Source: Candidatus Yanofskybacteria bacterium RIFCSPHIGHO2_01_FULL_44_22 | GTDB taxonomy: Bacteria; Patescibacteriota; Minisyncoccia; 2-02-FULL-40-12; GWA2-44-9 | Direction: 5' to 3' | Assembly: GCA_001794205.1 (NCBI GenBank) | Contig: MGJJ01000019.1 | Span: 1,353 to 65,352, forward strand | Length of the DNA: 64,000 nucleotides | Shown: positions 1 through 64,000 of the stretch, in pieces | How positions within the stretch are numbered: position 1 is the first letter of the stretch | Layout of the letters: every line of letters begins with the position of its first letter | Made by a program: the position numbers and the translations under genes | The notes under the pieces: model-generated | Database searches by the model: none | The model's input: the letters and a program-made list of their open reading frames with translations, nothing else | Told to the model about the DNA's origin: nothing

Positions 1-1247
1 CCAAATTTTTCAAAGGTCCGGGTTCGGAAACATTATTTGACCGTGCCCACAACATGTTTGTTGAAATTTTGGTAACGATGGGTTTGACGGGGTTTTTTGC
101 TTATATTTTGCTCTTTTTGGCAATGGCGCAAACATTGAAAAAAATAAAAAAATTGCCAAATTCTGCTGTTTATTCTATTGGTTTTATATCGCTTATGGTT
201 GTTTATGTCATTCACAATTCTTTTATTTTTGATACCTCGGGGAATTTTATTGTTTTTTTCGGCATTCTCGGTTTTGTTTCGGCCCTTCCATCGTTATTGG
301 AGCCGCCGGCCGGAAATAATAAACCGGCCGTTCAGCCCGCCGGACAGCGCGGTTTAGGTAGCCTGTATTCATTTTCTGCGGTTGTTTTATTTATTGCCGT
401 TTCGGCCTTAATTTATAAAACCAACATTTTGCCGGCCAAAGCGAATTATACGACCACGCGCGCCATTATTATCGGATGGAGCGGAGATTTTAACGGCGCC
501 GTCAAGAAATATCAGGAAGCTGTAGCTTACGATGTTCCCGGAAAATATGAAATCAGACACCGGTTCGGCCAATATCTTCTGGAACGGGGAGTAAGCGCGT
601 CGCCGGAAGCGCTCCAGATAGTCATTGATGCAATTCAAAAAAACGCCGACGAAAACCCGCTTGATTATCTGCCGCAGTTATATCTGGCGCGGCTGAATAT
701 TTTGCTTGGCCGAGACCAGCCCGATTCTCCGTATAACGACGAATCATTAAAGCATTCCACAAAAGCTCTGGAACTTTCTCCCACCTTTGTCAGAACTTAT
801 TATGAAGTCGCTCAAGCCCATCTGAATAAAAAAAACATAGCCAGGGCGGCAGAGTATTTTAAAAAGGCGGTTGATTTGAATCCGGATGTGGGCCTGTCGC
901 TTTGGTATTGGGGAATCGTGGAATACGACCTCGGCAACACCAAAATCGGTTTGGAAGCCATTGAGCAGGCCATTGATAAAGAATTTAACGTCGCCGAGTC
1001 CGACTATCTCCGCTTGATAGCCGTTTATTTGAGACAAAACGATTACAAAAAAATCATCTGGGCCCAGGAAAAGCTTGTTGCCTTAAAACCCAATAATGCT
1101 CAATATCATGCTTCCTTAGCGGCAGCTTATGTCAAAGTGGGCCGGATTGACGATGCCGTCAAGGAAGCCCGCGAAGCAGCCCGGCTGGATAAAATGTTTG
1201 AGGCCGAAGCCCGCAGTTTTATTCGAAGTTTAGGCAGGGAATTCTGA
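1..1247 (+). CDS. Membrane protein with Wzy/O-antigen-ligase-like hydrophobic segment and C-terminal TPR repeats; 5' end lies outside the window (reading frame open back to position 1)
   Basis: The frame has no stop back to the window edge. The N-terminal part is hydrophobic (LTGFFAYILLFLAMAQTL...). The C-terminal ~250 aa is TPR-like (AVAYDVPGKYEIRHRFGQYLLE..., AQAHLNKKNIARAAEYFKKAVDLNPD). Stop at 1247. Confidence 0.6.
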   Translation, partial: KFFKGPGSETLFDRAHNMFVEILVTMGLTGFFAYILLFLAMAQTLKKIKKLPNSAVYSIGFISLMVVYVIHNSFIFDTSGNFIVFFGILGFVSALPSLLEPPAGNNKPAVQPAGQRGLGSLYSFSAVVLFIAVSALIYKTNILPAKANYTTTRAIIIGWSGDFNGAVKKYQEAVAYDVPGKYEIRHRFGQYLLERGVSASPEALQIVIDAIQKNADENPLDYLPQLYLARLNILLGRDQPDSPYNDESLKHSTKALELSPTFVRTYYEVAQAHLNKKNIARAAEYFKKAVDLNPDVGLSLWYWGIVEYDLGNTKIGLEAIEQAIDKEFNVAESDYLRLIAVYLRQNDYKKIIWAQEKLVALKPNNAQYHASLAAAYVKVGRIDDAVKEAREAARLDKMFEAEARSFIRSLGREF

Positions 1248-1291
1248 TTTCTTTGTTTTTCGGTACCCCAACAATTTAACGAAAGTGTTTT

Positions 1292-1433
1292 GAGAACCCT
1301 TGCCGCACGAAAAGACACCGGTCGGTTTCCCCGGCGGGAAAACCGCCGCTCGGCTCTCGGGCTCGCTCTCTCGCTTTGCTCGAACCGTGCCCGCTCGCCC
1401 TCCGAGACGCTTTTCTTGGCGGCAAGGGTTCTC
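1292..1433. other. GC-rich structured element: 15-bp perfect inverted repeat (gagaacccttgccgc / gcggcaagggttctc) enclosing 112 nt, inside a 500-nt GC-rich convergent intergenic region (1248-1748)
   Basis: Read directly from the sequence. The local GC content is much higher than that of flanking genes. Only Arg-rich spurious ORFs cover it. Confidence 0.45.
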
Positions 1434-1748
1434 TGTCCTACCCCCATGTCGGACTTAGGGGGAAAAAGAGCGCGTTCTCCGCTACTTAGCCTTGATTGGT
1501 AATTGGCATTTGGTTGAGAAAAGTCAAAGGAAAAACGCCAAAAAGATTTAAATAAGATTTGTGAATTTTGTCCAAATTCCACTATTTTACCCTGCCCCGA
1601 CCCGTTTTGAGGAACGCCTCGGAACCAGTCCCAGCTTGGTTTCCGCCTTTTGGGCGGATGAGAGACGAGGCTGCGGCGAGCCGCCGGAACGAGCCGACAG
1701 CCGATTCCGAAAAGCGGGTTAGGGCGGGGGAAAAAATAATCGGAATTC

Positions 1749-3074
1749 CTACTTCCCCGATTGCTGAAGAGCGATGCGGGCGGTTTTAAGGGCGATGCCC
1801 AAATCCAAAAACAACGAACGATTCTTGATGTAGTAAAGGTCGTATTGGAGTTTTTCGGCGGCATCCTTGACCGACGAGCCATAGCGGAAATTTATCTGGG
1901 CCCAGCCGGACAAGCCCGGCTTTATCAGATACCTCTCTTCATAAAAAGGAATTTCTTTTTTAAGGATTTCGTGGAATTCCGGCCTCTCGGCCCGGGGACC
2001 GACAAATGACATTTCCCCTTTGATTATATTCCAAAGCTGGGGCAGTTCATCGAGCCGCGTTTTTCTTAAAAATCCGCCGACCCGGGTGGCTCGCGGGTCG
2101 TTATCCGCCGCCCAAACAGCGCCGGTAAGTTGTTCCGCGTCTTGCCGCATGGTACGGAATTTCAGCATTTCAAACGTTTTGCCGATTTGCCCGATTCTTT
2201 TTTGTTTGTAAAAAACCGGACCCCTTGAATTAAGCTTGACGGCGAGAATTAAAAACGGATAAAAGACCAGAGAAATCGTTCCCAAAATTGCGGCAAAAAC
2301 CGCGTCCATAAATCTCTTGGCCGTTTCATATGCCATCTTGTTGCCCTCGCTTAAATTTTCCAAAAACCAAACTTGGTCAATTGCTCCGAGAGGCACCCTT
2401 CCGGTAAGCCGCTCGTAAAAAGACGCCAAACTATAAAATGTTATTTTCTGCCCCAGGGATTTGTAAAAGATATTTATTATTTCCGGTGATTGATACGCTT
2501 CCGGCCCGATGACCACCGTATTGATTTTATCCTGCAAAATCAGCCGTTCCAATTCGCCGGTTCTTATTTTTTCCACATCCACAACCTGTTTTAAATCGTA
2601 TCCAAGCTGGGGGTTGTCTTTGATAAATTGAGCCAGCTCGGAGGTCTGTTGGTTGTCGCTTGCAATCAGGGTCGGCCTTTTAAACTTTTTTTCGGCAATC
2701 CCGTTAAAAAGGCGGCGGTTGCCCAATTCCAATAAAGTGAAAATCGCAATGAGGAGAACCAGATTTGTTTTGGGGGTTATTCCAAGAAAAGGAATCAGGT
2801 AGAAAAAAAACACCGAAATGCTTCCGGCAATGGTTATGGAGCGAAAAAAAACCGAATAAAATTGGGCGTTATTGCGGAAATGCCTCGGTTCGTAGAGGCC
2901 GGCTATATAAAATACCAGAAGCCAGACGGTAAAAATTATACTGAAAGAGACCAAATGAAGATTCAGCCAATAACCGAACTTTTCATCATAGTCGCGATAT
3001 CTTATCGCCAAAGTAACAAGAAGAGCGGCATAAAAAACTATAATATCTAAAATAAAAAGAGTAATTTTGCGCAT
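1749..3074 (-). CDS. Undecaprenyl-phosphate sugar phosphotransferase (WbaP/exopolysaccharide polyprenyl glycosylphosphotransferase family)
   Basis: N-terminal transmembrane helices. The C-terminal bacterial sugar transferase domain carries conserved stretches (ILAVKLNSRGPVFYKQKRIG, DELPQLWNIIKGEMSFVGPRAERPEF, IKPGLSGWAQI). Confidence 0.85.
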   Translation of the reverse strand: MRKITLFILDIIVFYAALLVTLAIRYRDYDEKFGYWLNLHLVSFSIIFTVWLLVFYIAGLYEPRHFRNNAQFYSVFFRSITIAGSISVFFFYLIPFLGITPKTNLVLLIAIFTLLELGNRRLFNGIAEKKFKRPTLIASDNQQTSELAQFIKDNPQLGYDLKQVVDVEKIRTGELERLILQDKINTVVIGPEAYQSPEIINIFYKSLGQKITFYSLASFYERLTGRVPLGAIDQVWFLENLSEGNKMAYETAKRFMDAVFAAILGTISLVFYPFLILAVKLNSRGPVFYKQKRIGQIGKTFEMLKFRTMRQDAEQLTGAVWAADNDPRATRVGGFLRKTRLDELPQLWNIIKGEMSFVGPRAERPEFHEILKKEIPFYEERYLIKPGLSGWAQINFRYGSSVKDAAEKLQYDLYYIKNRSLFLDLGIALKTARIALQQSGK

Positions 3075-3193
3075 TTATTTAATTGTGCATTATTCGTGAA
3101 TAATTGTCAAATGTTGACTTTTGTGTTGTAAAATTATAAACTGGCGCTACTTACCATCATAATATATTATTATTTATCAGTCATAAACTAAAA

Positions 3194-4186
3194 ATGACCG
3201 AGAAAACAAATAAAATCAAAATTGGCATAATTGGCTTGGGAATGGTCGGTGAACCTTTGCGAAAATGGTTTGAGGAAATTAACGGCTGTAAAAGAGGCAG
3301 AGACTTGTTTTGTTATGATATAGCCCCCCAAAAAGGTTATTTTGACGATGTAAACAGGGCCGATGTTATTTTTGTAGCCGTACCGACGCCCTCAAACCTG
3401 GACGGAAGCTGTAATTTGTCTTTTGTTAAAAACGCAGTCGGGAAAATTAAAAACGGAAAAATTGTGGTGATAAAATCAACTGTTGCTCCCGGCACGGTGG
3501 AAGAACTTCAAAAAAAATATCCCCAAAAGAGGTTCATTTTTAATCCCGAATTTTTGACCGAAACCCAGGCGTGGGAAGATTTTATTTCTCCCGACCGGCA
3601 AATTATCGGCTCTACGGCAAAAAGCGCGACTGACTCCGTTGAAATTTTAAATCTTTTGCCGAAGAAAAATTTTATCCGGCCGTGGACCTCCGATTATGTG
3701 AAAAAATCAGTCAACGCCACCGAAGCGGAATTGGGCAAGTACGCTTCCAATGTGTTTGGATTTATTAAAGTTATCTACGGCAATATTTTGGCCGATACCT
3801 GTTATGCGGTAAATCAAAAATATAAAAAGGAAAAAATAAATTCAGAAGTCCGATACGATAATTTAAAAGAACTTATCGGCGCCGATTTGCGTATCGGTCC
3901 GGCTTGGCTTGATGTGGAACACGGCAATTATTGCGGGGCCGGCGGTTATTGTTTTCCCAAAGACATGAATGCTTTTATTTCTTTTGCCGGCGAACTTGCC
4001 GAAAAGCTGGAAAAGAGAAAGTTCGATAAAGAATTTCTCAAAGTTTTTAAAAAGGGGATTGCCGTTTTGCAAACGATACGCGATTACAACAAAGAATTGT
4101 TAAAACATCAGGGTTTGACCGCGGAAGAAGTTTCAAGGCACAATAAGGAAATAATCACGGAAAAAAGAAAAAAGATACGAATATGA
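3194..4186 (+). CDS. UDP-glucose/GDP-mannose dehydrogenase family protein (short form)
   Basis: N-terminal Rossmann motif (KIGIIGLGMVG). The NPEFLTE...DFISPDRQIIG stretch and the GGYCFPKD catalytic Cys motif are present. The protein is shorter than canonical Ugd, so the C-terminal UDP-binding domain is reduced or absent. Confidence 0.7.
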   Translation: MTEKTNKIKIGIIGLGMVGEPLRKWFEEINGCKRGRDLFCYDIAPQKGYFDDVNRADVIFVAVPTPSNLDGSCNLSFVKNAVGKIKNGKIVVIKSTVAPGTVEELQKKYPQKRFIFNPEFLTETQAWEDFISPDRQIIGSTAKSATDSVEILNLLPKKNFIRPWTSDYVKKSVNATEAELGKYASNVFGFIKVIYGNILADTCYAVNQKYKKEKINSEVRYDNLKELIGADLRIGPAWLDVEHGNYCGAGGYCFPKDMNAFISFAGELAEKLEKRKFDKEFLKVFKKGIAVLQTIRDYNKELLKHQGLTAEEVSRHNKEIITEKRKKIRI

Positions 4187-5085
4187 AAATCGTAGTTACC
4201 GGCGGAGCGGGGTTTATCGGTTCTCATCTCGTAGATGCTCTCGTTGAGCGAGGGTTTAAGGTTCATGTAATTGACAATCTTTCCGGCGGGAAAAAAGAAA
4301 ATGTGAACAAGAAAGCCGTTCTCCATATCGCCGACATCCGCAATCTCAAAGAAATTAAACCTATCATCAGGGGCGCCGATTATGTTTTTCATCTTGCCGC
4401 CTTGCCGCGCGTTCAATATTCCATAGAAAATCCAGAAGAAACCCACGATGTAAATGTCAGCGGCACATTGAACGTTCTTTTGGCGGCTAAGGACGGCGGT
4501 GTCAAAAGAGTTATTTATTCCGCTTCAAGTTCGGCTTACGGCGACCAAAAAAGAATGCCCTTACTTGAAAATATGCCCGCCGCTCCTAAAAGTCCCTACG
4601 GTCTCCAAAAATATATCGGAGAATTATATTGCAGGCTTTTTTCGGAGGTTTACGGCCTGCCAACCGTTTCTTTGCGCTATTTCAATGTTTACGGTCCGAG
4701 ATTCAATCCCGAAGGGCCGTATGCTTTGGTAATCGGCAAGTTTATCCTCCAGCGCAAATTGGGCCAGCCGTTAACGATTACGGGCGACGGCAAACAGACC
4801 CGCGATTTTACTCATGTTTCCGATGTGGTGCTGGCGAATCTGTTGGCGATGGAAAGTAAAAAAGTCGGCCATGGTGAAGTGATGAATATAGGCGCTGGAA
4901 GCAACACCACAATCAACAAGTTGGCAAAATTAATCGGCGGTCAAAGTAAGCACATTGCGTTCCGCCTTGAACCCAAAAATACTCTTGCCGGCACCTCGTT
5001 GGCTTTTAAATTGTTGGGGTGGAAACCGCAAATTAAAACCGAAAACGGCATAAAACAACTTCTTCGCGAAGAGGGCCTGATATGA
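4183..5085 (+). CDS. NAD-dependent epimerase/dehydratase (UDP-sugar 4-epimerase-like)
   Basis: MKIVVTGGAGFIGSHLVDAL Rossmann start. YxxxK-type short-chain dehydrogenase/reductase (SDR) core (SPYGLQKYIGE). The ATGA start overlaps the upstream stop. Confidence 0.85.
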   Translation: MKIVVTGGAGFIGSHLVDALVERGFKVHVIDNLSGGKKENVNKKAVLHIADIRNLKEIKPIIRGADYVFHLAALPRVQYSIENPEETHDVNVSGTLNVLLAAKDGGVKRVIYSASSSAYGDQKRMPLLENMPAAPKSPYGLQKYIGELYCRLFSEVYGLPTVSLRYFNVYGPRFNPEGPYALVIGKFILQRKLGQPLTITGDGKQTRDFTHVSDVVLANLLAMESKKVGHGEVMNIGAGSNTTINKLAKLIGGQSKHIAFRLEPKNTLAGTSLAFKLLGWKPQIKTENGIKQLLREEGLI

Positions 5086-5098
5086 TATAATGGTCTGA

Positions 5099-6790
5099 AT
5101 GTTGTTGCGTCACAAAAAAATCAGAATATTTATCGGAGCGGCAATATTTTTGGCGGCTCTTTTTTTGTCGGCAAACATTCAAGTTTTGCCTGCGCAGGCG
5201 GGCGATATTCTCGGCCAAAATAAGAATTTTTTCGTGAACTCCGAATACGACAAATTCAATCGGACGCAAATTTCAGCCACATTGGCGGCCGTTTCGGAAC
5301 AAGCCTATTTTTTCATCGAGGATATTTATTGGAATGGTTTAAGTTTTGAGCGAAAAGAGGCCCTGATTTCCAACATTGCCCCTCTTGCCGGCGCGTTTGA
5401 TAATGACATTTATCCAAAAGAAAGGGAATTTTGGGGGTCGGAACCGAACCCAGGGGTGGATGGCGACTCCAAAATTACGATTGTCGTGGAACAATTGGTA
5501 AGCGGCAACGGTGGGTATTTTGATACTCTGAACGGTTATGACGCCCCCGAATCCAACAAAAGAGAAATGTTCTTCGTGAGCGCCGCCGCCGTGCAGGATA
5601 ACCTCCGAAACGCCAAAATATTTTTGGCCCACGAATTTCAGCATCTTGTTTCTTTTAACCAGAAAGATATTATGCGGAATATTTCCGAGGATGTGTGGCT
5701 GAACGAATTGCGCTCGGAATATTCAGTCACCATAGCGGGTTTTAATGAGCCTTATGCCGGTTCCGGTCTTGAAAGACGAGCTGAACTTTTCATGTCGCAG
5801 CCGTCAGACAGCCTGACGGAATGGCCCAACTCTTCGCTTGATTATGCCCAAGCGGCTTTGTTCGGAGAATATCTGGTGGAGCAATATGGGTCGGAAATAT
5901 TAAAAGATACTTTGCGCAGTTCCGCTGCGGGCATTGTTTCCATCAATCAGTTTTTGGCGGATAAAAATTATAAAGAACGGTTTGGCGACGTGTTCGGTAA
6001 TTGGGCAATTGCCAATTATTTGAACAGCGCCTCGGTCGATAAAAAATACGCCTACACCTTATCGGGTCTTCAAAGAGTAAAAGTAAATCCGGCCAGCAAC
6101 GTTTATTTGTCGGGCGCTTCGTATAATTTTTATGAAACCTTAAAGCCTTGGCAGGCGAACTGGCATAAATTCAACGTTGCCTCGTCGATTATGGATTCTA
6201 AAGCAATCAAAATTGATTTTGCCGCCGGTGCGCCGTTTAAGTTTTATTATGTCGATAATTTGGGACGGACGGGCGCCTTGGCTAATCCGGCTTATATTGA
6301 CGACCCCGGCGGACTGGCTGATTTTACGCTTATTCCCGTCAACCAAAGCAAAACATCTGACTTTAGTAAAAATGAACAAGCGGCGCCGATTACTTTCAGT
6401 ATTAATTTTGTGGAAAGCGGTTTGGGCCGTCGGCTGTCGATTATTGAGAACGGCTCTCTGATTAAAAAACCGAGAGAGGGTGAATTGTATGTGATTGAAG
6501 GAAAATATAAAAGATACTTAAGCGCCGGTGCGCTTGCATCATACGGCCATCTTGACCCGACCAAGGCTATCGAGGTTGACGAAGGAACGCTCAATTCTTA
6601 CACAACCGCGAATTATGTTCGCGCGCTGAACGACAAAAAAGTTTATGCGGTGTGGCCCGACGGGACTAAACACTGGCTTAACATGAGCGGCGAATATTTT
6701 ACTCAATCCGGCCGCGATTGGGGCTCCATTTTTACGATTAACGACGCCGAATTTCAGTTTTACAAAACCGGCCCGGATATTGTAAAATGA
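5099..6790 (+). CDS. Secreted hypothetical protein with HExxH motif (possible zincin-like metallopeptidase)
   Basis: N-terminal signal-like hydrophobic segment (IRIFIGAAIFLAALFLSANI). A single HEFQH motif follows a hydrophobic stretch (KIFLAHEFQHLV). I could not place it in a family. Confidence 0.5.
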   Translation: MLLRHKKIRIFIGAAIFLAALFLSANIQVLPAQAGDILGQNKNFFVNSEYDKFNRTQISATLAAVSEQAYFFIEDIYWNGLSFERKEALISNIAPLAGAFDNDIYPKEREFWGSEPNPGVDGDSKITIVVEQLVSGNGGYFDTLNGYDAPESNKREMFFVSAAAVQDNLRNAKIFLAHEFQHLVSFNQKDIMRNISEDVWLNELRSEYSVTIAGFNEPYAGSGLERRAELFMSQPSDSLTEWPNSSLDYAQAALFGEYLVEQYGSEILKDTLRSSAAGIVSINQFLADKNYKERFGDVFGNWAIANYLNSASVDKKYAYTLSGLQRVKVNPASNVYLSGASYNFYETLKPWQANWHKFNVASSIMDSKAIKIDFAAGAPFKFYYVDNLGRTGALANPAYIDDPGGLADFTLIPVNQSKTSDFSKNEQAAPITFSINFVESGLGRRLSIIENGSLIKKPREGELYVIEGKYKRYLSAGALASYGHLDPTKAIEVDEGTLNSYTTANYVRALNDKKVYAVWPDGTKHWLNMSGEYFTQSGRDWGSIFTINDAEFQFYKTGPDIVK

Positions 6791-6797
6791 TTACACT

Positions 6798-7124
6798 ATG
6801 CGATTAATTATTTCTGCCAAAAACATTGCTTTGGACGATGCCCTAAATGTGTTTATTCGTGAAAAAATAGGGAATTTGGATAAGGTAATCGGAAATGACA
6901 AATCCGAGGCCAAGGTTGAAATAGGCAAACCGTCCCGCCATCATCGCAGCGGGCCGGTGTTTTACGCCGAAGTGAATCTGCGACTTGGCGGCAATCTTCT
7001 GCGCGCCTCCTGCTCACATGAAGATTTGCGCAACGCCATTGTCGACGTGAAAGACGAGCTTCAGGCGCAGATAAAGAAATTTAAAGAAAAAAGAAAAGAT
7101 GCAGCCAGACAGCCTAAGAAATAA
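6798..7124 (+). CDS. hpf: Ribosome hibernation promoting factor / RaiA (YfiA/HPF family, short form)
   Basis: MRLIISAKNIALDDALNVFIREKIGNLDKV... is typical of the sigma-54 modulation protein/HPF family. Size is ~108 aa. Confidence 0.8.
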   Translation: MRLIISAKNIALDDALNVFIREKIGNLDKVIGNDKSEAKVEIGKPSRHHRSGPVFYAEVNLRLGGNLLRASCSHEDLRNAIVDVKDELQAQIKKFKEKRKDAARQPKK

Positions 7125-7127
7125 TTG

Positions 7128-7150
7128 CGAGGGGCTTGCCCCTCGTTTTT
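7128..7150 (+). terminator. Rho-independent terminator after hpf (cgagggg-cttg-cccctcg followed by TTTTT)
   Basis: A 7-bp GC stem plus U-tract was read from the sequence. It overlaps the first, probably unused, part of the long secA ORF. Confidence 0.7.
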
Positions 7151-7154
7151 ACTT

Positions 7155-9920
7155 ATGAATTTTCTAAGCAAAATATTTGGAGACGCCAATGAGAGATATA
7201 TCAAATCGCTTCAGCCGATTGTCGTTCGAATAAACGGACTTGAGAAAGATTTTGAAAAACTTTCCGGCGAAGAACTAAAAAATAAAACGGCGGAATTTCG
7301 CAAACAATTAGCGGACGGCAAAACTCTTGACGCTCTCTTGCCCGAAGCGTTTGCGGCCGTCCGCGAGGCGTCAAAGCGTACGCTGAATCAGCGCCATTTT
7401 GACGTCCAACTGTTCGGCGGAATCGTCCTGCATCAAGGCAAAATTGCCGAAATGAAAACCGGCGAAGGCAAAACCCTTGTGGCGACGCTCCCGGCTTACC
7501 TGAATGCTATTACCGGCAAGGGTGTCCATATTGTTACAGTGAACGATTATCTTTCTCGTCGCGACGCCGTTTGGATGGGTCAGATTTACCACGCTCTCGG
7601 TTTGTCGGTGGGTTGTATCAACCACGATTCCAGTTTTTTATACGACCCCCGGCACAGCGAGAAAATACATGAATTGGAAAATAATAAATCCGACGCGCCT
7701 GTTCCAAGCCCCGAATCGGAAGAAGCGCTGTTGGACAAAGAAAGAGATTTGGCCGGCTCCTTTCACGTCGTTCACGAATTTTTAAGACCGGCAACGAGGA
7801 GAGACGCTTATGAGGCAGACATTACTTATGGCACCAACAACGAATACGGTTTTGATTATTTAAGGGACAATATGGCCTATGAATTGGCGGGCATAAGTCA
7901 ATCAAAGGGCCACCATTTTGCCATCGTTGACGAAGTTGATTCCATCCTTATTGACGAGGCTCGCACGCCCTTGATTATTTCGGCGCCGGACACGGAATCA
8001 ACCAAAATGTACGAGACATTTGCCAAAGTTGTGCCGAGATTGGTTGAAAATGACGATTATAATATTGATGAAAAATTAAAAGCTGTCTCAATTACCGAAA
8101 ACGGGATTGAAAAAGTGGAAAAAATGCTTGGCTTGAAAAATATTTACGAAGAAGGAGGCGTCAGAAACGTCCATCATTTGGAGCAAGCTCTAAAGGCGGA
8201 AATTTTATTCAAACGCGACAGGGATTACGTCGTAAAAGATGGAGAGGTGGTTATTGTGGATGAGTTTACCGGCCGGTTGATGCCCGGCCGGCGCTGGTCG
8301 GAAGGCCTTCATCAGGCGGTTGAAGCCAAAGAGGGGGTAAAAATAGAAAGAGAATCCCGCACTCTTGCCACCATTACTTTTCAGAATTATTTCCGCTTGT
8401 ACGATAAATTGGCGGGCATGACCGGAACCGCCCGGACTTCGGCCGAAGAGTTTCACAAAGTTTATAATCTCGGCGTGGTGGAAGTTCCCACGAATAAATT
8501 GATGATAAGAAAAAACGCGCCCGACAGGATTTATAAAACCGAGACCGGAAAATTTCGCGCCATTGTCAGGGAAATAAAAGAACGGCACGAAAAAGGCCAA
8601 CCGGTTCTTGTCGGCACCGTGTCAATAGAGAAAAACGAATTGCTTTCAGCTCTTTTGGGCCGTGAGGGGGTTCCTCATAATATTTTAAACGCGAAAAACC
8701 ACGAGAAAGAAGCTGAATTTATCGCCCAAGCCGGAAGATTATATTCGGTAACGGTGGCGACTAACATGGCCGGCCGGGGCGTGGATATAATTCTTGGAGG
8801 CACTCCTCCTGATGCTGGCGAGGCCAAAAAGGTTCGTGAAGCCGGAGGTCTGCATGTCATCGGCACCGAACGCCACGAGGCCAGGCGGATAGACGACCAG
8901 TTGCGCGGACGCGCCGGCCGGCAGGGCGACCCGGGTTCGTCCCAGTTTTTCATTTCAACCGAAGATGATTTGGCAAGAATATTCGGCGGAGACCGTTTGA
9001 AAAGAATTATGGAAACCTTGGGGGTAGGCGAGGACGATGTTATAGAAAACAGATTTGTTTCCAATGCCATTGGTCAGGCCCAGTCGCGGATTGAAGGCCA
9101 CAATTTTGATATTCGCAAATATGTCTTGGAATACGACGATGTAATGAACAAGCATCGCGAGGCGATTTACCGTCTGCGCAAAGATGTTTTATCGTCGGTG
9201 GGCAATAAAGAAAAAATATTGGAATATTTGGATAAACAGATTGAAAATATAGTAAATTTCCACACCCAAGGACAGGAGTATCAGTGGAACGTGGAAGAAA
9301 TCGCTGAATCGGTTAAAGCGCTGTCTGGTCTTGAATTGCATTCCGAACTTGTTGAAATCGCGAAAACCGGCAGTTCGGAAAAAGTGGGCGAATATCTCAA
9401 AACTCAAATTTCAAAACTTTATGAAGCAAAAGAGAAAGAACTTAACGCGGAAAATATGCGTCCCGAACGAAGCCGCGAGGGCACGCAGCGTGCTTCTGCT
9501 TCGTACGGGATGCGTCAGCTTGAGAAACTAGTTTTATTGAGAACGATTGACGAGTTGTGGATGGACCACATTGACGCGATGGAATATATGCGCGACTCGG
9601 TGCGTTTGAGGGCTTATGGCCAGAGGGACCCGCTGGTTGAATATAAAACAGAAGGCCACAAGATGTTTCAGCAATTAACCGGCGCGATTGAAGCGGAAGT
9701 GGCGAATTTGATATTCAAAGTCGGATTTTTTAATAAGCCCAAACAGGTAAAAACAGAAGAAGGCCGTCCAAATATAATTTCCGGCGAAGAAAACATGATT
9801 GAACAAGAATCCAGATTAAACTTAGACCAGCAACCGGTAGAAACTGAATCTAAAATCGGCAGAAATGAACTTTGTCCCTGTGGGTCGGGGAAGAAATATA
9901 AAAGGTGTCATGGGAAGTGA
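7155..9920 (+). CDS. secA: Preprotein translocase ATPase SecA
   Basis: Canonical SecA N-terminus (MNFLSKIFGDANERYIK). DEAD-like motor motifs (MKTGEGKTLVATLPAYLNA, IVDEVDSILIDEARTPLIIS). C-terminal zinc-binding tail (CPCGSGKKYKRCHG). The ATG at 7155 was chosen because the upstream ORF start overlaps the hpf terminator. Confidence 0.95.
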   Translation: MNFLSKIFGDANERYIKSLQPIVVRINGLEKDFEKLSGEELKNKTAEFRKQLADGKTLDALLPEAFAAVREASKRTLNQRHFDVQLFGGIVLHQGKIAEMKTGEGKTLVATLPAYLNAITGKGVHIVTVNDYLSRRDAVWMGQIYHALGLSVGCINHDSSFLYDPRHSEKIHELENNKSDAPVPSPESEEALLDKERDLAGSFHVVHEFLRPATRRDAYEADITYGTNNEYGFDYLRDNMAYELAGISQSKGHHFAIVDEVDSILIDEARTPLIISAPDTESTKMYETFAKVVPRLVENDDYNIDEKLKAVSITENGIEKVEKMLGLKNIYEEGGVRNVHHLEQALKAEILFKRDRDYVVKDGEVVIVDEFTGRLMPGRRWSEGLHQAVEAKEGVKIERESRTLATITFQNYFRLYDKLAGMTGTARTSAEEFHKVYNLGVVEVPTNKLMIRKNAPDRIYKTETGKFRAIVREIKERHEKGQPVLVGTVSIEKNELLSALLGREGVPHNILNAKNHEKEAEFIAQAGRLYSVTVATNMAGRGVDIILGGTPPDAGEAKKVREAGGLHVIGTERHEARRIDDQLRGRAGRQGDPGSSQFFISTEDDLARIFGGDRLKRIMETLGVGEDDVIENRFVSNAIGQAQSRIEGHNFDIRKYVLEYDDVMNKHREAIYRLRKDVLSSVGNKEKILEYLDKQIENIVNFHTQGQEYQWNVEEIAESVKALSGLELHSELVEIAKTGSSEKVGEYLKTQISKLYEAKEKELNAENMRPERSREGTQRASASYGMRQLEKLVLLRTIDELWMDHIDAMEYMRDSVRLRAYGQRDPLVEYKTEGHKMFQQLTGAIEAEVANLIFKVGFFNKPKQVKTEEGRPNIISGEENMIEQESRLNLDQQPVETESKIGRNELCPCGSGKKYKRCHGK
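9462..9509. mobile_element. 48-nt palindromic mini-element (MITE-like) inserted in-frame in secA, flanked by 6-bp direct repeat ATGCGT (9456-9461 and 9510-9515)
   Basis: Element cccgaacgaag...cttcgtacggg has an inner hairpin gcacgcagcgtgc. A near-identical copy lies in ruvA (27385-27432). It encodes PERSREGTQRASASYG inside an otherwise conserved SecA segment (NAENMR|QLEKLVLLRTIDELW). Confidence 0.6.
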
Positions 9921-9942
9921 AAAATGAAAAAGCCCCGACCAA

Positions 9943-10341
9943 TTATGGGGCGGAGCGTTGGAGAGTTTGTGCGCACTTTGAGCACTTCAATCTTTTTCCC
10001 TTGAGAAAAAGCTTCAATTTGCGAAGAACCTCCTGGAAGTGATTGTACGAATATTGCGGCTGCGTTTTAAAATATGCTCTCCAGATTGCTAAAGTAATTT
10101 GTTCAATCTGTCTCGGATAAAGATAAAATGAAAATCTTTCTTTCCGGCCGCCAGTGTGCGATTCTTTGACGGAAAACTTTAGATAGCAACCTCCGTCGCG
10201 CGCAAGTCCTTTTATTGCTACCATGTCTTCAGGTACATTCAAGTCAATGGAATCGTCCGGTTCAAACCAGTGAAATACAATCTGCCGGCCGACAAGGCTT
10301 TCTCTTGCACAATTATTTTTACGATTTAACTGTTTGGCCAC
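9943..10341 (-). CDS. Hypothetical protein (132 aa), divergent from the nuclease cluster
   Basis: GTG start preceded by a strong SD (agaggagggg). Terminator hairpin gcccc-ataattggtc-ggggc plus TTTTT lies at the 3' end on the minus strand. No recognisable domain. Confidence 0.5.
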   Translation of the reverse strand: MAKQLNRKNNCARESLVGRQIVFHWFEPDDSIDLNVPEDMVAIKGLARDGGCYLKFSVKESHTGGRKERFSFYLYPRQIEQITLAIWRAYFKTQPQYSYNHFQEVLRKLKLFLKGKRLKCSKCAQTLQRSAP

Positions 10342-10554
10342 GAACCCCTCCTCTTATAAAGAACTTCATAGGACCTTGCTTGCGGTAATGGTAACAAACT
10401 ATTGTTTTTTAAGCAATATCATCAACGGCGCCGTGGAATATTTTTCTTTTGGGACGGGCGAGAAAAGCGAAAAGATTGCATCCGCTTGCGTCTGTTGAAC
10501 AAGGGGCAGGGGGGCGGAATGCTTTTAATTTTTATTTTGTTAGGTTAAGATTAA

Positions 10555-11283
10555 TTGAACATGACAGCAAAAATCCAAAACACGATAAAAATATCCAGAA
10601 GTGGACTAAAATTATTTCTTGATTGCCCGAGGTGTTTTTGGCTGGATGTCCATCACAAGATAAAACGCCCGCCGGGATATCCGTATACTTTATCGGCGGC
10701 GGTGGATTATTTGGTGAAACAGGAATTTGACAAATATCGGGTGGACGGCAAGCTGCCGCCTGTTTTTGCGAAAGAAGAACTGGACGCAAAATTATTTTCC
10801 GGAGACAAACTGGCGGATTGGAGAAATAATTTTCGGGGCGTTTCATATTTTGATGAAAACCTGAACGCAATATTGTACGGCGCCGTTGATGATGTGCTTG
10901 AATTTTCCGACGGCTCTTTGGCGGTAGTTGATTATAAATCATCCGGTTCAAAAGAGATAACAATTTACGACGATTACCAAAAACAGATGGAGATTTATTC
11001 CTGGTTGTTGCAGAGAAACGGCTATCAAACCCAGCCCCACGCGTATTTTGTTTTTTATGTCGTCCAGAAAGACGGCGGCGGGTTTACCAATGTTTTGCCG
11101 TTCAGGGAAGAATTAAGGCGTGTTGACGTTAAACCTGATTGGGTCGGCGATACATTTGAAAGAGCGATAGAAACCGCGCGCCAGGAAACTGCGCCGGTAA
11201 ATTCCGACCATTGTGACCACTGTCATTATGTTGACCGGGTGGTAGAAGTTAGAGGGGCGATTCCTTGGGATAGCAATATTTAA
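10555..11283 (+). CDS. Cas4-like PD-(D/E)XK nuclease (RecB-family exonuclease fold with putative Fe-S Cys ligands)
   Basis: N-terminal Cys pair (CPRCFW). DxK motif (VVDYKSSGS). QxxxY-like motif (MEIYSWLL). C-terminal CDHCHY cysteines. This is the arrangement typical of Cas4/DUF83-type nucleases. Confidence 0.65.
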   Translation: MNMTAKIQNTIKISRSGLKLFLDCPRCFWLDVHHKIKRPPGYPYTLSAAVDYLVKQEFDKYRVDGKLPPVFAKEELDAKLFSGDKLADWRNNFRGVSYFDENLNAILYGAVDDVLEFSDGSLAVVDYKSSGSKEITIYDDYQKQMEIYSWLLQRNGYQTQPHAYFVFYVVQKDGGGFTNVLPFREELRRVDVKPDWVGDTFERAIETARQETAPVNSDHCDHCHYVDRVVEVRGAIPWDSNI

Positions 11284-11380
11284 AAACTCGAACTTTCACT
11301 ACCCGGTTGAAATGGCTTCCCAGCACAAAATTACGCCAGATTTAAACATTTAATTTTCCCCGTTTGTTCCATTCAACTCT

Positions 11381-11424
11381 TTTTCTATTATTTACCGTTC
11401 GTACGAACGGTAAATAATAGAAAA
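11381..11424. repeat. 44-nt perfect palindrome ttttctattatttaccgttc-gtac-gaacggtaaataatagaaaa (bidirectional terminator and/or operator)
   Basis: Read directly. It is flanked by T-run and A-run and shares arms (CTATTATTT) and core (TTCGTACGAA) with the palindrome at 12034-12088. Confidence 0.75.
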
Positions 11425-11495
11425 AGCGGAAGCGACTGTTCAAATATTCTGACATTCAAACAATGCTTGCGGAAACAATAAATGTTTAAAAATTC

Positions 11496-12029
11496 ATGAA
11501 AGAAAAATTTATTATTCAATTTTTAGAAGAATTGGTAAGTGCGCTTGGGGAGTTGAGTCGTTCTTTGAGCAGGATTTCTTATAAGGGATTCAGGTATAGC
11601 GATTTTAATACGAACTTGCTTGACCATGGTAAACGATACTCCGGTTTTAAAAATCTGGAACGGCGCGGCATTATAAGAAGAAAAAACGGCGATGAGTTTA
11701 TTTTTACAAAAAACGGGCAAAAGTGGTTTCAAGAATCGCATGCGCGATATTTTAAAAACAAAAACAACGGAAAATGGGACGGCAAGTGGCGAGTTGTGAT
11801 TTTTGACATTCCCCAAGAATTACACAAACAAAGAATAAAATTTCGGACAAAATTATTGAGCTTAGGCTTCAGCGCGTTGCAAAAGAGCGTTTTTGTTTTT
11901 CCTTATCCATGCGATAAGGAATTGGGGGACATATGTGAAAAGCTTGGTATAACTGATTATGTTGACAGGATTGTTGCCGAATCGATTGGTTTCTGCGAAT
12001 CGGGATTTCTTAAAAAATTTGGTTTATAG
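11496..12029 (+). CDS. PaaX-family-like transcriptional regulator (wHTH plus PaaX-type middle domain)
   Basis: WDGKWRVVIFDIPQELHKQRIKFRTKLLSLGFSALQKSVFVF resembles the PaaX WDGKW...GFG region. The N-terminal part is winged-helix-like. Confidence 0.6.
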   Translation: MKEKFIIQFLEELVSALGELSRSLSRISYKGFRYSDFNTNLLDHGKRYSGFKNLERRGIIRRKNGDEFIFTKNGQKWFQESHARYFKNKNNGKWDGKWRVVIFDIPQELHKQRIKFRTKLLSLGFSALQKSVFVFPYPCDKELGDICEKLGITDYVDRIVAESIGFCESGFLKKFGL

Positions 12030-12033
12030 CGTA

Positions 12034-12088
12034 ACACAATGTCCTATTATTTCTCTTTCGTACGAAAGAGAAATAATAGGACATTGTG
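12034..12088. repeat. 55-nt perfect palindrome cacaatgtcctattatttctctttcgtacgaaagagaaataataggacattgtg
   Basis: Read directly. Related to the 11381-11424 palindrome. It lies between the PaaX-like gene and the downstream nuclease gene. Confidence 0.75.
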
Positions 12089-12196
12089 GACAAAATGGCC
12101 AACAGCAGCAGAATCTTTACTCTGCATAAGGCCACACACGGCATAAGGCCGCACACACTCCTTTTTTAATTTAATACACCTGTTATTATTACTTGC

Positions 12197-13639
12197 ATGA
12201 ATCAAAAACCCAAAATCACCGCCGAGCATTTTTATAAATTTTTCCAGTGTCCGCACTGGATTTGGTATGACATTTACGGCGACGCCAAACAAAAAAAACA
12301 CACCCCGCCCCTTTTGGATATTATTTACAAAGGCAAAGTGTCCGAAGCTGAAAAAATTCTAAGCCAGCGCAAACAATTTGAACAGGTAAGGCCGGAGCTG
12401 ATGCGCGACATAGAGGAAGGTTTTTTGGCAACGCTTGAGCTGATGAAACAGGGCAAGAATATCTATCACGGCGTTTTGATGAATGAGGACTGGGTGGGAA
12501 TGCCGGATTTATTGGAAGCCAGACCGGGCAAGTCGGATTTGGGCGCTTGGCATTATGTCGTTTATGACGTTCAGCAGTCGCTTGAATTGCGGGATGAATT
12601 TCGTTTCCAGCTTGTTTTTTACAGCCTGATACTGGAACGGATACAAGGCGTGCGCCCGAGCCACGCTTATATCATAGACCCCGAAGGCAACGAGCGGGCC
12701 TTTTTAATTGACGATTATGTGGAGCAATTCCATCTGTCTCTTGCCCAGATTGAAAAAATTCTGGAAGGCGAAAAACCACTGCCGTTTTTGAAGAGCGGCT
12801 GTCGGCGTACTCCCTGGTATTCTCTTTGCGTTTCCGAAACGGAAGGCTGCAGCGACGTGTCGCTGGTTTACCGCTTGAGCCAGGCGGACCAACGCCACCT
12901 TTACGATATCGGCATAAAAACTATTTTTAATTTGGCTGAGGCCGATGTCAATGATTTAAGGATAAAACTCGAAGATTGGCCGTTCGACAAAATCGTGCGA
13001 TTAAACAATCAGGCCAAAGTGCTTGTTTCGCGGGAACCGCTTATATTAAAAAAGGGCGAATTTCCGTCCGTTAAGAATGAAATATATTTTGACATTGAGA
13101 GCGACCCGACCAGAGACATAGATTATCTGCTTGGTATTTTGGTCAAATCCGGTGGCAAGGGAAACGGTGAGTATCATTATTTTCTAGCCCACAACAAAGA
13201 GGAGGAACCGGAAATGTGGAAAAAGTTTCTGGATTTTCTCGCCGAACTCGACGACTTCGTTATCTATCATTACGCGTTTTACGAGAGGCGGGTTTTTGAC
13301 CGCTTGGCATCTCGCTATGGCGCTCCGGAAAGCTTGGTCGCCAAGTTTAGGGAGAATACGATTGATATCCACTTGAAACTGGTTGAATCGGCGGTTTTGC
13401 CCCTGTATTTTTACAGCCTCAAAGACGCGGCCAAATATTTGGGCTATCAATGGAACGACCCGGAAGCCGGCGGCGCCGAGTCGGTAGTTTGGTATAATGA
13501 TTGGTTGGACAAACACAATAACGCCGTTTTGAAAAAAATTCTCAAATACAACGAAGACGACGTCAGGGCGACTCTGCGTATTAAAGAATGGCTGGAAACG
13601 CAGGCGCCCAAAAAATCCAGAGAAAAATTGGAAGAATAA
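12197..13639 (+). CDS. TM0106-type putative nuclease: N-terminal Cas4-like PD-(D/E)XK domain fused to C-terminal RNase H-like (YprB-type) domain
   Basis: N-terminal FFQCPHWIWYD plus later Cys cluster (CRRTPWYSLC...C). The C-terminal segment has RNase H-like exonuclease signatures (EIYFDIESDP..., YHYAFYERR). Architecture is inferred. Confidence 0.6.
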   Translation: MNQKPKITAEHFYKFFQCPHWIWYDIYGDAKQKKHTPPLLDIIYKGKVSEAEKILSQRKQFEQVRPELMRDIEEGFLATLELMKQGKNIYHGVLMNEDWVGMPDLLEARPGKSDLGAWHYVVYDVQQSLELRDEFRFQLVFYSLILERIQGVRPSHAYIIDPEGNERAFLIDDYVEQFHLSLAQIEKILEGEKPLPFLKSGCRRTPWYSLCVSETEGCSDVSLVYRLSQADQRHLYDIGIKTIFNLAEADVNDLRIKLEDWPFDKIVRLNNQAKVLVSREPLILKKGEFPSVKNEIYFDIESDPTRDIDYLLGILVKSGGKGNGEYHYFLAHNKEEEPEMWKKFLDFLAELDDFVIYHYAFYERRVFDRLASRYGAPESLVAKFRENTIDIHLKLVESAVLPLYFYSLKDAAKYLGYQWNDPEAGGAESVVWYNDWLDKHNNAVLKKILKYNEDDVRATLRIKEWLETQAPKKSREKLEE

Positions 13640-13712
13640 TATTTTAAAAAAATAAAAATCGCCCAAGGTTCGGCCCCTTGAACATATTTTCAGGCGTGTT
13701 ATCATCTCGACA

Positions 13713-15029
13713 ATGATAAATTCCCGGTTGCTAATCGGAATAATAATCATATCTCTTTTTCTTTTCGGTTTTGTTTTTCCCCAGGCCGTAAACAAGGGGG
13801 CCGATTTCGTTAATGGCAAAACGTCCCTCGGTTTGCCCCATTTTTGGAATATGCCGTTCCGTTTCGGTCTCGATTTGCTTGGCGGAACGCATCTTTTGTA
13901 CCAGGCCGACCTTTCGGCCATCGAGCAAAAATCAGAAGCCATGCAGGGGATACGGGATGTGATAGAACGAAGGGTGAATTTTTTCGGCGTGGCCGAACCG
14001 GTTGTCCAAATCCAGGGAGACGACCGCTTGGCGGTCGAATTGGCCGGCATAAAAAACGTCAATCAGGCAATCCGGCTTATCGGCGAGACGCCGTTCCTGG
14101 AATTCAAAGAAGAAAAGCCCGATACCCAGGCGATTCTGGAGGCCCAACAGAAAGGAGAACGGCTGAACGAGGAACCTTTTCAAAACACCGGTTTAAACGG
14201 CCGCCATTTGGCCAAAGCCCAGCTTGTTTTTGACCCCCAGACTTACGCGCCGGAAGTCAGTCTTGATTTGAATGAAGAAGGGGCTAAGCTGTTCGCGGAA
14301 CTGACCAAAAGAAACCTGAATAAAATCATAGCCATCTATCTTGACGGCCTTCCGATTTCAACGCCGGTTGTCCAATCGGAAATTCCCAACGGAAAGGCGA
14401 TTATCTCTGGCAAGTTTACTCCGGCGGAAGCCAAACTCCTTGCCACTCGCCTGAATTCCGGCGCCCTGCCGGTGCCGATAAAATTAATAAGTCAGCAGAC
14501 TATCGGCGCTTCGCTCGGAGCCGCTTCTCTGACCAAAAGCCTTAAGGCCGGCGTTTGGGGTTTGATTTTGGTCGGCGCGTTCATGATTTTTTTCTATCGT
14601 CTGCCCGGAATTGTTTCGGTGATTGCCCTCATTGTCTATGTGTTGATAGTTTTGACGATTTATAAATTGGTACCCGTCACGCTTACTCTGGCCGGCATTG
14701 CCGGTTTCATTTTGTCTTTGGGCATGGCCGTTGACGCCAATGTTCTGATTTTCGCCCGCATGCGGGAAGAGCTGAAGGCCGGGAAAAGTCTTAACCAGGC
14801 GACCCACGAAGGATTTTCCAGAGCTTGGCTCTCAATCCGCGACAGCCACATTACGACTTTCATCGGCGCCCTGGTTTTGTATTTGTTCACCACCTCAATC
14901 GTAAAAGGATTTGCTCTCACTTTGGGCATAGGCGTTCTTACCAGCCTGTTGACTGCCACGGTGGTAACGAGAAACTTTTTAAATTTGTTCATCGGGCAGA
15001 GATTCGAAAAAATAAGAAGGCTATTTTAG
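13713..15029 (+). CDS. secD: Protein translocase subunit SecD
   Basis: LGLDLLGGTHLLYQADLS periplasmic start and a C-terminal 6-TM bundle (GIAGFILSLGMAVDANVLIFARMREE). Confidence 0.9.
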   Translation: MINSRLLIGIIIISLFLFGFVFPQAVNKGADFVNGKTSLGLPHFWNMPFRFGLDLLGGTHLLYQADLSAIEQKSEAMQGIRDVIERRVNFFGVAEPVVQIQGDDRLAVELAGIKNVNQAIRLIGETPFLEFKEEKPDTQAILEAQQKGERLNEEPFQNTGLNGRHLAKAQLVFDPQTYAPEVSLDLNEEGAKLFAELTKRNLNKIIAIYLDGLPISTPVVQSEIPNGKAIISGKFTPAEAKLLATRLNSGALPVPIKLISQQTIGASLGAASLTKSLKAGVWGLILVGAFMIFFYRLPGIVSVIALIVYVLIVLTIYKLVPVTLTLAGIAGFILSLGMAVDANVLIFARMREELKAGKSLNQATHEGFSRAWLSIRDSHITTFIGALVLYLFTTSIVKGFALTLGIGVLTSLLTATVVTRNFLNLFIGQRFEKIRRLF

Positions 15030-15039
15030 AAATATCAAC

Positions 15040-15945
15040 ATGAAAGCAATTTATAAAATTATGTTTTTCTTTTCTCTGGCCCTGACGATAGCGGCTGTTT
15101 CGGCGGTTGTCGTTTTCGGATTGAATCTCGGTGTGGATTTCAAGGGCGGCAGCGTCATGGAGCTTAATTTTAGAAATGAAAGACCGGACATCGAAGACTT
15201 GCGGAAAGCAATATCGGATTGGACGGCGTTTAAAGATGCGGTTTTCAGTCCGGCCGGAGAAAACGGATTACTTATCAAGGGAGGCGAAATATCAGAGCAA
15301 ACCCACCAGGAAGTCATTCAAAAAATTGCAGCCGCGTTTCCTTCAGCCGGTTTGGAAGAGCAGAAGTTTGATTCGGTCGGTCCGGTAATCGGTTCCGAGC
15401 TTAAACGCAAAAGCGTATCCGCCATTTTTCTGGTCCTTGCGGCGATTATTGTTTACATTGCGATTGTGTTCAGAAAACTTTCGCGAACAATCTCCGGCTG
15501 GGCGATGGGACTGGCGGCGGTGGTTGCCCTGCTTCACGACATGCTTATTCCGGTCGGGGTTTTCGCTTTTCTCGGCCAGTATTACGGAGTGGAAATAAGC
15601 GCCGTATTCGTGGCGGCGGTTTTAACGATTTTAGGCTATTCGGTTTCCGATACCGTGGTGGTATTTGACAGGGTCAGAGAGAATATTATAAAACAGGGTG
15701 TGGGCGAGAGAGGCGAGGGATTCGGAGCGGTGGTTCACAAGAGCATACTTCAAACCCTCACCCGTTCTCTCAATACGACCTTTACCACTTTGCTTTCCTT
15801 GGTAGCCATTTATCTGTTCGGCGGCGAGAGTATAAGGTTTTTTGCCCTTGCCTTGATTATGGGAATTTTCCTGGGTGCCTATTCGTCAATCTTTGTGGCT
15901 TCTCCGCTCTTGATTTGGTGGAACAGGCGGACTGGCCGCCGGTAA
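15040..15945 (+). CDS. secF: Protein translocase subunit SecF
   Basis: GLNLGVDFKGGSVMEL start, SecF-type TM domain (GYSVSDTVVVFDRVREN), adjacent to secD. Confidence 0.9.
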   Translation: MKAIYKIMFFFSLALTIAAVSAVVVFGLNLGVDFKGGSVMELNFRNERPDIEDLRKAISDWTAFKDAVFSPAGENGLLIKGGEISEQTHQEVIQKIAAAFPSAGLEEQKFDSVGPVIGSELKRKSVSAIFLVLAAIIVYIAIVFRKLSRTISGWAMGLAAVVALLHDMLIPVGVFAFLGQYYGVEISAVFVAAVLTILGYSVSDTVVVFDRVRENIIKQGVGERGEGFGAVVHKSILQTLTRSLNTTFTTLLSLVAIYLFGGESIRFFALALIMGIFLGAYSSIFVASPLLIWWNRRTGRR

Positions 15946-16000
15946 GCGCTTCTTGTTGACCTAAATTTTATTCTGTAGTATTATAAAATAACAACAAACT

Positions 16001-17056
16001 ATGGCCCAAAACTTATCCGTTTCAATAAACAAAATAGTCGCAAGTCTGGTGAAGAATTTGTCTCCTCGCAATAAGGACATTATTTCCCGCCGTTTTGGGC
16101 TTAAAAACGGCAAAAAAGAAACTCTTGATTCTATCGGTAAAAGTTACGGGATTACCAGAGAACGGGTCAGACAGATTGAAGAATTCATACTTAAGCAGCT
16201 TGCCGGGTCAGCCAAAAACAGCAGCGAGGCTGAAGAATACGTTTCCCTGGCGAACCGAATCATTGACGGCGCCGGAGGCGTAATAAAAGAAAGCGAATTG
16301 TTCAGGAATTTCAGCGGTCATGAAAAAGAATCTTCAGTGAACGCTTCTTTGGTCCTGCTTCTTTCTTTCGGAACGGCTCCGTTGAGAATTTCCGAAAGCG
16401 ACGGTTTAAGGATTTTTTGGGCGCTTGATGAACGGCGCCTCGCGGCTTTTAAAAATGCCGCCGCCTCCGTTGAAAATATTTTAGCCGCCAATAAAAAACC
16501 CGTTGCCGAAGCGGCCTTTGTTTCTATGGTTAAAAATGTCACCGGTTTCGACGGCGGAGAATTGTCGTCTGTCCATCTCGACACCCTTCTTTCCATAAGT
16601 AAAAATATCGGCAGAAACATTTATGGCGAAGTTGGTCTTTTGAACTGTGCAGAAATCAAGCCGAGGGGCGTGAAAGATAAGGCATATTTAATTCTAAGAA
16701 AAGCGAATATTCCCAAGCATTTTGCCGATATCGCCAAATCAATCAATGTCGCCGGCTTTTTCGGTAAAAAAGCCAACGTCCAGACGGTCCACAATGAATT
16801 GATAAAAGACGGACGGTTTGTTCTTGTCGGAAGAGGGATGTACGCCTTGGCTGAATGGGGTTATAAATCCGGAACCGTGAAAGACGTGCTGGTGGACATT
16901 TTAAAGAATTCTCCCAAACCACTTTCCAGGACGGCCTTGCTAACAAGCGTAATGAATGCGAGAATGGTAAAAGAGAATACGGTTCTGCTCAATCTTCAAG
17001 ATTCAAAAATTTTCGCGAAAAGAGAAGACGGAACCTATACTCTTAAAAAGGCTTAA
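16001..17056 (+). CDS. Sigma-70 region-4 (HTH) domain protein with large C-terminal extension
   Basis: ISRRFGLKNGKKETLDSIGKSYGITRERVRQIEEFILKQL matches the sigma region 4.2 HTH. The remaining ~270 aa are uncharacterised. Confidence 0.6.
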   Translation: MAQNLSVSINKIVASLVKNLSPRNKDIISRRFGLKNGKKETLDSIGKSYGITRERVRQIEEFILKQLAGSAKNSSEAEEYVSLANRIIDGAGGVIKESELFRNFSGHEKESSVNASLVLLLSFGTAPLRISESDGLRIFWALDERRLAAFKNAAASVENILAANKKPVAEAAFVSMVKNVTGFDGGELSSVHLDTLLSISKNIGRNIYGEVGLLNCAEIKPRGVKDKAYLILRKANIPKHFADIAKSINVAGFFGKKANVQTVHNELIKDGRFVLVGRGMYALAEWGYKSGTVKDVLVDILKNSPKPLSRTALLTSVMNARMVKENTVLLNLQDSKIFAKREDGTYTLKKA

Positions 17057-17062
17057 TTTACC

Positions 17063-18316
17063 GTGGAGCAACTAAGTTTTACTTTTGAGAGCCTGAATTC
17101 GGCTCTCGACATTCTCGCGTCTTTTTGGTGGATTTATTCCCCCTTTTTGCTTTTTTTCGGTTTGACTGCCGCATTCCAGACCTATACCAGAACGAAATAC
17201 ATCCAATCGCTCAAGTGGACGCTATTGGAGTTTCGAATTCCCAAAGAAATACGCAAAAGCCCCAAATCAACCGAGCAGATTTTTAATGCCTTGCACGGGG
17301 TTTTCATCCCTCTCAAATGGCACGAGAAATTTTTTCAGGGCAGGGTAATCGACTGGTTTTCTTTTGAAATTATCGGTTCCGGCGGAGAAATACATTTTTA
17401 CATAAGGACCCCTGAAGCCTATAAAAAGCTTGTCCAGTCCCAAGTATATGCCCAGTATCCGGACACGGAAATTAAAGAAGTGGCTGAAGAAAATGATTAC
17501 ATAACAAATTTATCCTCTTTTCTTCCCAATGATAAAAACGATATTTGGGGCGCGGAACTTGTTTTGAGCAAAGAAGACGCTTTTCCAATCAGAACTTATC
17601 CGGAATTTGAAGAAGTGGCGGTCGGTCGGGAGGACGTTAAAAGGGTTGACCCGATGGCCTCCTTGGCTGAAGTTTTAAGCAGTCTCCAATACGGGGAATT
17701 TATCGGCATTCAGCTTTTAATAAGGCCAACGGGAGATGCCTGGATTAAAAAAGGCCAGGCGGCAGTTGATAAAATAATGGGCAAGGAGGTCAAATCAAAG
17801 CCGGATTTTATGTCCAAACTGATTTTTGCTTTGGATGAATTTATTCCCGGCCATGTTCCTTCGACCCAAAAAGAAGAAAAAAGAGAATCGTCCCAGCTTA
17901 CGCCCGGCAAACAGGATATTTTGAAGGCGATGGAAAAAAGTTTTGCCAAGCTTGGTTTTGAAAGCGGCATTCGGTTTGTTTATACGGCGTCTAAAGAAGT
18001 TTTTCATCGCGCTCATATTTCCGGAGTCATGGGCGCTTACAAACAATTTACATCCCAATCGCTTAACGGCTTCAGAATGAATATCAAGACCGCTCCTTTG
18101 GCCAGGTGGCCGTTTAAAAAACAGAAAATTTTTAACAAGAAAAGAATTTTGTGGAAAAAATTCAGGAAAAGAATGATGACCGTAAGACCGTTTGTTCTGA
18201 ACGTGGAAGAACTGGCGACCATATTCCACTTCCCCGACTTTGGTGTTGAGGCGCCGCTTTTGCCGAGAGTGGAAACTAAAAAAGGCGAACCGCCGGTCGG
18301 ATTGCCGATATCGTAA
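17063..18316 (+). CDS. Hypothetical protein with single N-terminal TM helix (possible membrane partner of downstream ATPase)
   Basis: N-terminal hydrophobic segment ILASFWWIYSPFLLFFGLTAAF. No recognised domain. It sits 37 nt upstream of the VirD4-like gene. Confidence 0.45.
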   Translation: MEQLSFTFESLNSALDILASFWWIYSPFLLFFGLTAAFQTYTRTKYIQSLKWTLLEFRIPKEIRKSPKSTEQIFNALHGVFIPLKWHEKFFQGRVIDWFSFEIIGSGGEIHFYIRTPEAYKKLVQSQVYAQYPDTEIKEVAEENDYITNLSSFLPNDKNDIWGAELVLSKEDAFPIRTYPEFEEVAVGREDVKRVDPMASLAEVLSSLQYGEFIGIQLLIRPTGDAWIKKGQAAVDKIMGKEVKSKPDFMSKLIFALDEFIPGHVPSTQKEEKRESSQLTPGKQDILKAMEKSFAKLGFESGIRFVYTASKEVFHRAHISGVMGAYKQFTSQSLNGFRMNIKTAPLARWPFKKQKIFNKKRILWKKFRKRMMTVRPFVLNVEELATIFHFPDFGVEAPLLPRVETKKGEPPVGLPIS

Positions 18317-18353
18317 TTTTGGCTATTGTCTATGGACTATAGTCAATGGTTAA

Positions 18354-19973
18354 TTGCTTTTTATGATTACTCCGCCAGACAACGATATATTGCTTCTTGG
18401 AGAGACCAATTTCAGGAATGATAAAATTCGGTTTGGAATTAAAACCGACGACCGGAGACGGCACATGTATGTGGTTGGCTCAACCGGCATGGGAAAATCA
18501 GAATTTTTGAAGACCATGGCCATTCAGGACATTGAAGCCGGCCACGGTCTCGCTTTCATTGACCCGCACGGCGACCCGGTGGTTGATTTATTGGAGTTTA
18601 TTCCGAAAGAAAGAATCAAAGACGTAATTTATATCGACCCGGGCGATTTGGCCTTTCCGATTGCGTTTAATGTGATGGAAAGCGTTGATTTTGATTATCG
18701 TCACTTGATTGCCGCCGGTCTTTTGGGAGTTTTTAAAAAAATCTGGGTTGACGCCTGGTCGGCGAGAATGGAATACATTCTCAACAACACTATCTTGGCG
18801 CTTTTGGAATATCCCGGCTCCACTCTGCTTGGCATCAATAAAATGCTTGCCAGCAAGGAATATCGGAAAAAAGTTGTTGCCAATATAACCGACCCCATCG
18901 TTAAATCATTTTGGGTTGAAGAGTTCGCCAAATATGCCGACAAATTTGCCACTGAAGCGACAGCGGCCATTCAGAACAAAATCGGCCAGTTTATTTCCAA
19001 CAATCTTATCAGAAACATCATCGGCCAGCCGAAATCCACCCTGGATGTCAGGAAAATAATGGACGAGGGGAAAATTCTGCTGGTCAATATTTCGCGGGGC
19101 AGAATCGGAGAAGACGCCTCACGCCTGCTCGGTGCGCTTTTGGTCACCAAAATACAATTGGCGGCTATGTCGCGGGTAGATGTTCCGGAGCCGGAAAGAA
19201 AAGACTTCTTTCTTTATGTGGACGAGTTTCAGCACTTTGCGACTGAATCGTTCGCCAATATTTTATCGGAGGCGAGGAAATACCATCTAAGTTTAATTAT
19301 GGCTCATCAGTACATCAAACAAATGGAAGAACCAGTTTGCGACGCCGTATTCGGCAATGTCGGCACGATTATCTCTTTCAGGGTTGGCGCCGAAGACGCC
19401 GAGTTTCTTGAAAAATGGTTCGCGCCGGACTTTATGATGTCCGACATCGTCAATCTCGGCAAACAAAATATTTATCTTAAGCTGATGATAGACGGCGTTT
19501 CTTCGCGGGGTTTTTCGGCGGCAACTTTACAGAGGTTTGAAAAATCGGAGCGGACTTTTAAGGATGAAATTATAGAGTTCTCGAGAAAAACTTACGCCAC
19601 TCCCAAGAGCGAAGTGGAGAAAGATATAGCCGAATGGGCCGGAGCGGCCAGAGAAGAGAGCGGGGAAGAAACAACAACCAGACCGGCGTCGAGAGATGAA
19701 AGACGCGGCAAAGAATTTAGCGGAAGACCGCGGAGCGGAAACTTTCCTCCGCCTCGCCGTGAATCCGTTGAACCGGCTCGCCGCGATTTTCGTCCGCGTC
19801 AAAGCCAGCTTCCAAAAAGAGAAACACCAGCCCCCGTTTCCCTTAAAAGCGCTTTTGGCGGGGGAGCGGTGGATTTTAAGGGTAGGAAATTCGGCGGCGG
19901 TCAGTCGGTTCCCAAGAAAGAAGTTGACACCGCCGAACTCAAAAAGATTCTGAACGAGGCGTTGAAAAAATAA
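18354..19973 (+). CDS. FtsK/HerA-superfamily ATPase resembling type IV secretion coupling protein (VirD4/TraD/TrwB-like), without N-terminal TM segments; Arg/Pro-rich disordered C-terminal tail
   Basis: Walker A (GSTGMGKSE) and Walker B-like (FLYVDEFQHF) motifs. The C-terminal ~110 aa is low complexity (RPASRDERRGKEFSGRPRSGNFPPPRRE...). Confidence 0.6.
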   Translation: MLFMITPPDNDILLLGETNFRNDKIRFGIKTDDRRRHMYVVGSTGMGKSEFLKTMAIQDIEAGHGLAFIDPHGDPVVDLLEFIPKERIKDVIYIDPGDLAFPIAFNVMESVDFDYRHLIAAGLLGVFKKIWVDAWSARMEYILNNTILALLEYPGSTLLGINKMLASKEYRKKVVANITDPIVKSFWVEEFAKYADKFATEATAAIQNKIGQFISNNLIRNIIGQPKSTLDVRKIMDEGKILLVNISRGRIGEDASRLLGALLVTKIQLAAMSRVDVPEPERKDFFLYVDEFQHFATESFANILSEARKYHLSLIMAHQYIKQMEEPVCDAVFGNVGTIISFRVGAEDAEFLEKWFAPDFMMSDIVNLGKQNIYLKLMIDGVSSRGFSAATLQRFEKSERTFKDEIIEFSRKTYATPKSEVEKDIAEWAGAAREESGEETTTRPASRDERRGKEFSGRPRSGNFPPPRRESVEPARRDFRPRQSQLPKRETPAPVSLKSAFGGGAVDFKGRKFGGGQSVPKKEVDTAELKKILNEALKK

Positions 19974-19984
19974 ACCCCAAACAA

Positions 19985-20010
19985 AAATTCCAGCTAAAAC
20001 TGGAATTTTT
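19985..20010 (+). terminator. Rho-independent terminator (attccag-ctaaaa-ctggaat + TTTTT)
   Basis: Read directly. It lies just downstream of the ATPase gene stop. Confidence 0.65.
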
Positions 20011-20072
20011 GTCGGGATAGCTCTTTTTTTATTTGTTAAAACTAAAAATTTATGCTATTTTAGTTTGATAAA

Positions 20073-20145
20073 CCGCCCCTAGCTCAATTGGCAGAGCAGC
20101 TCCCTTTTAAGGAGAAGGTTCCGAGTTCGATTCTCGGGGGGCGGA
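20073..20145 (+). tRNA. tRNA-Lys (anticodon UUU)
   Basis: Manual fold: 7-bp acceptor (CCGCCCC/GGGGCGG), D-arm GCUC/GAGC, anticodon loop CUUUUAA, T-arm CCGAG-UUCGAUU-CUCGG, discriminator A. CCA is not encoded. Confidence 0.9.
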
Positions 20146-20180
20146 CTGTTTATTTAGGCAAATAATATTGTTATGTCTAA

Positions 20181-20423
20181 ACTTTAGTTGATGAAGCATC
20201 CTATAAAAAAGTGCAAGACATTGCCGTTCGGACGCATCAAATTTTAAATTGCCGTGGTTATTCAAGAACGGACATGATTTTGGCGGGCGCCGCGATTTAT
20301 GTTTTGGAAACAAACACCCTTCCGGGGCTGACTCCAAATTCGCTTCTTCCCAAAGCCGCTCAATACGCCGGCATAACCCTTTCTCAACTCATAGATAAAA
20401 TTATTGAGAATGCGTTGACGTAG
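20181..20423 (+). pseudogene. ddl: 3' fragment (last ~80 codons) of D-alanine--D-alanine ligase (ddl) immediately downstream of tRNA-Lys
   Basis: Translation ...VQDIAVRTHQILNCRGYSRTDMILAGAAIYVLETNTLPGLTPNSLLPKAAQYAGITLSQLIDKII matches the Ddl C-terminus. The frame is closed by a stop at 20178-20180 with no N-terminal 200+ aa. Confidence 0.65.
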
Positions 20424-20582
20424 AAACAATTTCCGCCTCTGCTCCTCTTCTCATACTCCAAATCACCCCACAACCTCCCTAACGGCTTCGGGGTGCCTCT
20501 CTTTCTGTTTGCGAGAAGAAACGCAATCCAGAAAGAGAGACACGCCCTCCGATAGATAGGTTTATACATGCTTTGTAGAAAA

Positions 20583-20611
20583 CAAAAAGCCGATTGTTAG
20601 TCGGCTGGGAT
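20583..20611 (-). terminator. Rho-independent terminator for the minus-strand RHH gene (agccgac-taacaa-tcggct + TTTTT on minus strand)
   Basis: Read directly from the reverse complement. Confidence 0.5.
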
Positions 20612-20628
20612 TTGATTTGGGAGTTAGT

Positions 20629-20847
20629 TTATATCATGTGAAACTGATCCAACAAAGCAGTTTGTCTTTTCTTGGCCGCCTCAAGTTCTTTCTGGAAATT
20701 TGGTTCCGACTTTCGTTCTTCAATATAAGCAATAACAGCCTTTTGTATCAAACTTGCCAATGTTTCATCAAATACGATTGCAAGAGCTTGTAAACGCTGA
20801 AGGTCCAACACGGACATCCGAACCGAAACAATCACATTTTTGGACAT
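20629..20847 (-). CDS. Small ribbon-helix-helix (CopG/antitoxin-like) protein, orphan
   Basis: The N-terminal beta-strand-like KNVIVSVRMSVLDLQRLQALA followed by helices is typical of RHH DNA-binding proteins. No adjacent toxin ORF. Confidence 0.45.
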   Translation of the reverse strand: MSKNVIVSVRMSVLDLQRLQALAIVFDETLASLIQKAVIAYIEERKSEPNFQKELEAAKKRQTALLDQFHMI

Positions 20848-21082
20848 AACAACCTCCCAAAAGATGTTCTATAAAAAAGATACACTTGTCTGTGGTTTTT
20901 GTCAATTAGACGCAACTCGCTGGAAGTTGCGGACTGTCGGTTCTGAAAAGCGGTATGCGGTCGGAGCGGAATTATTGGAAAACATATTAGATGGGGATTT
21001 TAAATAATAATAAAAAGTTAAAAACTTGCTCACGCAAGTTTTTATGTTAAGATGAACTTATAAATAGAAATATAAACTTAAA

Positions 21083-22471
21083 ATGACGCGAACCTCAATT
21101 TTAGAAACAAAAGACCTCGTCGGACAAGAAGTCATGTTATGCGGTTGGGTGCATAATCGCCGAGACCACGGCAAACTTATTTTTATTGATTTGCGGGATA
21201 GAAGCGGGATAGCGCAAGTCGTTTTTGTTCCAAGCGGAGCTGATTATGAAATGGCCAGCCGGTTGAGGGCGGAATGGGTAGTGCGCTTGAAGGGTGTGGT
21301 CAAAGCCCGTCCGGAGAAAATGTTTAACGATGAAATTCCCACCGGCCGGGTTGAAATAGAACCAATTGAGCTGGAAATATTAAACCGGGCGGAGACCCCT
21401 CCGTTTCCTATAGATACCGACGGTTATGATATCGGGGAAGAATCGCGGATGTCTTATCGTTTCGTTGATTTGCGCCGTCAAAGAATGGCAAACAATTTGG
21501 CTGTCCGTCATGCGGCAGCTTTATTTATCCGCAATTGGCTGTCGGAAAAAGGATTCCTTGAAGTGGAGACGCCGATTCTCACCAAATCCACTCCCGAGGG
21601 CGCGCGCGATTTTGTGGTCCCGTCCCGTCTTTATCCGGGCGCATTTTACGCTTTACCCCAATCACCCCAGCAGTATAAACAGCTGTTAATGGCTGGCGGA
21701 GTTGAAAAATATTTTCAGTTGGCCAGATGTTTCAGGGACGAAGATACCAGAGGCGACCGCCAGCCGGAATTCACCCAGCTTGATATGGAGATGAGTTTTG
21801 TTGAACGCGAAGATGTAATGCAATTGAACGAACAATTACTCATAGAAATGGTGAAAACGATTTATCCGCAAAAAAGAATTCAGGAAATACCGTTTCCGCG
21901 GATTAGTTATAAGGAGGCGATGGAAAAATATCAAACCGACCGCCCCGACGTTAGAAAGGATAAAAACGACCTTAACCTATTAGCATTTTGCTGGGTGGTT
22001 GACTTTCCATTTTTCGAAAAAAATGACGAAGGTAAATATACATTTACTCACAATCCCTTCTCGGCTCCCAAGCCGGAATTTATGGAAGATTTAATGACAA
22101 AGAAAAACATCGGCGATATTTTAACTACCCAATACGACGTTGTCCTAAACGGCTGGGAAATAGGCGGCGGCAGTATTCGCAACCACCAATCGGAAGCGTT
22201 AGGGAAAGTTTTTGAAATAATGGGTTTTGAAGAAGGAAGAATCGCAAATAATTTTGGGCACATGCTGACGGCTTTTAAAAACGGCACTCCGCCTCACGGC
22301 GGGATTGCCTGGGGGTTTGACCGACTGGTGGCTCTTTTAAACAATGAGCCCAATATCAGAGAAGTGATGGCTTTTCCTAAAACCGGCGACGCCAGGGACT
22401 TGATGATGAGTTCACCTTCGGAACTGGAAGAAAAACAGTTGAAAGAGCTGCATTTAAAAATATCCAAATAG
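21083..22471 (+). CDS. aspS: Aspartyl-tRNA synthetase, short archaeal/non-discriminating-type (462 aa)
   Basis: OB-fold N-terminus. Class II motifs (FRDEDTRGDRQPEFTQLDME, GGGSIRNHQ). No GAD insertion domain. Confidence 0.9.
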   Translation: MTRTSILETKDLVGQEVMLCGWVHNRRDHGKLIFIDLRDRSGIAQVVFVPSGADYEMASRLRAEWVVRLKGVVKARPEKMFNDEIPTGRVEIEPIELEILNRAETPPFPIDTDGYDIGEESRMSYRFVDLRRQRMANNLAVRHAAALFIRNWLSEKGFLEVETPILTKSTPEGARDFVVPSRLYPGAFYALPQSPQQYKQLLMAGGVEKYFQLARCFRDEDTRGDRQPEFTQLDMEMSFVEREDVMQLNEQLLIEMVKTIYPQKRIQEIPFPRISYKEAMEKYQTDRPDVRKDKNDLNLLAFCWVVDFPFFEKNDEGKYTFTHNPFSAPKPEFMEDLMTKKNIGDILTTQYDVVLNGWEIGGGSIRNHQSEALGKVFEIMGFEEGRIANNFGHMLTAFKNGTPPHGGIAWGFDRLVALLNNEPNIREVMAFPKTGDARDLMMSSPSELEEKQLKELHLKISK

Positions 22472-22472
22472 A

Positions 22473-23417
22473 ATGTCCAAAACGCTTTTACTGATGATTC
22501 TCATAGCTTTTTTAATTGTCATTAATTTTTTATTTATTTTTAATTCTGACGACTCTGGTGATTCCCCCTTAAGTAATGCGGCCGGTTTAAACAAAAATGT
22601 TTTCAGCGCGAGCCAGGCTTATGTGTTTCCGCTGGCCGAATCAAATTATATGCCCCTTTTAAATTCCGGTTTTGCCCGGCCGATTATTAACGCCAAATCA
22701 GCCGTTCTTTATGATTTGCGGGCGGAAAGAGCGCTCTATGAAAACAACACGAAACAAAAACTTCCTGTCGCCTCGCTTACTAAAATATTAAGCGCAGTCA
22801 TTGCTCTTGAAAATCTTGATTTGGCCGACATTGTAATTATTCCGCAGGAGGCCTTGCGGGTTGATGAGGAAAAACAGACTCTATATTTGGACGAACGCCT
22901 GACCGTGGAAAATTTGCTGAAATTAATGCTTATAGAATCATCCAATGATTCCGCAAAAGCCTTAGCTTTATACGCCGGCGAAAAGGGAATTGATTTTACG
23001 GCCAAGATGAACGAAAAAGCATTTGCCCTCGGAATGGTTGATTCATTTTTTTTGGATACGGCCGGATTAAACGACGAAGCTTATTCAACGGTTGAAGATT
23101 TGGTTAAATTGGTGAAATATGCTTTGAAGTATGAATTAATTTGGGACATTTTGGCGAAAAAAAATGTCATTATCAAATCAGAAGACGGCCGGATAGAACA
23201 TCAAGTTAAAAATACCAATCATCTTTTTGGAGTACTGCCGGATATTTTCGGCGGTAAAACCGGCTATACCGACGGGGCCCTCGGATGCATGATTTTAGTG
23301 GTGGATATTCCCGGAGAAAATGATAAAATTATCAGCGTGGTGCTTGGTTCTTCCGACCGGTTTGGAGATACGGCCAAATTAATCAATTGGGCTAAGGCCG
23401 CCTGGCGTTGGGAATAG
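22473..23417 (+). CDS. Serine-type D-Ala-D-Ala carboxypeptidase (PBP5/6-like, peptidase S11 family)
   Basis: N-terminal TM/signal segment. SxxK motif in LPVASLTKILSAV. Overall S11 layout. Confidence 0.7.
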   Translation: MSKTLLLMILIAFLIVINFLFIFNSDDSGDSPLSNAAGLNKNVFSASQAYVFPLAESNYMPLLNSGFARPIINAKSAVLYDLRAERALYENNTKQKLPVASLTKILSAVIALENLDLADIVIIPQEALRVDEEKQTLYLDERLTVENLLKLMLIESSNDSAKALALYAGEKGIDFTAKMNEKAFALGMVDSFFLDTAGLNDEAYSTVEDLVKLVKYALKYELIWDILAKKNVIIKSEDGRIEHQVKNTNHLFGVLPDIFGGKTGYTDGALGCMILVVDIPGENDKIISVVLGSSDRFGDTAKLINWAKAAWRWE

Positions 23418-23421
23418 AAAC

Positions 23422-24483
23422 ATGAACGAACAAATTTTCACAGTAGTCAACGTTGTCAGAATATTTGCGCTTGCAGCGCTGGCCTTTTTCGTTAACTTGC
23501 TGATTACATATTTTTGGACCAAAATTTTACTGAAATATTTTAAACCGGGCAAAGAAATAGAACGGAAAGATGCGCCGGTTTTCAGCAGTTTGCACAAAAA
23601 AAAGGAAGGAACACCGACAATGGGCGGGCTGCCGGTATGGGTGACGGTGGTTTTTCTGACCGTCATTTTTTATTTTTTGTCGAATATTTTCGACGGTTTC
23701 TGGCCGCAGCTTAATTTTCTTTCCCGAGGTCAGACCCTGCTTCCGCTCGGATTTTTAATTTTTGCCGGATTGGTCGGCATGGCTGATGACGTGCTCGGTA
23801 TTTTTAAACGAGGAGGGTTGAGTTTGAAAATACGTTTAGCCGTTTATACGGCGGTGGCCGGAATCGGAGCGTGGTGGTTTTATTTTAAACTTGACCGGGA
23901 CATGATTACTGTTCCTTTTTTGGGTGATTTTGCGGTTGGTTGGTGGTATTTGATTTTTGCGGTGGTCGTGATTATCGCCACGGCGTTTTCCATGAACGAA
24001 ACCGACGGTCTGGACGGTTTGTCGGGCGGGGTTTTTATGACCATTTTCGCCGCCTTAGCAGTTATAGCTTTTGACCAAGGCCGTATGGATTTGGCCGTTT
24101 TTCTGGCGACCATTATGGGGGCGCTGACCGCATTTTTATGGTTTAATATTTATCCGGCCAAATTTTTTATGGGTGATACCGGCGTTATGGCTCTCGGATT
24201 TGTTCTTGGGGTAGTCGCTCTTTTGACCAATACGGCCCTGCTTTTACCGGTCATAGCCGTAATTCCCTTGGTTGAATCATTGTCGGTGATTATTCAGACG
24301 ATTTCCAAAAAACTTCGCAAAAAGAAAATATTCATTTCTACGCCCATTCACCACACTTTCGAAGCTCTCGGCTGGCCGGAAACCCAGGTGACGATGAGGT
24401 TTTGGATGATTTCCGCCATCGGTGCCATTGTCGGCTTGATTATCTTTTTGGTGGACAGCAAAATTCCTCCGCTGTGGAGATAG
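23422..24483 (+). CDS. mraY: Phospho-N-acetylmuramoyl-pentapeptide transferase MraY
   Basis: Polytopic membrane protein with MADDVLGI, NETDGLDGLSGG and GDTGVMALGF motifs. Confidence 0.85.
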   Translation: MNEQIFTVVNVVRIFALAALAFFVNLLITYFWTKILLKYFKPGKEIERKDAPVFSSLHKKKEGTPTMGGLPVWVTVVFLTVIFYFLSNIFDGFWPQLNFLSRGQTLLPLGFLIFAGLVGMADDVLGIFKRGGLSLKIRLAVYTAVAGIGAWWFYFKLDRDMITVPFLGDFAVGWWYLIFAVVVIIATAFSMNETDGLDGLSGGVFMTIFAALAVIAFDQGRMDLAVFLATIMGALTAFLWFNIYPAKFFMGDTGVMALGFVLGVVALLTNTALLLPVIAVIPLVESLSVIIQTISKKLRKKKIFISTPIHHTFEALGWPETQVTMRFWMISAIGAIVGLIIFLVDSKIPPLWR

Positions 24484-24505
24484 GCGGCCGATTAGTTCTT
24501 GTTGT

Positions 24506-25582
24506 ATGCACAAAAAACTTCTTTGGCTTATATTTATCCTGCTTGCTTTCGGTCTGATTATTTTATCATCGGCCGGTCTTATTGACGGGCAAAAAAAATT
24601 TAATTCCTCCTATTATTATCTTTTCCACCAGCTGGAATTCGGCGTTCTGCCGGGATTGGTTTTTATGTTTGCCCTCTCGCGGCTTAATTACAAACATTTT
24701 CGCAAAATTTCTCTTTTATTGCTGTTTCTCGCTCTTTTTTTAATGATTCTTGTTTTTGTGCCGTCCTTGGGCCAGGGATTGAAAGGCGCGACTCGGTGGC
24801 TGAATATGGGTGGAATTACTTTCCAGCCGTCGGAGTTTTTAAAATTGGCGATGGTAATATATCTGGCGGCTTGGTTCGGCGGGCGGGACGAAAGAATAAA
24901 AAACTGGGTTTACGGAATGGCTCCGTTTTTCATCATTATGGCTTTTGTGACGCTGCTTTTGGTTCTTCAGCCCGATATCGGCACGTTGATAGTCGTAATG
25001 CTTATCGCCGGAGGAGTTTATTTTTTCGCCGGAATAAAATTCAAGCAATTTTTAATAATTATGCTTGCAGTATCCGCGATTTTGACCGCCTTGGTTGTTC
25101 TTGAACCGTACCGGTTCAATCGCATTAAGGCCTTTATCAATCCGTCGGTCGACCCGAGGGGAATTTCATACCAAATCAACCAGTCGTTCATTTCCATAGG
25201 GTCGGGCGGAGTATTTGGGCTTGGTTTCGGCAATAGCCGGCAAAAATTCGGTTTTTTGCCTGAAGTGGCGGGGGATTCCATATTTGCGGTTATAGCCGAA
25301 GAACTTGGTTTTATCGGTTCGGCATTTACCATCGGGTTGTTTGTAATTTTATGTCTGATTTTAATTAAAATCGCCAAAAATGCGCCCGATAAATTCTCCT
25401 CACTTTTGGTGATGGGGATAAATATGTGGATTATGTCTCAGGCCTTCGTAAACATTGCCGCCATATCGGGCCTGGCGCCTCTTACCGGCATTCCTCTGCC
25501 CTTCGTGAGTTACGGCGGAACGGCCATAATTTCTCTCTTGGGCGGATTGGGGATTGTGTTAAGCGTGGCGAAGAGGAGTTAG
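24506..25582 (+). CDS. ftsW: SEDS-family peptidoglycan polymerase (FtsW/RodA)
   Basis: 10-TM FtsW/RodA/SpoVE signature (PSEFLKLAMVIYLAAWF, GTAIISLLGGLGIVLS). The gene symbol is chosen from adjacency to mraY, and RodA is not excluded. Confidence 0.8.
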   Translation: MHKKLLWLIFILLAFGLIILSSAGLIDGQKKFNSSYYYLFHQLEFGVLPGLVFMFALSRLNYKHFRKISLLLLFLALFLMILVFVPSLGQGLKGATRWLNMGGITFQPSEFLKLAMVIYLAAWFGGRDERIKNWVYGMAPFFIIMAFVTLLLVLQPDIGTLIVVMLIAGGVYFFAGIKFKQFLIIMLAVSAILTALVVLEPYRFNRIKAFINPSVDPRGISYQINQSFISIGSGGVFGLGFGNSRQKFGFLPEVAGDSIFAVIAEELGFIGSAFTIGLFVILCLILIKIAKNAPDKFSSLLVMGINMWIMSQAFVNIAAISGLAPLTGIPLPFVSYGGTAIISLLGGLGIVLSVAKRS

Positions 25583-25605
25583 CTTCGCTCCCCCTTTTAT
25601 TTTTC
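25567..25605 (+). terminator. Terminator-like hairpin after ftsW (gcgaag-loop-cttcgc followed by CCCCCTTTTATTTTT)
   Basis: Read directly. A distal complementary arm (25658-25677) suggests possible alternative pairing. Confidence 0.45.
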
Positions 25606-25743
25606 ACACATAATACAATCCTATTAAATTGTGAGGTGATTCGGATTGTGGAAAATGAAAAAGGGGAGAACCGAAGCCGTAAATTAAGAGGCAAAGGCGC
25701 ATTAGATTTTTTTGTTAAATCGTGTTAGTTTGGAGGTAAAAAT

Positions 25744-26370
25744 ATGGAAAAAACATTAGAACAAATTTCTCAGAATTTTCTTTCCCAGGTGCAATTGTCG
25801 GCCGCACAAGCGGTAAAACCGTTTATTTTAGCCACAATTGGTTTGCCGGGTTCAGGAAGGACGACAGTAGCCCAAATGATTGCCGGTAAATTGCCGGGTG
25901 CTGTTTTAATCAGTTCCGACTCGGCCAGGTACTTGTTGAAAGAAACCGGTTTGCCCTGGGGAGAAAACGTAAGGCAAATTTTAAAAATGGTTGCCGTTGA
26001 TTTATTGAAAAAAGGATATGGTGTTGTTTTTGACGGCAATGCCGCAGACGAAGACGATAGGAAAAACATTGCGGAAATAGCCAACCAAACCGGAGCTAAA
26101 GTTTTCTATGTTCGAATAAACAGTAATCCCGAAATGGCAAAAGAAAGAAAGCGTGCTCAATATGAAAATCCCTCCTGGGTTTCCGGATTCGAACGGTTCA
26201 GAGTCAACACAACTGAAAAAATGCTGAAAAACATTGATGACCGCGTTGAGCTGCACAGGAAGCTTAACTCGGCGGATATTCCGAACCTGCTGGGAGAAAT
26301 GGAAAATAACGGTTCAAAAGAAGAACTGGATGAACGGGTTGACCGGCTTGTTGCGAAAATACTGCTCTAA
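25744..26370 (+). CDS. P-loop NTPase / putative kinase (AAA_33 / zeta-toxin-like fold)
   Basis: Walker A ATIGLPGSGRTTVAQ near the N-terminus. Small alpha/beta kinase-like size. Confidence 0.5.
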   Translation: MEKTLEQISQNFLSQVQLSAAQAVKPFILATIGLPGSGRTTVAQMIAGKLPGAVLISSDSARYLLKETGLPWGENVRQILKMVAVDLLKKGYGVVFDGNAADEDDRKNIAEIANQTGAKVFYVRINSNPEMAKERKRAQYENPSWVSGFERFRVNTTEKMLKNIDDRVELHRKLNSADIPNLLGEMENNGSKEELDERVDRLVAKILL

Positions 26371-26390
26371 AACTCGGATGATCAAACTTA

Positions 26391-26412
26391 AAACCGCCCT
26401 CCGGCGGTTTTA
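26391..26412. terminator. Bidirectional rho-independent terminator between the convergent P-loop gene and rpsT (aaaccgcc-ctcc-ggcggttt)
   Basis: A-run before and T-run after a 5-8 bp GC stem. Confidence 0.7.
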
Positions 26413-26414
26413 TA

Positions 26415-26669
26415 TTATTTTAGCAACTTGGCGGCTTTGGACTTGAGGCGCGAGGCCTTGTTTTTTTTTATGACTCCGCCTTTGGTCGCCTTGTCCAGTT
26501 TTTTATAGAGTTTTGGCAAAAGTTTCTGCATATCGTCTTTTTTGCCGGAAGCGGCAAGTTTCTTAAATTCTTTCGCAACCATTTTATAAGCGTTAATTTT
26601 GCGCAGATTTTCCACTCTTCTCTTTTTTGATTGTCTTAAGGCCTTTTCGGCCGATTTTGTTATTGGCAT
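26415..26669 (-). CDS. rpsT: 30S ribosomal protein S20
   Basis: MPITKSAEKALRQSKKRRVENLRKINAYK... is typical of bS20. 84 aa, Lys/Ala-rich. Confidence 0.9.
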   Translation of the reverse strand: MPITKSAEKALRQSKKRRVENLRKINAYKMVAKEFKKLAASGKKDDMQKLLPKLYKKLDKATKGGVIKKNKASRLKSKAAKLLK

Positions 26670-26685
26670 TTTTATAACCTGCGCG

Positions 26686-26730
26686 CCAGAAACAGGGAGC
26701 CCGAAATTATTGGGCTCATTCTGTTTCTGG
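26686..26730 (-). promoter_or_regulatory. 45-nt extended hairpin in the rpsT 5' leader (ccagaaacag..gagccc-loop-gggctc..ctgtttctgg), ending 11-16 nt upstream of the rpsT start codon
   Basis: Read directly. It is not followed by a U-tract on the coding strand, so it is unlikely to be an intrinsic terminator. Confidence 0.4.
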
Positions 26731-26808
26731 TCTTTCAGGTTTGTCCAATTTCTGCGTTAAAACTTCCGCGTCTTACTCGCCATATTTATAATATGGCTCG
26801 CTCGATGC

Positions 26809-27156
26809 TCAGTTTCGCCTTAAACTTGGCCAAACGCGCAAGGTCCTAATAGTATAAAGATATAAAAACAACGGGTTTATCTTATCATACTCGGCTTTTT
26901 TATGCAATTTTTTGTTTTTGGGAAAAAATTCTTTTAGTTCTTTGTAGAGCTGGGCGGCAAGAGTTTTGTTGTGGGAAATGACCAATGTCGGCCGGCCGTA
27001 ATTTTCTATTACTTTTGCCAAGGTGAATGTTTTACCGGAACCGGTTACGCCCAAAAGCACCTGGTGTTTTTTTCCGGATTTCAAACCCTCGGCCAGTTTA
27101 GTTATCGCGGCTGGTTGGTCGCCAGTAGGTTGATATTTTGATGAAAGTTTGAACAT
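26809..27156 (-). pseudogene. uvrB: N-terminal remnant (~90 codons) of excinuclease ABC subunit B (uvrB); reading frame diverges after FFPKN and terminates
   Basis: [24 protein letters not shown]...[44 protein letters not shown] matches the UvrB N-terminus. The expected AVEYFVSYYDYYQPEAY continuation is absent in all three frames. Confidence 0.7.
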
Positions 27157-27246
27157 TGAGCTTTATAATGCTAATCTACAAATGATATCCGAATGCTACG
27201 AATAATAATTCGGGTGTGCGCATTTGTAGCGCGCTGTTCGCATACT

Positions 27247-27885
27247 ATGATTAGCTTTCTTGAGGGCAAAATTGAATACTTGGGGGACAAATTCGTCATT
27301 TTAAGCGCGGGGGGCATAGGATATAAGGTGAGTATAGTCCCCAATCTGCTGAATATTCTATCAAAAAGTCAAGCCGGGGTCAACCCCGAACGAAGTCGCG
27401 AGGGCACGCAGCGCGCCTCTACTTCGTACGGGGTCAATACCGTTAAAATGTTTATCCATTCCCAGCTAAATATGCGGGAAGGCACCTTTGATTTGTATGG
27501 GTTTGATAAAAAAGAAGATTTGGACCTGTTTAATACTCTAATTTCCGTTTCCGGCATCGGACCCAAAAACGCTCTTAACATCATGTCATCGGTGGAACCG
27601 AGGCATCTTAAGGCGGCGGTGGTCAATGATGATGCCGATTTTTTGAAAAAAGTTTCCGGCCTTGGCCCAAAAACCGCCCAAAGATTAATTTTGGAATTGA
27701 AAAATAAAGTTGATTATTTGGAAGATATTGACGGACTTGATTTGGGACAGGAGGGCCATGCCATGGAGGCTTTGCTTGCCCTTGGTTACAGCGCAAATCA
27801 GGCGAAAGATGTTCTCAAAGAAGCAAAAGGAGAGACGCTGGAGAATCGGGTGCGAGATGCGTTAAAAATTTTAGGGAAGAAATGA
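27247..27885 (+). CDS. ruvA: Holliday junction DNA helicase subunit RuvA (carrying an 18-aa in-frame mini-element insertion in domain I)
   Basis: MISFLEGKIEY start. HhH motifs (ISVSGIGPKNALNIMS, VSGLGPKTAQRLILELK). C-terminal RuvB-interaction helix (LALGYSANQAKDVLKE). The ATG at 27247 is preferred over the upstream ORF start. Confidence 0.85.
   Translation: MISFLEGKIEYLGDKFVILSAGGIGYKVSIVPNLLNILSKSQAGVNPERSREGTQRASTSYGVNTVKMFIHSQLNMREGTFDLYGFDKKEDLDLFNTLISVSGIGPKNALNIMSSVEPRHLKAAVVNDDADFLKKVSGLGPKTAQRLILELKNKVDYLEDIDGLDLGQEGHAMEALLALGYSANQAKDVLKEAKGETLENRVRDALKILGKK
27385..27432. mobile_element. Second copy of the 48-nt palindromic mini-element, in-frame in ruvA; flanked by direct repeat GGGGTCAA (27376-27383 / 27430-27437), total insertion 54 nt
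   Basis: cccgaacgaagtcgcgagggcacgcagcgcgcctctacttcgtacggg matches the secA copy at about 44 of 48 positions. It encodes PERSREGTQRASTSYG and duplicates codons G-V-N. Confidence 0.6.
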
Positions 27886-28859
27886 GCAGAACATTTTTAC
27901 AAACTGCGGAGTGGCTGGATTTTCAGAAATCATTGGGCCGCAAGGTCTGGCATTTTGACGACGGGAAAATAAGGGCCAATATTATCAAGCACGATTTGCC
28001 CTTAAAAAAAAGCTATCTTTATATACCCCACGGGCCGGAAATTATTTTTGACGAAATTAAATCCGGCTTATCAAACGAACTCAAAAATTTTATCGGTTAT
28101 CTCAAAAAAACAGGCAAAGAGGAAAGAGCTATTTTTATAAAAATGGAACCACTTTTGGATATGGTTCCGGAGCTTTTGCATCAAGCCGGCATAAAAATCA
28201 AGAAATCTTCCAAAAAGGTCCAGCCTCAAAAAACAGTGGTGTTGAATCTTGGCTTGGAAGAAAATGAGCTTTTATCGCGAATGCACCACAAAACAAGATA
28301 TAACATCAATCTTGCGGAGAAAAAAGAATTAAAACTAATTGAAAGCGATGATGTAAAATCTTTTTGGAAATTGTTGAAAAAAACGGCGAAGGCCGACCGT
28401 TTTACCACCCATAATTTTGAATATTACGAAGGGTTGCTTAATTTTTTTAAGGATGGTGAAATTACCGCCAAATTATTTATTGTTAATTACGAAAATAAAC
28501 CGATTGCGGGAGCAATAGTTATGCTGTACGGAGACATAGCGTATTATTTGCACGGCGCTTCCGACCGCGATTACCGCAGTTTAATGGCGCCTTATTTTAT
28601 GCATTGGGAGATTATTAAATTATTAAAAGAGACCCCGAAGGAGTTGCTTCGCAACCCTACGGGGCAGGCAAGCGACCAGGGACAAGGGACAAGGTGTAAA
28701 TATTACGATTTTTGGGGAATTGATGCCAACAAATGGCCCGGGGTGACACGATTTAAACTGGGCTGGGGCGGAGAAACGGTTGAATACCCCGGCTCATTTG
28801 ACCTGCCGATTTCCAAAATTTGGTATTGGATATATAAAATAGCCAAAAAAACATTTTAA
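27882..28859 (+). CDS. FemAB-family peptidoglycan interpeptide-bridge aminoacyltransferase (Fem/MurM-like)
   Basis: N-terminal FLQTAEWLDFQKSLGRKVWHF and YLYIPHGPE are typical of PF02388 Fem proteins. It is adjacent to a Mur ligase gene. Confidence 0.65.
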   Translation: MSRTFLQTAEWLDFQKSLGRKVWHFDDGKIRANIIKHDLPLKKSYLYIPHGPEIIFDEIKSGLSNELKNFIGYLKKTGKEERAIFIKMEPLLDMVPELLHQAGIKIKKSSKKVQPQKTVVLNLGLEENELLSRMHHKTRYNINLAEKKELKLIESDDVKSFWKLLKKTAKADRFTTHNFEYYEGLLNFFKDGEITAKLFIVNYENKPIAGAIVMLYGDIAYYLHGASDRDYRSLMAPYFMHWEIIKLLKETPKELLRNPTGQASDQGQGTRCKYYDFWGIDANKWPGVTRFKLGWGGETVEYPGSFDLPISKIWYWIYKIAKKTF

Positions 28860-30163
28860 TGTTCAAAGAAGGTCTATTGGATAAAATTTTATATAAAGTT
28901 AAAAAGCTGATTCCGAAATCGGTTTTTAATTTTTTTGCACCGCTTTATCATGCCGGCTTAGCTTATGCCGGAGCGGTAATTTACGGGTTTCCGTCCCGTA
29001 AAATGAAAGTAATCGGCGTTACGGGAACCAAAGGCAAATCAACGACGGTGTTTTTAATAGCAAAAATTTTGGAAAATTCCGGCAAGAAAGTTGCCGCTAT
29101 CGGTTCGCTCGGATTTAAAATAAAAGAACGGGAATGGCCCAATACTTTGAAAATGACCATGCCGGGCCGTTTTAAATTGCAGAAATTTCTTCGGGAAGCC
29201 CGAAAGGCCGGCTGCAAATATGTCGTGTTGGAAGTCACCTCCGAGGGCATCAAACAGAAAAGACATCTTGGAATTAAATTTGACTGCGCCGTTTTTACGA
29301 ATTTGCATAAGGAACATATAGAAAACCACGGCTCCTTTGAAAATTACAGGAAAGCAAAAGAAGAACTGTTCAGGCTCACCCCAAACAATCATGTATTGAA
29401 TGCCGATGACGCATCGGTTGAACATTTCAGCAAGTACTCCGCCGATAAAAAAATACTCTTTGGAATAAAAGGCGGCGATATGAAAGCAAGCTGCATTGTC
29501 AGCGGCAAAATGGGCGTGGAATTTGAAATTTACGGCACCATGTTTAAAACCAAGCTCTTCGGCGAATTCAATGTTTATAATTGTTTGGCGGCGCTTTCCG
29601 TCGGGGCGGTTTACGGTCTTGATTTGCCGGCGATGAAACCGGCGATTGAAAGAATCGAGGAAATTCCCGGCCGAATGCAGTTTGTGCAAAAAGAGCCGTT
29701 TGCGGTAGTGGTGGATTATGCCCATACGCCGGACTCGCTGGAAAGCGTCTATAAAGCGCTTTCAAGTCCAAAACCTCAAAGGTTGATTTGCGTTTTGGGG
29801 GCGGCGGGAGGCGGGAGGGATAAGTGGAAAAGGCCGGAGTTCGGCAGAATCGCGAAAAAATATTGTGATGAAATAATATTAACAAATGAAGACCCGTACG
29901 ACGAGAACCCGCTTTCAATTTTAAAAGAAATTGAAAGCGGGTTCTCGCAATTACCAATTACCAATTACCAATTACCAAATTATGAAATAATTCTTGACCG
30001 GCGGGAGGCGATAAAAAAGGCGATAAACAACGCGGAAACGGGTGACACGGTGATTATTACCGGCAAAGGTTCGGAAACGTCCATAGCCGTGTCAGGTGGC
30101 AGAAGAATTCCCTGGTCTGACGCTCAAATCGTCCGGGAGCTGATTGACGCAGCCAGCCGATAG
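28859..30163 (+). CDS. Mur ligase family protein (MurE/MurT-like; central ATPase domain without a long N-terminal domain)
   Basis: P-loop KVIGVTGTKGKSTTVFLIA. Mur ligase middle domain (DYAHTPDSL) and C-terminal domain. Confidence 0.8.
   Translation: MFKEGLLDKILYKVKKLIPKSVFNFFAPLYHAGLAYAGAVIYGFPSRKMKVIGVTGTKGKSTTVFLIAKILENSGKKVAAIGSLGFKIKEREWPNTLKMTMPGRFKLQKFLREARKAGCKYVVLEVTSEGIKQKRHLGIKFDCAVFTNLHKEHIENHGSFENYRKAKEELFRLTPNNHVLNADDASVEHFSKYSADKKILFGIKGGDMKASCIVSGKMGVEFEIYGTMFKTKLFGEFNVYNCLAALSVGAVYGLDLPAMKPAIERIEEIPGRMQFVQKEPFAVVVDYAHTPDSLESVYKALSSPKPQRLICVLGAAGGGRDKWKRPEFGRIAKKYCDEIILTNEDPYDENPLSILKEIESGFSQLPITNYQLPNYEIILDRREAIKKAINNAETGDTVIITGKGSETSIAVSGGRRIPWSDAQIVRELIDAASR
29947..29980 (+). 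repeat. Heptanucleotide simple-sequence repeat (caattac)x4 plus partial copy, inside the Mur ligase coding region
   Basis: Read directly. It encodes LPITNYQLPNYEI. The unit length is not a multiple of 3. Confidence 0.85.
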
Positions 30164-30215
30164 GTTTATTATTTTTTCATCCAAGTGTTTCTTTACAATT
30201 GCAGGAAGGTGAACT

Positions 30216-30830
30216 ATGCCGGGGCGTTCATCCATTCGGGAGCTTCAGAAGTATTATTATTCGATTTTCGGAGACCGGTGCACGCTCGACCATATTATCC
30301 CCAAAAGCCGCAACGGTCCCCATAAAGAATTTAATTTGTTCCCTTTCGACAAAAACAGGCATCAGGCCTGGCATGCTCTTTTTTGGAACATGACCGTCTT
30401 TGAAGTCTGGGAACGACTGGGCGAAATTCATAATTTGATATTCAATTCGCCGACAAGCAGAATCAGACCGGTGTGGTTTGACGTTTGCAAATTGGAAAAA
30501 GGCGGTGTGAACAAAAGATTGGCATTTAAAGGTCTTAAAATAAAAGTCATCGCTAATCCCACGGACGTTAACGTTCTTAAGAAAAATTGGCTGTGTTGTT
30601 TTAAAAGTACAAAACTGGATGATGCCGTTAACTTTGTGGCGTACAAAATGCTGTTCATTATCTTCGGCAGAAAAGTGGCGGAGATGGCTCTGCCGGAAAA
30701 TAATGAAGATTTTTCAGGGATGATGAGAAACATAATTTCGGTTGACGTCAGAGCGTTGGAATGTCTGGGTGTTTTGGATATTCGGCTTCTGGAAAGAACC
30801 GCAAACGAGCTTACACGCAGATTCGCTTAG
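30216..30830 (+). CDS. HNH endonuclease domain protein (stand-alone)
   Basis: HNH core CTLDHIIPKSRNGPHKEFNLFPFDKNRHQAWH (Cys/Asp-His...Asn...His). The remaining ~140 aa are uncharacterised. Confidence 0.55.
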   Translation: MPGRSSIRELQKYYYSIFGDRCTLDHIIPKSRNGPHKEFNLFPFDKNRHQAWHALFWNMTVFEVWERLGEIHNLIFNSPTSRIRPVWFDVCKLEKGGVNKRLAFKGLKIKVIANPTDVNVLKKNWLCCFKSTKLDDAVNFVAYKMLFIIFGRKVAEMALPENNEDFSGMMRNIISVDVRALECLGVLDIRLLERTANELTRRFA

Positions 30831-30848
30831 CCCCTTAAGGGCTTTTTT
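30830..30848 (+). terminator. Rho-independent terminator (gccc-cttaa-gggc + TTTTTT)
   Basis: Read directly, immediately after the HNH gene stop. Confidence 0.7.
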
Positions 30849-30878
30849 GTTATTCCGATTGGTGGTATTATTTTTAAT

Positions 30879-31370
30879 GTGGAATCATACCCTCAACAAC
30901 CGCAGGCGGAGCTAACCGCCAGAAGGGAAAAGAAAATCCCGACTCTTAGCGGACCCGGAATTTTTTGGGTGTTTATTATCATTGTTCTGGTTTTAACGGC
31001 GGTTGCCATAAATTTGCTTGGCAATCCCGGAGGCGGGGACGGTTTGGCCTCCATCCCGCCGTCAATCGACGAAACTCCAGGCGAGACCAGACAGCCGAGA
31101 CTTTACACCGTTTCTTACCGGGCTGGCGTGTTTAGCCCCACCAATTTGAAAATACACTCCGGCGACACGGTGCGGTTCAAAAATGACGGCCTTTTGTCGA
31201 TACGAGTGGTTTCCGACCCTCATCCGGAACACAACAACCTTGTCGGTTTTGACAGTATCGGCGATATTCCGCAGGGAAGTTATTTCTCATTCACTTTCGC
31301 GGCTAAGGGAATTTTTGGATATCACAACGAAAAAAATATAAACGAAGCGGGAACGATAATAATAAGATAA
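30879..31370 (+). CDS. Hypothetical membrane-anchored protein with small beta-rich (cupredoxin-like) C-terminal domain, no Cu-ligand Cys
   Basis: N-terminal TM (IFWVFIIIVLVLTAVAI), Gly/Pro linker, beta-strand-like C-terminus. Weak assignment. Confidence 0.35.
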   Translation: MESYPQQPQAELTARREKKIPTLSGPGIFWVFIIIVLVLTAVAINLLGNPGGGDGLASIPPSIDETPGETRQPRLYTVSYRAGVFSPTNLKIHSGDTVRFKNDGLLSIRVVSDPHPEHNNLVGFDSIGDIPQGSYFSFTFAAKGIFGYHNEKNINEAGTIIIR

Positions 31371-31374
31371 GCCG

Positions 31375-31653
31375 ATGAAGAATCCTCTGACAATGCGGGT
31401 GGAATCTTCGATGGGGGCGGTTTTTATCGTTCTTTTGGCGGCTTTTTTCGTGGGGCTGTTTTTTATCGCCTTGAAAAATTTCCGAAGCGATACCGAAATT
31501 TTAGACGCCCAGGAAACCAGGATTAAGGTCGTTTCCGCAACTGAAAGATTTTTAATGGAATCGTGGATGAAAGAAAACCAAATTTCTTTTCCCGAAGGTA
31601 AAAATCTGCGCTATCTTATTCCGCAGTATCCTTCGCGGCCGTGGCTGAAATGA
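31375..31653 (+). CDS. Small hypothetical membrane protein (92 aa)
   Basis: Single TM (AVFIVLLAAFFVGLFFIAL). No homology recognised. Confidence 0.3.
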   Translation: MKNPLTMRVESSMGAVFIVLLAAFFVGLFFIALKNFRSDTEILDAQETRIKVVSATERFLMESWMKENQISFPEGKNLRYLIPQYPSRPWLK

Positions 31654-31702
31654 CAAGAATGAACAGCGAATAGACTATGGCTAATGGGCAAGAAACAAGA
31701 AA

Positions 31703-32539
31703 ATGATTTTCAATTTCAGATTATTCATTAAGGAGTGCGTTATTTTTGCCGCCACTTTGGCGGTTGGCATTTTGTCCGCCGAACGTCTGGCGGTTTCCGC
31801 TTTTACCGGAACGGCTTTTGAAACGTTCGCATTTTCCTTATGGGATATTATTGCCTTAGCCGTCGCCATTCTTGTTTTTGTTTTGGCTTTAAAATACAGG
31901 AAAATCGGCAGCTTTTTATTTCAAGGTATTTTGGTTTTCATAATCTTGGGCGGAGCGCAGGTTGTTGCCGGAGTTTTTCTGAACGCTCCTTGGGATTTTT
32001 TGGCGGCGGTTATTCTGCTGGCGGCGTTTTTAATCGTTCGCAATGTTTTGATGCACAATGCCGGCGTGCTTTTGGGAATTGCCGGCTTGGGAGCGGCCGT
32101 AGGCGTCGGCATCCATCCCCAAACGGCGATTTGGCTTCTGGTAATTTTATCGGTTTACGACATTCTGGCCGTATACAAAACCAAACATATGGTCCGAATG
32201 GCCAAGGCCATGCTGGAAAGCGGCGCTATTTTCGGTTTCATAATTCCTTTTGAGTGGAAGGGATTTTTTTACGGCAAAAAGGAGGCCCAGGCGCGCGCCG
32301 GGGAAAAATTCATGATTTTGGGTTCCGGCGACAGCGTTGTGCCCTTGTTTCTGGCCGCATCTCTTGTTAAAATTTCATTAGGGCAGGCGATTTTAGTGGG
32401 CCTGTTCGCGATTGGCGGCCTTTTCGTCACCCACTTGATTTTTATCAATCAAAAAGAACGAAAACCGATGGCCGCCCTTCCGCCCATTGCCACTTTTGCG
32501 ATAATCGGATATCTTTTGGCGGCCTTTTTAAATCTTTAA
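31703..32539 (+). CDS. Polytopic membrane protein with presenilin/signal-peptide-peptidase-like intramembrane aspartyl protease motifs (YD ... GxGD ... PAL-like)
   Basis: VYDILAVYKTKH (YD), FMILGSGDSVVP (GxGD) and AALPPIA (PAL-like) are spaced ~55 and ~50 aa apart within a 7-9 TM protein. Confidence 0.5.
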   Translation: MIFNFRLFIKECVIFAATLAVGILSAERLAVSAFTGTAFETFAFSLWDIIALAVAILVFVLALKYRKIGSFLFQGILVFIILGGAQVVAGVFLNAPWDFLAAVILLAAFLIVRNVLMHNAGVLLGIAGLGAAVGVGIHPQTAIWLLVILSVYDILAVYKTKHMVRMAKAMLESGAIFGFIIPFEWKGFFYGKKEAQARAGEKFMILGSGDSVVPLFLAASLVKISLGQAILVGLFAIGGLFVTHLIFINQKERKPMAALPPIATFAIIGYLLAAFLNL

Positions 32540-32549
32540 ATATTTTAAC

Positions 32550-33920
32550 GTGATTCTTACTTTTCACGGAGGAGCAAAAATTGTAACCGGCGCCAATTAT
32601 CTGCTGGCTCACGGCGATAAAAAAATTCTTGTTGACTGCGGCTTGTTCCAGGGCTCGCGCTATGCCGAGGAATTGAATTACGAAAAATTTGCTTTCAACC
32701 CGGCGGAGATTGATTTTGTTTTTGTCACTCACAGCCACACCGACCACTCGGGACGCTTGCCCAAACTTTATAAAGAAGGTTTTCGGGGCAGGATAATCGC
32801 CACCAGACCAACCCTTGATATGATAAAAACGGCGCTGCCGGACAACCTTACTTTGATAAAAGAAGAAGCGGCCAAGGATGGCCATGAACCTCTTTTCACC
32901 GCCGATGATTTGGCAGAAGTTTTAAAACTGGCGGAAGGTTTTAATTATGAAGAAGAAATTAAACTGGGAAACGGTCTGACGGCCCGTCTTTTGGACGCCG
33001 GTCATATTTTGGGGTCGTCGATTGTAGAAATTTCTTTTGGAGACAAGAAAATTTATTTTTCCGGCGACCTTGGCAATCCGCCGACGCCGCTCCTTAAGCC
33101 CACAGTTTTTGTTAAAAACGCCGATTATGCGATTGTGGAATCGGCCTACGGCGCGAGGATTCACGAAGACAAAAGAGAAAGAAAGGAAATACTGGAAAAA
33201 GTCATTGAAGAAACCATCACCAACGGCGGTACATTGATGGTGCCTTCGTTTGCAATGGAAAGAACCCAGGAGCTTTTGTATGAATTGAACGAGCTCATCA
33301 ACCATAATCGAATTCCGCGAGTGCCGATTTTCGTAGACTCGCCTTTGGCCATCAATCTTACCGAAGTTTATAAAAAATATCCGGATTATTTTAATAAAAC
33401 TGCCGCTTACCTTATTAATTCCGGGGATGACATATTTAATTTTCCGGGATTGAAATTTACCAGGACAGTTAACGAGTCGAAAACCATTAACGACATTGTC
33501 GGGCCGAAGGTGATTATCGCCGGTTCCGGCATGTCCAACGGCGGACGGATTTTACATCACGAGCAAAGATATCTGCCGGACCCGAAATCAACCATTCTGT
33601 TTATCGGCTATCAGGTGGAAGGAACTTTGGGCAGAAAGATTCTGGATGGTCAAAAAGAAGTTTCCATATTCGGACAAATGGTGCCGGTTAATTGTCAGGT
33701 AAAAGCAATCGGCGGATATTCCGCCCATGCCGACCAAAATATGCTTACGGAGTGGATTAAAAGCGCGGCTGTCGGCGGAAAGTTAAAAAACGTTTTCATC
33801 GTTCAGGGCGAAGAAGATTCCGCCCGGGCTCTGGCGGACAGAATCAAAAAAGAGCTTGGCGTCAACTCCACTGTGCCCGATATCGGTGCGAGTTTTGACC
33901 TTGAAGCGGGAATCGGATAA
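32550..33920 (+). CDS. MBL-fold beta-CASP ribonuclease (RNase J / CPSF-like)
   Basis: HSHTDHSG metallo-beta-lactamase motif. Beta-CASP-type downstream motifs (GYSAHADQ). Size 456 aa. Confidence 0.75.
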   Translation: MILTFHGGAKIVTGANYLLAHGDKKILVDCGLFQGSRYAEELNYEKFAFNPAEIDFVFVTHSHTDHSGRLPKLYKEGFRGRIIATRPTLDMIKTALPDNLTLIKEEAAKDGHEPLFTADDLAEVLKLAEGFNYEEEIKLGNGLTARLLDAGHILGSSIVEISFGDKKIYFSGDLGNPPTPLLKPTVFVKNADYAIVESAYGARIHEDKRERKEILEKVIEETITNGGTLMVPSFAMERTQELLYELNELINHNRIPRVPIFVDSPLAINLTEVYKKYPDYFNKTAAYLINSGDDIFNFPGLKFTRTVNESKTINDIVGPKVIIAGSGMSNGGRILHHEQRYLPDPKSTILFIGYQVEGTLGRKILDGQKEVSIFGQMVPVNCQVKAIGGYSAHADQNMLTEWIKSAAVGGKLKNVFIVQGEEDSARALADRIKKELGVNSTVPDIGASFDLEAGIG

Positions 33921-33938
33921 ACTTAAAATAACATTGTT

Positions 33939-34691
33939 TTGGTAAAAATTTTAAAAGATTCAAACATATCCATGGACAATACAAACAAAAAAGGCAACCT
34001 GAACGTACCGGCTCATAAACTGCCGAAGGCGAAAGAACCCACAGATTTCCGTTCGTCCCTTCACTGGCGGGTTTTCAGAATTTTATCGGAATTCATAGAA
34101 GGCTGGCAGTTCCTGGCCGATTTTAAAAAGACCGTAACTTTTTTCGGTTCGGCAAGATTTCCGGAAGGAAGCCAATGGTATGAGGAAGCTCGGAAGCTTG
34201 GAGAACTGGCCGCGAAAGACGGCTTTGCGATAATCACCGGCGGAGGGCCGGGGATTATGGAAGCGGGCAACCGCGGCGCCGCGGAAGCCGGAGGAAAATC
34301 TGTCGGGCTGAACATTAAATTGTTGTCAGAACAAAGAATAAATCCGTACGTTAATCAAAGTTCCGCTTTTCATTATTTTTTTGTTAGGAAGGTGATGCTT
34401 TCTTACGCAGCCAGGGCTTACGTGTTTTTTCCCGGCGGTCTCGGCACCCTTGATGAGGTTTTTGAGATTTTAACCCTTATTCAAACAAAAAAAATATCCA
34501 ACAAAATTCCCGTTGTTTTGGTCGGGAAGGAATTTTGGGAGCCGATACAGAAATTGATGCAGGAGGAAATGTGCCAGAAACTGCACTCTATTGACGAAGA
34601 AGACTTAAAGTTGTACACTATTGTCGATAACGCTGAAGACGCGTTTGAAATAGTTAAGAACGCTCCATCTCGGGAAGATTTTTTCTATTGA
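33939..34691 (+). CDS. LOG-family protein (TIGR00730 Rossmann fold; cytokinin riboside 5'-monophosphate phosphoribohydrolase-like)
   Basis: VTFFGSARFPEGSQWYEEARKLGELAAKDGFAIITGGGPGIMEA and YVFFPGGLGTLDE match the LOG family PGGxGTxxE motif. Confidence 0.8.
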   Translation: MVKILKDSNISMDNTNKKGNLNVPAHKLPKAKEPTDFRSSLHWRVFRILSEFIEGWQFLADFKKTVTFFGSARFPEGSQWYEEARKLGELAAKDGFAIITGGGPGIMEAGNRGAAEAGGKSVGLNIKLLSEQRINPYVNQSSAFHYFFVRKVMLSYAARAYVFFPGGLGTLDEVFEILTLIQTKKISNKIPVVLVGKEFWEPIQKLMQEEMCQKLHSIDEEDLKLYTIVDNAEDAFEIVKNAPSREDFFY

Positions 34692-34763
34692 TTCTCGGCT
34701 CGGCATTATCATTTTTTTCTCTCTGCCATAGTCTATTTACCATAGACCATAAATTTTTTATTT

Positions 34764-37094
34764 ATGAACGATTTTAGGCTCAACAATATTTTAATACCGG
34801 AAGAACTGCCCCTGATTGCGCTTAAGAACACGGTCTTATTCCCCAAAGCAATCACTCCGATTGTAATTCAGCGGCCGAAATCAACGGCTTCTCTTGAACA
34901 AGCTCTATTGGCCGACCGGCTGGTGTTTTTTGTCACTCAAAAAAATATAGAAGATGCCGTTGAACAGAAAGACTTATTTCAAATCGGAACTGTCGGTCGG
35001 ATAGTTTCCGTCTTCAAACTCCCCGACGGCTCGTCAAAAGTCGACGTGGAGGGGTTGGTTAGGGCGCGCATAAGCGATTTTTTAACCGAAGAACCGTTTT
35101 TTAAAGTAAAAATAGAGCCGTCGCTTCTTCTGGTTAGGAATAATCTGGAAGAAAAAGCCATGCTTAGGAGGGTGCTTGACCAATTTGGCCACGTTTCCGA
35201 AATAAAAACCTTTCCCGCGATTATGCCGGCGGTGGTTTACATGATGTCGCAGATTCGGGATATCGAGCAGATAATCAGCCTTATTTCCATTAATCTGAAC
35301 CTGGAAACCGAAAATCAGCAAAAAATATTGGAATTGGAAAGCGCGGCTGACGCCTTGAGAAAATTAAATGACCTTTTGGCGCGGGAGATTGAAATCCTTG
35401 AAGCCGAAAGAAGCGTCGCCAAAGAAACAAAAAAACAAATCGGAAAAATGCAGAAAGAAATTTTTCTGCGGGAACAGCTTAAAAGCATTGAAAAAGAACT
35501 TGGTGTTGACGACGAAAAGGGTGAGGCGGATTTATTGAGGGGTAAAATTATAGCGGCCGGTATGCCCAAAGAGGTGAAAGAAAAAGCGCTGAAAGAGTTG
35601 AACCGGTTGGCAAAAATGCCGGCTTTCAATCCCGAAGTTTCTTATTTGCGGACATACCTCGACTGGCTGGTGGAGTTGCCCTGGTCACGAAAGGACAAAG
35701 AAGACATCAATCTTAAGGAGGCAGAAAAAATTCTGGACGAAGACCATTATGGTCTGAACAAAGTAAAGGAGAGAGTCTTGGAATATTTGGCGGTTCAAAA
35801 ACAGGTCGGCAAGCTCAAGGGCCCGATTTTGTGCTTAGTCGGTCCGCCGGGTACCGGCAAAACATCAGTCGGTCAGTCCATTGCCCGGGCGTTGGGAAGA
35901 AAATTTATACGCGTATCGCTCGGCGGTTTGCGCGACGAAGCGGAAATCCGGGGTCACCGCCGGACCTATGTCGGAGCGATGCCCGGCAGAATTATCCAGG
36001 GTATTCACAGCGCCAAAACCGTCAATCCGGTTTTCATGCTTGATGAAATAGATAAAGTCGGTATGGATTTCCGCGGTGACCCGTCAGCGGCTCTTTTGGA
36101 AGCCCTTGACCCTCAGCAGAACCACTCTTTTTCCGACCATTATCTGGAAGTGCCTTATGATTTGTCGGATGTGATGTTTATTACTACGGCAAACATTTTG
36201 GATACCGTTCCTCCGGCTCTGCGCGACCGGTTGGAAATAATAGAATTTCCGGGTTATTCGGAGGACGAAAAACTGCATATTGCCAAAAATTTTCTTCTGC
36301 CCAAGCTTTTCCGGGACCACGGTCTGAAGAAAAAAACTCTCGTTTTTAACGATGCGGCCTTGGCCGACATTATCAGACAACATACCCGCGAAGCCGGCGT
36401 AAGAGACCTGGAAAGGCAATTAGCGGCGATAATACGAAAAGTGACCAAAAAACTTGTCGAACTGCCGTCGAGCCGTCAATTTGTCATCACCCAAAATGAG
36501 CTTCATAAATATCTGGGGCCGGCCAAATACACCCACCAGATTGCCGAAACCAAAGACGAAATCGGCGTAGTTACCGGTCTGGGTTGGACGCCGGTTGGCG
36601 GCGAAGTTTTTTCTATTGAAGTCGCTAAAATGCCGGGCCACGGCAAGTTGATTCTAACCGGCCAATTGGGAAATGTTATGAAGGAATCAGCCCAGGCGGC
36701 TTTAAGTTATGCCCGGGCTTATGTTTCCAAACTCGGCGTCAAGGAAAATTTCATCAAAGACGACATCCATATTCATGTTCCTTCGGGAGCGATTAAGAAA
36801 GACGGGCCCTCCGCCGGTACGGCCATTACCACGGCGCTGGTTTCTTTGTTTCTTAAAAAAGCGGTTCATAAAGAAGTTTGCATGACCGGGGAGGTAACCT
36901 TAAGAGGCAAAGTATTGGAAATAGGAGGAGTCAAAGAGAAAATTTTGGCGGCCCATCGCGCCGGACTTAAGATTGTTATCGTTCCGGCGGAAAACAAAAA
37001 AGATATGGGCGACATTCCCAAAGAAGTCAAAAAAGACCTCAAATTCGTTTTCGTGAAAACGATGGAGGACGTGCTCAAGGCGGCGCTCAAATAA
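34764..37094 (+). CDS. lon: ATP-dependent Lon protease
   Basis: LON N-domain, AAA+ Walker A (GPPGTGKTS), C-terminal protease domain with Ser-Lys dyad (DGPSAGTAI...KIVIVP). Confidence 0.95.
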   Translation: MNDFRLNNILIPEELPLIALKNTVLFPKAITPIVIQRPKSTASLEQALLADRLVFFVTQKNIEDAVEQKDLFQIGTVGRIVSVFKLPDGSSKVDVEGLVRARISDFLTEEPFFKVKIEPSLLLVRNNLEEKAMLRRVLDQFGHVSEIKTFPAIMPAVVYMMSQIRDIEQIISLISINLNLETENQQKILELESAADALRKLNDLLAREIEILEAERSVAKETKKQIGKMQKEIFLREQLKSIEKELGVDDEKGEADLLRGKIIAAGMPKEVKEKALKELNRLAKMPAFNPEVSYLRTYLDWLVELPWSRKDKEDINLKEAEKILDEDHYGLNKVKERVLEYLAVQKQVGKLKGPILCLVGPPGTGKTSVGQSIARALGRKFIRVSLGGLRDEAEIRGHRRTYVGAMPGRIIQGIHSAKTVNPVFMLDEIDKVGMDFRGDPSAALLEALDPQQNHSFSDHYLEVPYDLSDVMFITTANILDTVPPALRDRLEIIEFPGYSEDEKLHIAKNFLLPKLFRDHGLKKKTLVFNDAALADIIRQHTREAGVRDLERQLAAIIRKVTKKLVELPSSRQFVITQNELHKYLGPAKYTHQIAETKDEIGVVTGLGWTPVGGEVFSIEVAKMPGHGKLILTGQLGNVMKESAQAALSYARAYVSKLGVKENFIKDDIHIHVPSGAIKKDGPSAGTAITTALVSLFLKKAVHKEVCMTGEVTLRGKVLEIGGVKEKILAAHRAGLKIVIVPAENKKDMGDIPKEVKKDLKFVFVKTMEDVLKAALK

Positions 37095-37145
37095 AAAAGT
37101 CGGTTCTTTGTTTGTCTTGATTTTTTAACATGCTATACTCTTGGA

Positions 37146-37616
37146 ATGGAATACGTCATTCTTCTCAAAACTTTTATTGCGGCGGGGCTGGGGGCGGTTA
37201 TCGGTTTTGAAAGGGAGATGTCCCACAAAGTGGCGGGCTTGAGGACGCATACTTTGGTGTGCATGGCTTCGGCTCTTTTAACCTCGCTTGCCATTGACGG
37301 ATTCATTGAATATCTGGGAACGACGCCTTATGACCCGTCTCGAATCGTTTCCAATATTATTGTCGGCATCGGTTTCATCGGAGCCGGCGCTATTTTACGG
37401 CAGGGTTCGCGGGTGCAGGGGACTACCACCGCCGCCAGTCTTTGGGCCGTTGCCGCTGTCGGCATTACCGTGGGGCTGGGTTTTTTCAGGGAAGCCGCTG
37501 TTGTGGCCGCCGTTATTTTTTTAATTCTGCGTTTTTTGCGGGCGACGGAAGAAAAAATAATAAGCAAACTTAGGCACATGGACGGTGAAGAACCGGATGA
37601 ATCTACTGAAGAATAA
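37146..37616 (+). CDS. MgtC/SapB family membrane protein
   Basis: LKTFIAAGLGAVIGFEREMSHKVAGLRTHTLVCMASAL is typical of the MgtC N-terminal domain. Confidence 0.8.
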   Translation: MEYVILLKTFIAAGLGAVIGFEREMSHKVAGLRTHTLVCMASALLTSLAIDGFIEYLGTTPYDPSRIVSNIIVGIGFIGAGAILRQGSRVQGTTTAASLWAVAAVGITVGLGFFREAAVVAAVIFLILRFLRATEEKIISKLRHMDGEEPDESTEE

Positions 37617-38742
37617 AAATTTTTTACGGGCGACCGCCGCCTTGGTCGGCACAATGGTTGGTGTTGGGATTTTCGGCATTCCTTTTGCTTTTTCAAAAGC
37701 CGGTTTTTGGACCGGTTTTTTATTTTTAATTTTGATAGCCGCTATCACGCTTTTGGCAGATTTAATGTATGGAGAAGTGGTTCTGCGGACTCGGGCCAAA
37801 CACCAATTGGTCGGTTATACCCAGTTTTATCTCGGCCCGTTTTTTAAAAAAGCCCTTTTTTTTACGGCCGCCTTAAGCACTTATTCGGCTCTGTTGGCTT
37901 ACATCATCATTTCCGGCGATTTTATGAATAATGTTTTTTCTTGGGTTTTTTATGTTTCGCCGGAATCTTACAGCATAATTTTTTTTGTCGTCTTGTCCTT
38001 GCTGATTTTAAGAGGTCTTAAAACTGTTTCTTGGGCGGAGCTTTTGCTGACCGCTCTATTTTTTGCGGTTGTCCTGGGCATTTTTTTTCTTAGTTTGGAT
38101 AAACTGAATTTCTCAAATTTTAAAGGCGGCGCTTTGGAATTTTGGTTTTTGCCGTATGGAATTTTATTGTTTGCTTTTGCCGGCCTGCCGGCCGTTCCGC
38201 TCCAAAGGGAAATATTGGGCAGCGGTTCGGAACGGCTTTTTAAAAAATCTATTTTTGCGGCGGTGATTTTGGCGGCGGCGCTGTATTTCGTCTTTGCTTT
38301 TACGGTACTGGGAATTTCCGGGGACACTACCACGCCGGATGCAATTTCGGGGCTTTTTGGTCCGCTGGGCGGCGCCATAGTCTTCTTGGGTTCGGTTTTC
38401 GGTCTTCTGGCCGTCAGTACTTCGTATTTGATGCTTGGCACCGCCTTTACGGAAATTTTTCATTTGGATTTCAAACTCTCAAAAACGGCTTCCTGGTTTT
38501 TGACGGTTTTGCCGCCGTTTGTTCTTTTTTTGGGCGGAATGCGGACATTCATCGATGTTGTGAGTTTGGCCGGTTCGGTCGGCATAGGGCTGGAAGGGGC
38601 GATTTTGGTTTTTCTGTTCATGAAAGCGAAATCAAAAGGCGACCGCGAACCGGAATACAGTCTGCGAGTTCCCAAGTGGCTTTTGTTCGGTTTAATCGGT
38701 ATGTTTATTGCCGGTTCGGTGTATGCCATATTTATTAAGTAA
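37585..38742 (+). CDS. Amino-acid permease-like polytopic membrane protein (aromatic amino acid/Aa_trans-like)
   Basis: ~11 predicted TM segments. The N-terminal TMVGVGIFGIPFAFSKAG is typical of amino acid transporter families. The 5' end overlaps the MgtC gene in another frame. Confidence 0.55.
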   Translation: MKNRMNLLKNKNFLRATAALVGTMVGVGIFGIPFAFSKAGFWTGFLFLILIAAITLLADLMYGEVVLRTRAKHQLVGYTQFYLGPFFKKALFFTAALSTYSALLAYIIISGDFMNNVFSWVFYVSPESYSIIFFVVLSLLILRGLKTVSWAELLLTALFFAVVLGIFFLSLDKLNFSNFKGGALEFWFLPYGILLFAFAGLPAVPLQREILGSGSERLFKKSIFAAVILAAALYFVFAFTVLGISGDTTTPDAISGLFGPLGGAIVFLGSVFGLLAVSTSYLMLGTAFTEIFHLDFKLSKTASWFLTVLPPFVLFLGGMRTFIDVVSLAGSVGIGLEGAILVFLFMKAKSKGDREPEYSLRVPKWLLFGLIGMFIAGSVYAIFIK

Positions 38743-38768
38743 ATTGATGATTGTTAATTGTTATTTGA

Positions 38769-39317
38769 TTGATGACTAAATATCAAAATGTGTCCAAAAC
38801 TCAGGCGGTTCGCAGGGGTTCCATAGCGCCCCGTCGGAAACGCGCTCCAAAAGACGAGCAGGAGTTTGGTTTGGCTGGAAGCGGTTATATTTTATGTTCC
38901 GATTGCAAGAGCGTTTTTTTTGACAAGTCGTGGCATCATCGGCTGGACGAGGACAAGCATTTTTCGGCAGAAAAAAATAAAAACATAAAATTTGCGATTT
39001 GCCCGGCTTGCGATATGCTGAAAAAGAAGGAATATGAGGGAGAGCTGATAATCAGAATCAAGAATCAAGAAGCAAGAATTAAAAAAGACGAAGTGTTAAA
39101 TTCAATTCAGAACTCCGACGAAATGGCGCGGGAAAGAGACCCGATGGACAGGGTGCTATGGACGGAAAATAACGGCGATGAAATCAAAGTTTACACCTCC
39201 GAAAATCAGCTTGCCGTCATAATCGGCAAAAAATTGGACTCATCTTTCCCCGGCGGGAAACTTAAAATAGAACACAGTCACGGCGAGGATTTAATAAGGG
39301 TTTTCTGGGAAAGATAA
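38769..39317 (+). CDS. Hypothetical protein with Cys-pair zinc-ribbon-like motifs
   Basis: CSDCKS...H and CPACD pairs. Otherwise charged, no family recognised. Confidence 0.4.
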   Translation: MMTKYQNVSKTQAVRRGSIAPRRKRAPKDEQEFGLAGSGYILCSDCKSVFFDKSWHHRLDEDKHFSAEKNKNIKFAICPACDMLKKKEYEGELIIRIKNQEARIKKDEVLNSIQNSDEMARERDPMDRVLWTENNGDEIKVYTSENQLAVIIGKKLDSSFPGGKLKIEHSHGEDLIRVFWER

Positions 39318-39420
39318 CCGCTTCGCTTTGCCTCCTCCTGCATTTTCCATGCTTCGAAGCATCCTACAACCTCCTCCGCGCTTCGGAGCGCCGTCTTTTT
39401 TCAATCTGCTCGGCCGTTTA

Positions 39421-39462
39421 GGATAAACAAGGGATTTCTTGCAAGAAATCCCTTGTTTATCC
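39421..39462. repeat. 42-nt perfect palindrome ggataaacaagggatttctt-gcaagaaatcccttgtttatcc nested inside an 11-bp inverted repeat (gccgtcttttt 39390-39400 / aaaaagacggc 39483-39493)
   Basis: Read directly. It lies in a 325-nt noncoding region that also holds a 14-nt palindrome atgcttcgaagcat (39348-39361) and the hairpin gcgcttcggagcgc (39378-39391). Confidence 0.8.
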
Positions 39463-39643
39463 TGGCCTGCGAGAACTTATTCAAAAAGACGGCACATCCT
39501 CCGCCGGTTGATTGTGTAAGTGGCTGATGCTTGAGCGAGAAAGGTCAAACGAATCAATACATCCGAGGCACTTGAGAAGGTGAGGAGGGGGCAAGAAAAT
39601 GGGGCGGAGCGGTGATTGAGTAAAATCATGCTATAATAATTCC

Positions 39644-41035
39644 GTGAATATTTTCAGGAAAATTGAAGAAATTTTATTTTATTTCCTTCTTTTTGCCATT
39701 CCGTTTCAGGCGCGGAAGATATTATGGCAGCAGAATTGGTATTTTAACGAGTGGCAGGCGATATCACTTTATCTTACCGATTTAATTTTACTTGTCTTAT
39801 TTGTATTCTGGGTTTTATTTAATTTTCGCGGTAGGCAAATTTTCAATTTTCAATTTTCAATTTTCAATAAATTTCCCAATTTCCCAATTTCCAAATTTTT
39901 TCAGTCAGATTTTTTTCTTACAAGCTTTCTCATTGTAGCGGCAATTTCAATCAAAAATTCAAGCAATGCGGTCATAAGTTTATTTCAATTTGTTAAATTG
40001 GCCGAGTTTATCGCTTTTTATTTTTATCTCAAGCACTACGCTTTTTTTAGATTCAGTTTTGTCAAAGCCCTTTTAGCTGTTTTTATTGGTGGCGCCGTTC
40101 AGGCCGTTATCGCCATTGGGCAATTTATTAAACAATCTGATTTGGGATTAAGGTGGTTGGGCGAGAGTGCGCTTAGTTCGAATTTGAGCGGCGTGGCTTC
40201 GTTTTTTAACTCCGCCGGCGAAAAAATTATTCGCGCTTATGGCGCGACTCCTCATCCCAATATTTTGGCGGCGTACCTGTTCCTGGCTATTTTTATTTTT
40301 TATTTTTTGCGGCTTTATAAACCGCAAGCTCTTCGTAACCTTAGTGGAGTAGGGCTTATGATTTTCTATAGTGTTTTACTTTTGGGGCTATTTTTCTCAT
40401 TTTCCCGAACCATTATTTTTTTATGGGCGGCCGGTTTTGCGGCGCGAGCGGCGTTGATATGGTTTAAAAAGGATTTCAGAACCGAATTTTGGCGGGATTC
40501 AGCCGTACGGCGCAGGCTTATCTTAATTTTAATCGCGACCATTATTACAATGGGCATCTTTGCAGTCGTCTGGTGGCCGGAAGTTTCCAGCCGGCTTAAA
40601 TTATCGTCAAGCGATGAGGCGGTGCGGTTGAGAATCTTTTACGGCAAAGAAGCTTTGAAATCAGGCTCAAATTGGTTTGGCGTCGGAATCGGTAATTTCG
40701 TCAATTGGCTCTCGGCGCTTGAACCGAATTTGTCCCGCCAGCTTTACCAGCCGGTCCACAATATTTATCTTCTGATTTATTCGGAAACGGGCATGTTGGG
40801 CCTGGCGTCATTTGTTTTATTTTTGATATTTTTAATAAAAGATTTTCTAAATAGAACAAAAATGAAAGAACTTTATAATTATTCGTTTTTGCTGATTTTC
40901 GTTTCAATTTTGATTATCGGTTTCTTTGACCATTTTCTTTTTACGATTCAGCAAGGGAGATTTATCTTTTGGCTGGGAGCGGCTTTATTGACTTCTAATT
41001 TCCAGGAGATTTTGTATTATAGAAAAAATGCCTAA
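39644..41035 (+). CDS. O-antigen ligase/polymerase (Wzy_C) family membrane protein
   Basis: ~11 TM helices and a large periplasmic loop. The N-terminal region contains a low-complexity insert encoded by heptamer repeats. Confidence 0.7.
   Translation: MNIFRKIEEILFYFLLFAIPFQARKILWQQNWYFNEWQAISLYLTDLILLVLFVFWVLFNFRGRQIFNFQFSIFNKFPNFPISKFFQSDFFLTSFLIVAAISIKNSSNAVISLFQFVKLAEFIAFYFYLKHYAFFRFSFVKALLAVFIGGAVQAVIAIGQFIKQSDLGLRWLGESALSSNLSGVASFFNSAGEKIIRAYGATPHPNILAAYLFLAIFIFYFLRLYKPQALRNLSGVGLMIFYSVLLLGLFFSFSRTIIFLWAAGFAARAALIWFKKDFRTEFWRDSAVRRRLILILIATIITMGIFAVVWWPEVSSRLKLSSSDEAVRLRIFYGKEALKSGSNWFGVGIGNFVNWLSALEPNLSRQLYQPVHNIYLLIYSETGMLGLASFVLFLIFLIKDFLNRTKMKELYNYSFLLIFVSILIIGFFDHFLFTIQQGRFIFWLGAALLTSNFQEILYYRKNA
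39836..39893 (+). repeat. Simple-sequence repeats in coding region: (aattttc)x4 followed by (aatttccc)x2
   Basis: Read directly. It encodes QIFNFQFSIFNKFPNFPIS near the N-terminus of the Wzy-like protein. Confidence 0.85.
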
Positions 41036-41642
41036 TCGTCTAAACGACAACAGAACCGAATTGCTCAAACAAATTAGAGACGAAGTTGTTAATTTTAAAA
41101 ATTCGCCGTTATATCAAGAAAGAATAAAGAACAAAGTTTTTCCGGTGATAGGCGAAGGGAGCCATTATGCCAAGATTATGTTCATTGGCGAGGCGCCGGG
41201 CCGGAATGAAGCTCAAACCGGCCGGCCATTTTGCGGCGCGGCTGGTAAAATTCTTGATGAGTTGCTTGCCTCGGCGGGCATAAAAAGAGAAGATGTTTAT
41301 ATCACCAACATAGTCAAAGACCGGCCGCCGTTTAATCGCGACCCCCTGCCGGAAGAAATCGAAGCCTATGCCCCTTTTCTTGCCCGCCAGATAGAAATCA
41401 TTAAGCCGGAAATAATCGCTACTTTGGGCCGGTTTGCCATGGCTTACATTATGAAACGTTTCAGCTTGGAGAATAGCCTTGATTCCATAAGTCGTTTGCA
41501 CGGCAGAATATTTGAAACTGAAGCGTCTTACGGTAAAATCAAGGTTATTCCTCTTTATCATCCTGCCGTTGCCGTTTATAATGCGAATACCAAAGAAGAA
41601 CTGCTTCAAGATTTTCAAACATTGAGGTCCGGCATCGAATAA
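41028..41642 (+). CDS. Uracil-DNA glycosylase family 4 (Fe-S type)
   Basis: GEGSHYAKIMFIGEAPGRNEAQTGRPFCGAAGKILDELL and the HPA motif region are typical of family 4 UDG. The start overlaps the Wzy gene by 8 nt. Confidence 0.85.
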   Translation: MPNRLNDNRTELLKQIRDEVVNFKNSPLYQERIKNKVFPVIGEGSHYAKIMFIGEAPGRNEAQTGRPFCGAAGKILDELLASAGIKREDVYITNIVKDRPPFNRDPLPEEIEAYAPFLARQIEIIKPEIIATLGRFAMAYIMKRFSLENSLDSISRLHGRIFETEASYGKIKVIPLYHPAVAVYNANTKEELLQDFQTLRSGIE

Positions 41643-41669
41643 GTCGGATAAAAGGCAGAACTTGCGCAT

Positions 41670-42344
41670 ATGGAAGGATTATTAAATTTTTTTCAAGACA
41701 ATTTCCCGTTTCTGATTTCCCACCGCTATCTTTTTCTTTTTCTTGGCGGGGCCATTGAGGGTTTAAACACGATGGTGTTGGGCGGATTTTTGGCGTCCGT
41801 CGGAGGTATCGCCCTCTTGCCGATTTTTTTCATCTTCGTGGCCGGATATACTCTCAACGGTTACATTTGGTATCTGGTTGGCTATTTGGCCGGCGCCAAG
41901 CCGATTGACAAATGGGGCCGCAAAGACCCCAAAAGCCGGAAAATCATAGAAAAAGTTGAAGAGTATTTTGAGCGATACAGCGGACGAGCCATAGTAATCA
42001 CGAAATTTACCTTTTCTCTCACCATCGCGACGCTTATTATGGCCGGTTCTCTGAAATACAACTTGAAAAAATTCAGCTGGTATAATTTTTTGGGGTCAAT
42101 AGGATGGGTTGCGGTGACCCTGTTTATCGGATATTTTTTCGGCCAAAGTTATAAATTCTTCCTGGTTTATCTTAGGAATCTCACTTATTTTATCGTGTTT
42201 TTGGGAGGAGCGGTGGCGCTGATTTATCTTTTAAAATTATTTTTTAAATCAACATTTGTAAGGACGCTTTTTATAAGCGAAAAAATCAAAGAATTCAGCG
42301 AAAAAATAAAGGATGGATTTGATAAGTTTCTATCTGACCGGTGA
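41670..42344 (+). CDS. DedA/VTT-domain family membrane protein
   Basis: RYLFLFLGGAIEGLNTMVLGGFLAS matches the DedA signature. 4-6 TM. Confidence 0.8.
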   Translation: MEGLLNFFQDNFPFLISHRYLFLFLGGAIEGLNTMVLGGFLASVGGIALLPIFFIFVAGYTLNGYIWYLVGYLAGAKPIDKWGRKDPKSRKIIEKVEEYFERYSGRAIVITKFTFSLTIATLIMAGSLKYNLKKFSWYNFLGSIGWVAVTLFIGYFFGQSYKFFLVYLRNLTYFIVFLGGAVALIYLLKLFFKSTFVRTLFISEKIKEFSEKIKDGFDKFLSDR

Positions 42345-42394
42345 GGGGCTGTGGATTGTTTTACTTGACCGTTTGTGGTATCATTTAAATACAT

Positions 42395-43609
42395 ATGAAT
42401 ATTGGAAAAATTGCTCGTTTTTTCTTTGTTTTGGCGTTTATCGGAGCGGCCGGTTTTGCGCAAGCCGCCCAGGACGACACTCGTTATTTTGTTAAATCTA
42501 CCGCCGGTTTTTGGAAAAAATCATTTGGAGTAAGACACGCTTTTACCGAAGGTTTTACCGCCGATTTATCGGATTTTCAGTTGAAATTGGCTAAAATATT
42601 TGGCGTGGAAATAGAACCGGTAAGAAAGTTAAGCATTTTGCCGGCGGCGGAGCCGGAGCAGCAGCAGCCTGTTCTCAAGGGAGGCAAGCCTTTCGATGCC
42701 GTTCGGGGCAAGCCATCTGTCAGACAAATGCCGTCGGAAAGCGTTCCTTGGGGCGTTAAGACTGTTTATAATGACCCGTTTCTTGCCAAATCATCGGGTG
42801 GCGCCGGCGCAAAAGTGGCTGTTTTGGATTCCGGCGTATTAAGAACTCATTTGGATTTGAAAAACCGAATTTTGGATTGCAAAGATTTTACCGCCGCGAA
42901 AACTCCGGTTGTTGACGGAAAATGTGAAGACAAAAACGGCCACGGCACTCACGTCGCCGGCATTATTGCCGCCGACGGTGGAAGCGACGGACTGGGTATT
43001 TACGGAGTTGCTCCGGAAGCGGAATTGATGATTTACAAAGTTTGCGGCAACAACGGTTCTTGCTGGGCTGATGATATTGCCGTAGCTATGAAATTGGCCG
43101 CTGACAACGGAGCCCAGATAATCAACTTAAGTTTGGGTTCAGATGCTCCAAGTCCGCTAATAACGGATGCTACCGTTTACGCCGCGCTAAAAAATGTTAT
43201 GGTTGTGGCGGCCGCCGGAAACGACGGGCCGTATGCCGGCAGTATTGATTATCCGGGAGCTGACCCGAATGTAGTCGGAGTTGGCGCCTTAGACATTAAT
43301 TTGTCGATTCCGGAATGGAGTTCGCGGGGCAATAATTCAATTTCTACGCCTTATGTCATGGAAGACCAAGACATTGAGTTTGCCGCTCCGGGGGTTAACG
43401 CAGAATCAACTTGGAAAGACGGCGGCTATGCCATTTTATCGGGGACGTCCATGGCCGCTCCTCATGTGGCCGGTCTAGCCGCCAAACTCTGGCAGGCCGA
43501 TGCTTTAAACCCAATGGCTGCCACCCGCGACCTGCTTCATAAATATTCCATTGACCTATTGCCGTTTGGCGATGATGATTCGTCCGGTTGGGGATTGCCG
43601 AGGCTCTAA
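42395..43609 (+). CDS. Secreted subtilisin-like serine protease (peptidase S8)
   Basis: Signal peptide. Catalytic triad contexts VAVLDSGV (Asp), HGTHVAGIIAA (His), GTSMAAPHVAG (Ser). Confidence 0.85.
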   Translation: MNIGKIARFFFVLAFIGAAGFAQAAQDDTRYFVKSTAGFWKKSFGVRHAFTEGFTADLSDFQLKLAKIFGVEIEPVRKLSILPAAEPEQQQPVLKGGKPFDAVRGKPSVRQMPSESVPWGVKTVYNDPFLAKSSGGAGAKVAVLDSGVLRTHLDLKNRILDCKDFTAAKTPVVDGKCEDKNGHGTHVAGIIAADGGSDGLGIYGVAPEAELMIYKVCGNNGSCWADDIAVAMKLAADNGAQIINLSLGSDAPSPLITDATVYAALKNVMVVAAAGNDGPYAGSIDYPGADPNVVGVGALDINLSIPEWSSRGNNSISTPYVMEDQDIEFAAPGVNAESTWKDGGYAILSGTSMAAPHVAGLAAKLWQADALNPMAATRDLLHKYSIDLLPFGDDDSSGWGLPRL

Positions 43610-43680
43610 AAATATGCAAATTGAATGAAAATTAAAAAGCCGCTTTTGCGGCTTTTTAACTTCTTTGATAGAATTAAAAC

Positions 43681-44307
43681 ATGAGAATCAATCATGTGAT
43701 AAAAACTTTAGTCATTTCTGATTTTTTGACTAATGCCGGTTTTAGCGTGTTTGCTCCGATAATCGCGGTTTTCGTTACAAAACAAATTGAGGGCGGCTCT
43801 CTTGAAATAATAGGTTTTGCGGCGGCTATTTTCCAGGTTTTTAAATCCGTGCTTCAAATACCGATTTCCAGATTTTTAGACAAAGACCACGGCGAATTTG
43901 ACGATTTTTATTCAATGATTTTTGGAAGTTTATTGATTGCTTCAGTTCCATTTTTATATCTTTTAGCGTCACAACCTATTCATGTTTATTTAATTCAAGC
44001 GGTTTATGGCGCAGGAGCGGCATTTGCCATCCCTCCCTGGTACGCTATTTTTACCCGCCATATTGATAAACTCAAAGAAAACCAAGAATGGTCATTGGAC
44101 TCGATAGCTATTGGCATCGGAGCGGCGACCTCTGCCGCTTTAGGCGGAATTCTGGCGAACCGTTACGGGTTTCAAACAGTTTTTATTATCGGCGGGTTTT
44201 TGGCAGTTCTCGGAGCAATACAGCAAATGAGAATTTATAAAGATTTGCGCGAAAAAGTTGCTCATGACGAAGTAAAACCCCAGCCGGACAAAGTTCCCGG
44301 CAGTTAA
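43681..44307 (+). CDS. Six-TM membrane protein resembling one half of an MFS transporter
   Basis: Hydropathy pattern only. It could be a truncated MFS gene. Confidence 0.35.
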   Translation: MRINHVIKTLVISDFLTNAGFSVFAPIIAVFVTKQIEGGSLEIIGFAAAIFQVFKSVLQIPISRFLDKDHGEFDDFYSMIFGSLLIASVPFLYLLASQPIHVYLIQAVYGAGAAFAIPPWYAIFTRHIDKLKENQEWSLDSIAIGIGAATSAALGGILANRYGFQTVFIIGGFLAVLGAIQQMRIYKDLREKVAHDEVKPQPDKVPGS

Positions 44308-44389
44308 GTTATTCTTTATTTGTCTGATTCTCAAAACTCTTTCTCGGCACGTCCTTTTTGGGGTTAACCGACAGTTATTATTTTAATTA

Positions 44390-46147
44390 ATGAATCAAAA
44401 TCTTGCGAAAATATTGCGTGAGATATCGGTGCTTCTTGAAATAAAAGGAGTCGAATTTAAGCCTCAAGCTTATGAAAAAGTTGCCCATTCGATTGAAATG
44501 CTTGAAGAAGACGTCAAAGATATTTATCAAAAAGGCGGCCTCAAGGCTCTTGAAGAAATTTCTGGTGTCGGCCGGGGGATTGCCGAGAAAATTGAAGAAT
44601 ATATCAAGAACCGCCGCATTAAAGACCATGCATTGTTAAAAAAAGAAATCCCCGTTGACATAGACGAATTATCGACAGTTGAAGGCGTCGGCCCCAAAAT
44701 GATACTTAGGCTGTATGAGGAATTGAAAATAAAAACCCGCGACCAGCTGGAGAAAGCGGCCCGAGCCGGAAAATTACGCGGTCTTGAAGGTTTTGGCCAA
44801 AAAACGGAAGAAAACATTCTGCGAAGTATTGATTTTTTAAAAAAAGAACACGGCCGCTTTATTCTCGGTTTCGTAATGCCGGAGATGCGGGCGATTGTGG
44901 AAAAAATAAGAAAGGTGCCTGGAGTGGAAAGAGCTGAATTTGCAGGTTCAATCAGGCGGATGCAGGAAACCGTAGGCGACCTGGACATTTTGGTTATCTC
45001 TAAAAAACCTTCGTTGGCGATGGATTTTTTTGTTACCATGCCGGAAGTGGCGGCGATTTACGCCAAAGGCAATACTAAATCCTCGGTAAGACTGAAAATG
45101 GGCATGGATGCAGATTTGAGAGTTCTGCCGCCGGAATCTTTCGGCGCCGCTTTGCAGTATTTCACCGGCGATAAATATCACAATGTTCAGCTTCGCCAAA
45201 TTGCCATAAAACAAGGTTATAAGCTGAACGAGTACGGCTTATATAAAGGGAAAAAACTGGTGGCCGGCCGAACCGAAGAAGAAATATACGAAAAATTAGG
45301 GTTGGCCTGGATGCCGCCGGAATTGCGTACCAACGGGGGCGAACTTGTGGCTGCTCTTCGGCCAGTTCGACAAGCTTGTGGCGAGCAAGCTCAAGGTAAA
45401 CCGGATGGATTGCCTAAACTTGTTGAGTACGGCGACCTGATGGGCGATTTGCAGATACAGACCGATTGGACCGACGGAGAAAACTCCATAAGGGAAATGG
45501 CGGAAGCCGCCAAAAAACAGGGTCTGAAATACATTTGCATAACTGACCACACTAAAACGCTTGCTATGACCGGCGGAAGCGATGAAAAAAAATTGTTGCG
45601 CCAGATGGCCGCGATTGACGAAGTCAATCGCAAATTTAAAGGTTCTGGTTTTAAAGTTCTAAAGGGCGCGGAGGTTAATATAATGAAGGACGGGACTTTG
45701 GATATTAATGATGAGACATTGGCCAAGCTTGATGTCGTGGGCGCTTCGGTTCATTCCAATTTTAATATGCCCGAGAAAGACATGACGGCAAGAATAATCA
45801 GAGCGATGGAAAATCCCAATGTGGACATAATTTTTCATCCTACCGGAAGAGTGATAAAAAGACGCGAGGCCTATAAAGTTAATATGGATGAATTGCTAAA
45901 ATCAGCCAAACGCACTAAGACGGTTATGGAAATAGACGCCTTTCCCGACCGGCTGGATTTGAAAGATGAATATATAAGAAAAGCTGTTGAACTTGGCGTA
46001 AAATTAGCCATAGATTCCGACGCCCATTCCGTCGCTCATTTCTCATATCTTGAATTTGGCGTTGCTCAAGCGCGCCGCGGCTGGGCTGAAAAGTCAGATA
46101 TTATTAACACAAGGGACTGGCAAGAAATGCTTAAACAGTTAAAATAA
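44390..46147 (+). CDS. polX: DNA polymerase X family protein with C-terminal PHP phosphoesterase domain
   Basis: N-terminal HhH (NLAKILREISVLLEIKGVEFKPQAYEKVAHSIE). Pol-beta-like nucleotidyltransferase (GSIRRMQETVGDLDILV). PHP domain (ITDHTK...HSNF...DSDAH). Confidence 0.85.
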   Translation: MNQNLAKILREISVLLEIKGVEFKPQAYEKVAHSIEMLEEDVKDIYQKGGLKALEEISGVGRGIAEKIEEYIKNRRIKDHALLKKEIPVDIDELSTVEGVGPKMILRLYEELKIKTRDQLEKAARAGKLRGLEGFGQKTEENILRSIDFLKKEHGRFILGFVMPEMRAIVEKIRKVPGVERAEFAGSIRRMQETVGDLDILVISKKPSLAMDFFVTMPEVAAIYAKGNTKSSVRLKMGMDADLRVLPPESFGAALQYFTGDKYHNVQLRQIAIKQGYKLNEYGLYKGKKLVAGRTEEEIYEKLGLAWMPPELRTNGGELVAALRPVRQACGEQAQGKPDGLPKLVEYGDLMGDLQIQTDWTDGENSIREMAEAAKKQGLKYICITDHTKTLAMTGGSDEKKLLRQMAAIDEVNRKFKGSGFKVLKGAEVNIMKDGTLDINDETLAKLDVVGASVHSNFNMPEKDMTARIIRAMENPNVDIIFHPTGRVIKRREAYKVNMDELLKSAKRTKTVMEIDAFPDRLDLKDEYIRKAVELGVKLAIDSDAHSVAHFSYLEFGVAQARRGWAEKSDIINTRDWQEMLKQLK

Positions 46148-46153
46148 CATCAA

Positions 46154-47287
46154 ATGGCTTATCGAATTTTACTTGCAGGAGGAGGCACGGGCGGGCATGT
46201 TTTTCCTTTAATGGCCGTGGCTGATGCGTTAAAAGAGAAAGCCGGACAGAACGGGGTTGATTTGGAATTATTAGTCATCGGTGGGGGTCAATTTTTTGAA
46301 CAAGCAGCCGTTGAACGGGGATTGGCGTTCAAAGAAATATTGGCCGGCAAATTAAGACGCTATGTCAGCCCGCTTACGATTTTAGATATTCTAAAAATGC
46401 CGGTAGGTTTTTGTCAGTCATTGTGGCATGTTTTTCGATTTATGCCCGACGCAATTCTTGCCAAAGGGGGATATGCTTCTTTGGCGCCGGCTCTTATCGG
46501 CAGACTGTTTTTTATTCCTTTGTTCATTCACGAATCCGATTCCGTGCCCGGTTTAACCAATAAGATATTGGGCAAACTTGCCAAGACGGTTTTCGTTTCT
46601 TTTCAATCAACGGAAAAATATTTCAAAGTCGGCAAAGCGGTTTTAACCGGCAATCCCGTCAGAAAAGAAGTCTTGGGCGGCAATCATGAAGAAGGATTGA
46701 ATTTTTTCAAACTAAAACCGGAAATGAAGACGGTTCTAATTTTGGGCGGCAGCCAAGGCGCCCAAACCGTCAACAGGATAATTTTTGATTCATTGGTAAT
46801 GTTGACGAAAAATTTTCAAATTATTCACCAATGCGGCGCCGGCCAAGAGCAGTCGGTAAGAACGGAAACGGAAAAAATCATCAAGGAGGGCGAGGGCAAA
46901 TATGCCGATGCCATTCGCTCTAATTATCGGCTGTTTCCTTTTCTTGAAGCCGAACAAATAAAATCGGCTTATGCGGCCTGCGATGTCGTGATTTCGCGGG
47001 CCGGCGCCGGTTCAATATTTGAAATTGCCGCAGTCGGCAAACCGGCGATTCTTATTCCGATTGCCAATTCCAGCTCCGACCACCAATTGGCCAATGCTCG
47101 GGAATTTTCCGCCTTCGGCGCGGTGGTTGTGGAAGAAGACAATTTGACGCCGCATATTTTGCTCAATCAAGCTCAGTCGCTGCTCGAAGATGGAAATTAC
47201 AAAAAAATCAGTGAGAAGATTAAAAGTTTTGCCAAACCCGATGCGGCTGTTCAAATCACCAAAATGATGCTATCACACATAACGTAA
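46154..47287 (+). CDS. murG: Undecaprenyldiphospho-muramoylpentapeptide beta-N-acetylglucosaminyltransferase MurG
   Basis: ILLAGGGTGGHVFPLMAVADAL G-loop. GT28 C-terminal domain (ILGGSQGAQ). Confidence 0.9.
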   Translation: MAYRILLAGGGTGGHVFPLMAVADALKEKAGQNGVDLELLVIGGGQFFEQAAVERGLAFKEILAGKLRRYVSPLTILDILKMPVGFCQSLWHVFRFMPDAILAKGGYASLAPALIGRLFFIPLFIHESDSVPGLTNKILGKLAKTVFVSFQSTEKYFKVGKAVLTGNPVRKEVLGGNHEEGLNFFKLKPEMKTVLILGGSQGAQTVNRIIFDSLVMLTKNFQIIHQCGAGQEQSVRTETEKIIKEGEGKYADAIRSNYRLFPFLEAEQIKSAYAACDVVISRAGAGSIFEIAAVGKPAILIPIANSSSDHQLANAREFSAFGAVVVEEDNLTPHILLNQAQSLLEDGNYKKISEKIKSFAKPDAAVQITKMMLSHIT

Positions 47288-47314
47288 TATTCTTAATTCT
47301 AAATTCTTTTCATA

Positions 47315-48151
47315 ATGTGGTCGGCCATCGGACACGAGAAAAACAAAAAATATTTTGAAAATATCATTAACAATGGTTTTTTGTCGCACGCTTATCTTTT
47401 TACCGGCCAAGAAATGACCGGAAAGAAGAAATTTGCCGAAGATTTATGCGCTGCCCTAAACAATCGGCCGAATTCAAATAATCCGGATTTCAAAGGGGTT
47501 TATCCGCGTTTTTCCGAAGGGGAAACAAAAATTTACATTGAAGACATGCGAGAGATAAAATCTTTCTTGTCTTTGAGGCCCTATTACGGTCCGTATAAAT
47601 TCGTTTTGATTGACGATGCCGACCGGCTTACCGATGAGGCCGCCAACGCGTTTTTGAAAACACTGGAAGAACCACTCGGCAATTCTATTTTGTTTTTGAT
47701 AACTTCAAAACCGGATTCCCTTTTGCCGACTATATCGTCTCGCTGTCAGCCGGTCAGATTTTTTCCGCAGACCGACAAGCAAATTGCCGATTTTATCTCC
47801 GCCAATTATGAACTTAACGGAAACGATGCCGATTTTGTCCGTAAGCTGGCCGGAGGCCGCCTTGGCTGGATAAAGAATGTTCTGGGCGGCGGCAACCTGG
47901 AAACAATCAAAAAAAACATAGACGATTTTCAAAAAATTTTAAAACAGGGGATTTTTGAAAAAATCCAGTTTGCCAAGAAAATTCACGAGAACGGGAATTA
48001 TGTTGCCTTGGCCGGTCAGTGGCTTGATTGGGCTTATTCGTTTGGCGCCGGCAAGAAAACGCTTAGGGGACTTTTAAAATTAAACCGTTTTCTCTCCCAG
48101 CCCCAATTCAATCATCGCCTCGTGTTGGAAAATTTCTTGGTGAATATATAA
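47315..48151 (+). CDS. holB: DNA polymerase III delta-prime subunit-like clamp-loader protein
   Basis: HAYLFTGQEMTGKKKFAEDLCAAL P-loop-like region plus the SRC motif context (ISSRCQPVRF). Confidence 0.7.
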   Translation: MWSAIGHEKNKKYFENIINNGFLSHAYLFTGQEMTGKKKFAEDLCAALNNRPNSNNPDFKGVYPRFSEGETKIYIEDMREIKSFLSLRPYYGPYKFVLIDDADRLTDEAANAFLKTLEEPLGNSILFLITSKPDSLLPTISSRCQPVRFFPQTDKQIADFISANYELNGNDADFVRKLAGGRLGWIKNVLGGGNLETIKKNIDDFQKILKQGIFEKIQFAKKIHENGNYVALAGQWLDWAYSFGAGKKTLRGLLKLNRFLSQPQFNHRLVLENFLVNI

Positions 48152-48197
48152 TTATTACAGTTATTACAGGTCCGACCTGTAATAGAGACCTGTAATA
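48152..48197. promoter_or_regulatory. Operator-like repeat array: 2x TTATTACAG, then 21-nt palindrome attacaggtc-c-gacctgtaat, then 2x GACCTGTAATAGA
   Basis: Read directly. It sits between holB and a small basic ORF, with a candidate promoter TTGCGT...TATCCA downstream. Confidence 0.5.
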
Positions 48198-48275
48198 GAC
48201 AGAAAAATTTGCGTTTTTATCCATTATTGGTTACACTGGTGATTAATTCGTTGTTTGTCAAAAAGGAGATTAATT

Positions 48276-48440
48276 GTGAATAAGAAAAGTATCACAAGAA
48301 ATATCAAAAAAACGAAAAATCTCGGAAAAACGCTGAAACAAAAAGACCTTAAAGTTATAATAGAATTAGTCAGGCGGGTCGTTGAATTCAAGAAATTGCA
48401 GAAGGAATTGAGGCAGGCAGGCAAAAAGCCGAAAACATAG
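48276..48440 (+). CDS. Small basic hypothetical protein (54 aa, Lys/Arg-rich)
   Basis: GTG start 7 nt downstream of a strong SD (AAGGAG). No family recognised. Confidence 0.45.
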   Translation: MNKKSITRNIKKTKNLGKTLKQKDLKVIIELVRRVVEFKKLQKELRQAGKKPKT

Positions 48441-48518
48441 TATCCCGAAGGGGATATTTTTTATTCAGTTATCTATTGCCCATTAGCCATCGGTGTTTTT
48501 TTATGCTACCCTATCATC

Positions 48519-49076
48519 ATGGCTTATAAAGATTTAATCAACCGGCGAAAAAAAGATTTTGACGGTGTTTTAGAATTCGCCAAAAATGAAGCGGCGGGGA
48601 TAAGGACCAGCCGGGCCAGCTCATCATTGGTTGAAGACATTCAGGTTGATTATCTCGGTTCGCGGTTAAAAATTAAGGAATTGGCCGCGATAAACATTCC
48701 CGAACCGCGGTCAATTTTAATCCAGCCGTGGGACAAGGGTGCCATTCCGGCAATAGAAAAAGGAATCAGAGATAGCTCATTGGGTTTAAATCCCATTATT
48801 GATTCCGGCGGCATCAGATTAAATTTGCCGATGCTTACCGAGGAAAGACGGCAGGAATTCATAAAGCTGTTGAAACAGAAAATGGAGGAAGCCCGGATTA
48901 AAATCCGTCAAATCAGGGAAGATATTCTGAAAAAGGTTCAATCGGAAATCCGCGAGAAAAAAGCCGCCGAAGACGATGTTTTCCGGGCCAAAGACGAGTT
49001 GCAGAAAATCATTGATGACTTAAATAAAAAAATAGACGAACTGTTCAAGAAAAAAGAACAAGAGTTGCTTCAGTAA
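48519..49076 (+). CDS. frr: Ribosome recycling factor
   Basis: 185 aa. MAYKDLINRRKKDFDGVLEF...IPEPRSILIQPWDKGAIPAIEKGIRDSSLGLNP is typical of RRF. Confidence 0.9.
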   Translation: MAYKDLINRRKKDFDGVLEFAKNEAAGIRTSRASSSLVEDIQVDYLGSRLKIKELAAINIPEPRSILIQPWDKGAIPAIEKGIRDSSLGLNPIIDSGGIRLNLPMLTEERRQEFIKLLKQKMEEARIKIRQIREDILKKVQSEIREKKAAEDDVFRAKDELQKIIDDLNKKIDELFKKKEQELLQ

Positions 49077-50161
49077 TGATTACCGCTGTTATTTTCATAA
49101 TCGTCATAAGTATTCTGATTTTTGTCCACGAGTTTGGGCATTTTCTTTTTGCCAAAAGAGCCGGAATGAGAGTAGAGGAATTCGGATTCGGTTTTCCGCC
49201 CCGGCTGTTTGGAATTAAAAAAGGCGGAACCGTTTATTCCATAAATCTGATTCCGTTCGGAGGATTCGTAAAAATTTTGGGCGAGGGCGGAGAACGGGCG
49301 GATGACCCGGAAAGTTTTGCCGCCAAGCCGATTCGGTCGCGTTTGGCCGTCGTGGTTGCCGGCGTGACGATGAATTTTCTTTTGGCCGCCGTCCTTTTGA
49401 TGTTCGGCAATTTTCTGGGCTTGAGAATCGGTCTTATTGACGGCCTGTTTGCCGCCGATAAAGTCAGCGATAAGAAAATCCAGATAATTCAAATTGCCCA
49501 GAACAGTCCGGCTCAAAAGGCCGACCTTCGCTTGCTTGACGAAATCACCGGCTTTAAAAAAGACGGCGCCGCCGGCCCATTTTCTTCGGTAAAAGAAGTT
49601 CAGGATTTCGTTTCAGCCAGCGCCGGCGGCCGGGCAGTTCTTCTGCTCAAGCGCGGCGGACAGATTCTGGAAAAAGAAATTGAACCACGGGCCAATCCTC
49701 CGGAAGGAGAAGGGGCTTTGGGTATTTCTTTGGCCATGACCGGCGTCGTGTCCTATCCCTGGTATGAATCGGTCTGGCGGGGGATTTACGATGCGGTGAT
49801 ACTTACCTTGAATACGGCGCTTGGGTATTGGTCTTTAATTAAAAACTTGTTGTTCAACGGCAAGTTGATGGCTGACGTTTCGGGGCCGCTCGGCATTGCT
49901 TCGCTGACCGGCCAGGCCGCCAGAATAGGCTTTAATTATTTGCTCCAGTTTGTCGCCATGATTTCCGTTAATTTAGCCGTTTTGAATCTTATTCCGTTTC
50001 CGGCGCTGGACGGCGGCCGGGCTTTGTTTTTGATTTTAGAAAAAATAAAAGGTACGGCCCTTAACCGGAAAATTGAAAATATGGCTAACGCAATCGGTTT
50101 CACCCTTTTGATTGCCTTAATGATTTATGTGACAATTAAAGACATAATCAGGTTTTTATAA
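49076..50161 (+). CDS. rseP: RIP zinc metalloprotease RseP (site-2 protease, M50)
   Basis: HEFGH in the first TM. PDZ-like middle segment. LDGG motif in the C-terminal TM (NLIPFPALDGGRALF). Confidence 0.85.
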   Translation: MITAVIFIIVISILIFVHEFGHFLFAKRAGMRVEEFGFGFPPRLFGIKKGGTVYSINLIPFGGFVKILGEGGERADDPESFAAKPIRSRLAVVVAGVTMNFLLAAVLLMFGNFLGLRIGLIDGLFAADKVSDKKIQIIQIAQNSPAQKADLRLLDEITGFKKDGAAGPFSSVKEVQDFVSASAGGRAVLLLKRGGQILEKEIEPRANPPEGEGALGISLAMTGVVSYPWYESVWRGIYDAVILTLNTALGYWSLIKNLLFNGKLMADVSGPLGIASLTGQAARIGFNYLLQFVAMISVNLAVLNLIPFPALDGGRALFLILEKIKGTALNRKIENMANAIGFTLLIALMIYVTIKDIIRFL

Positions 50162-50163
50162 AA

Positions 50164-51459
50164 ATGCGTTTTTCCGGTCTTTTCACCAAAACACTGCGCG
50201 AAATTCCCGCCGAGGAAACGGCAAAAAACGCCCAACTTTTGTTGCGGGGAGGTTTTGTGTTTAAAAACTCCGCCGGCGTTTATTCTTTTCTGCCTTTAGG
50301 CTGGCGGGTGATGTCCAAGGTCATCAAAATTATCCGAGAAGAAATGAATGCCATCGGCGGACAAGAAATGTTTATGCCGGCTCTGGTGGAGAAAAAATAT
50401 TTGGAAGCGACCAATCGCTGGAATCTTGATGTCGGATTTGATGTAGTAACCAAAAAGAATCCGGATGCCGATTCGACGGGCTCACGGCAAGCCGGTTTTG
50501 CTCTCGGTTGGACGCATGAAGAAGTTTTAACGGCCATTGCTTCCAAATACGTCAGTTCTTACAAAGACCTGCCTTTTGCCGCTTATCAGCTTCAAACGAA
50601 ATTCAGGAACGAAGCGCGGGCCAAATCCGGCCTTTTGCGCGGTCGGGAGTTTATGATGAAAGATTTGTACAGTTTTCACGCCGATGAAAAAGACCTGTTT
50701 GATTACTACGAAAAGGTCAAAGAAGCTTATATGAAGATTTTTGAACGCTGCCATCTGCGGGCGATTTATACCGTAGCCGGCGGCGGAGCCTTTACCATAA
50801 GCAATACCCACGAGTTTCAAATTTTGTCGGATGTGGGCGAAGACACGATTTTAATCTGCTCCCAATGCGAGTATGCCGAAAATAGCGAGATTACAAAATT
50901 AAAAGAGAAAGACGAATGTCCAAAATGTGGCGGCGGCATGTTTGAAGCAAAGGCGATTGAGGCGGGAAATATTTTTCCCTTGGGAACCAAATATTCCGAA
51001 GCGATGGATTTGAAGTTTGTTGATGAAAAAGGAGAAAAGAAATATGTCGTAATGGGTTCTTATGGTATCGGCGTGAGCCGTTTGATGGCAGTGATAGCGG
51101 AAATCCACAATGACGAGAAGGGCATTATCTGGCCGGAAAATGTTGCTCCGTTCAACGCCCACTTGATAACATTATTTGGCAAAGATAATGACTTTCAAGA
51201 AGATGTTAAGAAGAAAGCCGAAAAACTTTATGAAGATTTAAATAAAAACGGCATAGAAGTTTTATTTGATGACCGGAAAGACAAAAGTCCGGGAGAAAAA
51301 TTAGCTGATGCAGATTTAATTGGCTGCCCGTACAGATTAATAGTCAGTCCAAATACCATAAGTGCGGCTTTATGCGAAGTGAAAAAACGCGCGAATAAAA
51401 AACCGGAGAAGCTCTCAGATTTTCAAAACGTCGAACAATTAATAAAATATATGAAGTAA
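50164..51459 (+). CDS. proS: Prolyl-tRNA synthetase, short form without editing insertion
   Basis: MRFSGLFTKTLREIPAEETAKNAQLLLRGGFV start. Class II motifs. C-terminal anticodon-binding domain. 431 aa. Confidence 0.9.
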   Translation: MRFSGLFTKTLREIPAEETAKNAQLLLRGGFVFKNSAGVYSFLPLGWRVMSKVIKIIREEMNAIGGQEMFMPALVEKKYLEATNRWNLDVGFDVVTKKNPDADSTGSRQAGFALGWTHEEVLTAIASKYVSSYKDLPFAAYQLQTKFRNEARAKSGLLRGREFMMKDLYSFHADEKDLFDYYEKVKEAYMKIFERCHLRAIYTVAGGGAFTISNTHEFQILSDVGEDTILICSQCEYAENSEITKLKEKDECPKCGGGMFEAKAIEAGNIFPLGTKYSEAMDLKFVDEKGEKKYVVMGSYGIGVSRLMAVIAEIHNDEKGIIWPENVAPFNAHLITLFGKDNDFQEDVKKKAEKLYEDLNKNGIEVLFDDRKDKSPGEKLADADLIGCPYRLIVSPNTISAALCEVKKRANKKPEKLSDFQNVEQLIKYMK

Positions 51460-51535
51460 ATCAAAAATCCCCTCAGGGGATTTTTGATTGTTGACAATGA
51501 TTTTGCTATGTTAGTATATCAATTAGTATATCAAT

Positions 51536-52585
51536 ATGTTTAATAAATTTTTCGGTTTTTGGTCAAAAGACATAGGAATTGATTTGGGTACGGCAAACAC
51601 CCTTGTTTATGTTCGCGGCAAAGGAATAGTCATCAATGAGCCGTCCATAGTCGCCGTTAACCAAAAAACCGGCAAAATTTTAGCAATCGGAAAAGAAGCC
51701 AAAGCGATGGTCGGCCGCACCCCGGGTTATATCGCCATTTTCCGCCCTCTTGTTTCCGGCGTTGTTTCTGATTTCGAAGTGACCGAACAGATGCTCAAAT
51801 ATTTTATCGATAAAGTTCATCAGGACGGTTTTGCCCTTATTCCCCGGCCGCGGGTGGTGATAGGCGTGCCGTCGGGCGTGACGGAAGTGGAGAAAAGAGC
51901 GGTGGAAGACGCGGCTTACAATGCCGGCGCGCGGGAGGTATATCTTATAGAAGAGCCGATGGCGGCGGCAATCGGAGCTCGTTTGCCGGTGCATGAAGCG
52001 GTGGCCAACGTCATCGTGGATATCGGCGGGGGCACGACTGAAGTGGCGGTAATCTCAATGGGCGGGGTAATCGCTTCACGGTCTTTGCGGATTGCCGGCG
52101 ACAAACTTAACGAAGACATTCTGCGCTATATGCGGGAAGAAAAAAAATTATTAATCGGCGAAGCCACTGCCGAGCAGCTTAAATGTTCTCTTGGTTCGGC
52201 GTTTGCTTTGGACGAAGAACTTGAGGGCCGTGTTCGGGGGCGGGATTTGATTTCCGGTCTGCCAAAAGAAATGACGGTGTCTTCCGAAGAATTGCGGGAA
52301 GCGATGGAAAGGTCGGTCGGCGCCATAGTTTTAGCCGTTAAAAACACTATCGAAGAAACTCCGCCGGAACTTACGGCCGACCTGTTCAATAGACACATTT
52401 TTCTTGCCGGCGGGGGAGCGCTGTTGAGGGGACTGGATAAACATATCGCCGAAGAAACCAAATTATTCGTTAAAATTGTCGATGACCCCTTGGCGGCGGT
52501 GGCGCGAGGCTGCGGTTTTGTCCTTGAAAATGTCGGTCAATTAAAGTCGGTTCTTGTTTCAACCCAAAAAGACGAATTCATATGA
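51536..52585 (+). CDS. mreB: Rod shape-determining protein MreB
   Basis: DIGIDLGTANTLVYVRGKGIVINEPSIVAV phosphate-1 motif. Actin fold throughout. Confidence 0.95.
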   Translation: MFNKFFGFWSKDIGIDLGTANTLVYVRGKGIVINEPSIVAVNQKTGKILAIGKEAKAMVGRTPGYIAIFRPLVSGVVSDFEVTEQMLKYFIDKVHQDGFALIPRPRVVIGVPSGVTEVEKRAVEDAAYNAGAREVYLIEEPMAAAIGARLPVHEAVANVIVDIGGGTTEVAVISMGGVIASRSLRIAGDKLNEDILRYMREEKKLLIGEATAEQLKCSLGSAFALDEELEGRVRGRDLISGLPKEMTVSSEELREAMERSVGAIVLAVKNTIEETPPELTADLFNRHIFLAGGGALLRGLDKHIAEETKLFVKIVDDPLAAVARGCGFVLENVGQLKSVLVSTQKDEFI

Positions 52586-53400
52586 GTCGTTTTTCCGCCG
52601 GAAACCAAACTTTTTTTTATTTGTTTGCAACTGCAACGGCAGTTATTTTTTTAATCAAATTTATTTTCGGCGGATATGATTTTTTGTATCCTGATTTCGC
52701 AGAGGGATATTTTTCGGCGGCTTGGAGCAAGCTGGAAATTTTTAAAAAAATTTCAACCGAAGCTCTGAAATGGCGGGAACTGGCAAATGAAAACGAAGAA
52801 TTGCGGAAACAAAATAAAGAATTGACGCAAAAAACGACGTTAGCCGGCGCGCTGGAAGAGGAAAATAAATTTTTAAGGCGGACGGTCGGGATAACCGCTA
52901 AAATTCCGGGCCGGTTTGTTTTGGGCGGCATATATAATTTAAACTTAACCCCGTCGGATTATAATGTTTTGCTGAATCGGGGTTCAAAAAACGGGGTTTC
53001 GGAAGGCGATATTGTTATTACGGCTGAAGGAATTTTAGTGGGACAAGTAAAACAAGTTTTTGGCGCTTTCTCAAAACTTTTGTTTATCACCGACCCAGCT
53101 TTTAAAATAAGCGGAAAGATTTCCCGTTCGACCAACTCACGGCAAGCCGGCTCTGAAACTAAGGGGCTGGTTAAGGGCCGGCTCAATGAGGAGCTTTATT
53201 TTGACCTTATAACCAGAAAGGATACCGTAAAAGAAGGCGATTTGGTGGTTTCTTCCGGCGATGACACGTTCCCGCCGGCGTTAATTATCGGAACGGTTTC
53301 TTTCGTTGCGGCAAATGAAACCGGAGTTTTTCAAACCGTTAAAATCAGGCCCGCGGTGAATGGAGAGTCATTAGCCAAAATTTTGATAATGATGAGATGA
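52582..53400 (+). CDS. mreC: Rod shape-determining protein MreC
   Basis: N-terminal TM, coiled-coil (ELANENEELRKQNKELTQK), beta-rich periplasmic domain. Overlaps the mreB stop. Confidence 0.8.
   Translation: MSRFSAGNQTFFYLFATATAVIFLIKFIFGGYDFLYPDFAEGYFSAAWSKLEIFKKISTEALKWRELANENEELRKQNKELTQKTTLAGALEEENKFLRRTVGITAKIPGRFVLGGIYNLNLTPSDYNVLLNRGSKNGVSEGDIVITAEGILVGQVKQVFGAFSKLLFITDPAFKISGKISRSTNSRQAGSETKGLVKGRLNEELYFDLITRKDTVKEGDLVVSSGDDTFPPALIIGTVSFVAANETGVFQTVKIRPAVNGESLAKILIMMR
53125..53150 (+). repeat. Single copy of the 24-nt coding repeat unit (cgttcgaccaactcacggcaagccgg; STNSRQAG) also found in tandem at 60107-60189
   Basis: Read directly. It lies within mreC. Confidence 0.8.
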
Positions 53401-53936
53401 AAAATATAAAAATTTTTATTTTGTTTTTTGCCGTCTTTATTCTTGATACGGTCGTAATGCCTGCGCTTTTCAATTTTAAAGAAAATATTGCCGTGTTTCT
53501 GTTGATTTCGGCCTGGCTTGCGGCTAACGCCGGTAGCACTGGAATTTTGGCCGGAGTTTTTATGAGTTTTGGGGCGGAAATCCTGTCCGGAGCCAATCCG
53601 GGCGTTTTTGTCTTATCTTTTTTAGCGGCGGCCCTTATTTTTTTTATTGCGGTCAAGTTCATAATTCTCGGACAAGATGGAATTTTTTCGCATTCCGCCA
53701 GGGTTTATTTTCAAAAATTAATCGTTACTATCGGGATATTTATTGTATTTGCCCTGTTGTCAATTTTAATAAACAACCTGCTTTATGCCGCCAATGGTTA
53801 TTTTTTATTGATATCCGCAATGGCGGTTAACGCCAAAATGATTGTTTACATTATCGTTTGGAGCGCGATTTTTACGGTCTTATTAAACAGAAAGAAGCCA
53901 AATGCCGAATCTCGCTTTCTTAATTCTTTATTCTAA
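53397..53936 (+). CDS. mreD: MreD-like small polytopic membrane protein
   Basis: Position immediately after mreC. 5 predicted TM. No strong sequence signature. Confidence 0.5.
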   Translation: MKNIKIFILFFAVFILDTVVMPALFNFKENIAVFLLISAWLAANAGSTGILAGVFMSFGAEILSGANPGVFVLSFLAAALIFFIAVKFIILGQDGIFSHSARVYFQKLIVTIGIFIVFALLSILINNLLYAANGYFLLISAMAVNAKMIVYIIVWSAIFTVLLNRKKPNAESRFLNSLF

Positions 53937-53950
53937 ATTGTATTCCGCTC

Positions 53951-55882
53951 ATGTTTTTAAAACGTTCAACTTATTCACTCGAAATAAATCAGGACGATTG
54001 GGCCTCGCCGGAAGAAACCCTGCTTGATGCCGGCAGTGATTATGCCGACCTGGAAAAACCGATTCCCGATTTTTATTTTAAGTTCATCGCCGTTGCCACT
54101 CTGATTCTTTTCTTCGCGGTTGCGGCTTTGTCTTTTAATTTAAGCGTTTTCAAACATGATAATTTTGAAAAAATTGCCGCTCAAAATAAATCGGTAAGTT
54201 TTGCCGTATCTCCTCCGCGCGGCGCAATTTTTGACCGGCTTGGTCGGTCTCTTACGGAAAATGTTCCAAGTTTTGGTCTCTTGGCGGTTTCCCGCGAATT
54301 AAAAAATTCTGTTCCGGAAGAGGCCAATCTTGAAAAATTGGCCCAAATATTAAAATTTTCCGCGGAAAATTTTGAAAAGACGATTTCTGACGGCAGTAAA
54401 ACCAACTCTGTCTTTTTTGTCGCCGCCGACCTTAATAAAGAACAAATTTTAGCCGTTGAAAACGGAATTTTTAAAGGATTTCATATTATTCCCGACTTAA
54501 AACGCCGATATGTTGACGGCAAGCAATTTGCCCACATTATTGGTTATGTCGGAAAGGTTAATGGAAATGACCTGCGCCGGGACGCTTACTATGAATCGGT
54601 TGATTTTATGGGCCGGACCGGGATTGAAGCGGAATATGAAAAAATTCTGCGGGGCGAACATGGCCGGCTTCTTTTTGACGGCGGCGTGGAGAACGGAAAA
54701 ATAGTAAATCGGGAAACCTCTGCCGGCAGCAATTTGGTGTTGAATATAGATTACGCTTTGCAGAAAAAACTTTATAACGAGACCTATAATATTTTAGCGG
54801 CTAACGGCTTGGCTAAAGCGGCAGCCGTAATTCAAAACCCGCAAAACGGAGCGGTGCTGGCCCTGGTCAGTTTTCCGGATTACGATAATAATGATTTTGC
54901 GGCCGGCCTTTCTGACCGGGAAGCGGACAGTATTTTAAAAAACAAGAATCAGCCTCTTTTTAACAGGGTTATCGGCGGATTGTACAATCCCGGCTCGACA
55001 ATAAAACCCTTAATGGGTTTAATGGCGCTTGAAGAAAAGATTTTCGCGCCGCAAGACAATATCAGAGATTGCGTCAGCCTTACCGTTCCCAATCCTTTTG
55101 ACGCCGATTCTCCTTACGTCTTTAAAAATTGGCGCTCGGAATCGGGTCTTTTTAACTTGCGCAAAGCGATTGCCAATTCCTGCAACATTTATTTTTTCAT
55201 TGCCGGCGGAGGCCATAAAAGCATAAAAGGTTTGGGCGTGGAAAGAATCACAAAATATTTAACAGCCAGTCTGGCGGCCCAACAACTCGGCATTGATTTG
55301 CCGGGCGAGGAAGCCGGTTTTATTCCCGGTCCCGATTGGAAATTGGCCGAAAAACGCGAAAGCTGGTATTTGGGAGACACCTACAATATTTCAATAGGTC
55401 AGGGCGACCTGTTGATTTCACCTCTCTGGCTAAACAGTTATATTTCGGCCATTGGCAACGGGGGCACTTTTTATAAACCGCAAACGGCCCAACGGATTCT
55501 TGATGCCAACAAAAATACAATTCAGATTTTCCAACCGGAGAAAATAGGTCAGCTTCAGTTTAAACAGGACAATATCCTGGAAATTAAAAGCGATATGGAA
55601 GAAACGGTTCTTTCCGGAACGGCCAAAGCGCTTCGTGATTTGCCGGTGCGGGCCGGCGCCAAAACCGGCACGGCCGAAGTGGTGAAAAATAAAAAAATCA
55701 ATTCTTTGTTTTCCGCGTTTGCTCCGTGGGAAAATCCGGAAATTGCCATTACGGTCCTCGTTGAAGATGCCGCCTCAAACCAGGGTTTAGCGGTTCAGAT
55801 AGCCCACAATGTTTTGAAATGGTATTTCGGGCAATTCTTACCGCAACCGGTTGAATCCTCACCGGTCTCGGAATCCCATTAA
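53951..55882 (+). CDS. mrdA: Penicillin-binding protein 2 (peptidoglycan D,D-transpeptidase, elongasome)
   Basis: N-terminal TM, dimerisation domain, transpeptidase motifs STIKP (SxxK), SCN (SxN), KTGTA (KTG). Confidence 0.9.
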   Translation: MFLKRSTYSLEINQDDWASPEETLLDAGSDYADLEKPIPDFYFKFIAVATLILFFAVAALSFNLSVFKHDNFEKIAAQNKSVSFAVSPPRGAIFDRLGRSLTENVPSFGLLAVSRELKNSVPEEANLEKLAQILKFSAENFEKTISDGSKTNSVFFVAADLNKEQILAVENGIFKGFHIIPDLKRRYVDGKQFAHIIGYVGKVNGNDLRRDAYYESVDFMGRTGIEAEYEKILRGEHGRLLFDGGVENGKIVNRETSAGSNLVLNIDYALQKKLYNETYNILAANGLAKAAAVIQNPQNGAVLALVSFPDYDNNDFAAGLSDREADSILKNKNQPLFNRVIGGLYNPGSTIKPLMGLMALEEKIFAPQDNIRDCVSLTVPNPFDADSPYVFKNWRSESGLFNLRKAIANSCNIYFFIAGGGHKSIKGLGVERITKYLTASLAAQQLGIDLPGEEAGFIPGPDWKLAEKRESWYLGDTYNISIGQGDLLISPLWLNSYISAIGNGGTFYKPQTAQRILDANKNTIQIFQPEKIGQLQFKQDNILEIKSDMEETVLSGTAKALRDLPVRAGAKTGTAEVVKNKKINSLFSAFAPWENPEIAITVLVEDAASNQGLAVQIAHNVLKWYFGQFLPQPVESSPVSESH

Positions 55883-55977
55883 ATTTGCGCTTCCATTCCG
55901 TTTGTGTTAAATTAACTTCTTATTATCTGCCGGAACTGTGCTTGGGCTGCCGGGCAGATGCCAAATAAAACAAAACC

Positions 55978-56436
55978 ATGGATAATCAATATTTTAGTCG
56001 CGAAGGGCTTGAAAAATTAAAAAACGAGCTTGAGGAAAGATTGACTGTTATCAGGCCGGAAATTGCCAGCCGCATTAAAGAGGCCAAAGAACTCGGCGAT
56101 TTGTCGGAAAGCGCCGAATATGAATCGGCCAAAGAGGCCCAGGCGGCAAACGAGGGGAGAATCGAAGAAATTAAAGAGATTCTGGAAAACGCCGTAATTG
56201 TCACCGGCTCAAGCGGCAGCGGCATTGCCGACGTAGGTTCATGCGTAAAAACCGAATCCAAAAACGGTTCGCAGGAATTCGTAATTGTCGGCGCGTCGGA
56301 ATCAAATCCCGGACAGGGATTTATCTCAAACGAATCTCCTTTGGGCAGAGCTTTTTTGGGTCACAAAAAAGGGGATAGCGTTGAAGTTAAAACTCCCAAG
56401 GGCGTTGTGGAATATAAAATCACGGAAATACGATAA
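55978..56436 (+). CDS. greA: Transcription elongation factor GreA
   Basis: Coiled-coil N-domain (LSESAEYESAKEAQAANEGRIEEIKE) and FKBP-like C-domain. Confidence 0.9.
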   Translation: MDNQYFSREGLEKLKNELEERLTVIRPEIASRIKEAKELGDLSESAEYESAKEAQAANEGRIEEIKEILENAVIVTGSSGSGIADVGSCVKTESKNGSQEFVIVGASESNPGQGFISNESPLGRAFLGHKKGDSVEVKTPKGVVEYKITEIR

Positions 56437-56500
56437 CGCCCCCATGTCTTTTTAGAATGAAGGTTTTGTATCGCCGTTTTTTTTGTTATGATTGACTTGT

Positions 56501-56633
56501 CCCCTCACTCACTTAATAGATATTTCTGTGAGCTGTCGGGGATTATAAAGCTAATTACGCAACAAGTTGCAGCTTATCAAACTATAAAAAGTGGGGTAAG
56601 AAATAACAAAGCAACTATTAAGTGAGTGTGGGG
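56501..56633 (+). promoter_or_regulatory. lysS 5' leader with long-range helix: cccctcactcacttaatag (56501-56519) complementary to ctattaagtgagtgtgggg (56615-56633), which covers the lysS SD and start region
   Basis: Read directly (19 nt, 1 mismatch). A possible translational sequestration element. No T-box consensus found. Confidence 0.4.
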
Positions 56634-58130
56634 ATGGCCCTGGAAGAGATACGTAAAACTAAAATTGAAAAAGTTGAAGCCGCAATAAATGCCGGTCTGG
56701 ACCCTTATCCGGCTGTTTGCAACCGAACGCATAAAATATCCGAAGCTCTGGCTGATTTTGAACGATTAAGTCAAGACAAGAAAATTATTACTCTGGCCGG
56801 CAGAGTAATGGCCATGCGTGAACACGGCGGTTCCGTCTTTTTTGACATTGACGACGGTTCTGAAACCGACGCCGCAAACCGCTTGTCTTCGGATGGGCAG
56901 ATTCAGGTCCATGTGAAAGAAGACGTTATCGGCAAAGAAAAATTTGGATTATTCAAAACCTTAGTCGATATTGGAGATTTCCTCGAAATCCGTGGTTTTT
57001 TGTTTAAAACCAAAAAAGAAGAAAGAACTCTGGAAACGGAGGATTTTCGCCTGTTATCCAAAGCCCTTCTACCGCTTCCGGAAAAATGGCACGGCCTTCA
57101 GGATGTGGAAGAAAGATACCGAAAAAGATATCTGGACATGCTTTTCAACAAAGAAATTAAGCATAAATTTATGCTTCGCTTTAAAATCATCGGCTTGTTG
57201 CGTGATTTTTTCAAAGACAACGGATTTTTGGAAGTCGAAACACCCATTCTCCAGCCGCTTGCCGGCGGCGCCAGCGCCAGGCCCTTCAAAACCCACATGA
57301 ATGACCTGAATGTCGACTTATATTTGAGGATAGCTCCCGAATTGTATTTAAAGCGTCTTTTGGTGGGAGGCATGGAAAAAGTTTTTGAAATAGCCAAGAA
57401 TTTTCGCAATGAGGGCATGGATCGCGAACATAATCCGGAATTCAATATGCTTGAAGCCTACGCCGCCTATAAAGATTACCGATGGATGATGGAGCTGACG
57501 GAAAAGATGATGGAATTTTTAACCCGAGAAATATTCGGTAAAACGGAAGTCGAGTACGGAGGCGCGAAAATTGATTTTAAGAAACCTTATAAACGTCTGC
57601 AATTCAACGATATCATCAAGAAATATGCCGGTCTGGATTACGATACGGCCGATGGAGGCGATTTTAAAAAAAGGGCCGGGGAACTGGGCCTTAAAATAGA
57701 AAAAACGGCGACTAAGGAAAATATCGCCGACGAGATTTACAAGAAGCTGGCCCGGCCGCAAATCATCAACCCCGTCTTTGTGGTTGACCACCCTCTGGAG
57801 CTTTCGCCGTTAGCCAAGAAACTGCCGGAGAACGCCGGCCATGTCGCCAGATTTCAGCTTTTGGCCGCCGGTTTTGAATTGACAAACGCGTTTTCCGAAC
57901 TCAACGACCCCCAAGACCAGCTTGAGCGGTTCCGGCTCCAGGAGCAGAAAAGAAAAAAGGGCGACGAAGAAGCACAACGCCTGGACAAGGATTTTGTCGA
58001 AGCGTTGGAATACGGCATGCCTCCGGCGGCCGGCATCGGCATCGGCATTGACCGGCTGGTCGCGCTTTTGACCGATTCTCACTCACTTAGGGAAATTCTG
58101 CTGTTTCCGATTATGAAACAAAAAGAATAA
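56634..58130 (+). CDS. lysS: Lysyl-tRNA synthetase, class II
   Basis: OB anticodon-binding domain, class II motifs (FRNEGMDREHNPEFNMLE, GMPPAAGIGIGIDRLV). An alternative GTG start lies at 56622. Confidence 0.9.
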   Translation: MALEEIRKTKIEKVEAAINAGLDPYPAVCNRTHKISEALADFERLSQDKKIITLAGRVMAMREHGGSVFFDIDDGSETDAANRLSSDGQIQVHVKEDVIGKEKFGLFKTLVDIGDFLEIRGFLFKTKKEERTLETEDFRLLSKALLPLPEKWHGLQDVEERYRKRYLDMLFNKEIKHKFMLRFKIIGLLRDFFKDNGFLEVETPILQPLAGGASARPFKTHMNDLNVDLYLRIAPELYLKRLLVGGMEKVFEIAKNFRNEGMDREHNPEFNMLEAYAAYKDYRWMMELTEKMMEFLTREIFGKTEVEYGGAKIDFKKPYKRLQFNDIIKKYAGLDYDTADGGDFKKRAGELGLKIEKTATKENIADEIYKKLARPQIINPVFVVDHPLELSPLAKKLPENAGHVARFQLLAAGFELTNAFSELNDPQDQLERFRLQEQKRKKGDEEAQRLDKDFVEALEYGMPPAAGIGIGIDRLVALLTDSHSLREILLFPIMKQKE

Positions 58131-58131
58131 T

Positions 58132-59382
58132 ATGCTCGACATTAAATTTATCCGTCAAAATCCGGAGGCCTTAAAAGAAGCGGTGCGCAAAAAACACGTT
58201 GATTTTGACGTGGAGCATTTGCTGGCCGTCGACTCAAGAAGGCGGGAATTGCTTGAATCGTCGGAATCTTTGAAAGCGGAGCAGAATAAGAGGTCAAAAG
58301 GCCCGCAATCGCCCAAAGACCTTGAAGAGCTTAAAGGCATCAAGGAAAAAATAAAAATTTTGGAAACCGAGCTGACGGTAGTGGAAAATGAATTTCAGAG
58401 CTTAATGCTTCTTGCGCCGAACATACCGGACGAAACCGTGCCGGAAGGCAAGTCCGACGCCGACAATAAAGAAATAAGAAACTGGGGCAAAATTCCGAAG
58501 TTTGATTTTAAGCCGAAAGACCACATTGAACTGATGAAAGAACTTGACCTTCTGGACATTGAACGCGGGGCCAAAGTTTCCGGTTTCCGTGGCTACTTCC
58601 TGAAAAACGAGGCCGTCCTCTTGTCTTTTGCTTTATGGCAATTTGCCGCGGAGCGGCTTTTAAAAAAGGGTTTCCAGCCGTTGTTTGCGCCCGCCATTGC
58701 GAAAGAATTTAATTTTGTGGGAACCGGCTGGCTGCCGCAAAGCAAAGACGAAGTTTATAAAGTCGGCAACGATGAATATTTAACGGGCACTGCGGAAGTT
58801 TCGGTAATGGGCTATCGCGCCGATGAAATTTTAAACGAGAAGGCCTTGCCCCAAAAGTATGTCGCCTTTTCACCATGTTTCAGGTCCGAGGCCGGTTCGT
58901 ACGGAAAAGACACAAAAGGCATTTTGCGAGTCCATGAATTTTACAAACTGGAACAAGTTGTTTTGTGTCGAAACAGCCGCGAGGAATCGGTAAAATGGCA
59001 CGAAGAGCTGACCAAAAACGCGGAAACGCTTCTCCAAGAACTCAAACTGCCGTACCGAGTGGTGATAAACTGCTCCGGAGATTTAGGACTGGGCCAGGTT
59101 AAAAAATACGATATTGAAACCTGGATGCCCTCACAGGAAAAATACCGCGAGACTCACTCCTCGTCGTATTTTTATGATTTTCAATCGCGCCGCTTAAATA
59201 TCAAGTATCGCGACGATGAAGGAAAAACTCATTTTGTCCATTCTTTGAACAATACCGCCTTGGCGACTCCGCGTCTTCTGGCGAATTTAGTTGAAAATTA
59301 TCAGACCAAAAAGGGGACTGTAATTATACCCAAGGTTTTAAGGAAATACATGGGCGGGGTTAAAGAAATTAAAAAGAAGTAG
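58132..59382 (+). CDS. serS: Seryl-tRNA synthetase
   Basis: MLDIKFIRQNPEALKEAVRKK coiled-coil N-arm, class II core (FRSEAGSYGKDTKGILRVHEF). Confidence 0.9.
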   Translation: MLDIKFIRQNPEALKEAVRKKHVDFDVEHLLAVDSRRRELLESSESLKAEQNKRSKGPQSPKDLEELKGIKEKIKILETELTVVENEFQSLMLLAPNIPDETVPEGKSDADNKEIRNWGKIPKFDFKPKDHIELMKELDLLDIERGAKVSGFRGYFLKNEAVLLSFALWQFAAERLLKKGFQPLFAPAIAKEFNFVGTGWLPQSKDEVYKVGNDEYLTGTAEVSVMGYRADEILNEKALPQKYVAFSPCFRSEAGSYGKDTKGILRVHEFYKLEQVVLCRNSREESVKWHEELTKNAETLLQELKLPYRVVINCSGDLGLGQVKKYDIETWMPSQEKYRETHSSSYFYDFQSRRLNIKYRDDEGKTHFVHSLNNTALATPRLLANLVENYQTKKGTVIIPKVLRKYMGGVKEIKKK

Positions 59383-59399
59383 TTGAAGGTTGATTTCTT

Positions 59400-60293
59400 A
59401 TGCGTCCGGCTGACATCAAAACCATACGTGAAAGGAGTGATTTTGGGCGCCGCGCAAGGCGTCCGTTTATTTTTTGGCTCGCGGCAGTCGGAGCTTTGGC
59501 GCTGGCCGCCTCCGCGGTTCATATTCTTTTCTTTGCCGATATCCTGCGGATACAAACAGTTTCAATATCGGAAAACGGCCGGATATCAGAAAGCTCCGAC
59601 GGTAAAGCCATTTTGGCTGCGATAAATTCGGTTCTGGAAGAAAAAAAAATCGGCTTTTTAAAAATTGCGGAAAACATCCTGTTTTTTGACAGGTCGGCAA
59701 CGGAGAAACAATTATCGGAAGACTTGCTCTTTATAAAAAACATAAAAATAAACAAGCTATTTCCGCATGGGTTGGCCGTTGAGTTTTCTAAAAAAATTCC
59801 AATTGGCGTCTGGTGTTTTAAAGATGGCGGCTGCCGGTATTTTGACGCGGCCGGCTCAATGTGGGGAGAAGCAGAAAAATCTTCAGGATTTCTCCTGTTG
59901 TCGGTAGATGATTTGCGAAACGGCGGCAATACCGCAAAAAGCGCCGCGGTCGATGCCGCTTTTTTTATGCCGCTTCTTAAAATTAATGAATATTTGCCGG
60001 CGGTGAACCTTAAAATTAAAAATGCGGAGATTCCGGAAAATTCACTTGGCGAATTTAAGGTTTTTACCGACAAAAATTATTTTCTGTTTTTTGATGCCGG
60101 TTCGACCAACTCACGGCAAGCCGGTTCGACCAACTCACGGCAAGCCGGTTCGACCAACTCACGGCAAGCCGGTTCCGACATCGCCGGCCAGCTGGAAAGT
60201 TTAAAGATGTTGCTGGAAGAGCGGGGAAAAGACACCGGTTTCAACCCTCAATATATAGACTTAAGGATTGGGGGAAGAATTTATGTAAAATGA
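59400..60293 (+). CDS. Membrane-anchored hypothetical protein, possibly FtsQ/DivIB-like (POTRA), carrying an octapeptide tandem repeat
   Basis: Basic N-terminus, single TM (PFIFWLAAVGALALAASAV), beta-rich ectodomain. The FtsQ assignment is weak. Confidence 0.4.
   Translation: MRPADIKTIRERSDFGRRARRPFIFWLAAVGALALAASAVHILFFADILRIQTVSISENGRISESSDGKAILAAINSVLEEKKIGFLKIAENILFFDRSATEKQLSEDLLFIKNIKINKLFPHGLAVEFSKKIPIGVWCFKDGGCRYFDAAGSMWGEAEKSSGFLLLSVDDLRNGGNTAKSAAVDAAFFMPLLKINEYLPAVNLKIKNAEIPENSLGEFKVFTDKNYFLFFDAGSTNSRQAGSTNSRQAGSTNSRQAGSDIAGQLESLKMLLEERGKDTGFNPQYIDLRIGGRIYVK
60107..60189 (+). repeat. 24-nt tandem repeat (ccggttcgaccaactcacggcaag) x3.4, encoding (GSTNSRQA)n in-frame
   Basis: Read directly. 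Three perfect copies plus a partial one. Confidence 0.9.
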
Positions 60294-60374
60294 ACCCCCC
60301 TCATTATTGCTTTTTATTTGGTTTTGTGGTATAATTAAAAGCAGGGTGGAATCGTAACAACAAGGAGGTGAACG

Positions 60375-60650
60375 GTGGCTGTTGCGAAGATTGACTCGCG
60401 GGAGTATCGGGTAGAACATGTTGAACGTCCTGATGGGATAGCCGTAAGGGTTGACATCAGGGTTTACAACCGATTGTACGAGTTTCGCTTGGCGGAAAAA
60501 CTGCCGATACTGACCTTTTCAACGAAAATAGTCGGCAAGTTTGATGACTATTACGCCGGCGGAAAGGTGGATTTGGACGGTCTGTATCACAGGGCGCGTA
60601 AACAAGCCCTGGGTATCTTAAAGGATTGCAGGCGTCAACGCGCCGATTGA
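60375..60650 (+). CDS. Hypothetical protein (91 aa)
   Basis: GTG start with a strong SD (aaggaggtg) 5 nt upstream. A terminator hairpin follows. No family recognised. Confidence 0.5.
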   Translation: MAVAKIDSREYRVEHVERPDGIAVRVDIRVYNRLYEFRLAEKLPILTFSTKIVGKFDDYYAGGKVDLDGLYHRARKQALGILKDCRRQRAD

Positions 60651-60685
60651 GGTCCCTTCTCGGGGCCTCTTGATTTTTTATACGG
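60649..60685 (+). terminator. Rho-independent terminator (gaggtccc-ttctc-ggggcctc + TTGATTTTTT)
   Basis: Read directly. It lies between the convergent 91-aa gene and the GT39 gene. Confidence 0.5.
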
Positions 60686-60715
60686 CGGGAGTATGGCGCG
60701 AAGGCCTTTTCCATT

Positions 60716-62524
60716 TTAAAGAGAGGGATTGATTTTCCAAACAAAGATAGAATTGCCGATGATGGCGGCGGGCTTGCGGCCCAAAAGCCAAATGTAATTC
60801 TGGTCCGGTTTATTGATTGTTCCCATAAAAAATGTAGCCGAAACGGCGATATGTCCGCCATCGGGATATTCTTTCAAAAAATCCTCTGCGCTTTTATATT
60901 TTCCGGCCGACATCCAGACATATTTGTCTTTTAAGTAATAATACGGGTCGGCCCAGCCGAAATAATCAAAGTTAATTTTAGAAATATTATTCTTATTCAC
61001 CCAATCGCCAAGGCGTTTTAGGTCTTGTCCCCAATCAATATTGGAGTCAACCACATACCAATGTCCTCCGGGAATATGGCCGACTTGTCCTTCCGAAGCC
61101 CAAGACGGGCGAAGGAGGGCAACTTGATTAAAATAGGTGAGATAATATGGATAAACACGGATATTTTCTACGAGGTACCAACCCAAAAGAGTAAAAAGTG
61201 TAAAGTAAAAAGTATAAAGAAATTTCTTGCTTTCAACTTTTAACTTTCGACTTTGGACTATTTTTATAATCTGTCCCGCCACAAGAATATAAACAAACCC
61301 GTAGATGGGCAGAAGATGCCGGACGCCGATGTTAAGATTGGCGCGCAGGCTTGAATACCAATAAATCGCGAGCCACAATATCATGGCGAATTCGTCAAAA
61401 TGATTTTTTATCCAATATCCGGCGCTTTCGATTTTTAACTTTCGATTTTTAACTTTTGCAATAATGGCTGTTACGGCAATGATTACGAATCCCCAGAACG
61501 GCAAGGGCTCCTTCATAAAGTACACGATTGGAAAATATTTTTTCCAGGCGACATTTCTGACTTCGCCGAGAAAATAAGTGTCGTTGCCGCCGATGCTCCG
61601 CTGGGCCACCATCAAAAGACCCAATCCGTATTGAGCGAGGGGGCGCAGGAAAGGTTTATCCGAAGCCCAGACAACCGGAGCGGCAAACGACCTGTTGCCG
61701 TAAGATAAAAGATGATTGGTCGTGTCGTATTTTTGTTTTTCCGGAGGGTAATTGCGGGTATGAAGAGCGTAAACCGGCCAGACAATCAATCCGAAACCGG
61801 CCATAAAAACGGCAGCGGCAAGAAAAATATGTTTGGCCAGATTCAGGATTTTTTCTTTTTCGGTGAGTGCCCACGCCATTGCCAGAATTACAAAAAACGG
61901 CACCAACAGAAACGCCGAAAATTTGGTAAGCTGGGCCGTACCGAAAGCGGCCGCCGCCAGCAAGAAATTTGCTTTCGTTTTGTTTTTTAAAAAGCCGACG
62001 AAGAAATAAGAAGCGAACAGAATTCCGAAAAGCGCGGGAGTATCGGTAGTCACAAAACGGCTGTGAGCGATTACCGTCGGCGAAAAAGAAAATAAAAAAA
62101 GAGCCAGAATGCCCGCCTTACCGCCGTAAAGTTTTGAGGCCCAATAAAATACCAGAATTGCCGCCAGAACAAAAAATAATAACATCGGCATTTTGGCGGC
62201 GCGGACAAGCTTAACGGCGTCATTGCCCGAATTAAATATTAAATTTCTGCCGAAATTCCACTGGCCGTTGATATCCTGCGTCCAGAATTGCGTTTGAAAG
62301 GCCGCCTGATTCAGGTTCAGCGGCAAAAGGGCCAGTCCGGCGAGGTCTTTGGCTAAGGGCGGATGTTCCGGATTCAGGCGATAATCGCCCTTTACCGCAT
62401 AAGAATAGCCGGCGCCGATATGGGGAATTTCATCGACTATCGGCGAATCGTTCCAGACACTATCAACGGCCAAAACTACCGCTGAAACGATAATAATTAT
62501 AGCTACAATATTAAAGCGGGGCAT
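60716..62524 (-). CDS. GT39/GT83-type (ArnT/PMT-like) phospholipid-carrier-dependent glycosyltransferase
   Basis: N-terminal TM followed by the DE-containing loop (VDEIPHIGAGYSYAVKGDYRLNPEHPPLAK). Many TM helices. C-terminal soluble domain. It contains 15-nt tandem insert repeats (KVKNR|KLKIE at 61417-61449). Confidence 0.8.
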   Translation of the reverse strand: MPRFNIVAIIIIVSAVVLAVDSVWNDSPIVDEIPHIGAGYSYAVKGDYRLNPEHPPLAKDLAGLALLPLNLNQAAFQTQFWTQDINGQWNFGRNLIFNSGNDAVKLVRAAKMPMLLFFVLAAILVFYWASKLYGGKAGILALFLFSFSPTVIAHSRFVTTDTPALFGILFASYFFVGFLKNKTKANFLLAAAAFGTAQLTKFSAFLLVPFFVILAMAWALTEKEKILNLAKHIFLAAAVFMAGFGLIVWPVYALHTRNYPPEKQKYDTTNHLLSYGNRSFAAPVVWASDKPFLRPLAQYGLGLLMVAQRSIGGNDTYFLGEVRNVAWKKYFPIVYFMKEPLPFWGFVIIAVTAIIAKVKNRKLKIESAGYWIKNHFDEFAMILWLAIYWYSSLRANLNIGVRHLLPIYGFVYILVAGQIIKIVQSRKLKVESKKFLYTFYFTLFTLLGWYLVENIRVYPYYLTYFNQVALLRPSWASEGQVGHIPGGHWYVVDSNIDWGQDLKRLGDWVNKNNISKINFDYFGWADPYYYLKDKYVWMSAGKYKSAEDFLKEYPDGGHIAVSATFFMGTINKPDQNYIWLLGRKPAAIIGNSIFVWKINPSL

Positions 62525-62546
62525 AGAAATAAATTGCTAATTTCTG

Positions 62547-64000
62547 TCATTCAAGGGGTATAACTGTGGCGTTGCGGTCATATTTTCCGGCTTTAAATTG
62601 GTCTTCGGTCATATAATATATATTTTTGGCTTTTTGTTTGGCGGGGGTGTAGGTATCGGTTAAAAACATGATTGTCTGGGCCGGCATGGATACGCCGTTG
62701 ACTTTAATGCCGGGCGCGTTAACCAGCACGTATTTTTTTATGTTCGGCGGGGATTGATTTAACTGCTTGGCGACGGCCAGATAATTATAGTTGAAAGCCG
62801 CCGCTGTGGTTTTATCTTTACCCCAAACGATAAAATACCGCCAAAATTCAAAAATTGCCAATGAACTTAAAAATATCGCCAGCGACAATGCCACGACTGC
62901 TTTTGTTTCCGGATGATGGCCTTGGCCGTAAAGATTCGCCGCTTCATGGCTATCGGTCGCTTTGTGCCAATCGCTTAACTTGTCAAAAACCCAGGCAATC
63001 CCTTTTGCGGCCAGAAGAATGGCCACCGGCAAGACGCCGACGGTTCTCAAGACGTGAGGCGCTTCAGTTGATAAAAATCCCGGCAGCAGCATTATAAAAA
63101 ACCAGACGAAAATCAAAGTATGGGTCACGGAAAAATGGCCGTGTTTTCTCTTCAGCCAATGGCCCAATTCATTGATGAAGCCGATTGCAAAAAATATGCC
63201 TATGGGCCAGGGGAAAAGCGGAGCGCCGGCGATATTATGCCGCTGATTGAAATCACCGCTGAAATTAAACATGCCCAAGGTTTTTATTACGCTTAATCCC
63301 AATTCTTTCAGCGGGGAATCCTGGGCGAATACGGAAACGGAAGCTCTTTCCCCGGCAAAAAACCGGTCCGGATTCTGCCAAAAGTCAAAACCCATGGGGA
63401 GAGCGACAATTATCGCGGTTACGGCCAACAAAGCAAAACCGCCCAAAAGACGGGTCTTGGCATATTCGTATTTTGAATGGGCAAACGAGTAATCTTTTTT
63501 AATAAACTGCCAATAATTCAAAAAAACGGCTATGGCAATAAGCGGCGCTATCCGGTAGGAAATATAGGTATAAAATCCAAGGCCGCCGAAAATACCGGCC
63601 CAAAAATAATTTGAAAAGCGGTTCGTTTTCAGTCCGCGCCACAAAAAGAAAAACAGATAAACTAAGATGAACGGAACCATAATCGTTCTGAAGCCGATTC
63701 TTGATAAATTGACGTGCCAAAAAGAAACGGCGAGCAGAAATCCGGCCAAAGCGGCAAGCCGCCATTCAAACATTTCCCGCACCAACAAGTACAGTCCGAT
63801 AACCGTTAAAATCCCGATGAGCGCCGAAACGAAACGCAAGGACCAGGGATGGGCGCCGAAGGCCCATATGGATAAGGCCTGAATATTGATGAACAGTCCT
63901 TCGCGGCCGTTGTTTTCGGGATAGAATATTTTGAAATCTTTTGTTTCCAGCGCTTGGACGGCATTGTTGCCGTTCATCGCTTCATCGGGATAAAGGCCCG
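62547..64000 (-). CDS. Second GT39/ArnT-like glycosyltransferase; N-terminus lies beyond the window end
   Basis: Polytopic membrane protein (ALSIWAFGAHPWSLRFVSALIGILTV...). The ORF is open to the window edge. Paralogous arrangement with the upstream GT39 gene. Confidence 0.75.
   Translation of the reverse strand, partial: GLYPDEAMNGNNAVQALETKDFKIFYPENNGREGLFINIQALSIWAFGAHPWSLRFVSALIGILTVIGLYLLVREMFEWRLAALAGFLLAVSFWHVNLSRIGFRTIMVPFILVYLFFFLWRGLKTNRFSNYFWAGIFGGLGFYTYISYRIAPLIAIAVFLNYWQFIKKDYSFAHSKYEYAKTRLLGGFALLAVTAIIVALPMGFDFWQNPDRFFAGERASVSVFAQDSPLKELGLSVIKTLGMFNFSGDFNQRHNIAGAPLFPWPIGIFFAIGFINELGHWLKRKHGHFSVTHTLIFVWFFIMLLPGFLSTEAPHVLRTVGVLPVAILLAAKGIAWVFDKLSDWHKATDSHEAANLYGQGHHPETKAVVALSLAIFLSSLAIFEFWRYFIVWGKDKTTAAAFNYNYLAVAKQLNQSPPNIKKYVLVNAPGIKVNGVSMPAQTIMFLTDTYTPAKQKAKNIYYMTEDQFKAGKYDRNATVIPLE

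Follow-up and report, generated by a model that had tools for sequence, protein, structure and literature searches.

The secA gene of Candidatus Yanofskybacteria, an uncultured groundwater bacterium (CPR/Patescibacteria), contains a palindromic stretch of DNA inside its reading frame, which raises the question of what this stretch is and how it came to lie there. An earlier note had described it as a 48-nt palindromic mini-element in frame in secA, and this was confirmed by the sequence at positions 9462-9509 and by the ORF of 921 aa. The analysis concerned a stretch of 64 kb, hereafter called the window, and related loci from other genomes. The features are listed in Table 1.

Table 1. Coordinates of the two hairpin inserts, their host genes and the corresponding unoccupied sites in the window
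Feature	Positions	Strand	Remarks
secA host gene	7155-9920	+	921 aa from ATG at 7155; SecA Pfam domains in all matches; product identical to NCBI OGN04948.1
secA copy, left 5-bp target-site duplication ATGCG	9456-9460	+	
secA copy, mini-element (5' pyrimidine T plus 48-nt hairpin)	9461-9509	+	54 nt = 18 codons including the duplication
secA copy, left terminal inverted repeat CCCGAACGAAG	9462-9472	+	common to all subfamilies; covaries with right repeat
secA copy, inner core hairpin GCACG-CAG-CGTGC	9481-9493	+	from the fold; family helix 2, 88.8% of cells paired
secA copy, right terminal inverted repeat CTTCGTACGGG	9499-9509	+	common to all subfamilies; covaries with left repeat
secA copy, right 5-bp target-site duplication ATGCG	9510-9514	+	
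ruvA host gene	27247-27885	+	212 aa from ATG at 27247
ruvA copy, left target duplication GTCAA	27379-27383	+	
ruvA copy, mini-element (C plus 48 nt)	27384-27432	+	in frame, RuvA OB-fold loop
ruvA copy, right target duplication GTCAA	27433-27437	+	
Unoccupied target GATTGAC, single copy	30142-30148	+	relative L012 has a 48-nt family member here, with GTTGAC on both sides
Unoccupied start-codon region GTGGAA of 163-aa gene	30879-30884	+	L012 has a 180-nt composite member between two ATGGAT copies

Structure of the inserts in secA and ruvA

The secA insert can be read as ATGCGT, CCCGAACGAAGCCGCGAGGGCACGCAGCGTGCTTCTGCTTCGTACGGG (9462-9509) and again ATGCGT, and it is translated in silico as ..NAENMR-PERSREGTQRASASYG-MRQLEKLV.. 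in the frame of the gene. The direct repeat at this site extends over 7 nt (ATGCGTC), at 9456-9462 and again, 54 nt further on, at 9510-9516. The 60-nt unit folded into one long hairpin of -35.8 kcal/mol (z = -4.3), and none of 200 shuffled sequences was as stable. The imperfect terminal inverted repeats and the inner hairpin that had been pointed out earlier were both present, the repeats being complementary at 10 of 11 positions. The GC content of the element was 67%, compared with 44% for the genome. An Rfam scan of the window detected one tRNA only and gave no match at the element.

The near-identical element reported for ruvA at 27385-27432 was found at that place, in frame and with differences from the secA copy at 4 of 48 positions. 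One pair of these differences was compensatory (positions 12 and 37, C-G versus T-A), and the fold of the ruvA copy had a z score of -4.75. The 29 nt of the left half matched the window twice, while 0.00 matches were expected from 100 shuffles. An nhmmer profile built from ten 48-nt copies yielded no additional copy, not even a degenerate one, in the window or the related loci. The RuvA protein of the source MAG, whose NCBI record contains OGN04948.1 and OGN04965.1, has been deposited as 'hypothetical protein'.

Members of the repeat family

Judging from sequence comparison, the 48-nt hairpin of secA is a member of a repeat family of Candidatus Yanofskybacteria and relatives within the CPR/Patescibacteria. 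The members have inverted repeats of 11-12 nt at their ends, CCCG(A/T)(A/T)(C/A)GAAG...CTTC...CGGG, which may be written CCCG-WW-M-GAAG ... CTTC-K-WW-CGGG, and the repeats CCCGAACGAAG and CTTCGTACGGG with their covarying variants occurred on five different cores. The core between the termini is variable and itself palindromic, giving elements of 45, 48, 60, 69-72 and 114 nt. About 15 distinct sites had the same termini and different cores of 45, 48, 60, 69, 72 and 114 nt. Members of 45-114 nt have room for no ORF beyond the read-through peptide. Changes on both sides of the hairpin were seen in 5 of the 12 terminal pairs, and 91.5% of the cells of the family hairpin were paired, as against 32-46% when the partners were slid. 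Members were also inserted into one another: in another SecA (L032) the loop of a 48-nt member was occupied by a 45-nt member, and in L012 a 60-nt member lay within a 114-nt member.

A search for more copies elsewhere, as suggested in the earlier note, was successful in related genomes and in other genes. Copies were present in obg, at the start codon of rpsA, at further sites of secA, at the 3' end of the 23S rRNA and in intergenic spacers; SecA alone had inserts at no fewer than 4 sites across the family. The view that the element lands in essential genes applies to secA and ruvA, but insertion is not restricted to genes. The sites occupied in secA (ATGCG) and ruvA (GTCAA) are hotspots that hold other subfamilies in other lineages. 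The 64-kb window contained 2 copies and the RIFOXYD1_FULL_42_10 MAG at least 6 family members; copies per genome are apparently few, unlike in many MITEs.

A copy from Saccharibacteria (L008) was located between two genes and was followed by a run of T on the transcribed strand, so that by eye it looked like a terminator. A terminator role for this copy was rejected, as the terminator scan made no call there. When viral contigs were scanned with the exact termini, no match was obtained; degenerate termini gave 16 hairpins, none of them within an ORF, and most resembled ordinary terminators. Two of these hairpins, L050 and L054 (CCCGTTAGAAG...CTTCTAACGGG), might be relatives of the family. A search of 5.8 billion proteins with a 48-aa concatenate of the insert peptide gave one candidate and no match.

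Target-site duplication

An intact duplication was present at 12 sites, where 59 of 60 bases agreed over the five positions next to the element but only 3 of 12 at the sixth. The duplication of the family is therefore 5 bp (R-Y-N-N-R), with one additional pyrimidine at the 5' end of the element, and a duplication of 6 bp, as had been proposed for secA, was rejected after this comparison. The repeat ATGCGT does flank the secA copy, but its sixth base corresponds to the pyrimidine carried by the element. Some copies (L008, L041) had no recognisable duplication, and the two or three copies with a degraded duplication are old. In the L003/L012 lineage the flanks of the ruvA copy were GTCAAC and GTTGAC, which form an inverted and not a direct repeat.

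Filled and empty sites

A contig of a near-identical strain (L040) was 99.79% identical to the window over 10.9 kb, and the only indel was the absence of exactly 54 nt. This empty allele had a single ATGTG at the secA site. Among the SecA variants of the same species 10 of 12 were empty (L040 and 9 more) and 2 of 12 were filled (the window and L066). Nothing was present at the insert site in 116 of the 120 closest SecA orthologues. These data agree with the previous interpretation of the 18 aa as a recent insertion, and the presence and absence alleles that were to be looked for were found among the assemblies. On the evidence of these sequences the secA copy is recent and segregating in the population. 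SNPs were clustered beside the insert, so the allele may have come by recombination and not by fresh transposition in this strain. The window itself represents the empty state for two copies of L012.

The ruvA copy was seen in at least 10 independent contigs, and a relative whose ruvA is about 91% identical has it as well. It is older than the secA copy and not recent. Within the element 0 of 48 positions had changed between lineages whose remaining ruvA positions differ by 10% (P = 0.006), which calls for additional constraint or gene conversion.

Reading frame and encoded peptide

Element and duplication together always gave a multiple of three (51, 54, 66, 75, 78 and 120 nt), and no stop interrupted the phase that reads CCC and GGG as codons. 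All seven 48-nt copies within genes had the same orientation and frame (p ~2e-5 given the first), encoding PERSREGTQRAS(A/T)SYG. The frame in use has a GRAVY of -1.7 and no hydrophobic residue, and is the most hydrophilic of the six. The peptide P-E/V-R-S/G-R-E-G-T/S-Q-R-A-S-x-S-Y/F/N-G was common to all inserts in SecA (4 sites or more), RuvA, Obg and the N-terminus of S1. Freedom from stops in all six frames was considered as a design feature and dismissed, as about 9% of composition-matched shuffles were equally stop-free and one frame of the ruvA copy contains a stop; the lack of stops arises because the left arm has no T and the right arm nearly no A.

Solved RuvA structures do not contain the insert segment. 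An AlphaFold2 model of RuvA gave the insert a pLDDT below 50 and assigned it no secondary structure; in this model it is flanked by a helix and a strand of domain I. In the RuvA alignment the loop after ..SKSQxxVN was empty in some lineages and held dozens of different inserts of 10-40 aa in others, and for two of these insert types (48 nt and 69 nt) membership of the family was shown from the DNA sequence.

Proposed mechanism and rival explanations

A tiny non-autonomous hairpin transposable element, with the anatomy of a MITE and a mode of action resembling that of the Rickettsia palindromic elements, most probably accounts for the repeat family with its inverted repeats, duplications and nested copies, for the empty and filled alleles, for the bias in frame and for the location of the inserts in loops. 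The earlier note had likewise spoken of a very small MITE in frame. The termini, the fixed duplication and the empty and filled sites fit this name, but the transposase that it implies was not found: neither a transposase nor an autonomous element with these termini was detected among the Pfam domains listed for about 51 kb of the window or in about 190 kb of related loci. An HNH-like gene of 204 aa (30216-30830) was rejected as the mobiliser and is at most a weak lead, as its match to Pfam HNH (E = 0.004) was below the cut-off and the gene is present whether the neighbouring sites are filled or not. In L012 this weakly HNH-like gene lies between two family copies. A PD-(D/E)xK protein encoded at 10555-11283 is another candidate enzyme.

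The transposable element would be mobilised in trans by an enzyme of the transposase type with staggered cuts of 5 bp. Insertion doubles 5 bp of the target (R-Y-N-N-R), and one pyrimidine stays at the 5' end of the element. Because element and duplication together are divisible by three and the CCC/GGG phase is open, an intragenic insertion would add 17-26 residues framed by Pro and Gly and cause neither a frameshift nor a stop. Insertions would survive selection only where a surface loop is permissive, and those of the 48-nt type would in addition have to lie in the one orientation and frame that encodes the most hydrophilic peptide. In-frame inserts in essential genes would be the result. 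The insert is presumably translated as part of the host protein, and the secA allele is probably being moved between haplotypes by homologous recombination.

Spread of the hairpins without any transposase, by template switching in replication, by repair primed from hairpins or by gene conversion between copies, with the flanking repeats as microhomologies of repair, is unlikely. It would agree with the lack of a transposase in the sequences mentioned above, with a hairpin that spans the whole element and not the ends alone, with the zero divergence of the ruvA copy, which suggests conversion between copies, and with the SNP clusters beside the secA insert, which indicate recombination. The window also contains other perfect palindromes, one of them in native coding sequence at 29902-29947, so palindrome-generating processes may be active in this genome. 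However, microhomology events would yield repeats of varying length, whereas the flanking repeat was constantly 5 bp at 12 sites of unrelated sequence. Together with the same termini on unrelated cores, the nested insertions and the wide choice of unrelated targets, the 3' end of the 23S rRNA among them, this is the signature of an enzyme that recognises ends. Slightly less probable still is a selected functional module, either an RNA hairpin with, for example, a stabilising, terminating or regulatory effect on the mRNA or a peptide that forms a new interaction loop, retained as useful, although this would be compatible with a mobile origin. In ruvA the element changes more slowly than the gene that holds it, three G-U pairs are present on the sense strand, the intergenic L008 copy with its T-run resembles a terminator by eye, and copies lie at the start codons of rpsA and of the 163-aa gene. 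On the other hand, the secA insert is a minority allele missing from nearly all orthologues, the host proteins have unrelated functions, the L008 copy was not called by the terminator scan, the insert peptide is predicted to be disordered, and no Rfam family matched.

That the insert is absent from the protein, through ribosome hopping between the identical ATG CGT codon pairs or through RNA excision, is very improbable. Matching 'take-off' and 'landing' codons surround a stable hairpin, the element is mobile and GC-rich, and mobile bypass elements exist; the ATG CGT on both sides, however, is an automatic result of target duplication, and the match is lost in older copies (GTCAAC/GTTGAC in L003 ruvA; no repeat in L041). 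Every unit found here is a multiple of three with the used frame always open, while bypass elements need be neither and typically are not, and no stop codon follows the take-off codon. The confinement of intragenic copies to the frame with the most benign peptide makes sense only if the insert is translated. An artefact of assembly or sequencing such as a fold-back chimera, which the earlier note had named as a possible refutation, can practically be dismissed. Perfect palindromes do occur elsewhere in the window, and one lies in a segment absent from the end of another contig. But the same 54 nt were recovered in the NCBI MAG and in an independent JGI assembly with different linked haplotypes, the ruvA copy is present in its independent contigs, and in-frame members with target duplications were found in many assemblies made with different assemblers.

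Comparison with known elements

The Rickettsia palindromic elements (RPEs) are the closest counterpart of the hairpin elements described here. As far as they are outlined in PMC10969869 (citing Ogata et al. 2000), they are in-frame palindromic repeats for which no transposase is known. According to this outline, both are palindromic repeats of a bacterium with a small genome and have repeatedly entered unrelated, often essential genes in frame, each insertion adding a conserved peptide compatible with the fold of the host protein; both also have copies in non-coding DNA and RNA genes, and a transposase is known for neither. In-frame insertion with a conserved peptide in unrelated genes was indeed found here. 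The RPEs are, however, larger by the same outline (about 100-150 bp, compared with 45-72 nt here and 18 aa for the secA copy), belong to another phylum and have no sequence similarity to the present family, which has clear terminal inverted repeats of 11-12 nt, a 5-bp target duplication and one copy that is polymorphic within a population. The 48-nt element of Candidatus Yanofskybacteria, which matched no Rfam or other family, does not belong by sequence to RPE-1 to RPE-10. No description of such elements in CPR bacteria was found in the literature.

Bacterial MITEs (Correia/NEMIS, ERIC, RUP, BOX, SPRITE; PMC10969869) are likewise short and non-autonomous, with terminal inverted repeats, target-site duplication, dispersed and nested copies and presence/absence polymorphism, and some (SPRITE) form terminator-like hairpins (PMC10969869). 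The present family shares with them the short length without a transposase gene, common termini, a duplication of fixed length and orthologous sites that are either empty or filled. In contrast, its members are at or below the usual lower size limit of MITEs, the entire element is a hairpin, all units are multiples of three, essential genes are strongly represented, no parent IS was found and the copy number appears to be low. REP/BIME sequences, which depend on RAYT (IS200/IS605-like Y1 transposases), are GC-rich, hairpin-forming palindromes of similar size (20-40 nt). They are extragenic, however, with a 5' GT(A/G)G tetranucleotide and no target duplication, whereas the elements here have a 5-bp duplication, intragenic copies and a (Y)CCCG head without GTAG. 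They thus fall outside REP/RAYT, and the Pfam lists, which covered about 51 kb of the window, contained no Y1 transposase.

Bypass inserts, namely the coding gap of T4 gene 60 and the 'byps' of Magnusiomyces mitochondria, are also short (27-55 nt), GC-rich, mobile hairpins in essential genes with identical flanking codons, and matching flanking codons were found here as well. Gene 60 and byps break the frame and must be skipped, while the elements described here have neither frame disruption nor stops, survive in one specific frame and are most likely translated. The insert is also neither an intein nor a self-splicing intron: it has 18 aa (54 nt), compared with about 130 aa or more and C/S/T at +1 for an intein, and no Rfam match was obtained.

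Significance for CPR bacteria

It is conceivable, though tentative, that the family exemplifies a general process in CPR/Patescibacteria, in which several families of coding hairpins of 45-180 nt, moved by a possibly non-DDE enzyme, repeatedly enter the same permissive loops and are a main source of lineage-specific insertions in CPR proteins and rRNAs. This idea is based on the SecA and RuvA alignments; in RuvA the loop after ..SKSQxxVN is variously filled. Inserts of this kind can distort alignments, phylogenies and annotation. They are also a natural experiment on protein loops that tolerate 18 added residues.

A selfish element has settled in essential single-copy genes (secA, ruvA, obg, rpsA, 23S rRNA) of these ultra-small CPR genomes, and it probably evades purifying selection by being frame-neutral, open and hydrophilic. 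The family is a second, independent case beside Rickettsia, far smaller and anatomically cleaner, with one copy still polymorphic, and it suggests a concrete way in which some of the unexplained insertions in the unusual proteins and rRNAs of CPR bacteria may have arisen.

Hairpin elements in secA and ruvA

The secA insert, ATGCGT-CCCGAACGAAGCCGCGAGGGCACGCAGCGTGCTTCTGCTTCGTACGGG-ATGCGT, is real and lies in frame within a 921-aa SecA ORF (...ELNAENMR-PERSREGTQRASASYG-MRQLEKLVLLRTIDELWMDH...), the product of which is identical to NCBI OGN04948.1. The near-identical ruvA copy described in the earlier note was present and also in frame (...SQAGVN-PERSREGTQRASTSYG-VNTVKMF...); 44 of 48 nucleotides were the same, and one pair among the four differences was compensatory. 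The window contained two matches to the element's left 29 nt, compared with 0.00 expected from shuffles, and a profile of ten copies found no third copy, degenerate ones included, in the 64 kb. Both 60-nt units folded into a single long hairpin (secA, -35.8 kcal/mol, z = -4.3; ruvA, z = -4.75), and 0 of 200 shuffles folded as well in either case. Exact matches of the window proteins came from groundwater metagenomes (Rifle and others), where they lay on contigs of Candidatus Yanofskybacteria, which belongs to the CPR/Patescibacteria.

Filled and empty sites

Over 10.9 kb the related contig L040 and the window were 99.79% identical, and the sole indel was exactly these 54 nt, absent in L040 (GAAAAT-ATGTGT-CAGCTT). 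The SecA 90%-identity cluster contained ten distinct empty and two filled sequences. The second filled one, L066, came from an independent JGI assembly; its 54 nt were the same, and they stood on another downstream haplotype, which had 16 private SNPs within 90 nt. The insert is therefore not an assembly artefact, and the secA region is a recombination mosaic. The 18-aa segment was not conserved among SecA proteins: 116 of the 120 closest orthologues had nothing at this site and the other four had a different family member.

The view that the insertion is recent held for the polymorphic secA copy, but not for the ruvA copy. The latter is older, being common to all same-species contigs and to a lineage whose ruvA differs by 10% outside the element. 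Despite this divergence the element itself showed 0/48 differences between those lineages (P = 0.006), implying either additional constraint or gene conversion among its copies. The secA SNPs between the window and L040 formed three tight clusters, which indicates short recombination tracts. One cluster lies directly right of the insert; thus the filled allele may have entered the window strain by homologous recombination and not by a fresh jump. For two elements of the related contig L012 the window represents the empty state.

Termini, target duplication and unit length

A single scan each of genome and metagenome collections, followed up by local terminus searches, yielded about 15 distinct family sites. 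The termini, CCCGAACGAAG...CTTCGT(A/T)CGGG, bound unrelated cores as well, and covarying variants (CCCGTTAGAAG/CTTCTAACGGG and CCCGAACGAGG/CCTCGTACGGG) were found on such cores. Among ten 48-nt copies both sides had changed at 5 of 12 terminal pairs, and 91.5% of cells were paired versus 32-46% with the partners slid.

Coordinates and contexts of family members and other features (L-numbers, related contigs or loci from genome and metagenome collections)
Feature	Context	Contig	Position
48-nt type with both repeats	secA	window	9456-9515
48-nt type	three other SecA positions, other lineages	L032, L041, L043
48-nt type	ruvA	window	27385-27432
48-nt type	obg	L016, L031, L036, L037
48-nt type	exactly at rpsA start codon	L027, L038
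48-nt type, ATGAA duplication	extreme 3' end of 23S rRNA, directly before 5S gene; Rfam LSU model ends at 2855, within element	L034	2813-2860
48-nt type	immediately 3' of stop codon, MurE-like gene	L012
48-nt type	intergenic spacer, Saccharibacteria MAG	L008
45-nt member	nested in loop of 48-nt member, SecA gene	L032
48 nt + 45 nt, same termini	SecA, ..AGSGVH-..-VHIVTVNDY	L032 (Hainich groundwater)	292-390
60-nt member	nested in 114-nt member, start codon of 163-aa gene	L012
69-72-nt two-hairpin member	secA site of the window insert, both orientations	L042, L044
69-72-nt two-hairpin member	ruvA site, another lineage	L048
Empty sites of two L012 elements		window	30142-30148, 30879-30884
HNH-like gene		window	30216-30830
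HNH-like gene		L012	4257-4907
SNP clusters	secA, against 99.8%-identical L040	window	9513-9530, 8751-8769, 9734-9776
Perfect palindromes, no spacer (48 and 54 nt)	flanking 177-aa ORF	window	11379-11426, 12035-12088
PaaX_M/Cas2-like 177-aa ORF		window	11496-12029
Palindromes	same two positions, different species	L045	14556-14595, 15152-15211
Coding palindrome	native MurE-like sequence	window	29902-29947
24-nt unit	MreC	window	~53126
24-nt unit	ORF 59400-60293	window	60060-60143
uvrB remnant	N-terminal, 115 aa	window	26809-27156 (-)
Absent 718-nt segment		window	~20186
44-nt perfect palindrome	153-nt intergenic segment 39401-39553	window	39420-39463

Twelve sites had intact flanks; at these, the five bases bordering the right end repeated left positions -6 to -2 (59 of 60 bases). 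The duplications were ATGCG (3), ATGAA (3), GTCAA (2), ATGGA, ACAAG, GTTCA and G/ACACG. The base 5' of CCCG was a pyrimidine at every site and equalled the base after the right repeat at only 3 of 12. The target-site duplication is therefore 5 bp, and one 5' pyrimidine belongs to the element. Of the 6-bp duplication proposed for secA, the duplication stands but the length does not; the repeat there is really 7 bp, and its extent beyond 5 bp is partly coincidence. Units of element plus duplication measured 51, 54, 66, 75, 78 and 120 nt, every one a multiple of three; this also holds for the two types that occurred in non-coding DNA only.

Reading frame and insertion sites

Orientation and frame were the same in all seven independent intragenic 48-nt copies (p ~2e-5 given the first). 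In the other subfamilies inside genes CCC and GGG were codons, the nested 45-nt copy being the sole exception, and non-coding copies pointed either way with respect to their neighbours. Of the six possible peptides, the one read in this frame is the most hydrophilic (GRAVY -1.7); it contains neither hydrophobic residues nor Cys, and its ends are Pro and Gly. Absence of stops in all six frames is weak as a design feature, as about 9% of shuffles behaved likewise and one stop occurs in the ruvA copy.

The insertion sites are loops. Solved RuvA structures pass straight from residue 39 to 44, where the window RuvA has 29 residues. An AlphaFold2 model (60-sequence alignment) kept the RuvA fold with moderate confidence (mean pLDDT 64.8), and residues 42-63 were predicted to be unstructured (pLDDT < 50). 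In alignment with B. subtilis SecA, the SecA site falls in the wing/scaffold region, just N-terminal of the conserved helix MR-EFEKVIVLR. The nested pair in L032 adds 35 residues to the SecA nucleotide-binding domain.

In some of the 120 closest RuvA orthologues (193-199-aa forms, such as the 84% identical P0126) nothing occupied the loop that follows ..SKSQxxVN, and in others it held many different 10-40-aa inserts; SecA orthologues likewise had many lineage-specific inserts. Family membership was established at the DNA level for only some of these, and the DNA of the RuvA-loop insert of L049 had no family termini. Many other in-frame lineage-specific inserts of 8-40 aa in the RuvA and SecA alignments had unrelated sequences (NSKFLISK / NPKSQILN.., SFAKATAGK.., GRSAEQSEAQ..; 'AV-PPATALGGAPLK-AV' in the SecA orthologue P0003). 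Two-codon duplications at some inserts suggest that the clade may contain further families of coding mini-elements.

Other palindromes, repeats and strain differences

The two spacer-free palindromes were also present in L040 and L066, and a PD-(D/E)xK-family gene lies just upstream. Their counterparts in L045 share the centre, TCGTACGA, but not the arm sequences, so palindromy is kept while the sequence diverges. The MurE-like sequence has 20-nt fully complementary arms 6 nt apart (..ENPLSILKEIESGFS..), for which the chance expectation is far below 1, and equals the L012 orthologue in length, so it is a coding palindrome and not an insertion. An in-frame unit of 24 nt, GCCGGTTCGACCAACTCACGGCAA (variant GTTCGACAAGCTCACGGCAAGCCG), occurred in two genes, and its tandem copy number varied between near-identical strains (window versus L046/L047). 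The uvrB remnant (the relative L003 has an intact gene of 666 aa) and the missing 718-nt segment, which in L002 and L004 carries D-Ala-D-Ala ligase, indicate strain-level gene loss. L004 lacked the 153-nt intergenic segment, and its contig ends close to this point; the difference could be real or a contig-end effect.

Mobilisation and relation to known elements

Identical termini on different cores, a duplication of fixed length, nesting and empty and filled sites fit an end-recognising enzyme making 5-bp staggered cuts, that is, a trans-acting transposase. No transposase was listed in the precomputed Pfam annotation of about 51 kb of the window. A conserved, weakly HNH-like protein of 204-216 aa (motif DH..P.S....N....N.H..WH) matched Pfam HNH at E = 0.004, below the cut-off; its gene is bracketed by two family members in L012 and is equally present beside the empty sites of the window. 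Mobilisation by such a transposase and translation of the insert are inferred.

Rickettsia palindromic elements (RPEs) are palindromic repeats of about 150 bp found in frame in many unrelated genes (PMC10969869). By this shared behaviour they are the closest functional analogue, although sequence, size and host differ and the clean anatomy of inverted repeats and duplication is found only here. The anatomy qualifies as that of a MITE, although no parent IS was identified and copies seem to be few. REP, intein and intron do not fit, and the frame disruption that defines a translational-bypass insert is absent. A full-text literature search found no description of such elements in CPR, Patescibacteria or Parcubacteria. 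The interpretation as an in-frame mini-MITE is thus supported, and the element is a new, unusually small in-frame palindromic MITE/RPE-like repeat, of which one copy was caught still polymorphic in an essential gene. The finding would be of greater interest should the wider insert pattern in CPR proteins prove to share this origin, or should the enzyme that mobilises the element be a new one.

What the first reader, a model, noticed from the sequence alone, without database searches (positions are those of the whole stretch)
9943..13639. Nuclease cluster: stand-alone Cas4-like nuclease, PaaX-like regulator and TM0106-type (Cas4-like plus RNase H-like) nuclease, with a divergent small gene, no CRISPR array and no Cas1
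Three consecutive + strand genes encode the following:
- A 242-aa PD-(D/E)XK protein with Cas4-type cysteines (N-terminal C..C, C-terminal CDHCHY) and a DYK motif.
- A 177-aa PaaX-like wHTH regulator (WDGKW...GFSALQ).
- A 480-aa fusion of a second Cas4-like domain with an RNase H-like exonuclease domain (TM0106 architecture).

A 132-aa unknown protein with its own strong SD and terminator is transcribed divergently. The unit is inserted between secA and secD and is bracketed by long perfect palindromes. Two Cas4-family nucleases plus a dedicated regulator look like a compact nucleic-acid processing or defence module rather than housekeeping repair. Two further points are inference: the regulator's middle domain also superficially resembles the Cas2 beta-strand/basic-helix pattern, and the TM0106 architecture is itself assigned by inference.
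Basis: partly seen in the sequence, partly recalled or inferred. Interest (0 to 1): 0.65.

Follow-up and report, generated by a model that had tools for sequence, protein, structure and literature searches.

The report
Nuclease pair split by self-bracketed regulator
Two repair-type nuclease genes that normally sit side by side in these tiny bacteria are separated here by a small DNA-binding gene flanked on both sides by copies of what is probably its own binding site, an arrangement that recurs in most of 76 relatives of that gene checked and appears undescribed.

Summary
The four ORFs and their domain assignments are real. They are not one four-gene module and not an insertion between secA and secD.

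- **Nuclease pair.** The 242-aa PD-(D/E)XK nuclease and the 480-aa TM0106-family nuclease are a conserved, syntenic Parcubacteria gene pair upstream of secDF. They are often adjacent or overlapping. Nothing marks them as defence genes.
- **ORFan.** The 132-aa gene has a single database hit, from the same species.
- **PaaX-like gene.** The 177-aa gene is not a dedicated regulator of the nucleases. It has a winged helix plus a Cas2-fold domain with an invariant Cas2-type FDIP motif. It is one of several unrelated inserts found between the two nuclease genes.
- **Palindromes.** The two long perfect palindromes (11379-11426 and 12035-12088) bracket only this gene and share a 36-nt core.
- **Family pattern.** The protein family is large (about 6,000 clusters at 50% identity). 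All 80 genome hits are uncultivated-bacterium MAGs, nearly all labelled CPR/Patescibacteria, and there are several diverged paralogues per genome. In 55 of 76 loci, cognate dyad-symmetric sites flank the gene on both sides.

Best reading: a PaaX-like dimeric repressor cassette bound by its own product at both ends. A selfish or mobile cassette with Cas2-like nuclease activity is not excluded.

The parts
9943..10341 (-). p132: 132-aa ORFan with a GGAGGGG Shine-Dalgarno sequence. It shares a short hairpin terminator with secA. It is not part of any conserved unit.
   Evidence: ORF. Searches found no family. One search found one homologue, 99% identical. Searches show it is absent from L001, L003, L006, L007 and L029. 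The secA-to-p242 gap is 45 nt in L006.
10555..11283 (+). p242: stand-alone PD-(D/E)XK nuclease of the RecB/Cas4-like superfamily, with CxxC...CxxC cysteines. It is a core Parcubacteria gene and the upstream partner of TM0106. The true start is probably ATG 10561.
   Evidence: PDDEXK_1, 53.5 bits; Cas_Cas4 13.1 bits, below the 22.7 cut-off.. (430 homologues; the best 120 are at least 63% identical). (invariant motifs). (synteny).
11379..11426 (.). U site: 48-nt perfect zero-loop palindrome 70 nt upstream of p177. The 36-nt core at 11385-11420 reads CTATTATTT-ACCG-TTCGTACGAA-CGGT-AAATAATAG. It contains promoter-like hexamers on both strands.
   Evidence: (the TCGTACGA centre is specific to this clade's U and D sites). 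(the centre and the outer AT-rich half-sites are the only conserved intergenic block).
11496..12029 (+). [quoted passage not shown] It has an invariant WDxKWR...FDIP...R...Q.S motif and no PaaX C-terminal effector domain.
   Evidence: (AF2 mean pLDDT 79; best PDB matches are PaaX 8a39 and Rv0674 3kfw, then Cas2 structures).. (F103, D104, P106 and S131 conserved in 82 of 82 sequences). (family size).
12035..12088 (.). D site: 54-nt perfect zero-loop palindrome starting 5 nt after the p177 stop codon. The core at 12044-12079 is 83% identical to the U core, and the differences are mirrored in both arms.
   Evidence: (D sites lie 0-20 nt after, or overlapping, the stop codon in most relatives). 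In L006 the D site stays with p177, not with TM0106, which starts 1.9 kb further on.
12197..13639 (+). p480: TM0106 / COG2251-family protein. The N-terminal Cas4-like PD-(D/E)XK domain has 1+3 cysteines and motif III reading D-V-Q. The C-terminal RNase H-like domain has FDIESD and YNEDD motifs of the 3'-5' exonuclease type.
   Evidence: TIGR03491, 338 bits, full length. (RNase_H_2). (motif conservation). (literature: uncharacterised, predicted 3'-5' exonuclease plus DUF83).

Best explanation
The region holds three separate things.

**(1) A resident nuclease gene pair.** p242 is a PD-(D/E)XK nuclease. p480 is a TM0106-family protein that joins a Cas4-like nuclease domain to a DEDD-type 3'-5' exonuclease domain. 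Together they form a vertically inherited Parcubacteria gene pair in housekeeping synteny upstream of secDF. Its role is most likely DNA-end processing or repair (inferred).

**(2) A self-contained cassette inserted between them.** It consists of a gene for a wHTH plus Cas2-fold, PaaX-like protein, flanked on both sides by copies of its cognate site. Each site is roughly 36-54 bp and dyad-symmetric, with AT-rich outer half-sites, a spacer, the centre TCGTACGA, a spacer, and the mirrored outer half-site.

The proposed mechanism is inferred, not shown:
- The protein dimerises through its Cas2-like domain, as PaaX does.
- Each winged helix reads one outer half-site, and the dimer body lies over the centre.
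- Binding at the upstream site, which overlaps promoter-like hexamers, represses the gene's own transcription.
- Binding at the downstream site, at the stop codon, blocks read-through or insulates the neighbouring genes.
- This is the same logic as E. coli PaaX binding TGATTC-N27-GAATCA and repressing its own promoter.

**(3) p132** is a species-specific ORFan.
For: **Nuclease pair**
- TM0106 follows p242 in L003, L006, L029, L081-L086 and L087. The two genes overlap by 4 nt in L084 and are 13 nt apart in L081.
- p242 lies upstream of TM0106 in 47 of 61 metagenome loci.
- p242 is highly conserved.

**Cassette: the sites belong to p177**
- The two longest palindromes in the window flank p177 only and share a 36-nt core found nowhere else in the 64 kb.
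- The six p242-TM0106 loci that lack a PaaX-like gene contain no long palindrome in about 70 kb.
- Perfect zero-loop palindromes with arms of at least 13 nt are about 100-fold enriched beside family genes: 39 in about 29 kb against 13 in about 1 Mb.
- A pair of palindromes in L060 correctly predicted a second, divergent paralogue between them.

**Cassette: upstream and downstream sites are cognate**
- Half-site identity is 0.73 within a locus and 0.39 between loci.
- In 55 of 76 loci the upstream-downstream match exceeds the 99th percentile of between-locus controls.
- TCGTACGA occurs 18 times in about 1 Mb. Fourteen of those are the upstream and downstream sites of the 7 clade members, with both sites present in 7 of 7.
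- The pattern was replicated in 8 of 8 independent metagenome cassettes.

**DNA-level, protein-type recognition**
- Symmetry runs through the centre with no loop.
- In orthologous alignments only the centre and the outer half-sites are conserved, while the spacers vary and are sometimes asymmetric.
- The centre type tracks the protein clade.

**Protein**
- PaaX_M domain. The predicted fold best matches PaaX, then Cas2.
- PaaX binds a long dyad site and autorepresses (PMC9493321).

**Insertion**
- Presence and absence of the cassette interleave on the p242 tree.
- The L029 cassette comes from a distant protein clade.
Against: - No binding, transcript or expression data exist. The promoter calls are consensus matches only.
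- A simple autorepressor does not need a second site at its stop codon.
- It also does not need perfect symmetry over 40-60 bp, including positions that are not conserved.
- The Cas2-type Asp (FDIP) is invariant in 82 of 82 family members but absent from E. coli PaaX. This hints at a catalytic or metal-binding role that the repressor model leaves unexplained.
- Where sites are asymmetric, the upstream and downstream copies are mostly in direct orientation (23 direct, 6 inverted). A symmetric dimer model does not predict this.
- The repair role of the nuclease pair is inference from domain content and conservation only.
- Motif III of the TM0106 nuclease domain reads D-x-Q in most homologues.
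Confidence: 0.55

Rival explanations
1. Selfish or mobile cassette. The unit [site - gene - site] would be an autonomous element whose product recognises both boundaries through its winged helix. Its Cas2-type metal-binding Asp would nick or cut at the palindrome centres, allowing excision, insertion or gene conversion. This is compatible with autoregulation.
For: - There are several paralogues per genome, in unrelated housekeeping contexts.
- The cassette is inserted inside an otherwise adjacent or overlapping gene pair and between tRNA-Thr and tRNA-Tyr in L013.
- 8 of 23 tRNAs lie within about 310 nt of a cassette.
- At least two independent cassette lineages occupy the same p242/TM0106 gap, and presence is patchy on the p242 tree.
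- Boundaries are marked by cognate repeats, mostly direct where they are asymmetric.
- The FDIP Asp is invariant.
Against: - Paralogues within a genome are only 40-71% identical, so there are no recent copies.
- The cassette at this locus has been inherited vertically while diverging.
- None was found in IMG/VR viral contigs, and there is no PHROG match.
- No recombinase is encoded, and no empty site with a solo cognate palindrome was seen.
- Repeat orientation is not uniform.
- Insertion boundaries cannot be mapped to the palindromes, because the flanking intergenic DNA also differs.
Confidence: 0.2
2. The palindromes act as RNA hairpins and are not recognised by p177. They would serve as terminators, RNase III processing sites or mRNA-stabilising stems that cut the inserted gene's mRNA out of a polycistronic transcript.
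For: - The hairpins are very stable (-30 and -39 kcal/mol; z = -8.9 and -12.3).
- The D site follows the stop codon within 0-20 nt in most loci.
- Some arms end in A and T runs.
- Stems of at least 20 bp would be RNase III substrates (general knowledge).
Against: - The symmetry includes the central 4-6 nt, which would form the loop and so need not be self-complementary. Nearly all family-type sites have zero loop.
- Many family members have imperfect stems but still conserve the centre and the outer half-sites.
- Upstream and downstream sites share sequence, and the centre type tracks the protein clade.
- Most sites lack a T-run.
- Canonical GC-rich terminators exist separately in the same genomes.
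- No Rfam family matches above threshold.
Confidence: 0.12
3. One reading: the four genes form one compact nucleic-acid-processing or defence module, in which the PaaX-like protein is the dedicated regulator of the two Cas4-like nucleases.
For: - The order p242 - PaaX-like - TM0106 recurs in L001, L003, L006, L007, L029 and L087 and in 11 metagenome loci.
- The D site lies 109 nt upstream of TM0106 and carries promoter-like hexamers, so local control of TM0106 in this lineage is possible.
Against: - p132 is an ORFan.
- 36 of 47 loci with the pair lack the PaaX-like gene.
- The other family members examined have unrelated neighbours.
- In L006 the D site stays with p177, 1.9 kb from TM0106.
- PADLOC detects no defence system.
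- The region is core housekeeping synteny with high conservation.
Confidence: 0.08

Closest known systems
PaaX, the phenylacetyl-CoA-responsive repressor of E. coli and Pseudomonas (PDB 8a39, 3l09; Pfam PF07848, PF20803, PF08223)
   Same: - N-terminal winged helix followed by the Cas2-like middle (dimerisation) domain.
- Best fold match.
- PaaX binds a long dyad site (TGATTC-N27-GAATCA) and represses its own promoter (PMC9493321). This is comparable to the 36-nt shared core found here.
   Different: - No C-terminal effector-binding domain, and no paa genes nearby.
- TIGR02277 scores 33 bits against a cut-off of 265.
- It retains the Cas2-type FDIP Asp that E. coli PaaX lacks.
- Sites lie on both sides of the gene and are often perfect palindromes of 30-60 bp.
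- The family is expanded to several paralogues per genome in CPR bacteria.
Cas2 (CRISPR adaptation protein; TIGR01573, PF09827)
   Same: - Ferredoxin-like fold and the beta1 motif (I/V)xFD(I/L)P ... R ... G ... Q.SV(F/Y).
- Some homologues are even named Cas2 by PGAP.
   Different: - No cas1, no CRISPR-like array in the window, and none within 8 kb in the 80 related loci.
- The match covers only about 37 residues.
- It is fused to a DNA-binding winged helix.
- The flanking repeats are two dyad-symmetric sites around the gene, not an array.
TM0106 / COG2251 family (TIGR03491)
   Same: p480 is a full-length member: a Cas4-like (DUF83) nuclease domain plus a PF13482 RNase H-like exonuclease domain.
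   Different: - Nothing architectural differs.
- New here is the conserved partnership with a stand-alone PD-(D/E)XK gene upstream of secDF in Parcubacteria, and the D-x-Q variant of motif III.
Cas4 / AddB-type Fe-S PD-(D/E)XK nucleases
   Same: - p242 and the N-terminal domain of p480 share the RecB-like motifs D...(D/E)xK...QxxxY.
- Both have four cysteines split between the N- and C-termini.
   Different: - p242 fails the Cas4 models: 13.1 bits against a cut-off of 22.7, and 30.2 against 65.
- It has a 2+2 CxxC...CxxC arrangement.
- There is no CRISPR context and no helicase partner.
REP/RAYT and IS200/IS605-type elements (a gene flanked by palindromic sequences recognised by its own product)
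   Same: A single gene bracketed by cognate palindromes. The family is multi-copy and intergenic.
   Different: - No HUH/Y1 transposase domain.
- The palindromes are not dispersed as solo copies in the sequence available.
- Paralogues are old and diverged.
- Each paralogue has its own private site sequence.

Membership tests
TM0106 family (TIGR03491) | Full-length match above the curated cut-off | tested here: met
   338.4 bits against a cut-off of 97.45. Residues 7-466 match profile positions 1-462 of 462.
TM0106 family (TIGR03491) | Cas4-like PD-(D/E)XK N-terminal domain plus RNase H-like (PF13482) C-terminal domain | tested here: met
   RNase_H_2 at 4.8e-34 over residues 296-466. Cas4 models give a sub-threshold hit over residues 85-212. 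Motif III reads D-V-Q rather than D/E-x-K.
Cas4 (PF01930 / TIGR00372), tested for p242 | Score above the family cut-off | tested here: not met
   PF01930: 13.1 bits against 22.7. TIGR00372: 30.2 bits against 65. p242 belongs to the broader PDDEXK_1 family at 53.5 bits.
Cas4 (PF01930 / TIGR00372), tested for p242 | Association with cas1, cas2 or a CRISPR array | tested here: not met
   No array in the window, and no Cas1 match in PADLOC. The neighbours are sec genes.
Cas4 (PF01930 / TIGR00372), tested for p242 | Cysteine pattern of one N-terminal Cys plus a C-terminal CxxCxxxxxC (pattern recalled from memory) | tested here: not met
   p242 has CPRC near the N-terminus and C(D/x)HC near the C-terminus. 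This 2+2 arrangement is invariant in 14 homologues.
PaaX (TIGR02277), tested for p177 | Equivalog-level score and three-domain architecture (PaaX N-terminal, PaaX_M, PaaX_C) | tested here: not met
   33.1 bits against a cut-off of 264.55. Only PaaX_M is detected (78 bits). The protein is 177 aa, compared with about 300 aa for PaaX, and has no C-terminal domain.
PaaX (TIGR02277), tested for p177 | Linkage to paa catabolic genes | tested here: not met
   Neighbours in the window and in 80 loci are unrelated housekeeping genes.
PaaX-like superfamily (wHTH plus PF20803) | PaaX_M domain above cut-off, and a fold similar to PaaX structures | tested here: met
   PF20803 at 78.3 bits against a cut-off of 24. 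Foldseek top hits are 8a39 and 3kfw, with marginal E-values of 1e-3 to 4e-3.
PaaX-like superfamily (wHTH plus PF20803) | Sequence-specific binding to a dyad-symmetric operator | not testable with these tools
   Only indirect support is available: cognate dyad sites flank the gene.
Cas2 (TIGR01573 / PF09827), tested for p177 | Score above cut-off over the whole domain | tested here: inconclusive
   TIGR01573: 26 bits against 24.5, which passes, but over residues 98-134 only. PF09827: 22.8 bits against 23.8, which fails.
Cas2 (TIGR01573 / PF09827), tested for p177 | Encoded next to cas1 and a CRISPR array | tested here: not met
   No CRISPR-like array in the window or within 8 kb in 80 loci.
Known anti-phage defence systems (PADLOC-DB 2.0) | A complete set of system components | tested here: not met
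   Only isolated Cas4, Cas2 and DruK-like domain hits were found.
Transposon-like element with terminal repeats | Recent identical copies, a consistent repeat orientation, and a transposase or recombinase | tested here: not met
   Paralogues are 40-71% identical. Orientation is mixed: 23 direct, 6 inverted, 26 palindromic. No recombinase domain was found.

The most novel reading that the evidence does not exclude
The wHTH-Cas2-fold genes bracketed by cognate palindromes could be a previously unrecognised class of self-recognising genetic cassette in CPR bacteria. In this reading the Cas2-type active site, with its invariant FDIP Asp, acts on the flanking palindromes by nicking, excision or conversion. 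That would make them a free-living relative of the CRISPR adaptation protein Cas2 that works on palindromic repeats without Cas1.
Probability: 0.12. Interest if true: 0.85.

Novelty: new variant of a known kind. Interest (0 to 1): 0.5.

Why it matters
**Annotation.** Homologues of this small protein are variously labelled 'Cas2' or 'PaaX repressor' in CPR genomes. They are neither CRISPR-associated nor linked to phenylacetate catabolism.

**Regulation and element biology.** This may be a major expanded DNA-binding family in organisms with very few known regulators (about 6,000 clusters at 50% identity). Each gene carries its probable recognition site on both flanks. That gives dozens of protein-site pairs for studying how specificity evolves. 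It also describes a compact, self-insulating cassette that can sit inside operons and tRNA clusters.

**Cas2 evolution.** It is a Cas2-fold domain with the catalytic-type Asp intact, fused to a DNA reader and tied to palindromic repeats.

**DNA repair.** The p242-TM0106 pair is a candidate minimal DNA-end-processing system in Parcubacteria, and it gives the uncharacterised TM0106 family a conserved partner.

Tried and rejected
- **Rfam.** A permissive scan of 9800-13800 gave only sub-threshold matches to miRNA-precursor hairpin models at the palindromes.
- **PADLOC and PHROGs.** No defence system was found. p177 and p132 have no phage family. p242 matches an unknown-function phage family.
- **Viral contigs.** An IMG/VR scan for p177 relatives found none.
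- **CRISPR arrays.** None in the window or in 80 loci.
- **Other long palindromes in the window.** The one at 39420-39463 lies beside a gene that is not PaaX-like. The one at 29902-29947 lies inside a Mur ligase gene.
- **'Perfect palindromy is the essential feature'.** Rejected. Many family members have imperfect or asymmetric sites that keep the centre and the outer half-sites.
- **'The D site is the TM0106 operator'.** Rejected as a general statement. In L006 the D site stays with p177, 1.9 kb from TM0106, and the downstream neighbours of other paralogues are on either strand and unrelated.
- **Recent transposition.** Rejected, because within-genome paralogues are only 40-71% identical.
- **Literature.** Searches for PaaX together with Cas2, CPR or palindromes found nothing relevant.
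- **Same-species contig L087.** It is nearly identical to the window, so it was uninformative about how the sites evolve.
- **Promoter assignment.** This was not pursued beyond consensus matches.

Full report
**1. What is at the coordinates**

All four ORFs exist as described.

- **p242 (10555-11283).** It matches PDDEXK_1 (4.4e-14) but falls below the Cas4 cut-offs: PF01930 gives 13.1 bits against 22.7, and TIGR00372 gives 30.2 against 65. The motifs GAVDD, VVDYK and QMEIY and the cysteines CPRC...C(D)HC are invariant in 14 homologues.
- **p177 (11496-12029).** It matches Pfam PaaX_M, whose own name is 'PaaX protein central Cas2-like domain' (4.8e-22). It just passes the NCBIfam Cas2 cut-off, 26 bits against 24.5, over residues 98-134 only. 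It fails the PaaX equivalog model, 33 bits against 265.
- **p480 (12197-13639).** It is a full-length TM0106 / TIGR03491 protein (338 bits against a cut-off of 97) with an RNase_H_2 C-terminal domain. The literature describes this family (COG2251) as uncharacterised: a predicted 3'-5' exonuclease domain joined to a DUF83/Cas4-like domain (PMC3985635).
- **p132 (9943-10341, minus strand).** It matches no family in Pfam, NCBIfam, PADLOC or PHROGs. A search of 5.8 billion proteins found one homologue, 99% identical.

The organism is a Parcubacteria / Candidatus Yanofskybacteria-like CPR bacterium, judged from the source names of the homologues.

**2. The palindromes belong to the PaaX-like gene, not to the unit**

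A scan of the whole window for perfect palindromes found only five with arms of at least 13 nt. The two longest are 11379-11426 (48 nt) and 12035-12088 (54 nt). They lie 70 nt upstream of the p177 start and 5 nt downstream of its stop.

The two palindromes share a 36-nt core, CTATTATTT-NNNN-TTCGTACGAA-NNNN-AAATAATAG. The core occurs nowhere else in the 64 kb, even when 3 mismatches are allowed. The differences between the two copies are mirrored in both arms.

**3. The nuclease pair is resident and conserved; the other two genes are add-ons**

Related Yanofskybacteria contigs keep the order unk563 - HPF - SecA - p242 - p177 - TM0106 - SecD - SecF - sigma - DUF8128. None of them contains p132. 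The SecA-to-p242 gap is 45 nt in L006, about 1 kb in L001 and about 3 kb in L007.

I fetched six further Parcubacteria loci through p242 homologues. In all six a TM0106 gene follows p242 and secDF comes after it. None has a PaaX-like gene.

| Locus | Arrangement between p242 and TM0106 |
|---|---|
| L084 | genes overlap by 4 nt |
| L081 | 13 nt gap |
| L083, L086 | about 100-120 nt gap |
| L082 | one unrelated gene (His_Phos_1) |
| L085 | one unrelated gene (unknown function) |

I then fetched 80 metagenome loci through TM0106. Of these, 61 had enough upstream sequence to judge.

| Arrangement upstream of TM0106 | Loci (of 61) |
|---|---|
| p242 within 4 kb | 47 |
| of which p242 adjacent | 18 |
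| of which a PaaX-like cassette lies between | 11 |
| of which other inserts lie between | 18 |
| no p242 within the upstream flank | 14 |

The other inserts are heterogeneous: His_Phos_1, a PI3/4-kinase-like protein, an aldehyde dehydrogenase, a ParB-like protein, an HNH repeat protein and unknowns.

p242 is at least 63% identical across its 120 best homologues. PADLOC reports only isolated Cas4/Cas2-type domain matches. This supports a conserved housekeeping-type pair with an insertion hot spot between its genes, and it argues against a defence island. A role in DNA-end processing is inference from the domains: two RecB/Cas4-like nuclease domains and a DEDD-type exonuclease domain with FDIESD and YNEDD motifs. 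One caveat is that motif III of the TM0106 nuclease domain reads D-x-Q in 9 of 11 homologues.

**4. The PaaX-like gene is one member of a large CPR family, and each gene is bracketed by its own sites**

*Family size and distribution*
- A profile of the family finds 6,037 clusters at 50% identity with E of 1e-3 or better, and 3,351 with E of 1e-10 or better. Typical length is 170-230 aa.
The 80 loci kept are all MAGs, nearly all labelled CPR/Patescibacteria, often with several loci per genome.
- Paralogues within a genome are only 40-71% identical.
- Their neighbours are unrelated housekeeping genes, including DnaE, DnaJ, RecA, CTP synthase, FtsW, aminoacyl-tRNA synthetases, MreB, GyrB and ribosomal proteins.
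- No locus has a CRISPR-like array within 8 kb. None of the family was found in viral contigs.

*Flanking sites*
- Perfect zero-loop palindromes with arms of at least 13 nt are about 100-fold enriched next to these genes: 39 in about 29 kb against 13 in about 1 Mb.
- One of the 'elsewhere' pairs, in L060, turned out to bracket a second, divergent paralogue.
- The six p242-TM0106 loci without the gene contain no such palindrome.
- Upstream and downstream sites are cognate. Half-site identity is 0.73 within a locus and 0.39 between loci.
- In 55 of 76 loci the upstream-downstream match exceeds the 99th percentile of between-locus controls. Several of the 21 below threshold are scoring or start-codon artefacts.
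- In the window's clade the centre TCGTACGA occurs 18 times in about 1 Mb. Fourteen of those are the upstream and downstream sites of the seven clade members.
- Eight of eight independent metagenome cassettes show the same arrangement.

**5. Anatomy of the site, and what it says about mechanism**

Alignment of the orthologous intergenic regions shows one conserved block. It consists of the 8-bp centre and AT-rich outer half-sites (GTTAT or TTATAA types) 9-15 nt from the centre. The spacers vary and are sometimes asymmetric. Perfect palindromy is therefore frequent but not essential.

- The symmetry includes the central bases. In an RNA hairpin these would form the loop and would not need to pair, which argues for DNA-level dyad recognition rather than RNA structure.
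- The centre type follows the protein clade.
- The downstream site lies 0-20 nt after the stop codon, or overlaps it. The upstream site lies 5-110 nt before the start codon and overlaps promoter-like hexamers.

The AF2 model has a mean pLDDT of 79. Its best matches among solved structures are E. coli PaaX (8a39) and Rv0674, followed by Cas2 structures, with marginal E-values.

E. coli PaaX binds TGATTC-N27-GAATCA and represses its own promoter. Its middle domain is the dimerisation motif (PMC9493321). The simplest reading is therefore a PaaX-like dimer that covers about 36-50 bp at each end of its own gene. It would repress initiation at the upstream site and block or insulate transcription at the downstream site.

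**6. What this model does not explain**

- The Cas2-type motif F-D-I-P is invariant in 82 of 82 family members, whereas E. coli PaaX lacks the Asp.
- Symmetry is often perfect over 40-60 bp, including positions that are not conserved. Self-correction of long quasi-palindromes by template switching could account for this (general knowledge, not tested). Contigs L088/L089 and L090 encode an identical copy of the protein (P0003), yet the upstream palindrome has a one-base mismatch in L088/L089 and is perfect in L090.
- Where sites are asymmetric, the upstream and downstream copies are mostly in direct orientation (23 direct, 6 inverted).
- Cassettes sit inside otherwise tight gene pairs and next to tRNA genes. 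8 of 23 tRNAs lie within about 310 nt, and in L013 the cassette lies exactly between tRNA-Thr and tRNA-Tyr.
- On neighbour-joining trees without support values, cassette presence is patchy on the p242 tree. The L029 cassette at the same site comes from a distant protein clade with a different centre.

These points keep a selfish or mobile-cassette reading alive. It is weakened by the absence of recent copies, of a recombinase and of solo sites.

**7. Verdict**

The nucleases are members of known families. The new points are their conserved pairing in Parcubacteria and, above all, the self-bracketed wHTH-Cas2-fold cassette family. I found no literature on that family.

Noticed in passing
window 39420-39463: A 44-nt perfect zero-loop palindrome (AGGATAAACAAGGGATTTCTTGCAAGAAATCCCTTGTTTATCCT) lies in the gap after ORF 38769-39317. 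That ORF has only a weak NMD3-like hit and is not PaaX-like. Its function is unknown.
   Followed up: partly
window 29902-29947: A hairpin with 20-bp arms and a 6-nt loop lies inside the Mur-ligase ORF 28859-30163.
   Followed up: no
window 10418-10442 and 10869-10893: The intergenic segment upstream of p242 is a 92% reverse-complement copy of 25 nt inside p242, the part coding for the catalytic GAVDD motif. It is present in the same-species contig L087 and absent from L001. It may be a rearrangement scar or a cis-antisense element.
   Followed up: partly
window 12119-12152: A tandem 17-nt repeat (ACTCTGCATAAGGCCAC / ACACGGCATAAGGCCGC) lies between the D site and the TM0106 start.
   Followed up: no
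window 12560-12575 (p480 residues about 122-127) and homologues in L003, L006, L029, L081-L087: Motif III of the TM0106 N-terminal nuclease domain reads D-x-Q instead of (D/E)-x-K in 9 of 11 Parcubacteria homologues. The nuclease domain may be catalytically atypical.
   Followed up: partly
L011, L013, L017, L021, L053, L054, L055: PaaX-like cassettes lie within about 310 nt of tRNA genes far more often than expected: 8 of 23 tRNAs fall in about 5% of the sequence. In L013 the cassette sits between tRNA-Thr (3513-3587) and tRNA-Tyr (4267-4353).
   Followed up: partly
L084 7966-10164: A restriction-modification set (DNA methylase, R.HinP1I-like enzyme, Vsr) is inserted between TM0106 and secD. 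This shows that the region downstream of the pair is also an insertion site.
   Followed up: no
P0019, P0040, P0044, P0070 (homologues of p177): NCBI annotation names these proteins 'CRISPR-associated endonuclease Cas2', although no CRISPR array lies within 8 kb of any of the 80 family loci checked. The likely cause is a systematic misannotation arising from the low TIGR01573 cut-off.
   Followed up: yes
L019 (about 3983-8469) and L037 (about 1043-8597): Other PaaX-like paralogues lie within multi-gene insertions between unk563 and HPF (L019) and between HPF and SecA (L037). Both gene pairs are adjacent in the window: HPF begins 8 nt after unk563 ends, and SecA follows HPF with no gap.
   Followed up: no

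Follow-up and report, generated by a model that had tools for sequence, protein, structure and literature searches.

The window analyzed here, i.e., the whole stretch of 64,000 nucleotides, contains within its ruvA gene a short GC-rich imperfect palindrome that leaves the reading frame open, and a close copy of the same palindrome within secA. This raises the question of how one hairpin came to lie in two unrelated housekeeping genes, and whether its position, its frame, or the peptide it encodes is maintained by selection. We consider it likely that what lies in ruvA is a copy of a MITE-like DNA transposon that is non-autonomous and present in genomes of CPR (Patescibacteria).

Element copies in ruvA and secA

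The ruvA gene (27247..27885, forward strand; ORF 27193/27247..27885) encodes 212 aa from the ATG at 27247, with the Pfam domains RuvA_N, HHH_5, and RuvA_C; the protein has an exact match on a JGI metagenome contig. As the original prediction had it, a 48-nt mini-element lies in-frame in this gene. The 48-mer CCCGAACGAAGTCGCGAGGGCACGCAGCGCGCCTCTACTTCGTACGGG, a GC-rich imperfect palindrome for which 0 occurrences are expected by chance (100 shuffles), is found at positions 27385–27432, and the ORF continues uninterrupted across the insert (...SKSQAGVN-PERSREGTQRASTSYG-VNTVKMF...). At the protein level, the insert corresponds to residues 47–64, comprising PERSREGTQRASTSYG and the duplicated VN.

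The 48-mer had been described as flanked by 8-nt direct repeats. Both copies of GGGGTCAA do exist, at 27376–27383 and at 27430–27437; however, only the G|TCAA|Y part represents a site duplication, of 4 bp (to 6 bp). The left GGGG belongs to native ruvA (GCC GGG GTC) and reads GGTG at the same position in the closest relatives (L001, a strain 99.5% identical, and L005), hence this half of the repeat is due to chance. The right GGGG is the end of the element itself, and an 8-bp target duplication in ruvA is rejected on these grounds. The site is thus laid out as G-TCAA-[C-48-G]-TCAA-T. Here, the 50-nt hairpin element (C, the 48-mer, and G) occupies positions 27384..27433 of the forward strand, as delimited by the fold and by the complementary terminal pair; the left copy of TCAA occupies 27380..27383 (6-nt reading GTCAAC, 27379–27384) and is identified from the empty allele L037; the right copy occupies 27434..27437 (6-nt reading GTCAAT, 27433–27438) and is identified from the empty allele and from flank comparison. 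RNA folding of positions 27376–27437 yields –28.9 kcal/mol, with a z-score of –2.7 relative to shuffles.

A blastn-short search reveals the second copy in the window, at 9462–9509 of secA (7125..9920, forward strand) and in the same frame, directly before the conserved MRQLEKLVLLRTIDELWMDHI helix in the wing/scaffold region. The two 48-mers are identical at 44 of 48 positions and differ by four transitions, of which C/T at position 12 and G/A at position 37 are the two sides of one stem pair. The complete secA element (T, the 48-mer, and A; 9461..9510, forward strand) is bordered on either side by ATGCGT (9456–9461 and 9510–9515), and flank comparison places the duplicated TGCG at 9457..9460 on the left and at 9511..9514 on the right. 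The RNA fold of this copy has –35.8 kcal/mol (z-score of –4.3 vs. shuffles). The secA insertion therefore has the predicted features, that is, 54 nt, as in ruvA, and a different target duplication (TGCG vs. TCAA).

Hairpin structure and target duplication

The unit consists of a 50-nt hairpin, YCCCGAACGA...TCGTACGGGR, and a 4-bp target duplication, giving 54 nt in total. The hairpin is an imperfect palindrome of the form YCCCGAACGARRY-CGC-GAGGGCAC-GCAGC-GTGCCTC-T-RYYTCGTACGGGR. In the alignment of 23 different copies, the mean column identity is 91%, and 96% of cells are paired, vs. 32–52% in slid controls. The terminal inverted repeats form a 13-nt outer stem with one conserved A–A mismatch, and 99% of their cells are paired in the 23 copies. 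Covariation is seen for outer-stem pairs 1–50, 11–40, 12–39, and 13–38, in which broken cells are absent or nearly so. Pair 1–50 is U–A in 13 copies and C–G in 10; pair 11–40 is G–C in 14 and A–U in 9. None of 500 shuffles matches the covariation values.

Such compensatory stem changes, with almost no broken pairs, would also fit a domesticated hairpin, mobile in origin and kept for a role in DNA or RNA, e.g., protein binding, RNA processing or stability, or a replication or recombination signal. We assign this possibility a low but appreciable probability. Against it, G–U and A–C mismatches have roughly equal frequencies, hence there is no sign of one transcribed strand and no strand-specific RNA signal; and Rfam searches at gathering thresholds find nothing at the element, be it in the window or at six loci, nor does a permissive scan of the long form described below.

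The 48-mer is always preceded by Y (C or T) and followed by R (G or A), and these two bases are complementary at all 24 sites known for the family. Comparison of the left and right 6-nt flanks at these sites shows 8, 2, 1, 3, 3, and 14 mismatches at positions 1–6, respectively. Taken together, the mismatch pattern and the complementarity make a 4-bp duplication with a variable terminal pair preferable to a duplication of 6 bp. Most simply, then, the element has 50 nt, its closing pair is variable, and 4 bp of target are duplicated; a duplication of 5–6 bp is possible, and the 54 nt added per event are the same on all of these readings.

The 4-bp core is duplicated at 23 of the 24 sites, the copy in L002 being the one with no recognizable duplication. 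About ten different core sequences are seen (TCAA, TGCG, TTGA, TGAA, CAAG, CTTA, TACA, TTCG, TGGA, and TAAA), and the flank consensus R, T, N, N, A, Y corresponds to the target form R|TNNA|Y. The base outside the left duplication coincides with the last base of the element at 16 of 24 sites, above chance, and the terminal pair type (C–G or T–A) varies independently of the internal subtype. This coincidence and the switching of the terminal pair are not predicted by simple cut-and-paste transposition with fixed ends.

Empty sites and re-use of the RuvA loop

Among 120 RuvA homologues (64–97% identity), some have no insert at this point. The empty allele L037 (protein P0006) reads GTCAAC CCC GTA AAA TTA, vs. 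GTCAAC[48]GTCAAT ACC GTT AAA ATG in the window and GTCAAC[48]GTTGAC CCC GTT AAA ATG in L005; empty and filled alleles differ at G|TCAA|C by exactly 54 nt. In SecA, all of the 60 closest homologues lack the 18 residues (...G.E.-MRQLEKLVLLR..., vs. MR-PERSREGTQRASASYG-MR in the window), hence the secA insertion is private to this lineage. The presence or absence of the element could serve as a strain marker.

Most of the 120 RuvA homologues have other inserts at the same position, about 6–40 residues long. At the DNA level, inserts found at this site are a different 48-nt palindrome (CCTGTTAAA...TTTAACGGG) between GTCAAC and GTCAAG in L038; a 72-nt palindrome (CCCGTTAGAGGT...ACCTCTAACGGG) in L042; a 29-nt hairpin (CCCGAAAAG...CTCGGG) in L041; and 36 nt between GTCAA repeats in L039. 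These four are singletons in the DNA examined. L040 has the same 50-nt element with a different right flank, and this copy is best explained by an independent insertion into a ...VKLF allele. As one site that gathers many different small inserts, the RuvA loop makes the origin of lineage-specific loops testable.

Conservation of the element greatly exceeds that of the ruvA gene around it. The element is identical at 48 of 48 positions between the window and L005, vs. 89.5% for the gene (P = 0.005), and at 47 of 48 positions between the window and L040, vs. 80.6% for the gene (P = 0.0004). This is not expected of a purely neutral parasite, and it is one of the arguments for the domesticated hairpin; independent recent insertions would also explain the conservation. 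Possible sources of the excess are such recent independent insertions at the hot spot, homogenization among copies, or constraint on the hairpin.

Distribution and abundance of the family

A scan of GTDB species genomes with the purine/pyrimidine-degenerate 48-mer produces 10 matches in six assemblies, which are titled Candidatus Yanofskybacteria (4), Paceibacteria, and Saccharibacteria. A scan of metagenome contigs (JGI, ENA) with a 36-nt degenerate core, the ends left free, produces 25 further loci. Merging duplicates of the same locus from both scans and adding diverged copies found with nhmmer gives 24 distinct insertion sites in at least six CPR genome assemblies and in metagenomes. Even between assemblies whose titles name different CPR classes, identity among copies is at least 90%, another point in favor of a functional hairpin. 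They come from independent assemblies (JGI, ENA, NCBI, and Logan), and since these represent independent projects and assemblers, an assembly artefact is ruled out.

The 24 sites have no common flank identity beyond the 4–6 nt duplication, which is itself site-specific. Hence, rather than two copies sharing a longer flank, as a local duplication or a chimera would have left, we observe the element at many unrelated sites with unshared flanks. Their own flank duplications and the empty alleles support the spread of a mobile mini-element by transposition, not gene conversion, as had been proposed.

Some observations do point toward a non-mobile origin, be it template switching, local duplication, gene conversion between secA and ruvA, or an assembly chimera. 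A perfect hairpin with 20-nt arms inside the Mur ligase gene (29902–29947) is a template-switch-like palindrome, and the RuvA insert of L043 repeats native upstream sequence in inverted orientation and looks like the result of a template switch. For the element family itself, an origin of this kind is already refuted by the comparison of sites, as the same 48–50 nt recur at unrelated sites in independent assemblies, with flanks different at each site, and we give it hardly any credence.

The presence of two copies in one window had been taken to imply many copies genome-wide, which the counts do not support: two to four copies per genome are seen. There are two copies in the 64-kb window, three on the 339-kb contig JACPNJ010000005, and 3–4 in the MGLG01 assembly; related genomes have at most 3–4 copies each in the stretches examined. 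In a peptide search with a concatenated 54-aa query, 34 of 5.8 billion proteins share 5-residue words with the peptide, five of them with E < 10; these numbers are a sign of low abundance and not a census. The low copy number and the patchy presence in orthologues argue against a functional hairpin.

Genomic context and encoded peptide

Contexts of the copies were assigned from ORF analysis and Pfam. Sense copies in frame 0 are found in SecA, RuvA (two alleles), Pgk (L006), Obg (L009), RecO (L023), the N-terminus of ribosomal protein S1 (L032), and a membrane protein (L036). The RecO copy is a tandem pair of two different hairpins with one TGAA in common. Short proteins from the peptide search (P0122, P0123, P0125, and, with altered ends, P0124) also contain the element in frame 0. 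Sense copies in frame 2 are found in a class-V aminotransferase/NifS-like enzyme (L011) and in the C-terminal tail of a TrwB/VirD4-like ATPase (L003), and in-frame antisense copies in a membrane protein (L029) and at the N-terminus of MiaA (L010). Intergenic copies or copies located 5' of genes are present in L002, L007, L008, L010, L021, L034, and L005b; copies at start codons, in ATGAA, in L017 and L032; and copies nested in another repeat in L004, L022/L019, and L026. Within genes, there is a mild sense bias (about 10 vs. 2, matches from the peptide search excluded), as might be expected of a domesticated hairpin; the heterogeneity of the positions (ORFs in several frames, 5' regions, intergenic, nested) speaks against it.

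The original prediction also held that frame-preserving insertions had been selected. Each insertion adds 54 nt, hence frame preservation is built in and no such selection is needed; in addition, roughly one site in three lies between genes or inside another element. The ruvA/secA-type copies are free of stop codons in five of six frames, and the variant with the GAGGC stem in all six (as judged by eye). The role of selection is rather to purge insertions where the 18-residue loop harms the protein.

The claim that the copies encode the same peptide does not extend to the family, given the frame 2 copies (L003, L011) and the antisense copies (L029, L010). The common peptide is PERSREGTQRAS.SYG. 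The target read in frame as RTN NAY yields Val, Ile, or Met followed by Asn or Asp, and the common peptide is a by-product of the DNA and of the target preference. A selected role of the shared peptide was considered and rejected, as copies are also intergenic, in other frames, and antisense.

The ruvA and secA copies have identical codons at both borders (GTC AAC / GTC AAT in ruvA; ATG CGT / ATG CGT in secA), a stable hairpin begins right after the first matching codon, and the gap is close in size to the 50 nt of T4 gene 60. These features resemble recoding, in which the 54 nt would be excised from the mRNA or skipped during translation, the duplicated codons being the take-off and landing sites and the hairpin lying at take-off. 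We regard recoding as very improbable: the putative take-off site is not followed by a stop or by an obviously hungry codon, the next codons in ruvA being CCC GAA CGA; the frame is open in each coding copy seen, hence ordinary translation suffices; and the flanking repeat, also present at intergenic copies, is accounted for by target duplication.

Position of the inserts in the host proteins

In the AlphaFold model of the window RuvA, constructed from a 60-sequence alignment (mean pLDDT of 72), residues 41–65 are a coil between helix 32–40 and strand 66–75 of domain I. The pLDDT is below 50 for residues 43–62, while the neighboring elements are well predicted. The model thus agrees with the expectation of a surface loop, predicting the insert as a low-confidence coil or loop, but places it between a helix and a strand and not between two beta-strands of the OB-fold, as initially suggested. 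In solved RuvA structures the insert has no counterpart, as query residues 1–39 align to 1–39, and residues from 68 onward align to 44 onward. The SecA insert adjoins the conserved MRxxEK...WMDHID helix of the wing/scaffold on its N-terminal side. In either protein, the position would suit a surface loop that is tolerated. The description of the two hosts as essential genes does not apply to ruvA, which is not essential in model bacteria.

Related elements and candidate mobilization machinery

Other elements with YCCCGWACGA...TCGWACGGGR termini and the same kind of duplication are also found. A long form of ~180 nt directly precedes the start codon (A|TGAA, A|TGGA) in several unrelated genes, namely, WbaP-like, cyclophilin, HPF, cupredoxin-like, and NifS genes; a 60-nt form is present in L019 and L005, and a 47-nt form in L023. 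The long form harbors nested 50-mers, and nesting or tandem arrangement with the 50-mer is seen for the same-ended forms; this is the pattern expected if non-autonomous families share one mobilization machinery. Matches resembling the termini at window positions 29893 and 30137 are native Mur ligase coding sequence and not part of an element.

Pfam analysis of about 50 window ORFs reveals no transposase or recombinase domains, and 360 kb of related DNA contain no autonomous copy, i.e., no element ends 0.5–3 kb apart. Viral contigs yield no core match, and blastn against plasmids and phages yields no match; the termini match in the GC-rich phage L045, the sole one among the viral contigs, is attributed to chance. 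Hence, a partner acting in trans is hypothetical at this point. The "CC..." ends and the 4-bp duplication resemble those of IS1380/piggyBac-type enzymes, a possible lead to the mobilizer.

In the proposed scenario, the element would integrate at R|TNNA|Y and duplicate the central 4 bp, adding 54 nt, or 18 codons. With a length that is a multiple of three and a near-absence of stops, insertion into a gene would leave the frame intact and add a hydrophilic, probably disordered 18-residue loop. Insertions would persist where such a loop is tolerated, e.g., in the RuvA domain I coil after helix 1, in the SecA wing, and at N-termini. A transposase encoded elsewhere would move the element in trans, and the element would be essentially selfish, its insert being translated rather than removed.

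Several features could be hiding something less ordinary, namely, the re-use of the hot spot, the variable terminal pair, conservation exceeding that of the host gene, and the lack of a visible transposase. One explanation, which we hold to be unlikely, is that CCCG...CGGG hairpins are substrates of a CPR-specific insertion system that recognizes shape, placing various hairpins at R|TNNA|Y, re-using hot spots, setting the terminal pair in each event, and adding whole codons. Selection at the hairpin level under such a system would account for conservation of the element beyond that of the host gene. If true, the system would represent a steady source of new surface loops for proteins of minimal genomes. 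The mobilizing enzyme itself would be of interest if it recognizes the hairpin rather than the sequence.

Comparison with known elements

In full-text literature searches, no publication was retrieved that connects CPR/Patescibacteria with MITEs or with palindromic elements inserted in-frame, and a review of MITEs is silent on these bacteria (PMC10969869). The CPR hairpin family is thus apparently undescribed. By analogy, we judge its closest counterparts to be MITEs and, most closely in working, the Rickettsia palindromic elements (RPEs).

Bacterial MITEs (Correia/NEMIS, ERIC, RUP, Nezha, Chunjie) are non-coding, dispersed sequences with TIRs and TSDs, which may be nested and are occasionally fused in-frame with ORFs (PMC10969869). 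The CPR element is likewise short and non-coding, has TIRs, variable TSDs with empty sites, and dispersed copies. It differs from typical MITEs in being a hairpin only, among the smallest for its kind, and in having exactly 18 codons, almost no stops, and a variable terminal pair. No parent IS with matching ends was found in the 360 kb searched.

REP/BIME sequences (RAYT) and PATEs derived from IS200/IS605 are also short imperfect palindromes that act as hairpins, and recognition in both cases probably depends on shape no less than on sequence. REPs are extragenic, with a conserved GTAG and no target duplication, while many CPR copies are intragenic, with CCCG...CGGG termini and a duplication. 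Elements of the IS200/IS605 type insert 3' of one fixed tetra- or pentanucleotide and cause no duplication, whereas the target 4-mer of the CPR element varies and is duplicated.

The bypassed inserts of T4 gene 60 and the byps of Magnusiomyces mitochondria, of which the latter are mobile, are GC-rich hairpin inserts of ~30–55 nt in essential genes, flanked by matching codons. The CPR element shares the hairpin and the matching flanking codons; in contrast to these inserts, it has an open frame and no stop after the first matching codon, and requires no bypass.

RPEs are palindromic repeats of ~150 bp that form ten families, are restricted to Rickettsia, and have 44 intragenic copies in R. conorii (PMC10969869). 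Similar to the CPR element, they are palindromic, non-coding, and dispersed, and occur in-frame in unrelated housekeeping genes, where they encode a fold-compatible peptide (PMC10969869); the hosts of both have small, reduced genomes. The CPR element is set apart by its 50 nt, the two to four copies seen per genome, a clear 4-bp duplication, and its CPR hosts. The host proteins with in-frame copies are SecA, RuvA, Pgk, Obg, RecO, S1, MiaA, the NifS-like enzyme, and the TrwB-like ATPase.

The tiny genomes of CPR/Patescibacteria are usually called poor in mobile DNA; yet a 50-nt element has settled in genes such as ruvA, secA, obg, recO, and pgk and has disrupted none of them. Proteins of this large, uncultured radiation would thus also be shaped by in-frame "selfish DNA", so far a phenomenon mainly of Rickettsia. 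Such inserts inflate the apparent divergence of proteins, confuse alignments, and can pass for lineage-specific motifs.

Elements related to the 50-mer

The termini of the long form, a repeat of ~180 nt, are the same as those of the 50-mer, the imperfect hairpin element inserted in the window ruvA and secA. Among loci from related genomes and metagenome contigs, the long form is found in L022 (6144–6310), L019 (1742–1974), L026 (3324–3543), L005 (3999–4178), and L004 (7549–7700); it has its own flank duplication of 4–6 nt and contains nested 50-mers and a 60-nt relative. The genes that it precedes are unrelated, and it always lies immediately 5' of their start codon (ATGAA or ATGGA). RecO of L023 (519–619) carries a tandem pair of different hairpin elements, the shorter 47-nt form and the 50-mer; both share one TGAA repeat and are read in frame. 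The sole 50-mer copy in an assembly titled Saccharibacteria (L002, 4131–4178) is placed between two opposite-strand genes, with no recognisable flank duplication (flanks AAGACC / GTCAAT).

Inserts in RuvA and possible inserts elsewhere

In related CPR bacteria, many unrelated inserts of about 6–40 aa fall at the very point in the loop of RuvA domain I, following ..SKSQxxVN, where the window gene has its element, as surveyed in homologues P0001–P0120 and loci L038, L039, L041, L042, L043, and L044. Several of these are CCYG...CGGG palindromes adjoining a GTCAA repeat. Extra VNP codons in some "empty" ruvA alleles, i.e., those with no insert in this loop, might be excision footprints. At L043 10001–10636, the RuvA-loop insert looks like a template-switch event and not a transposon, since it holds native upstream sequence in inverted copy (AAAATCAACCCCA / TGGGGTTGATTTT).

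Adjoining ruvA in the window, on the minus strand, is an N-terminal uvrB remnant of 82 residues (26809–27156). The same position in relatives is occupied by a complete uvrB of 670 aa, hence, the gene looks deleted or decayed in the window genome.

The RNase P RNA match in L022 (4697–5287) spans 591 nt, exceeding the 367-position model, which suggests that this CPR RNA probably has one or more insertions. An 84-nt stretch of the window (17650–17733; CCCG...CGGG ends; 12-nt arms, 10/12 positions paired) is contained in an ORF that matches no Pfam family and shows no flank duplication; it may represent a hairpin insert that is either unrelated or decayed.

Other hairpins and palindromes in the window

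The Mur ligase region (29902–29978) contains a perfect hairpin with 20-nt arms within the native coding sequence (DENPLSILKEIESGFS), its length unchanged relative to orthologues. After it comes (CAATTAC)x4, encoding QLPITNYQLPNY; similar ITNY stretches occur at another position in the L039 and L043 orthologues.

Perfect palindromes with no spacer are seen at 11379–11426 (48 nt), 12035–12088 (54 nt), and 39420–39463 (44 nt). The first two are mutually related (CTATTATTT..TTCGT|ACGAA..) and flank a PaaX-like gene that encodes a Cas2-like domain. Within 10555–13639, this gene has a PD-(D/E)XK nuclease gene on one side and an RNase_H_2-domain gene on the other.
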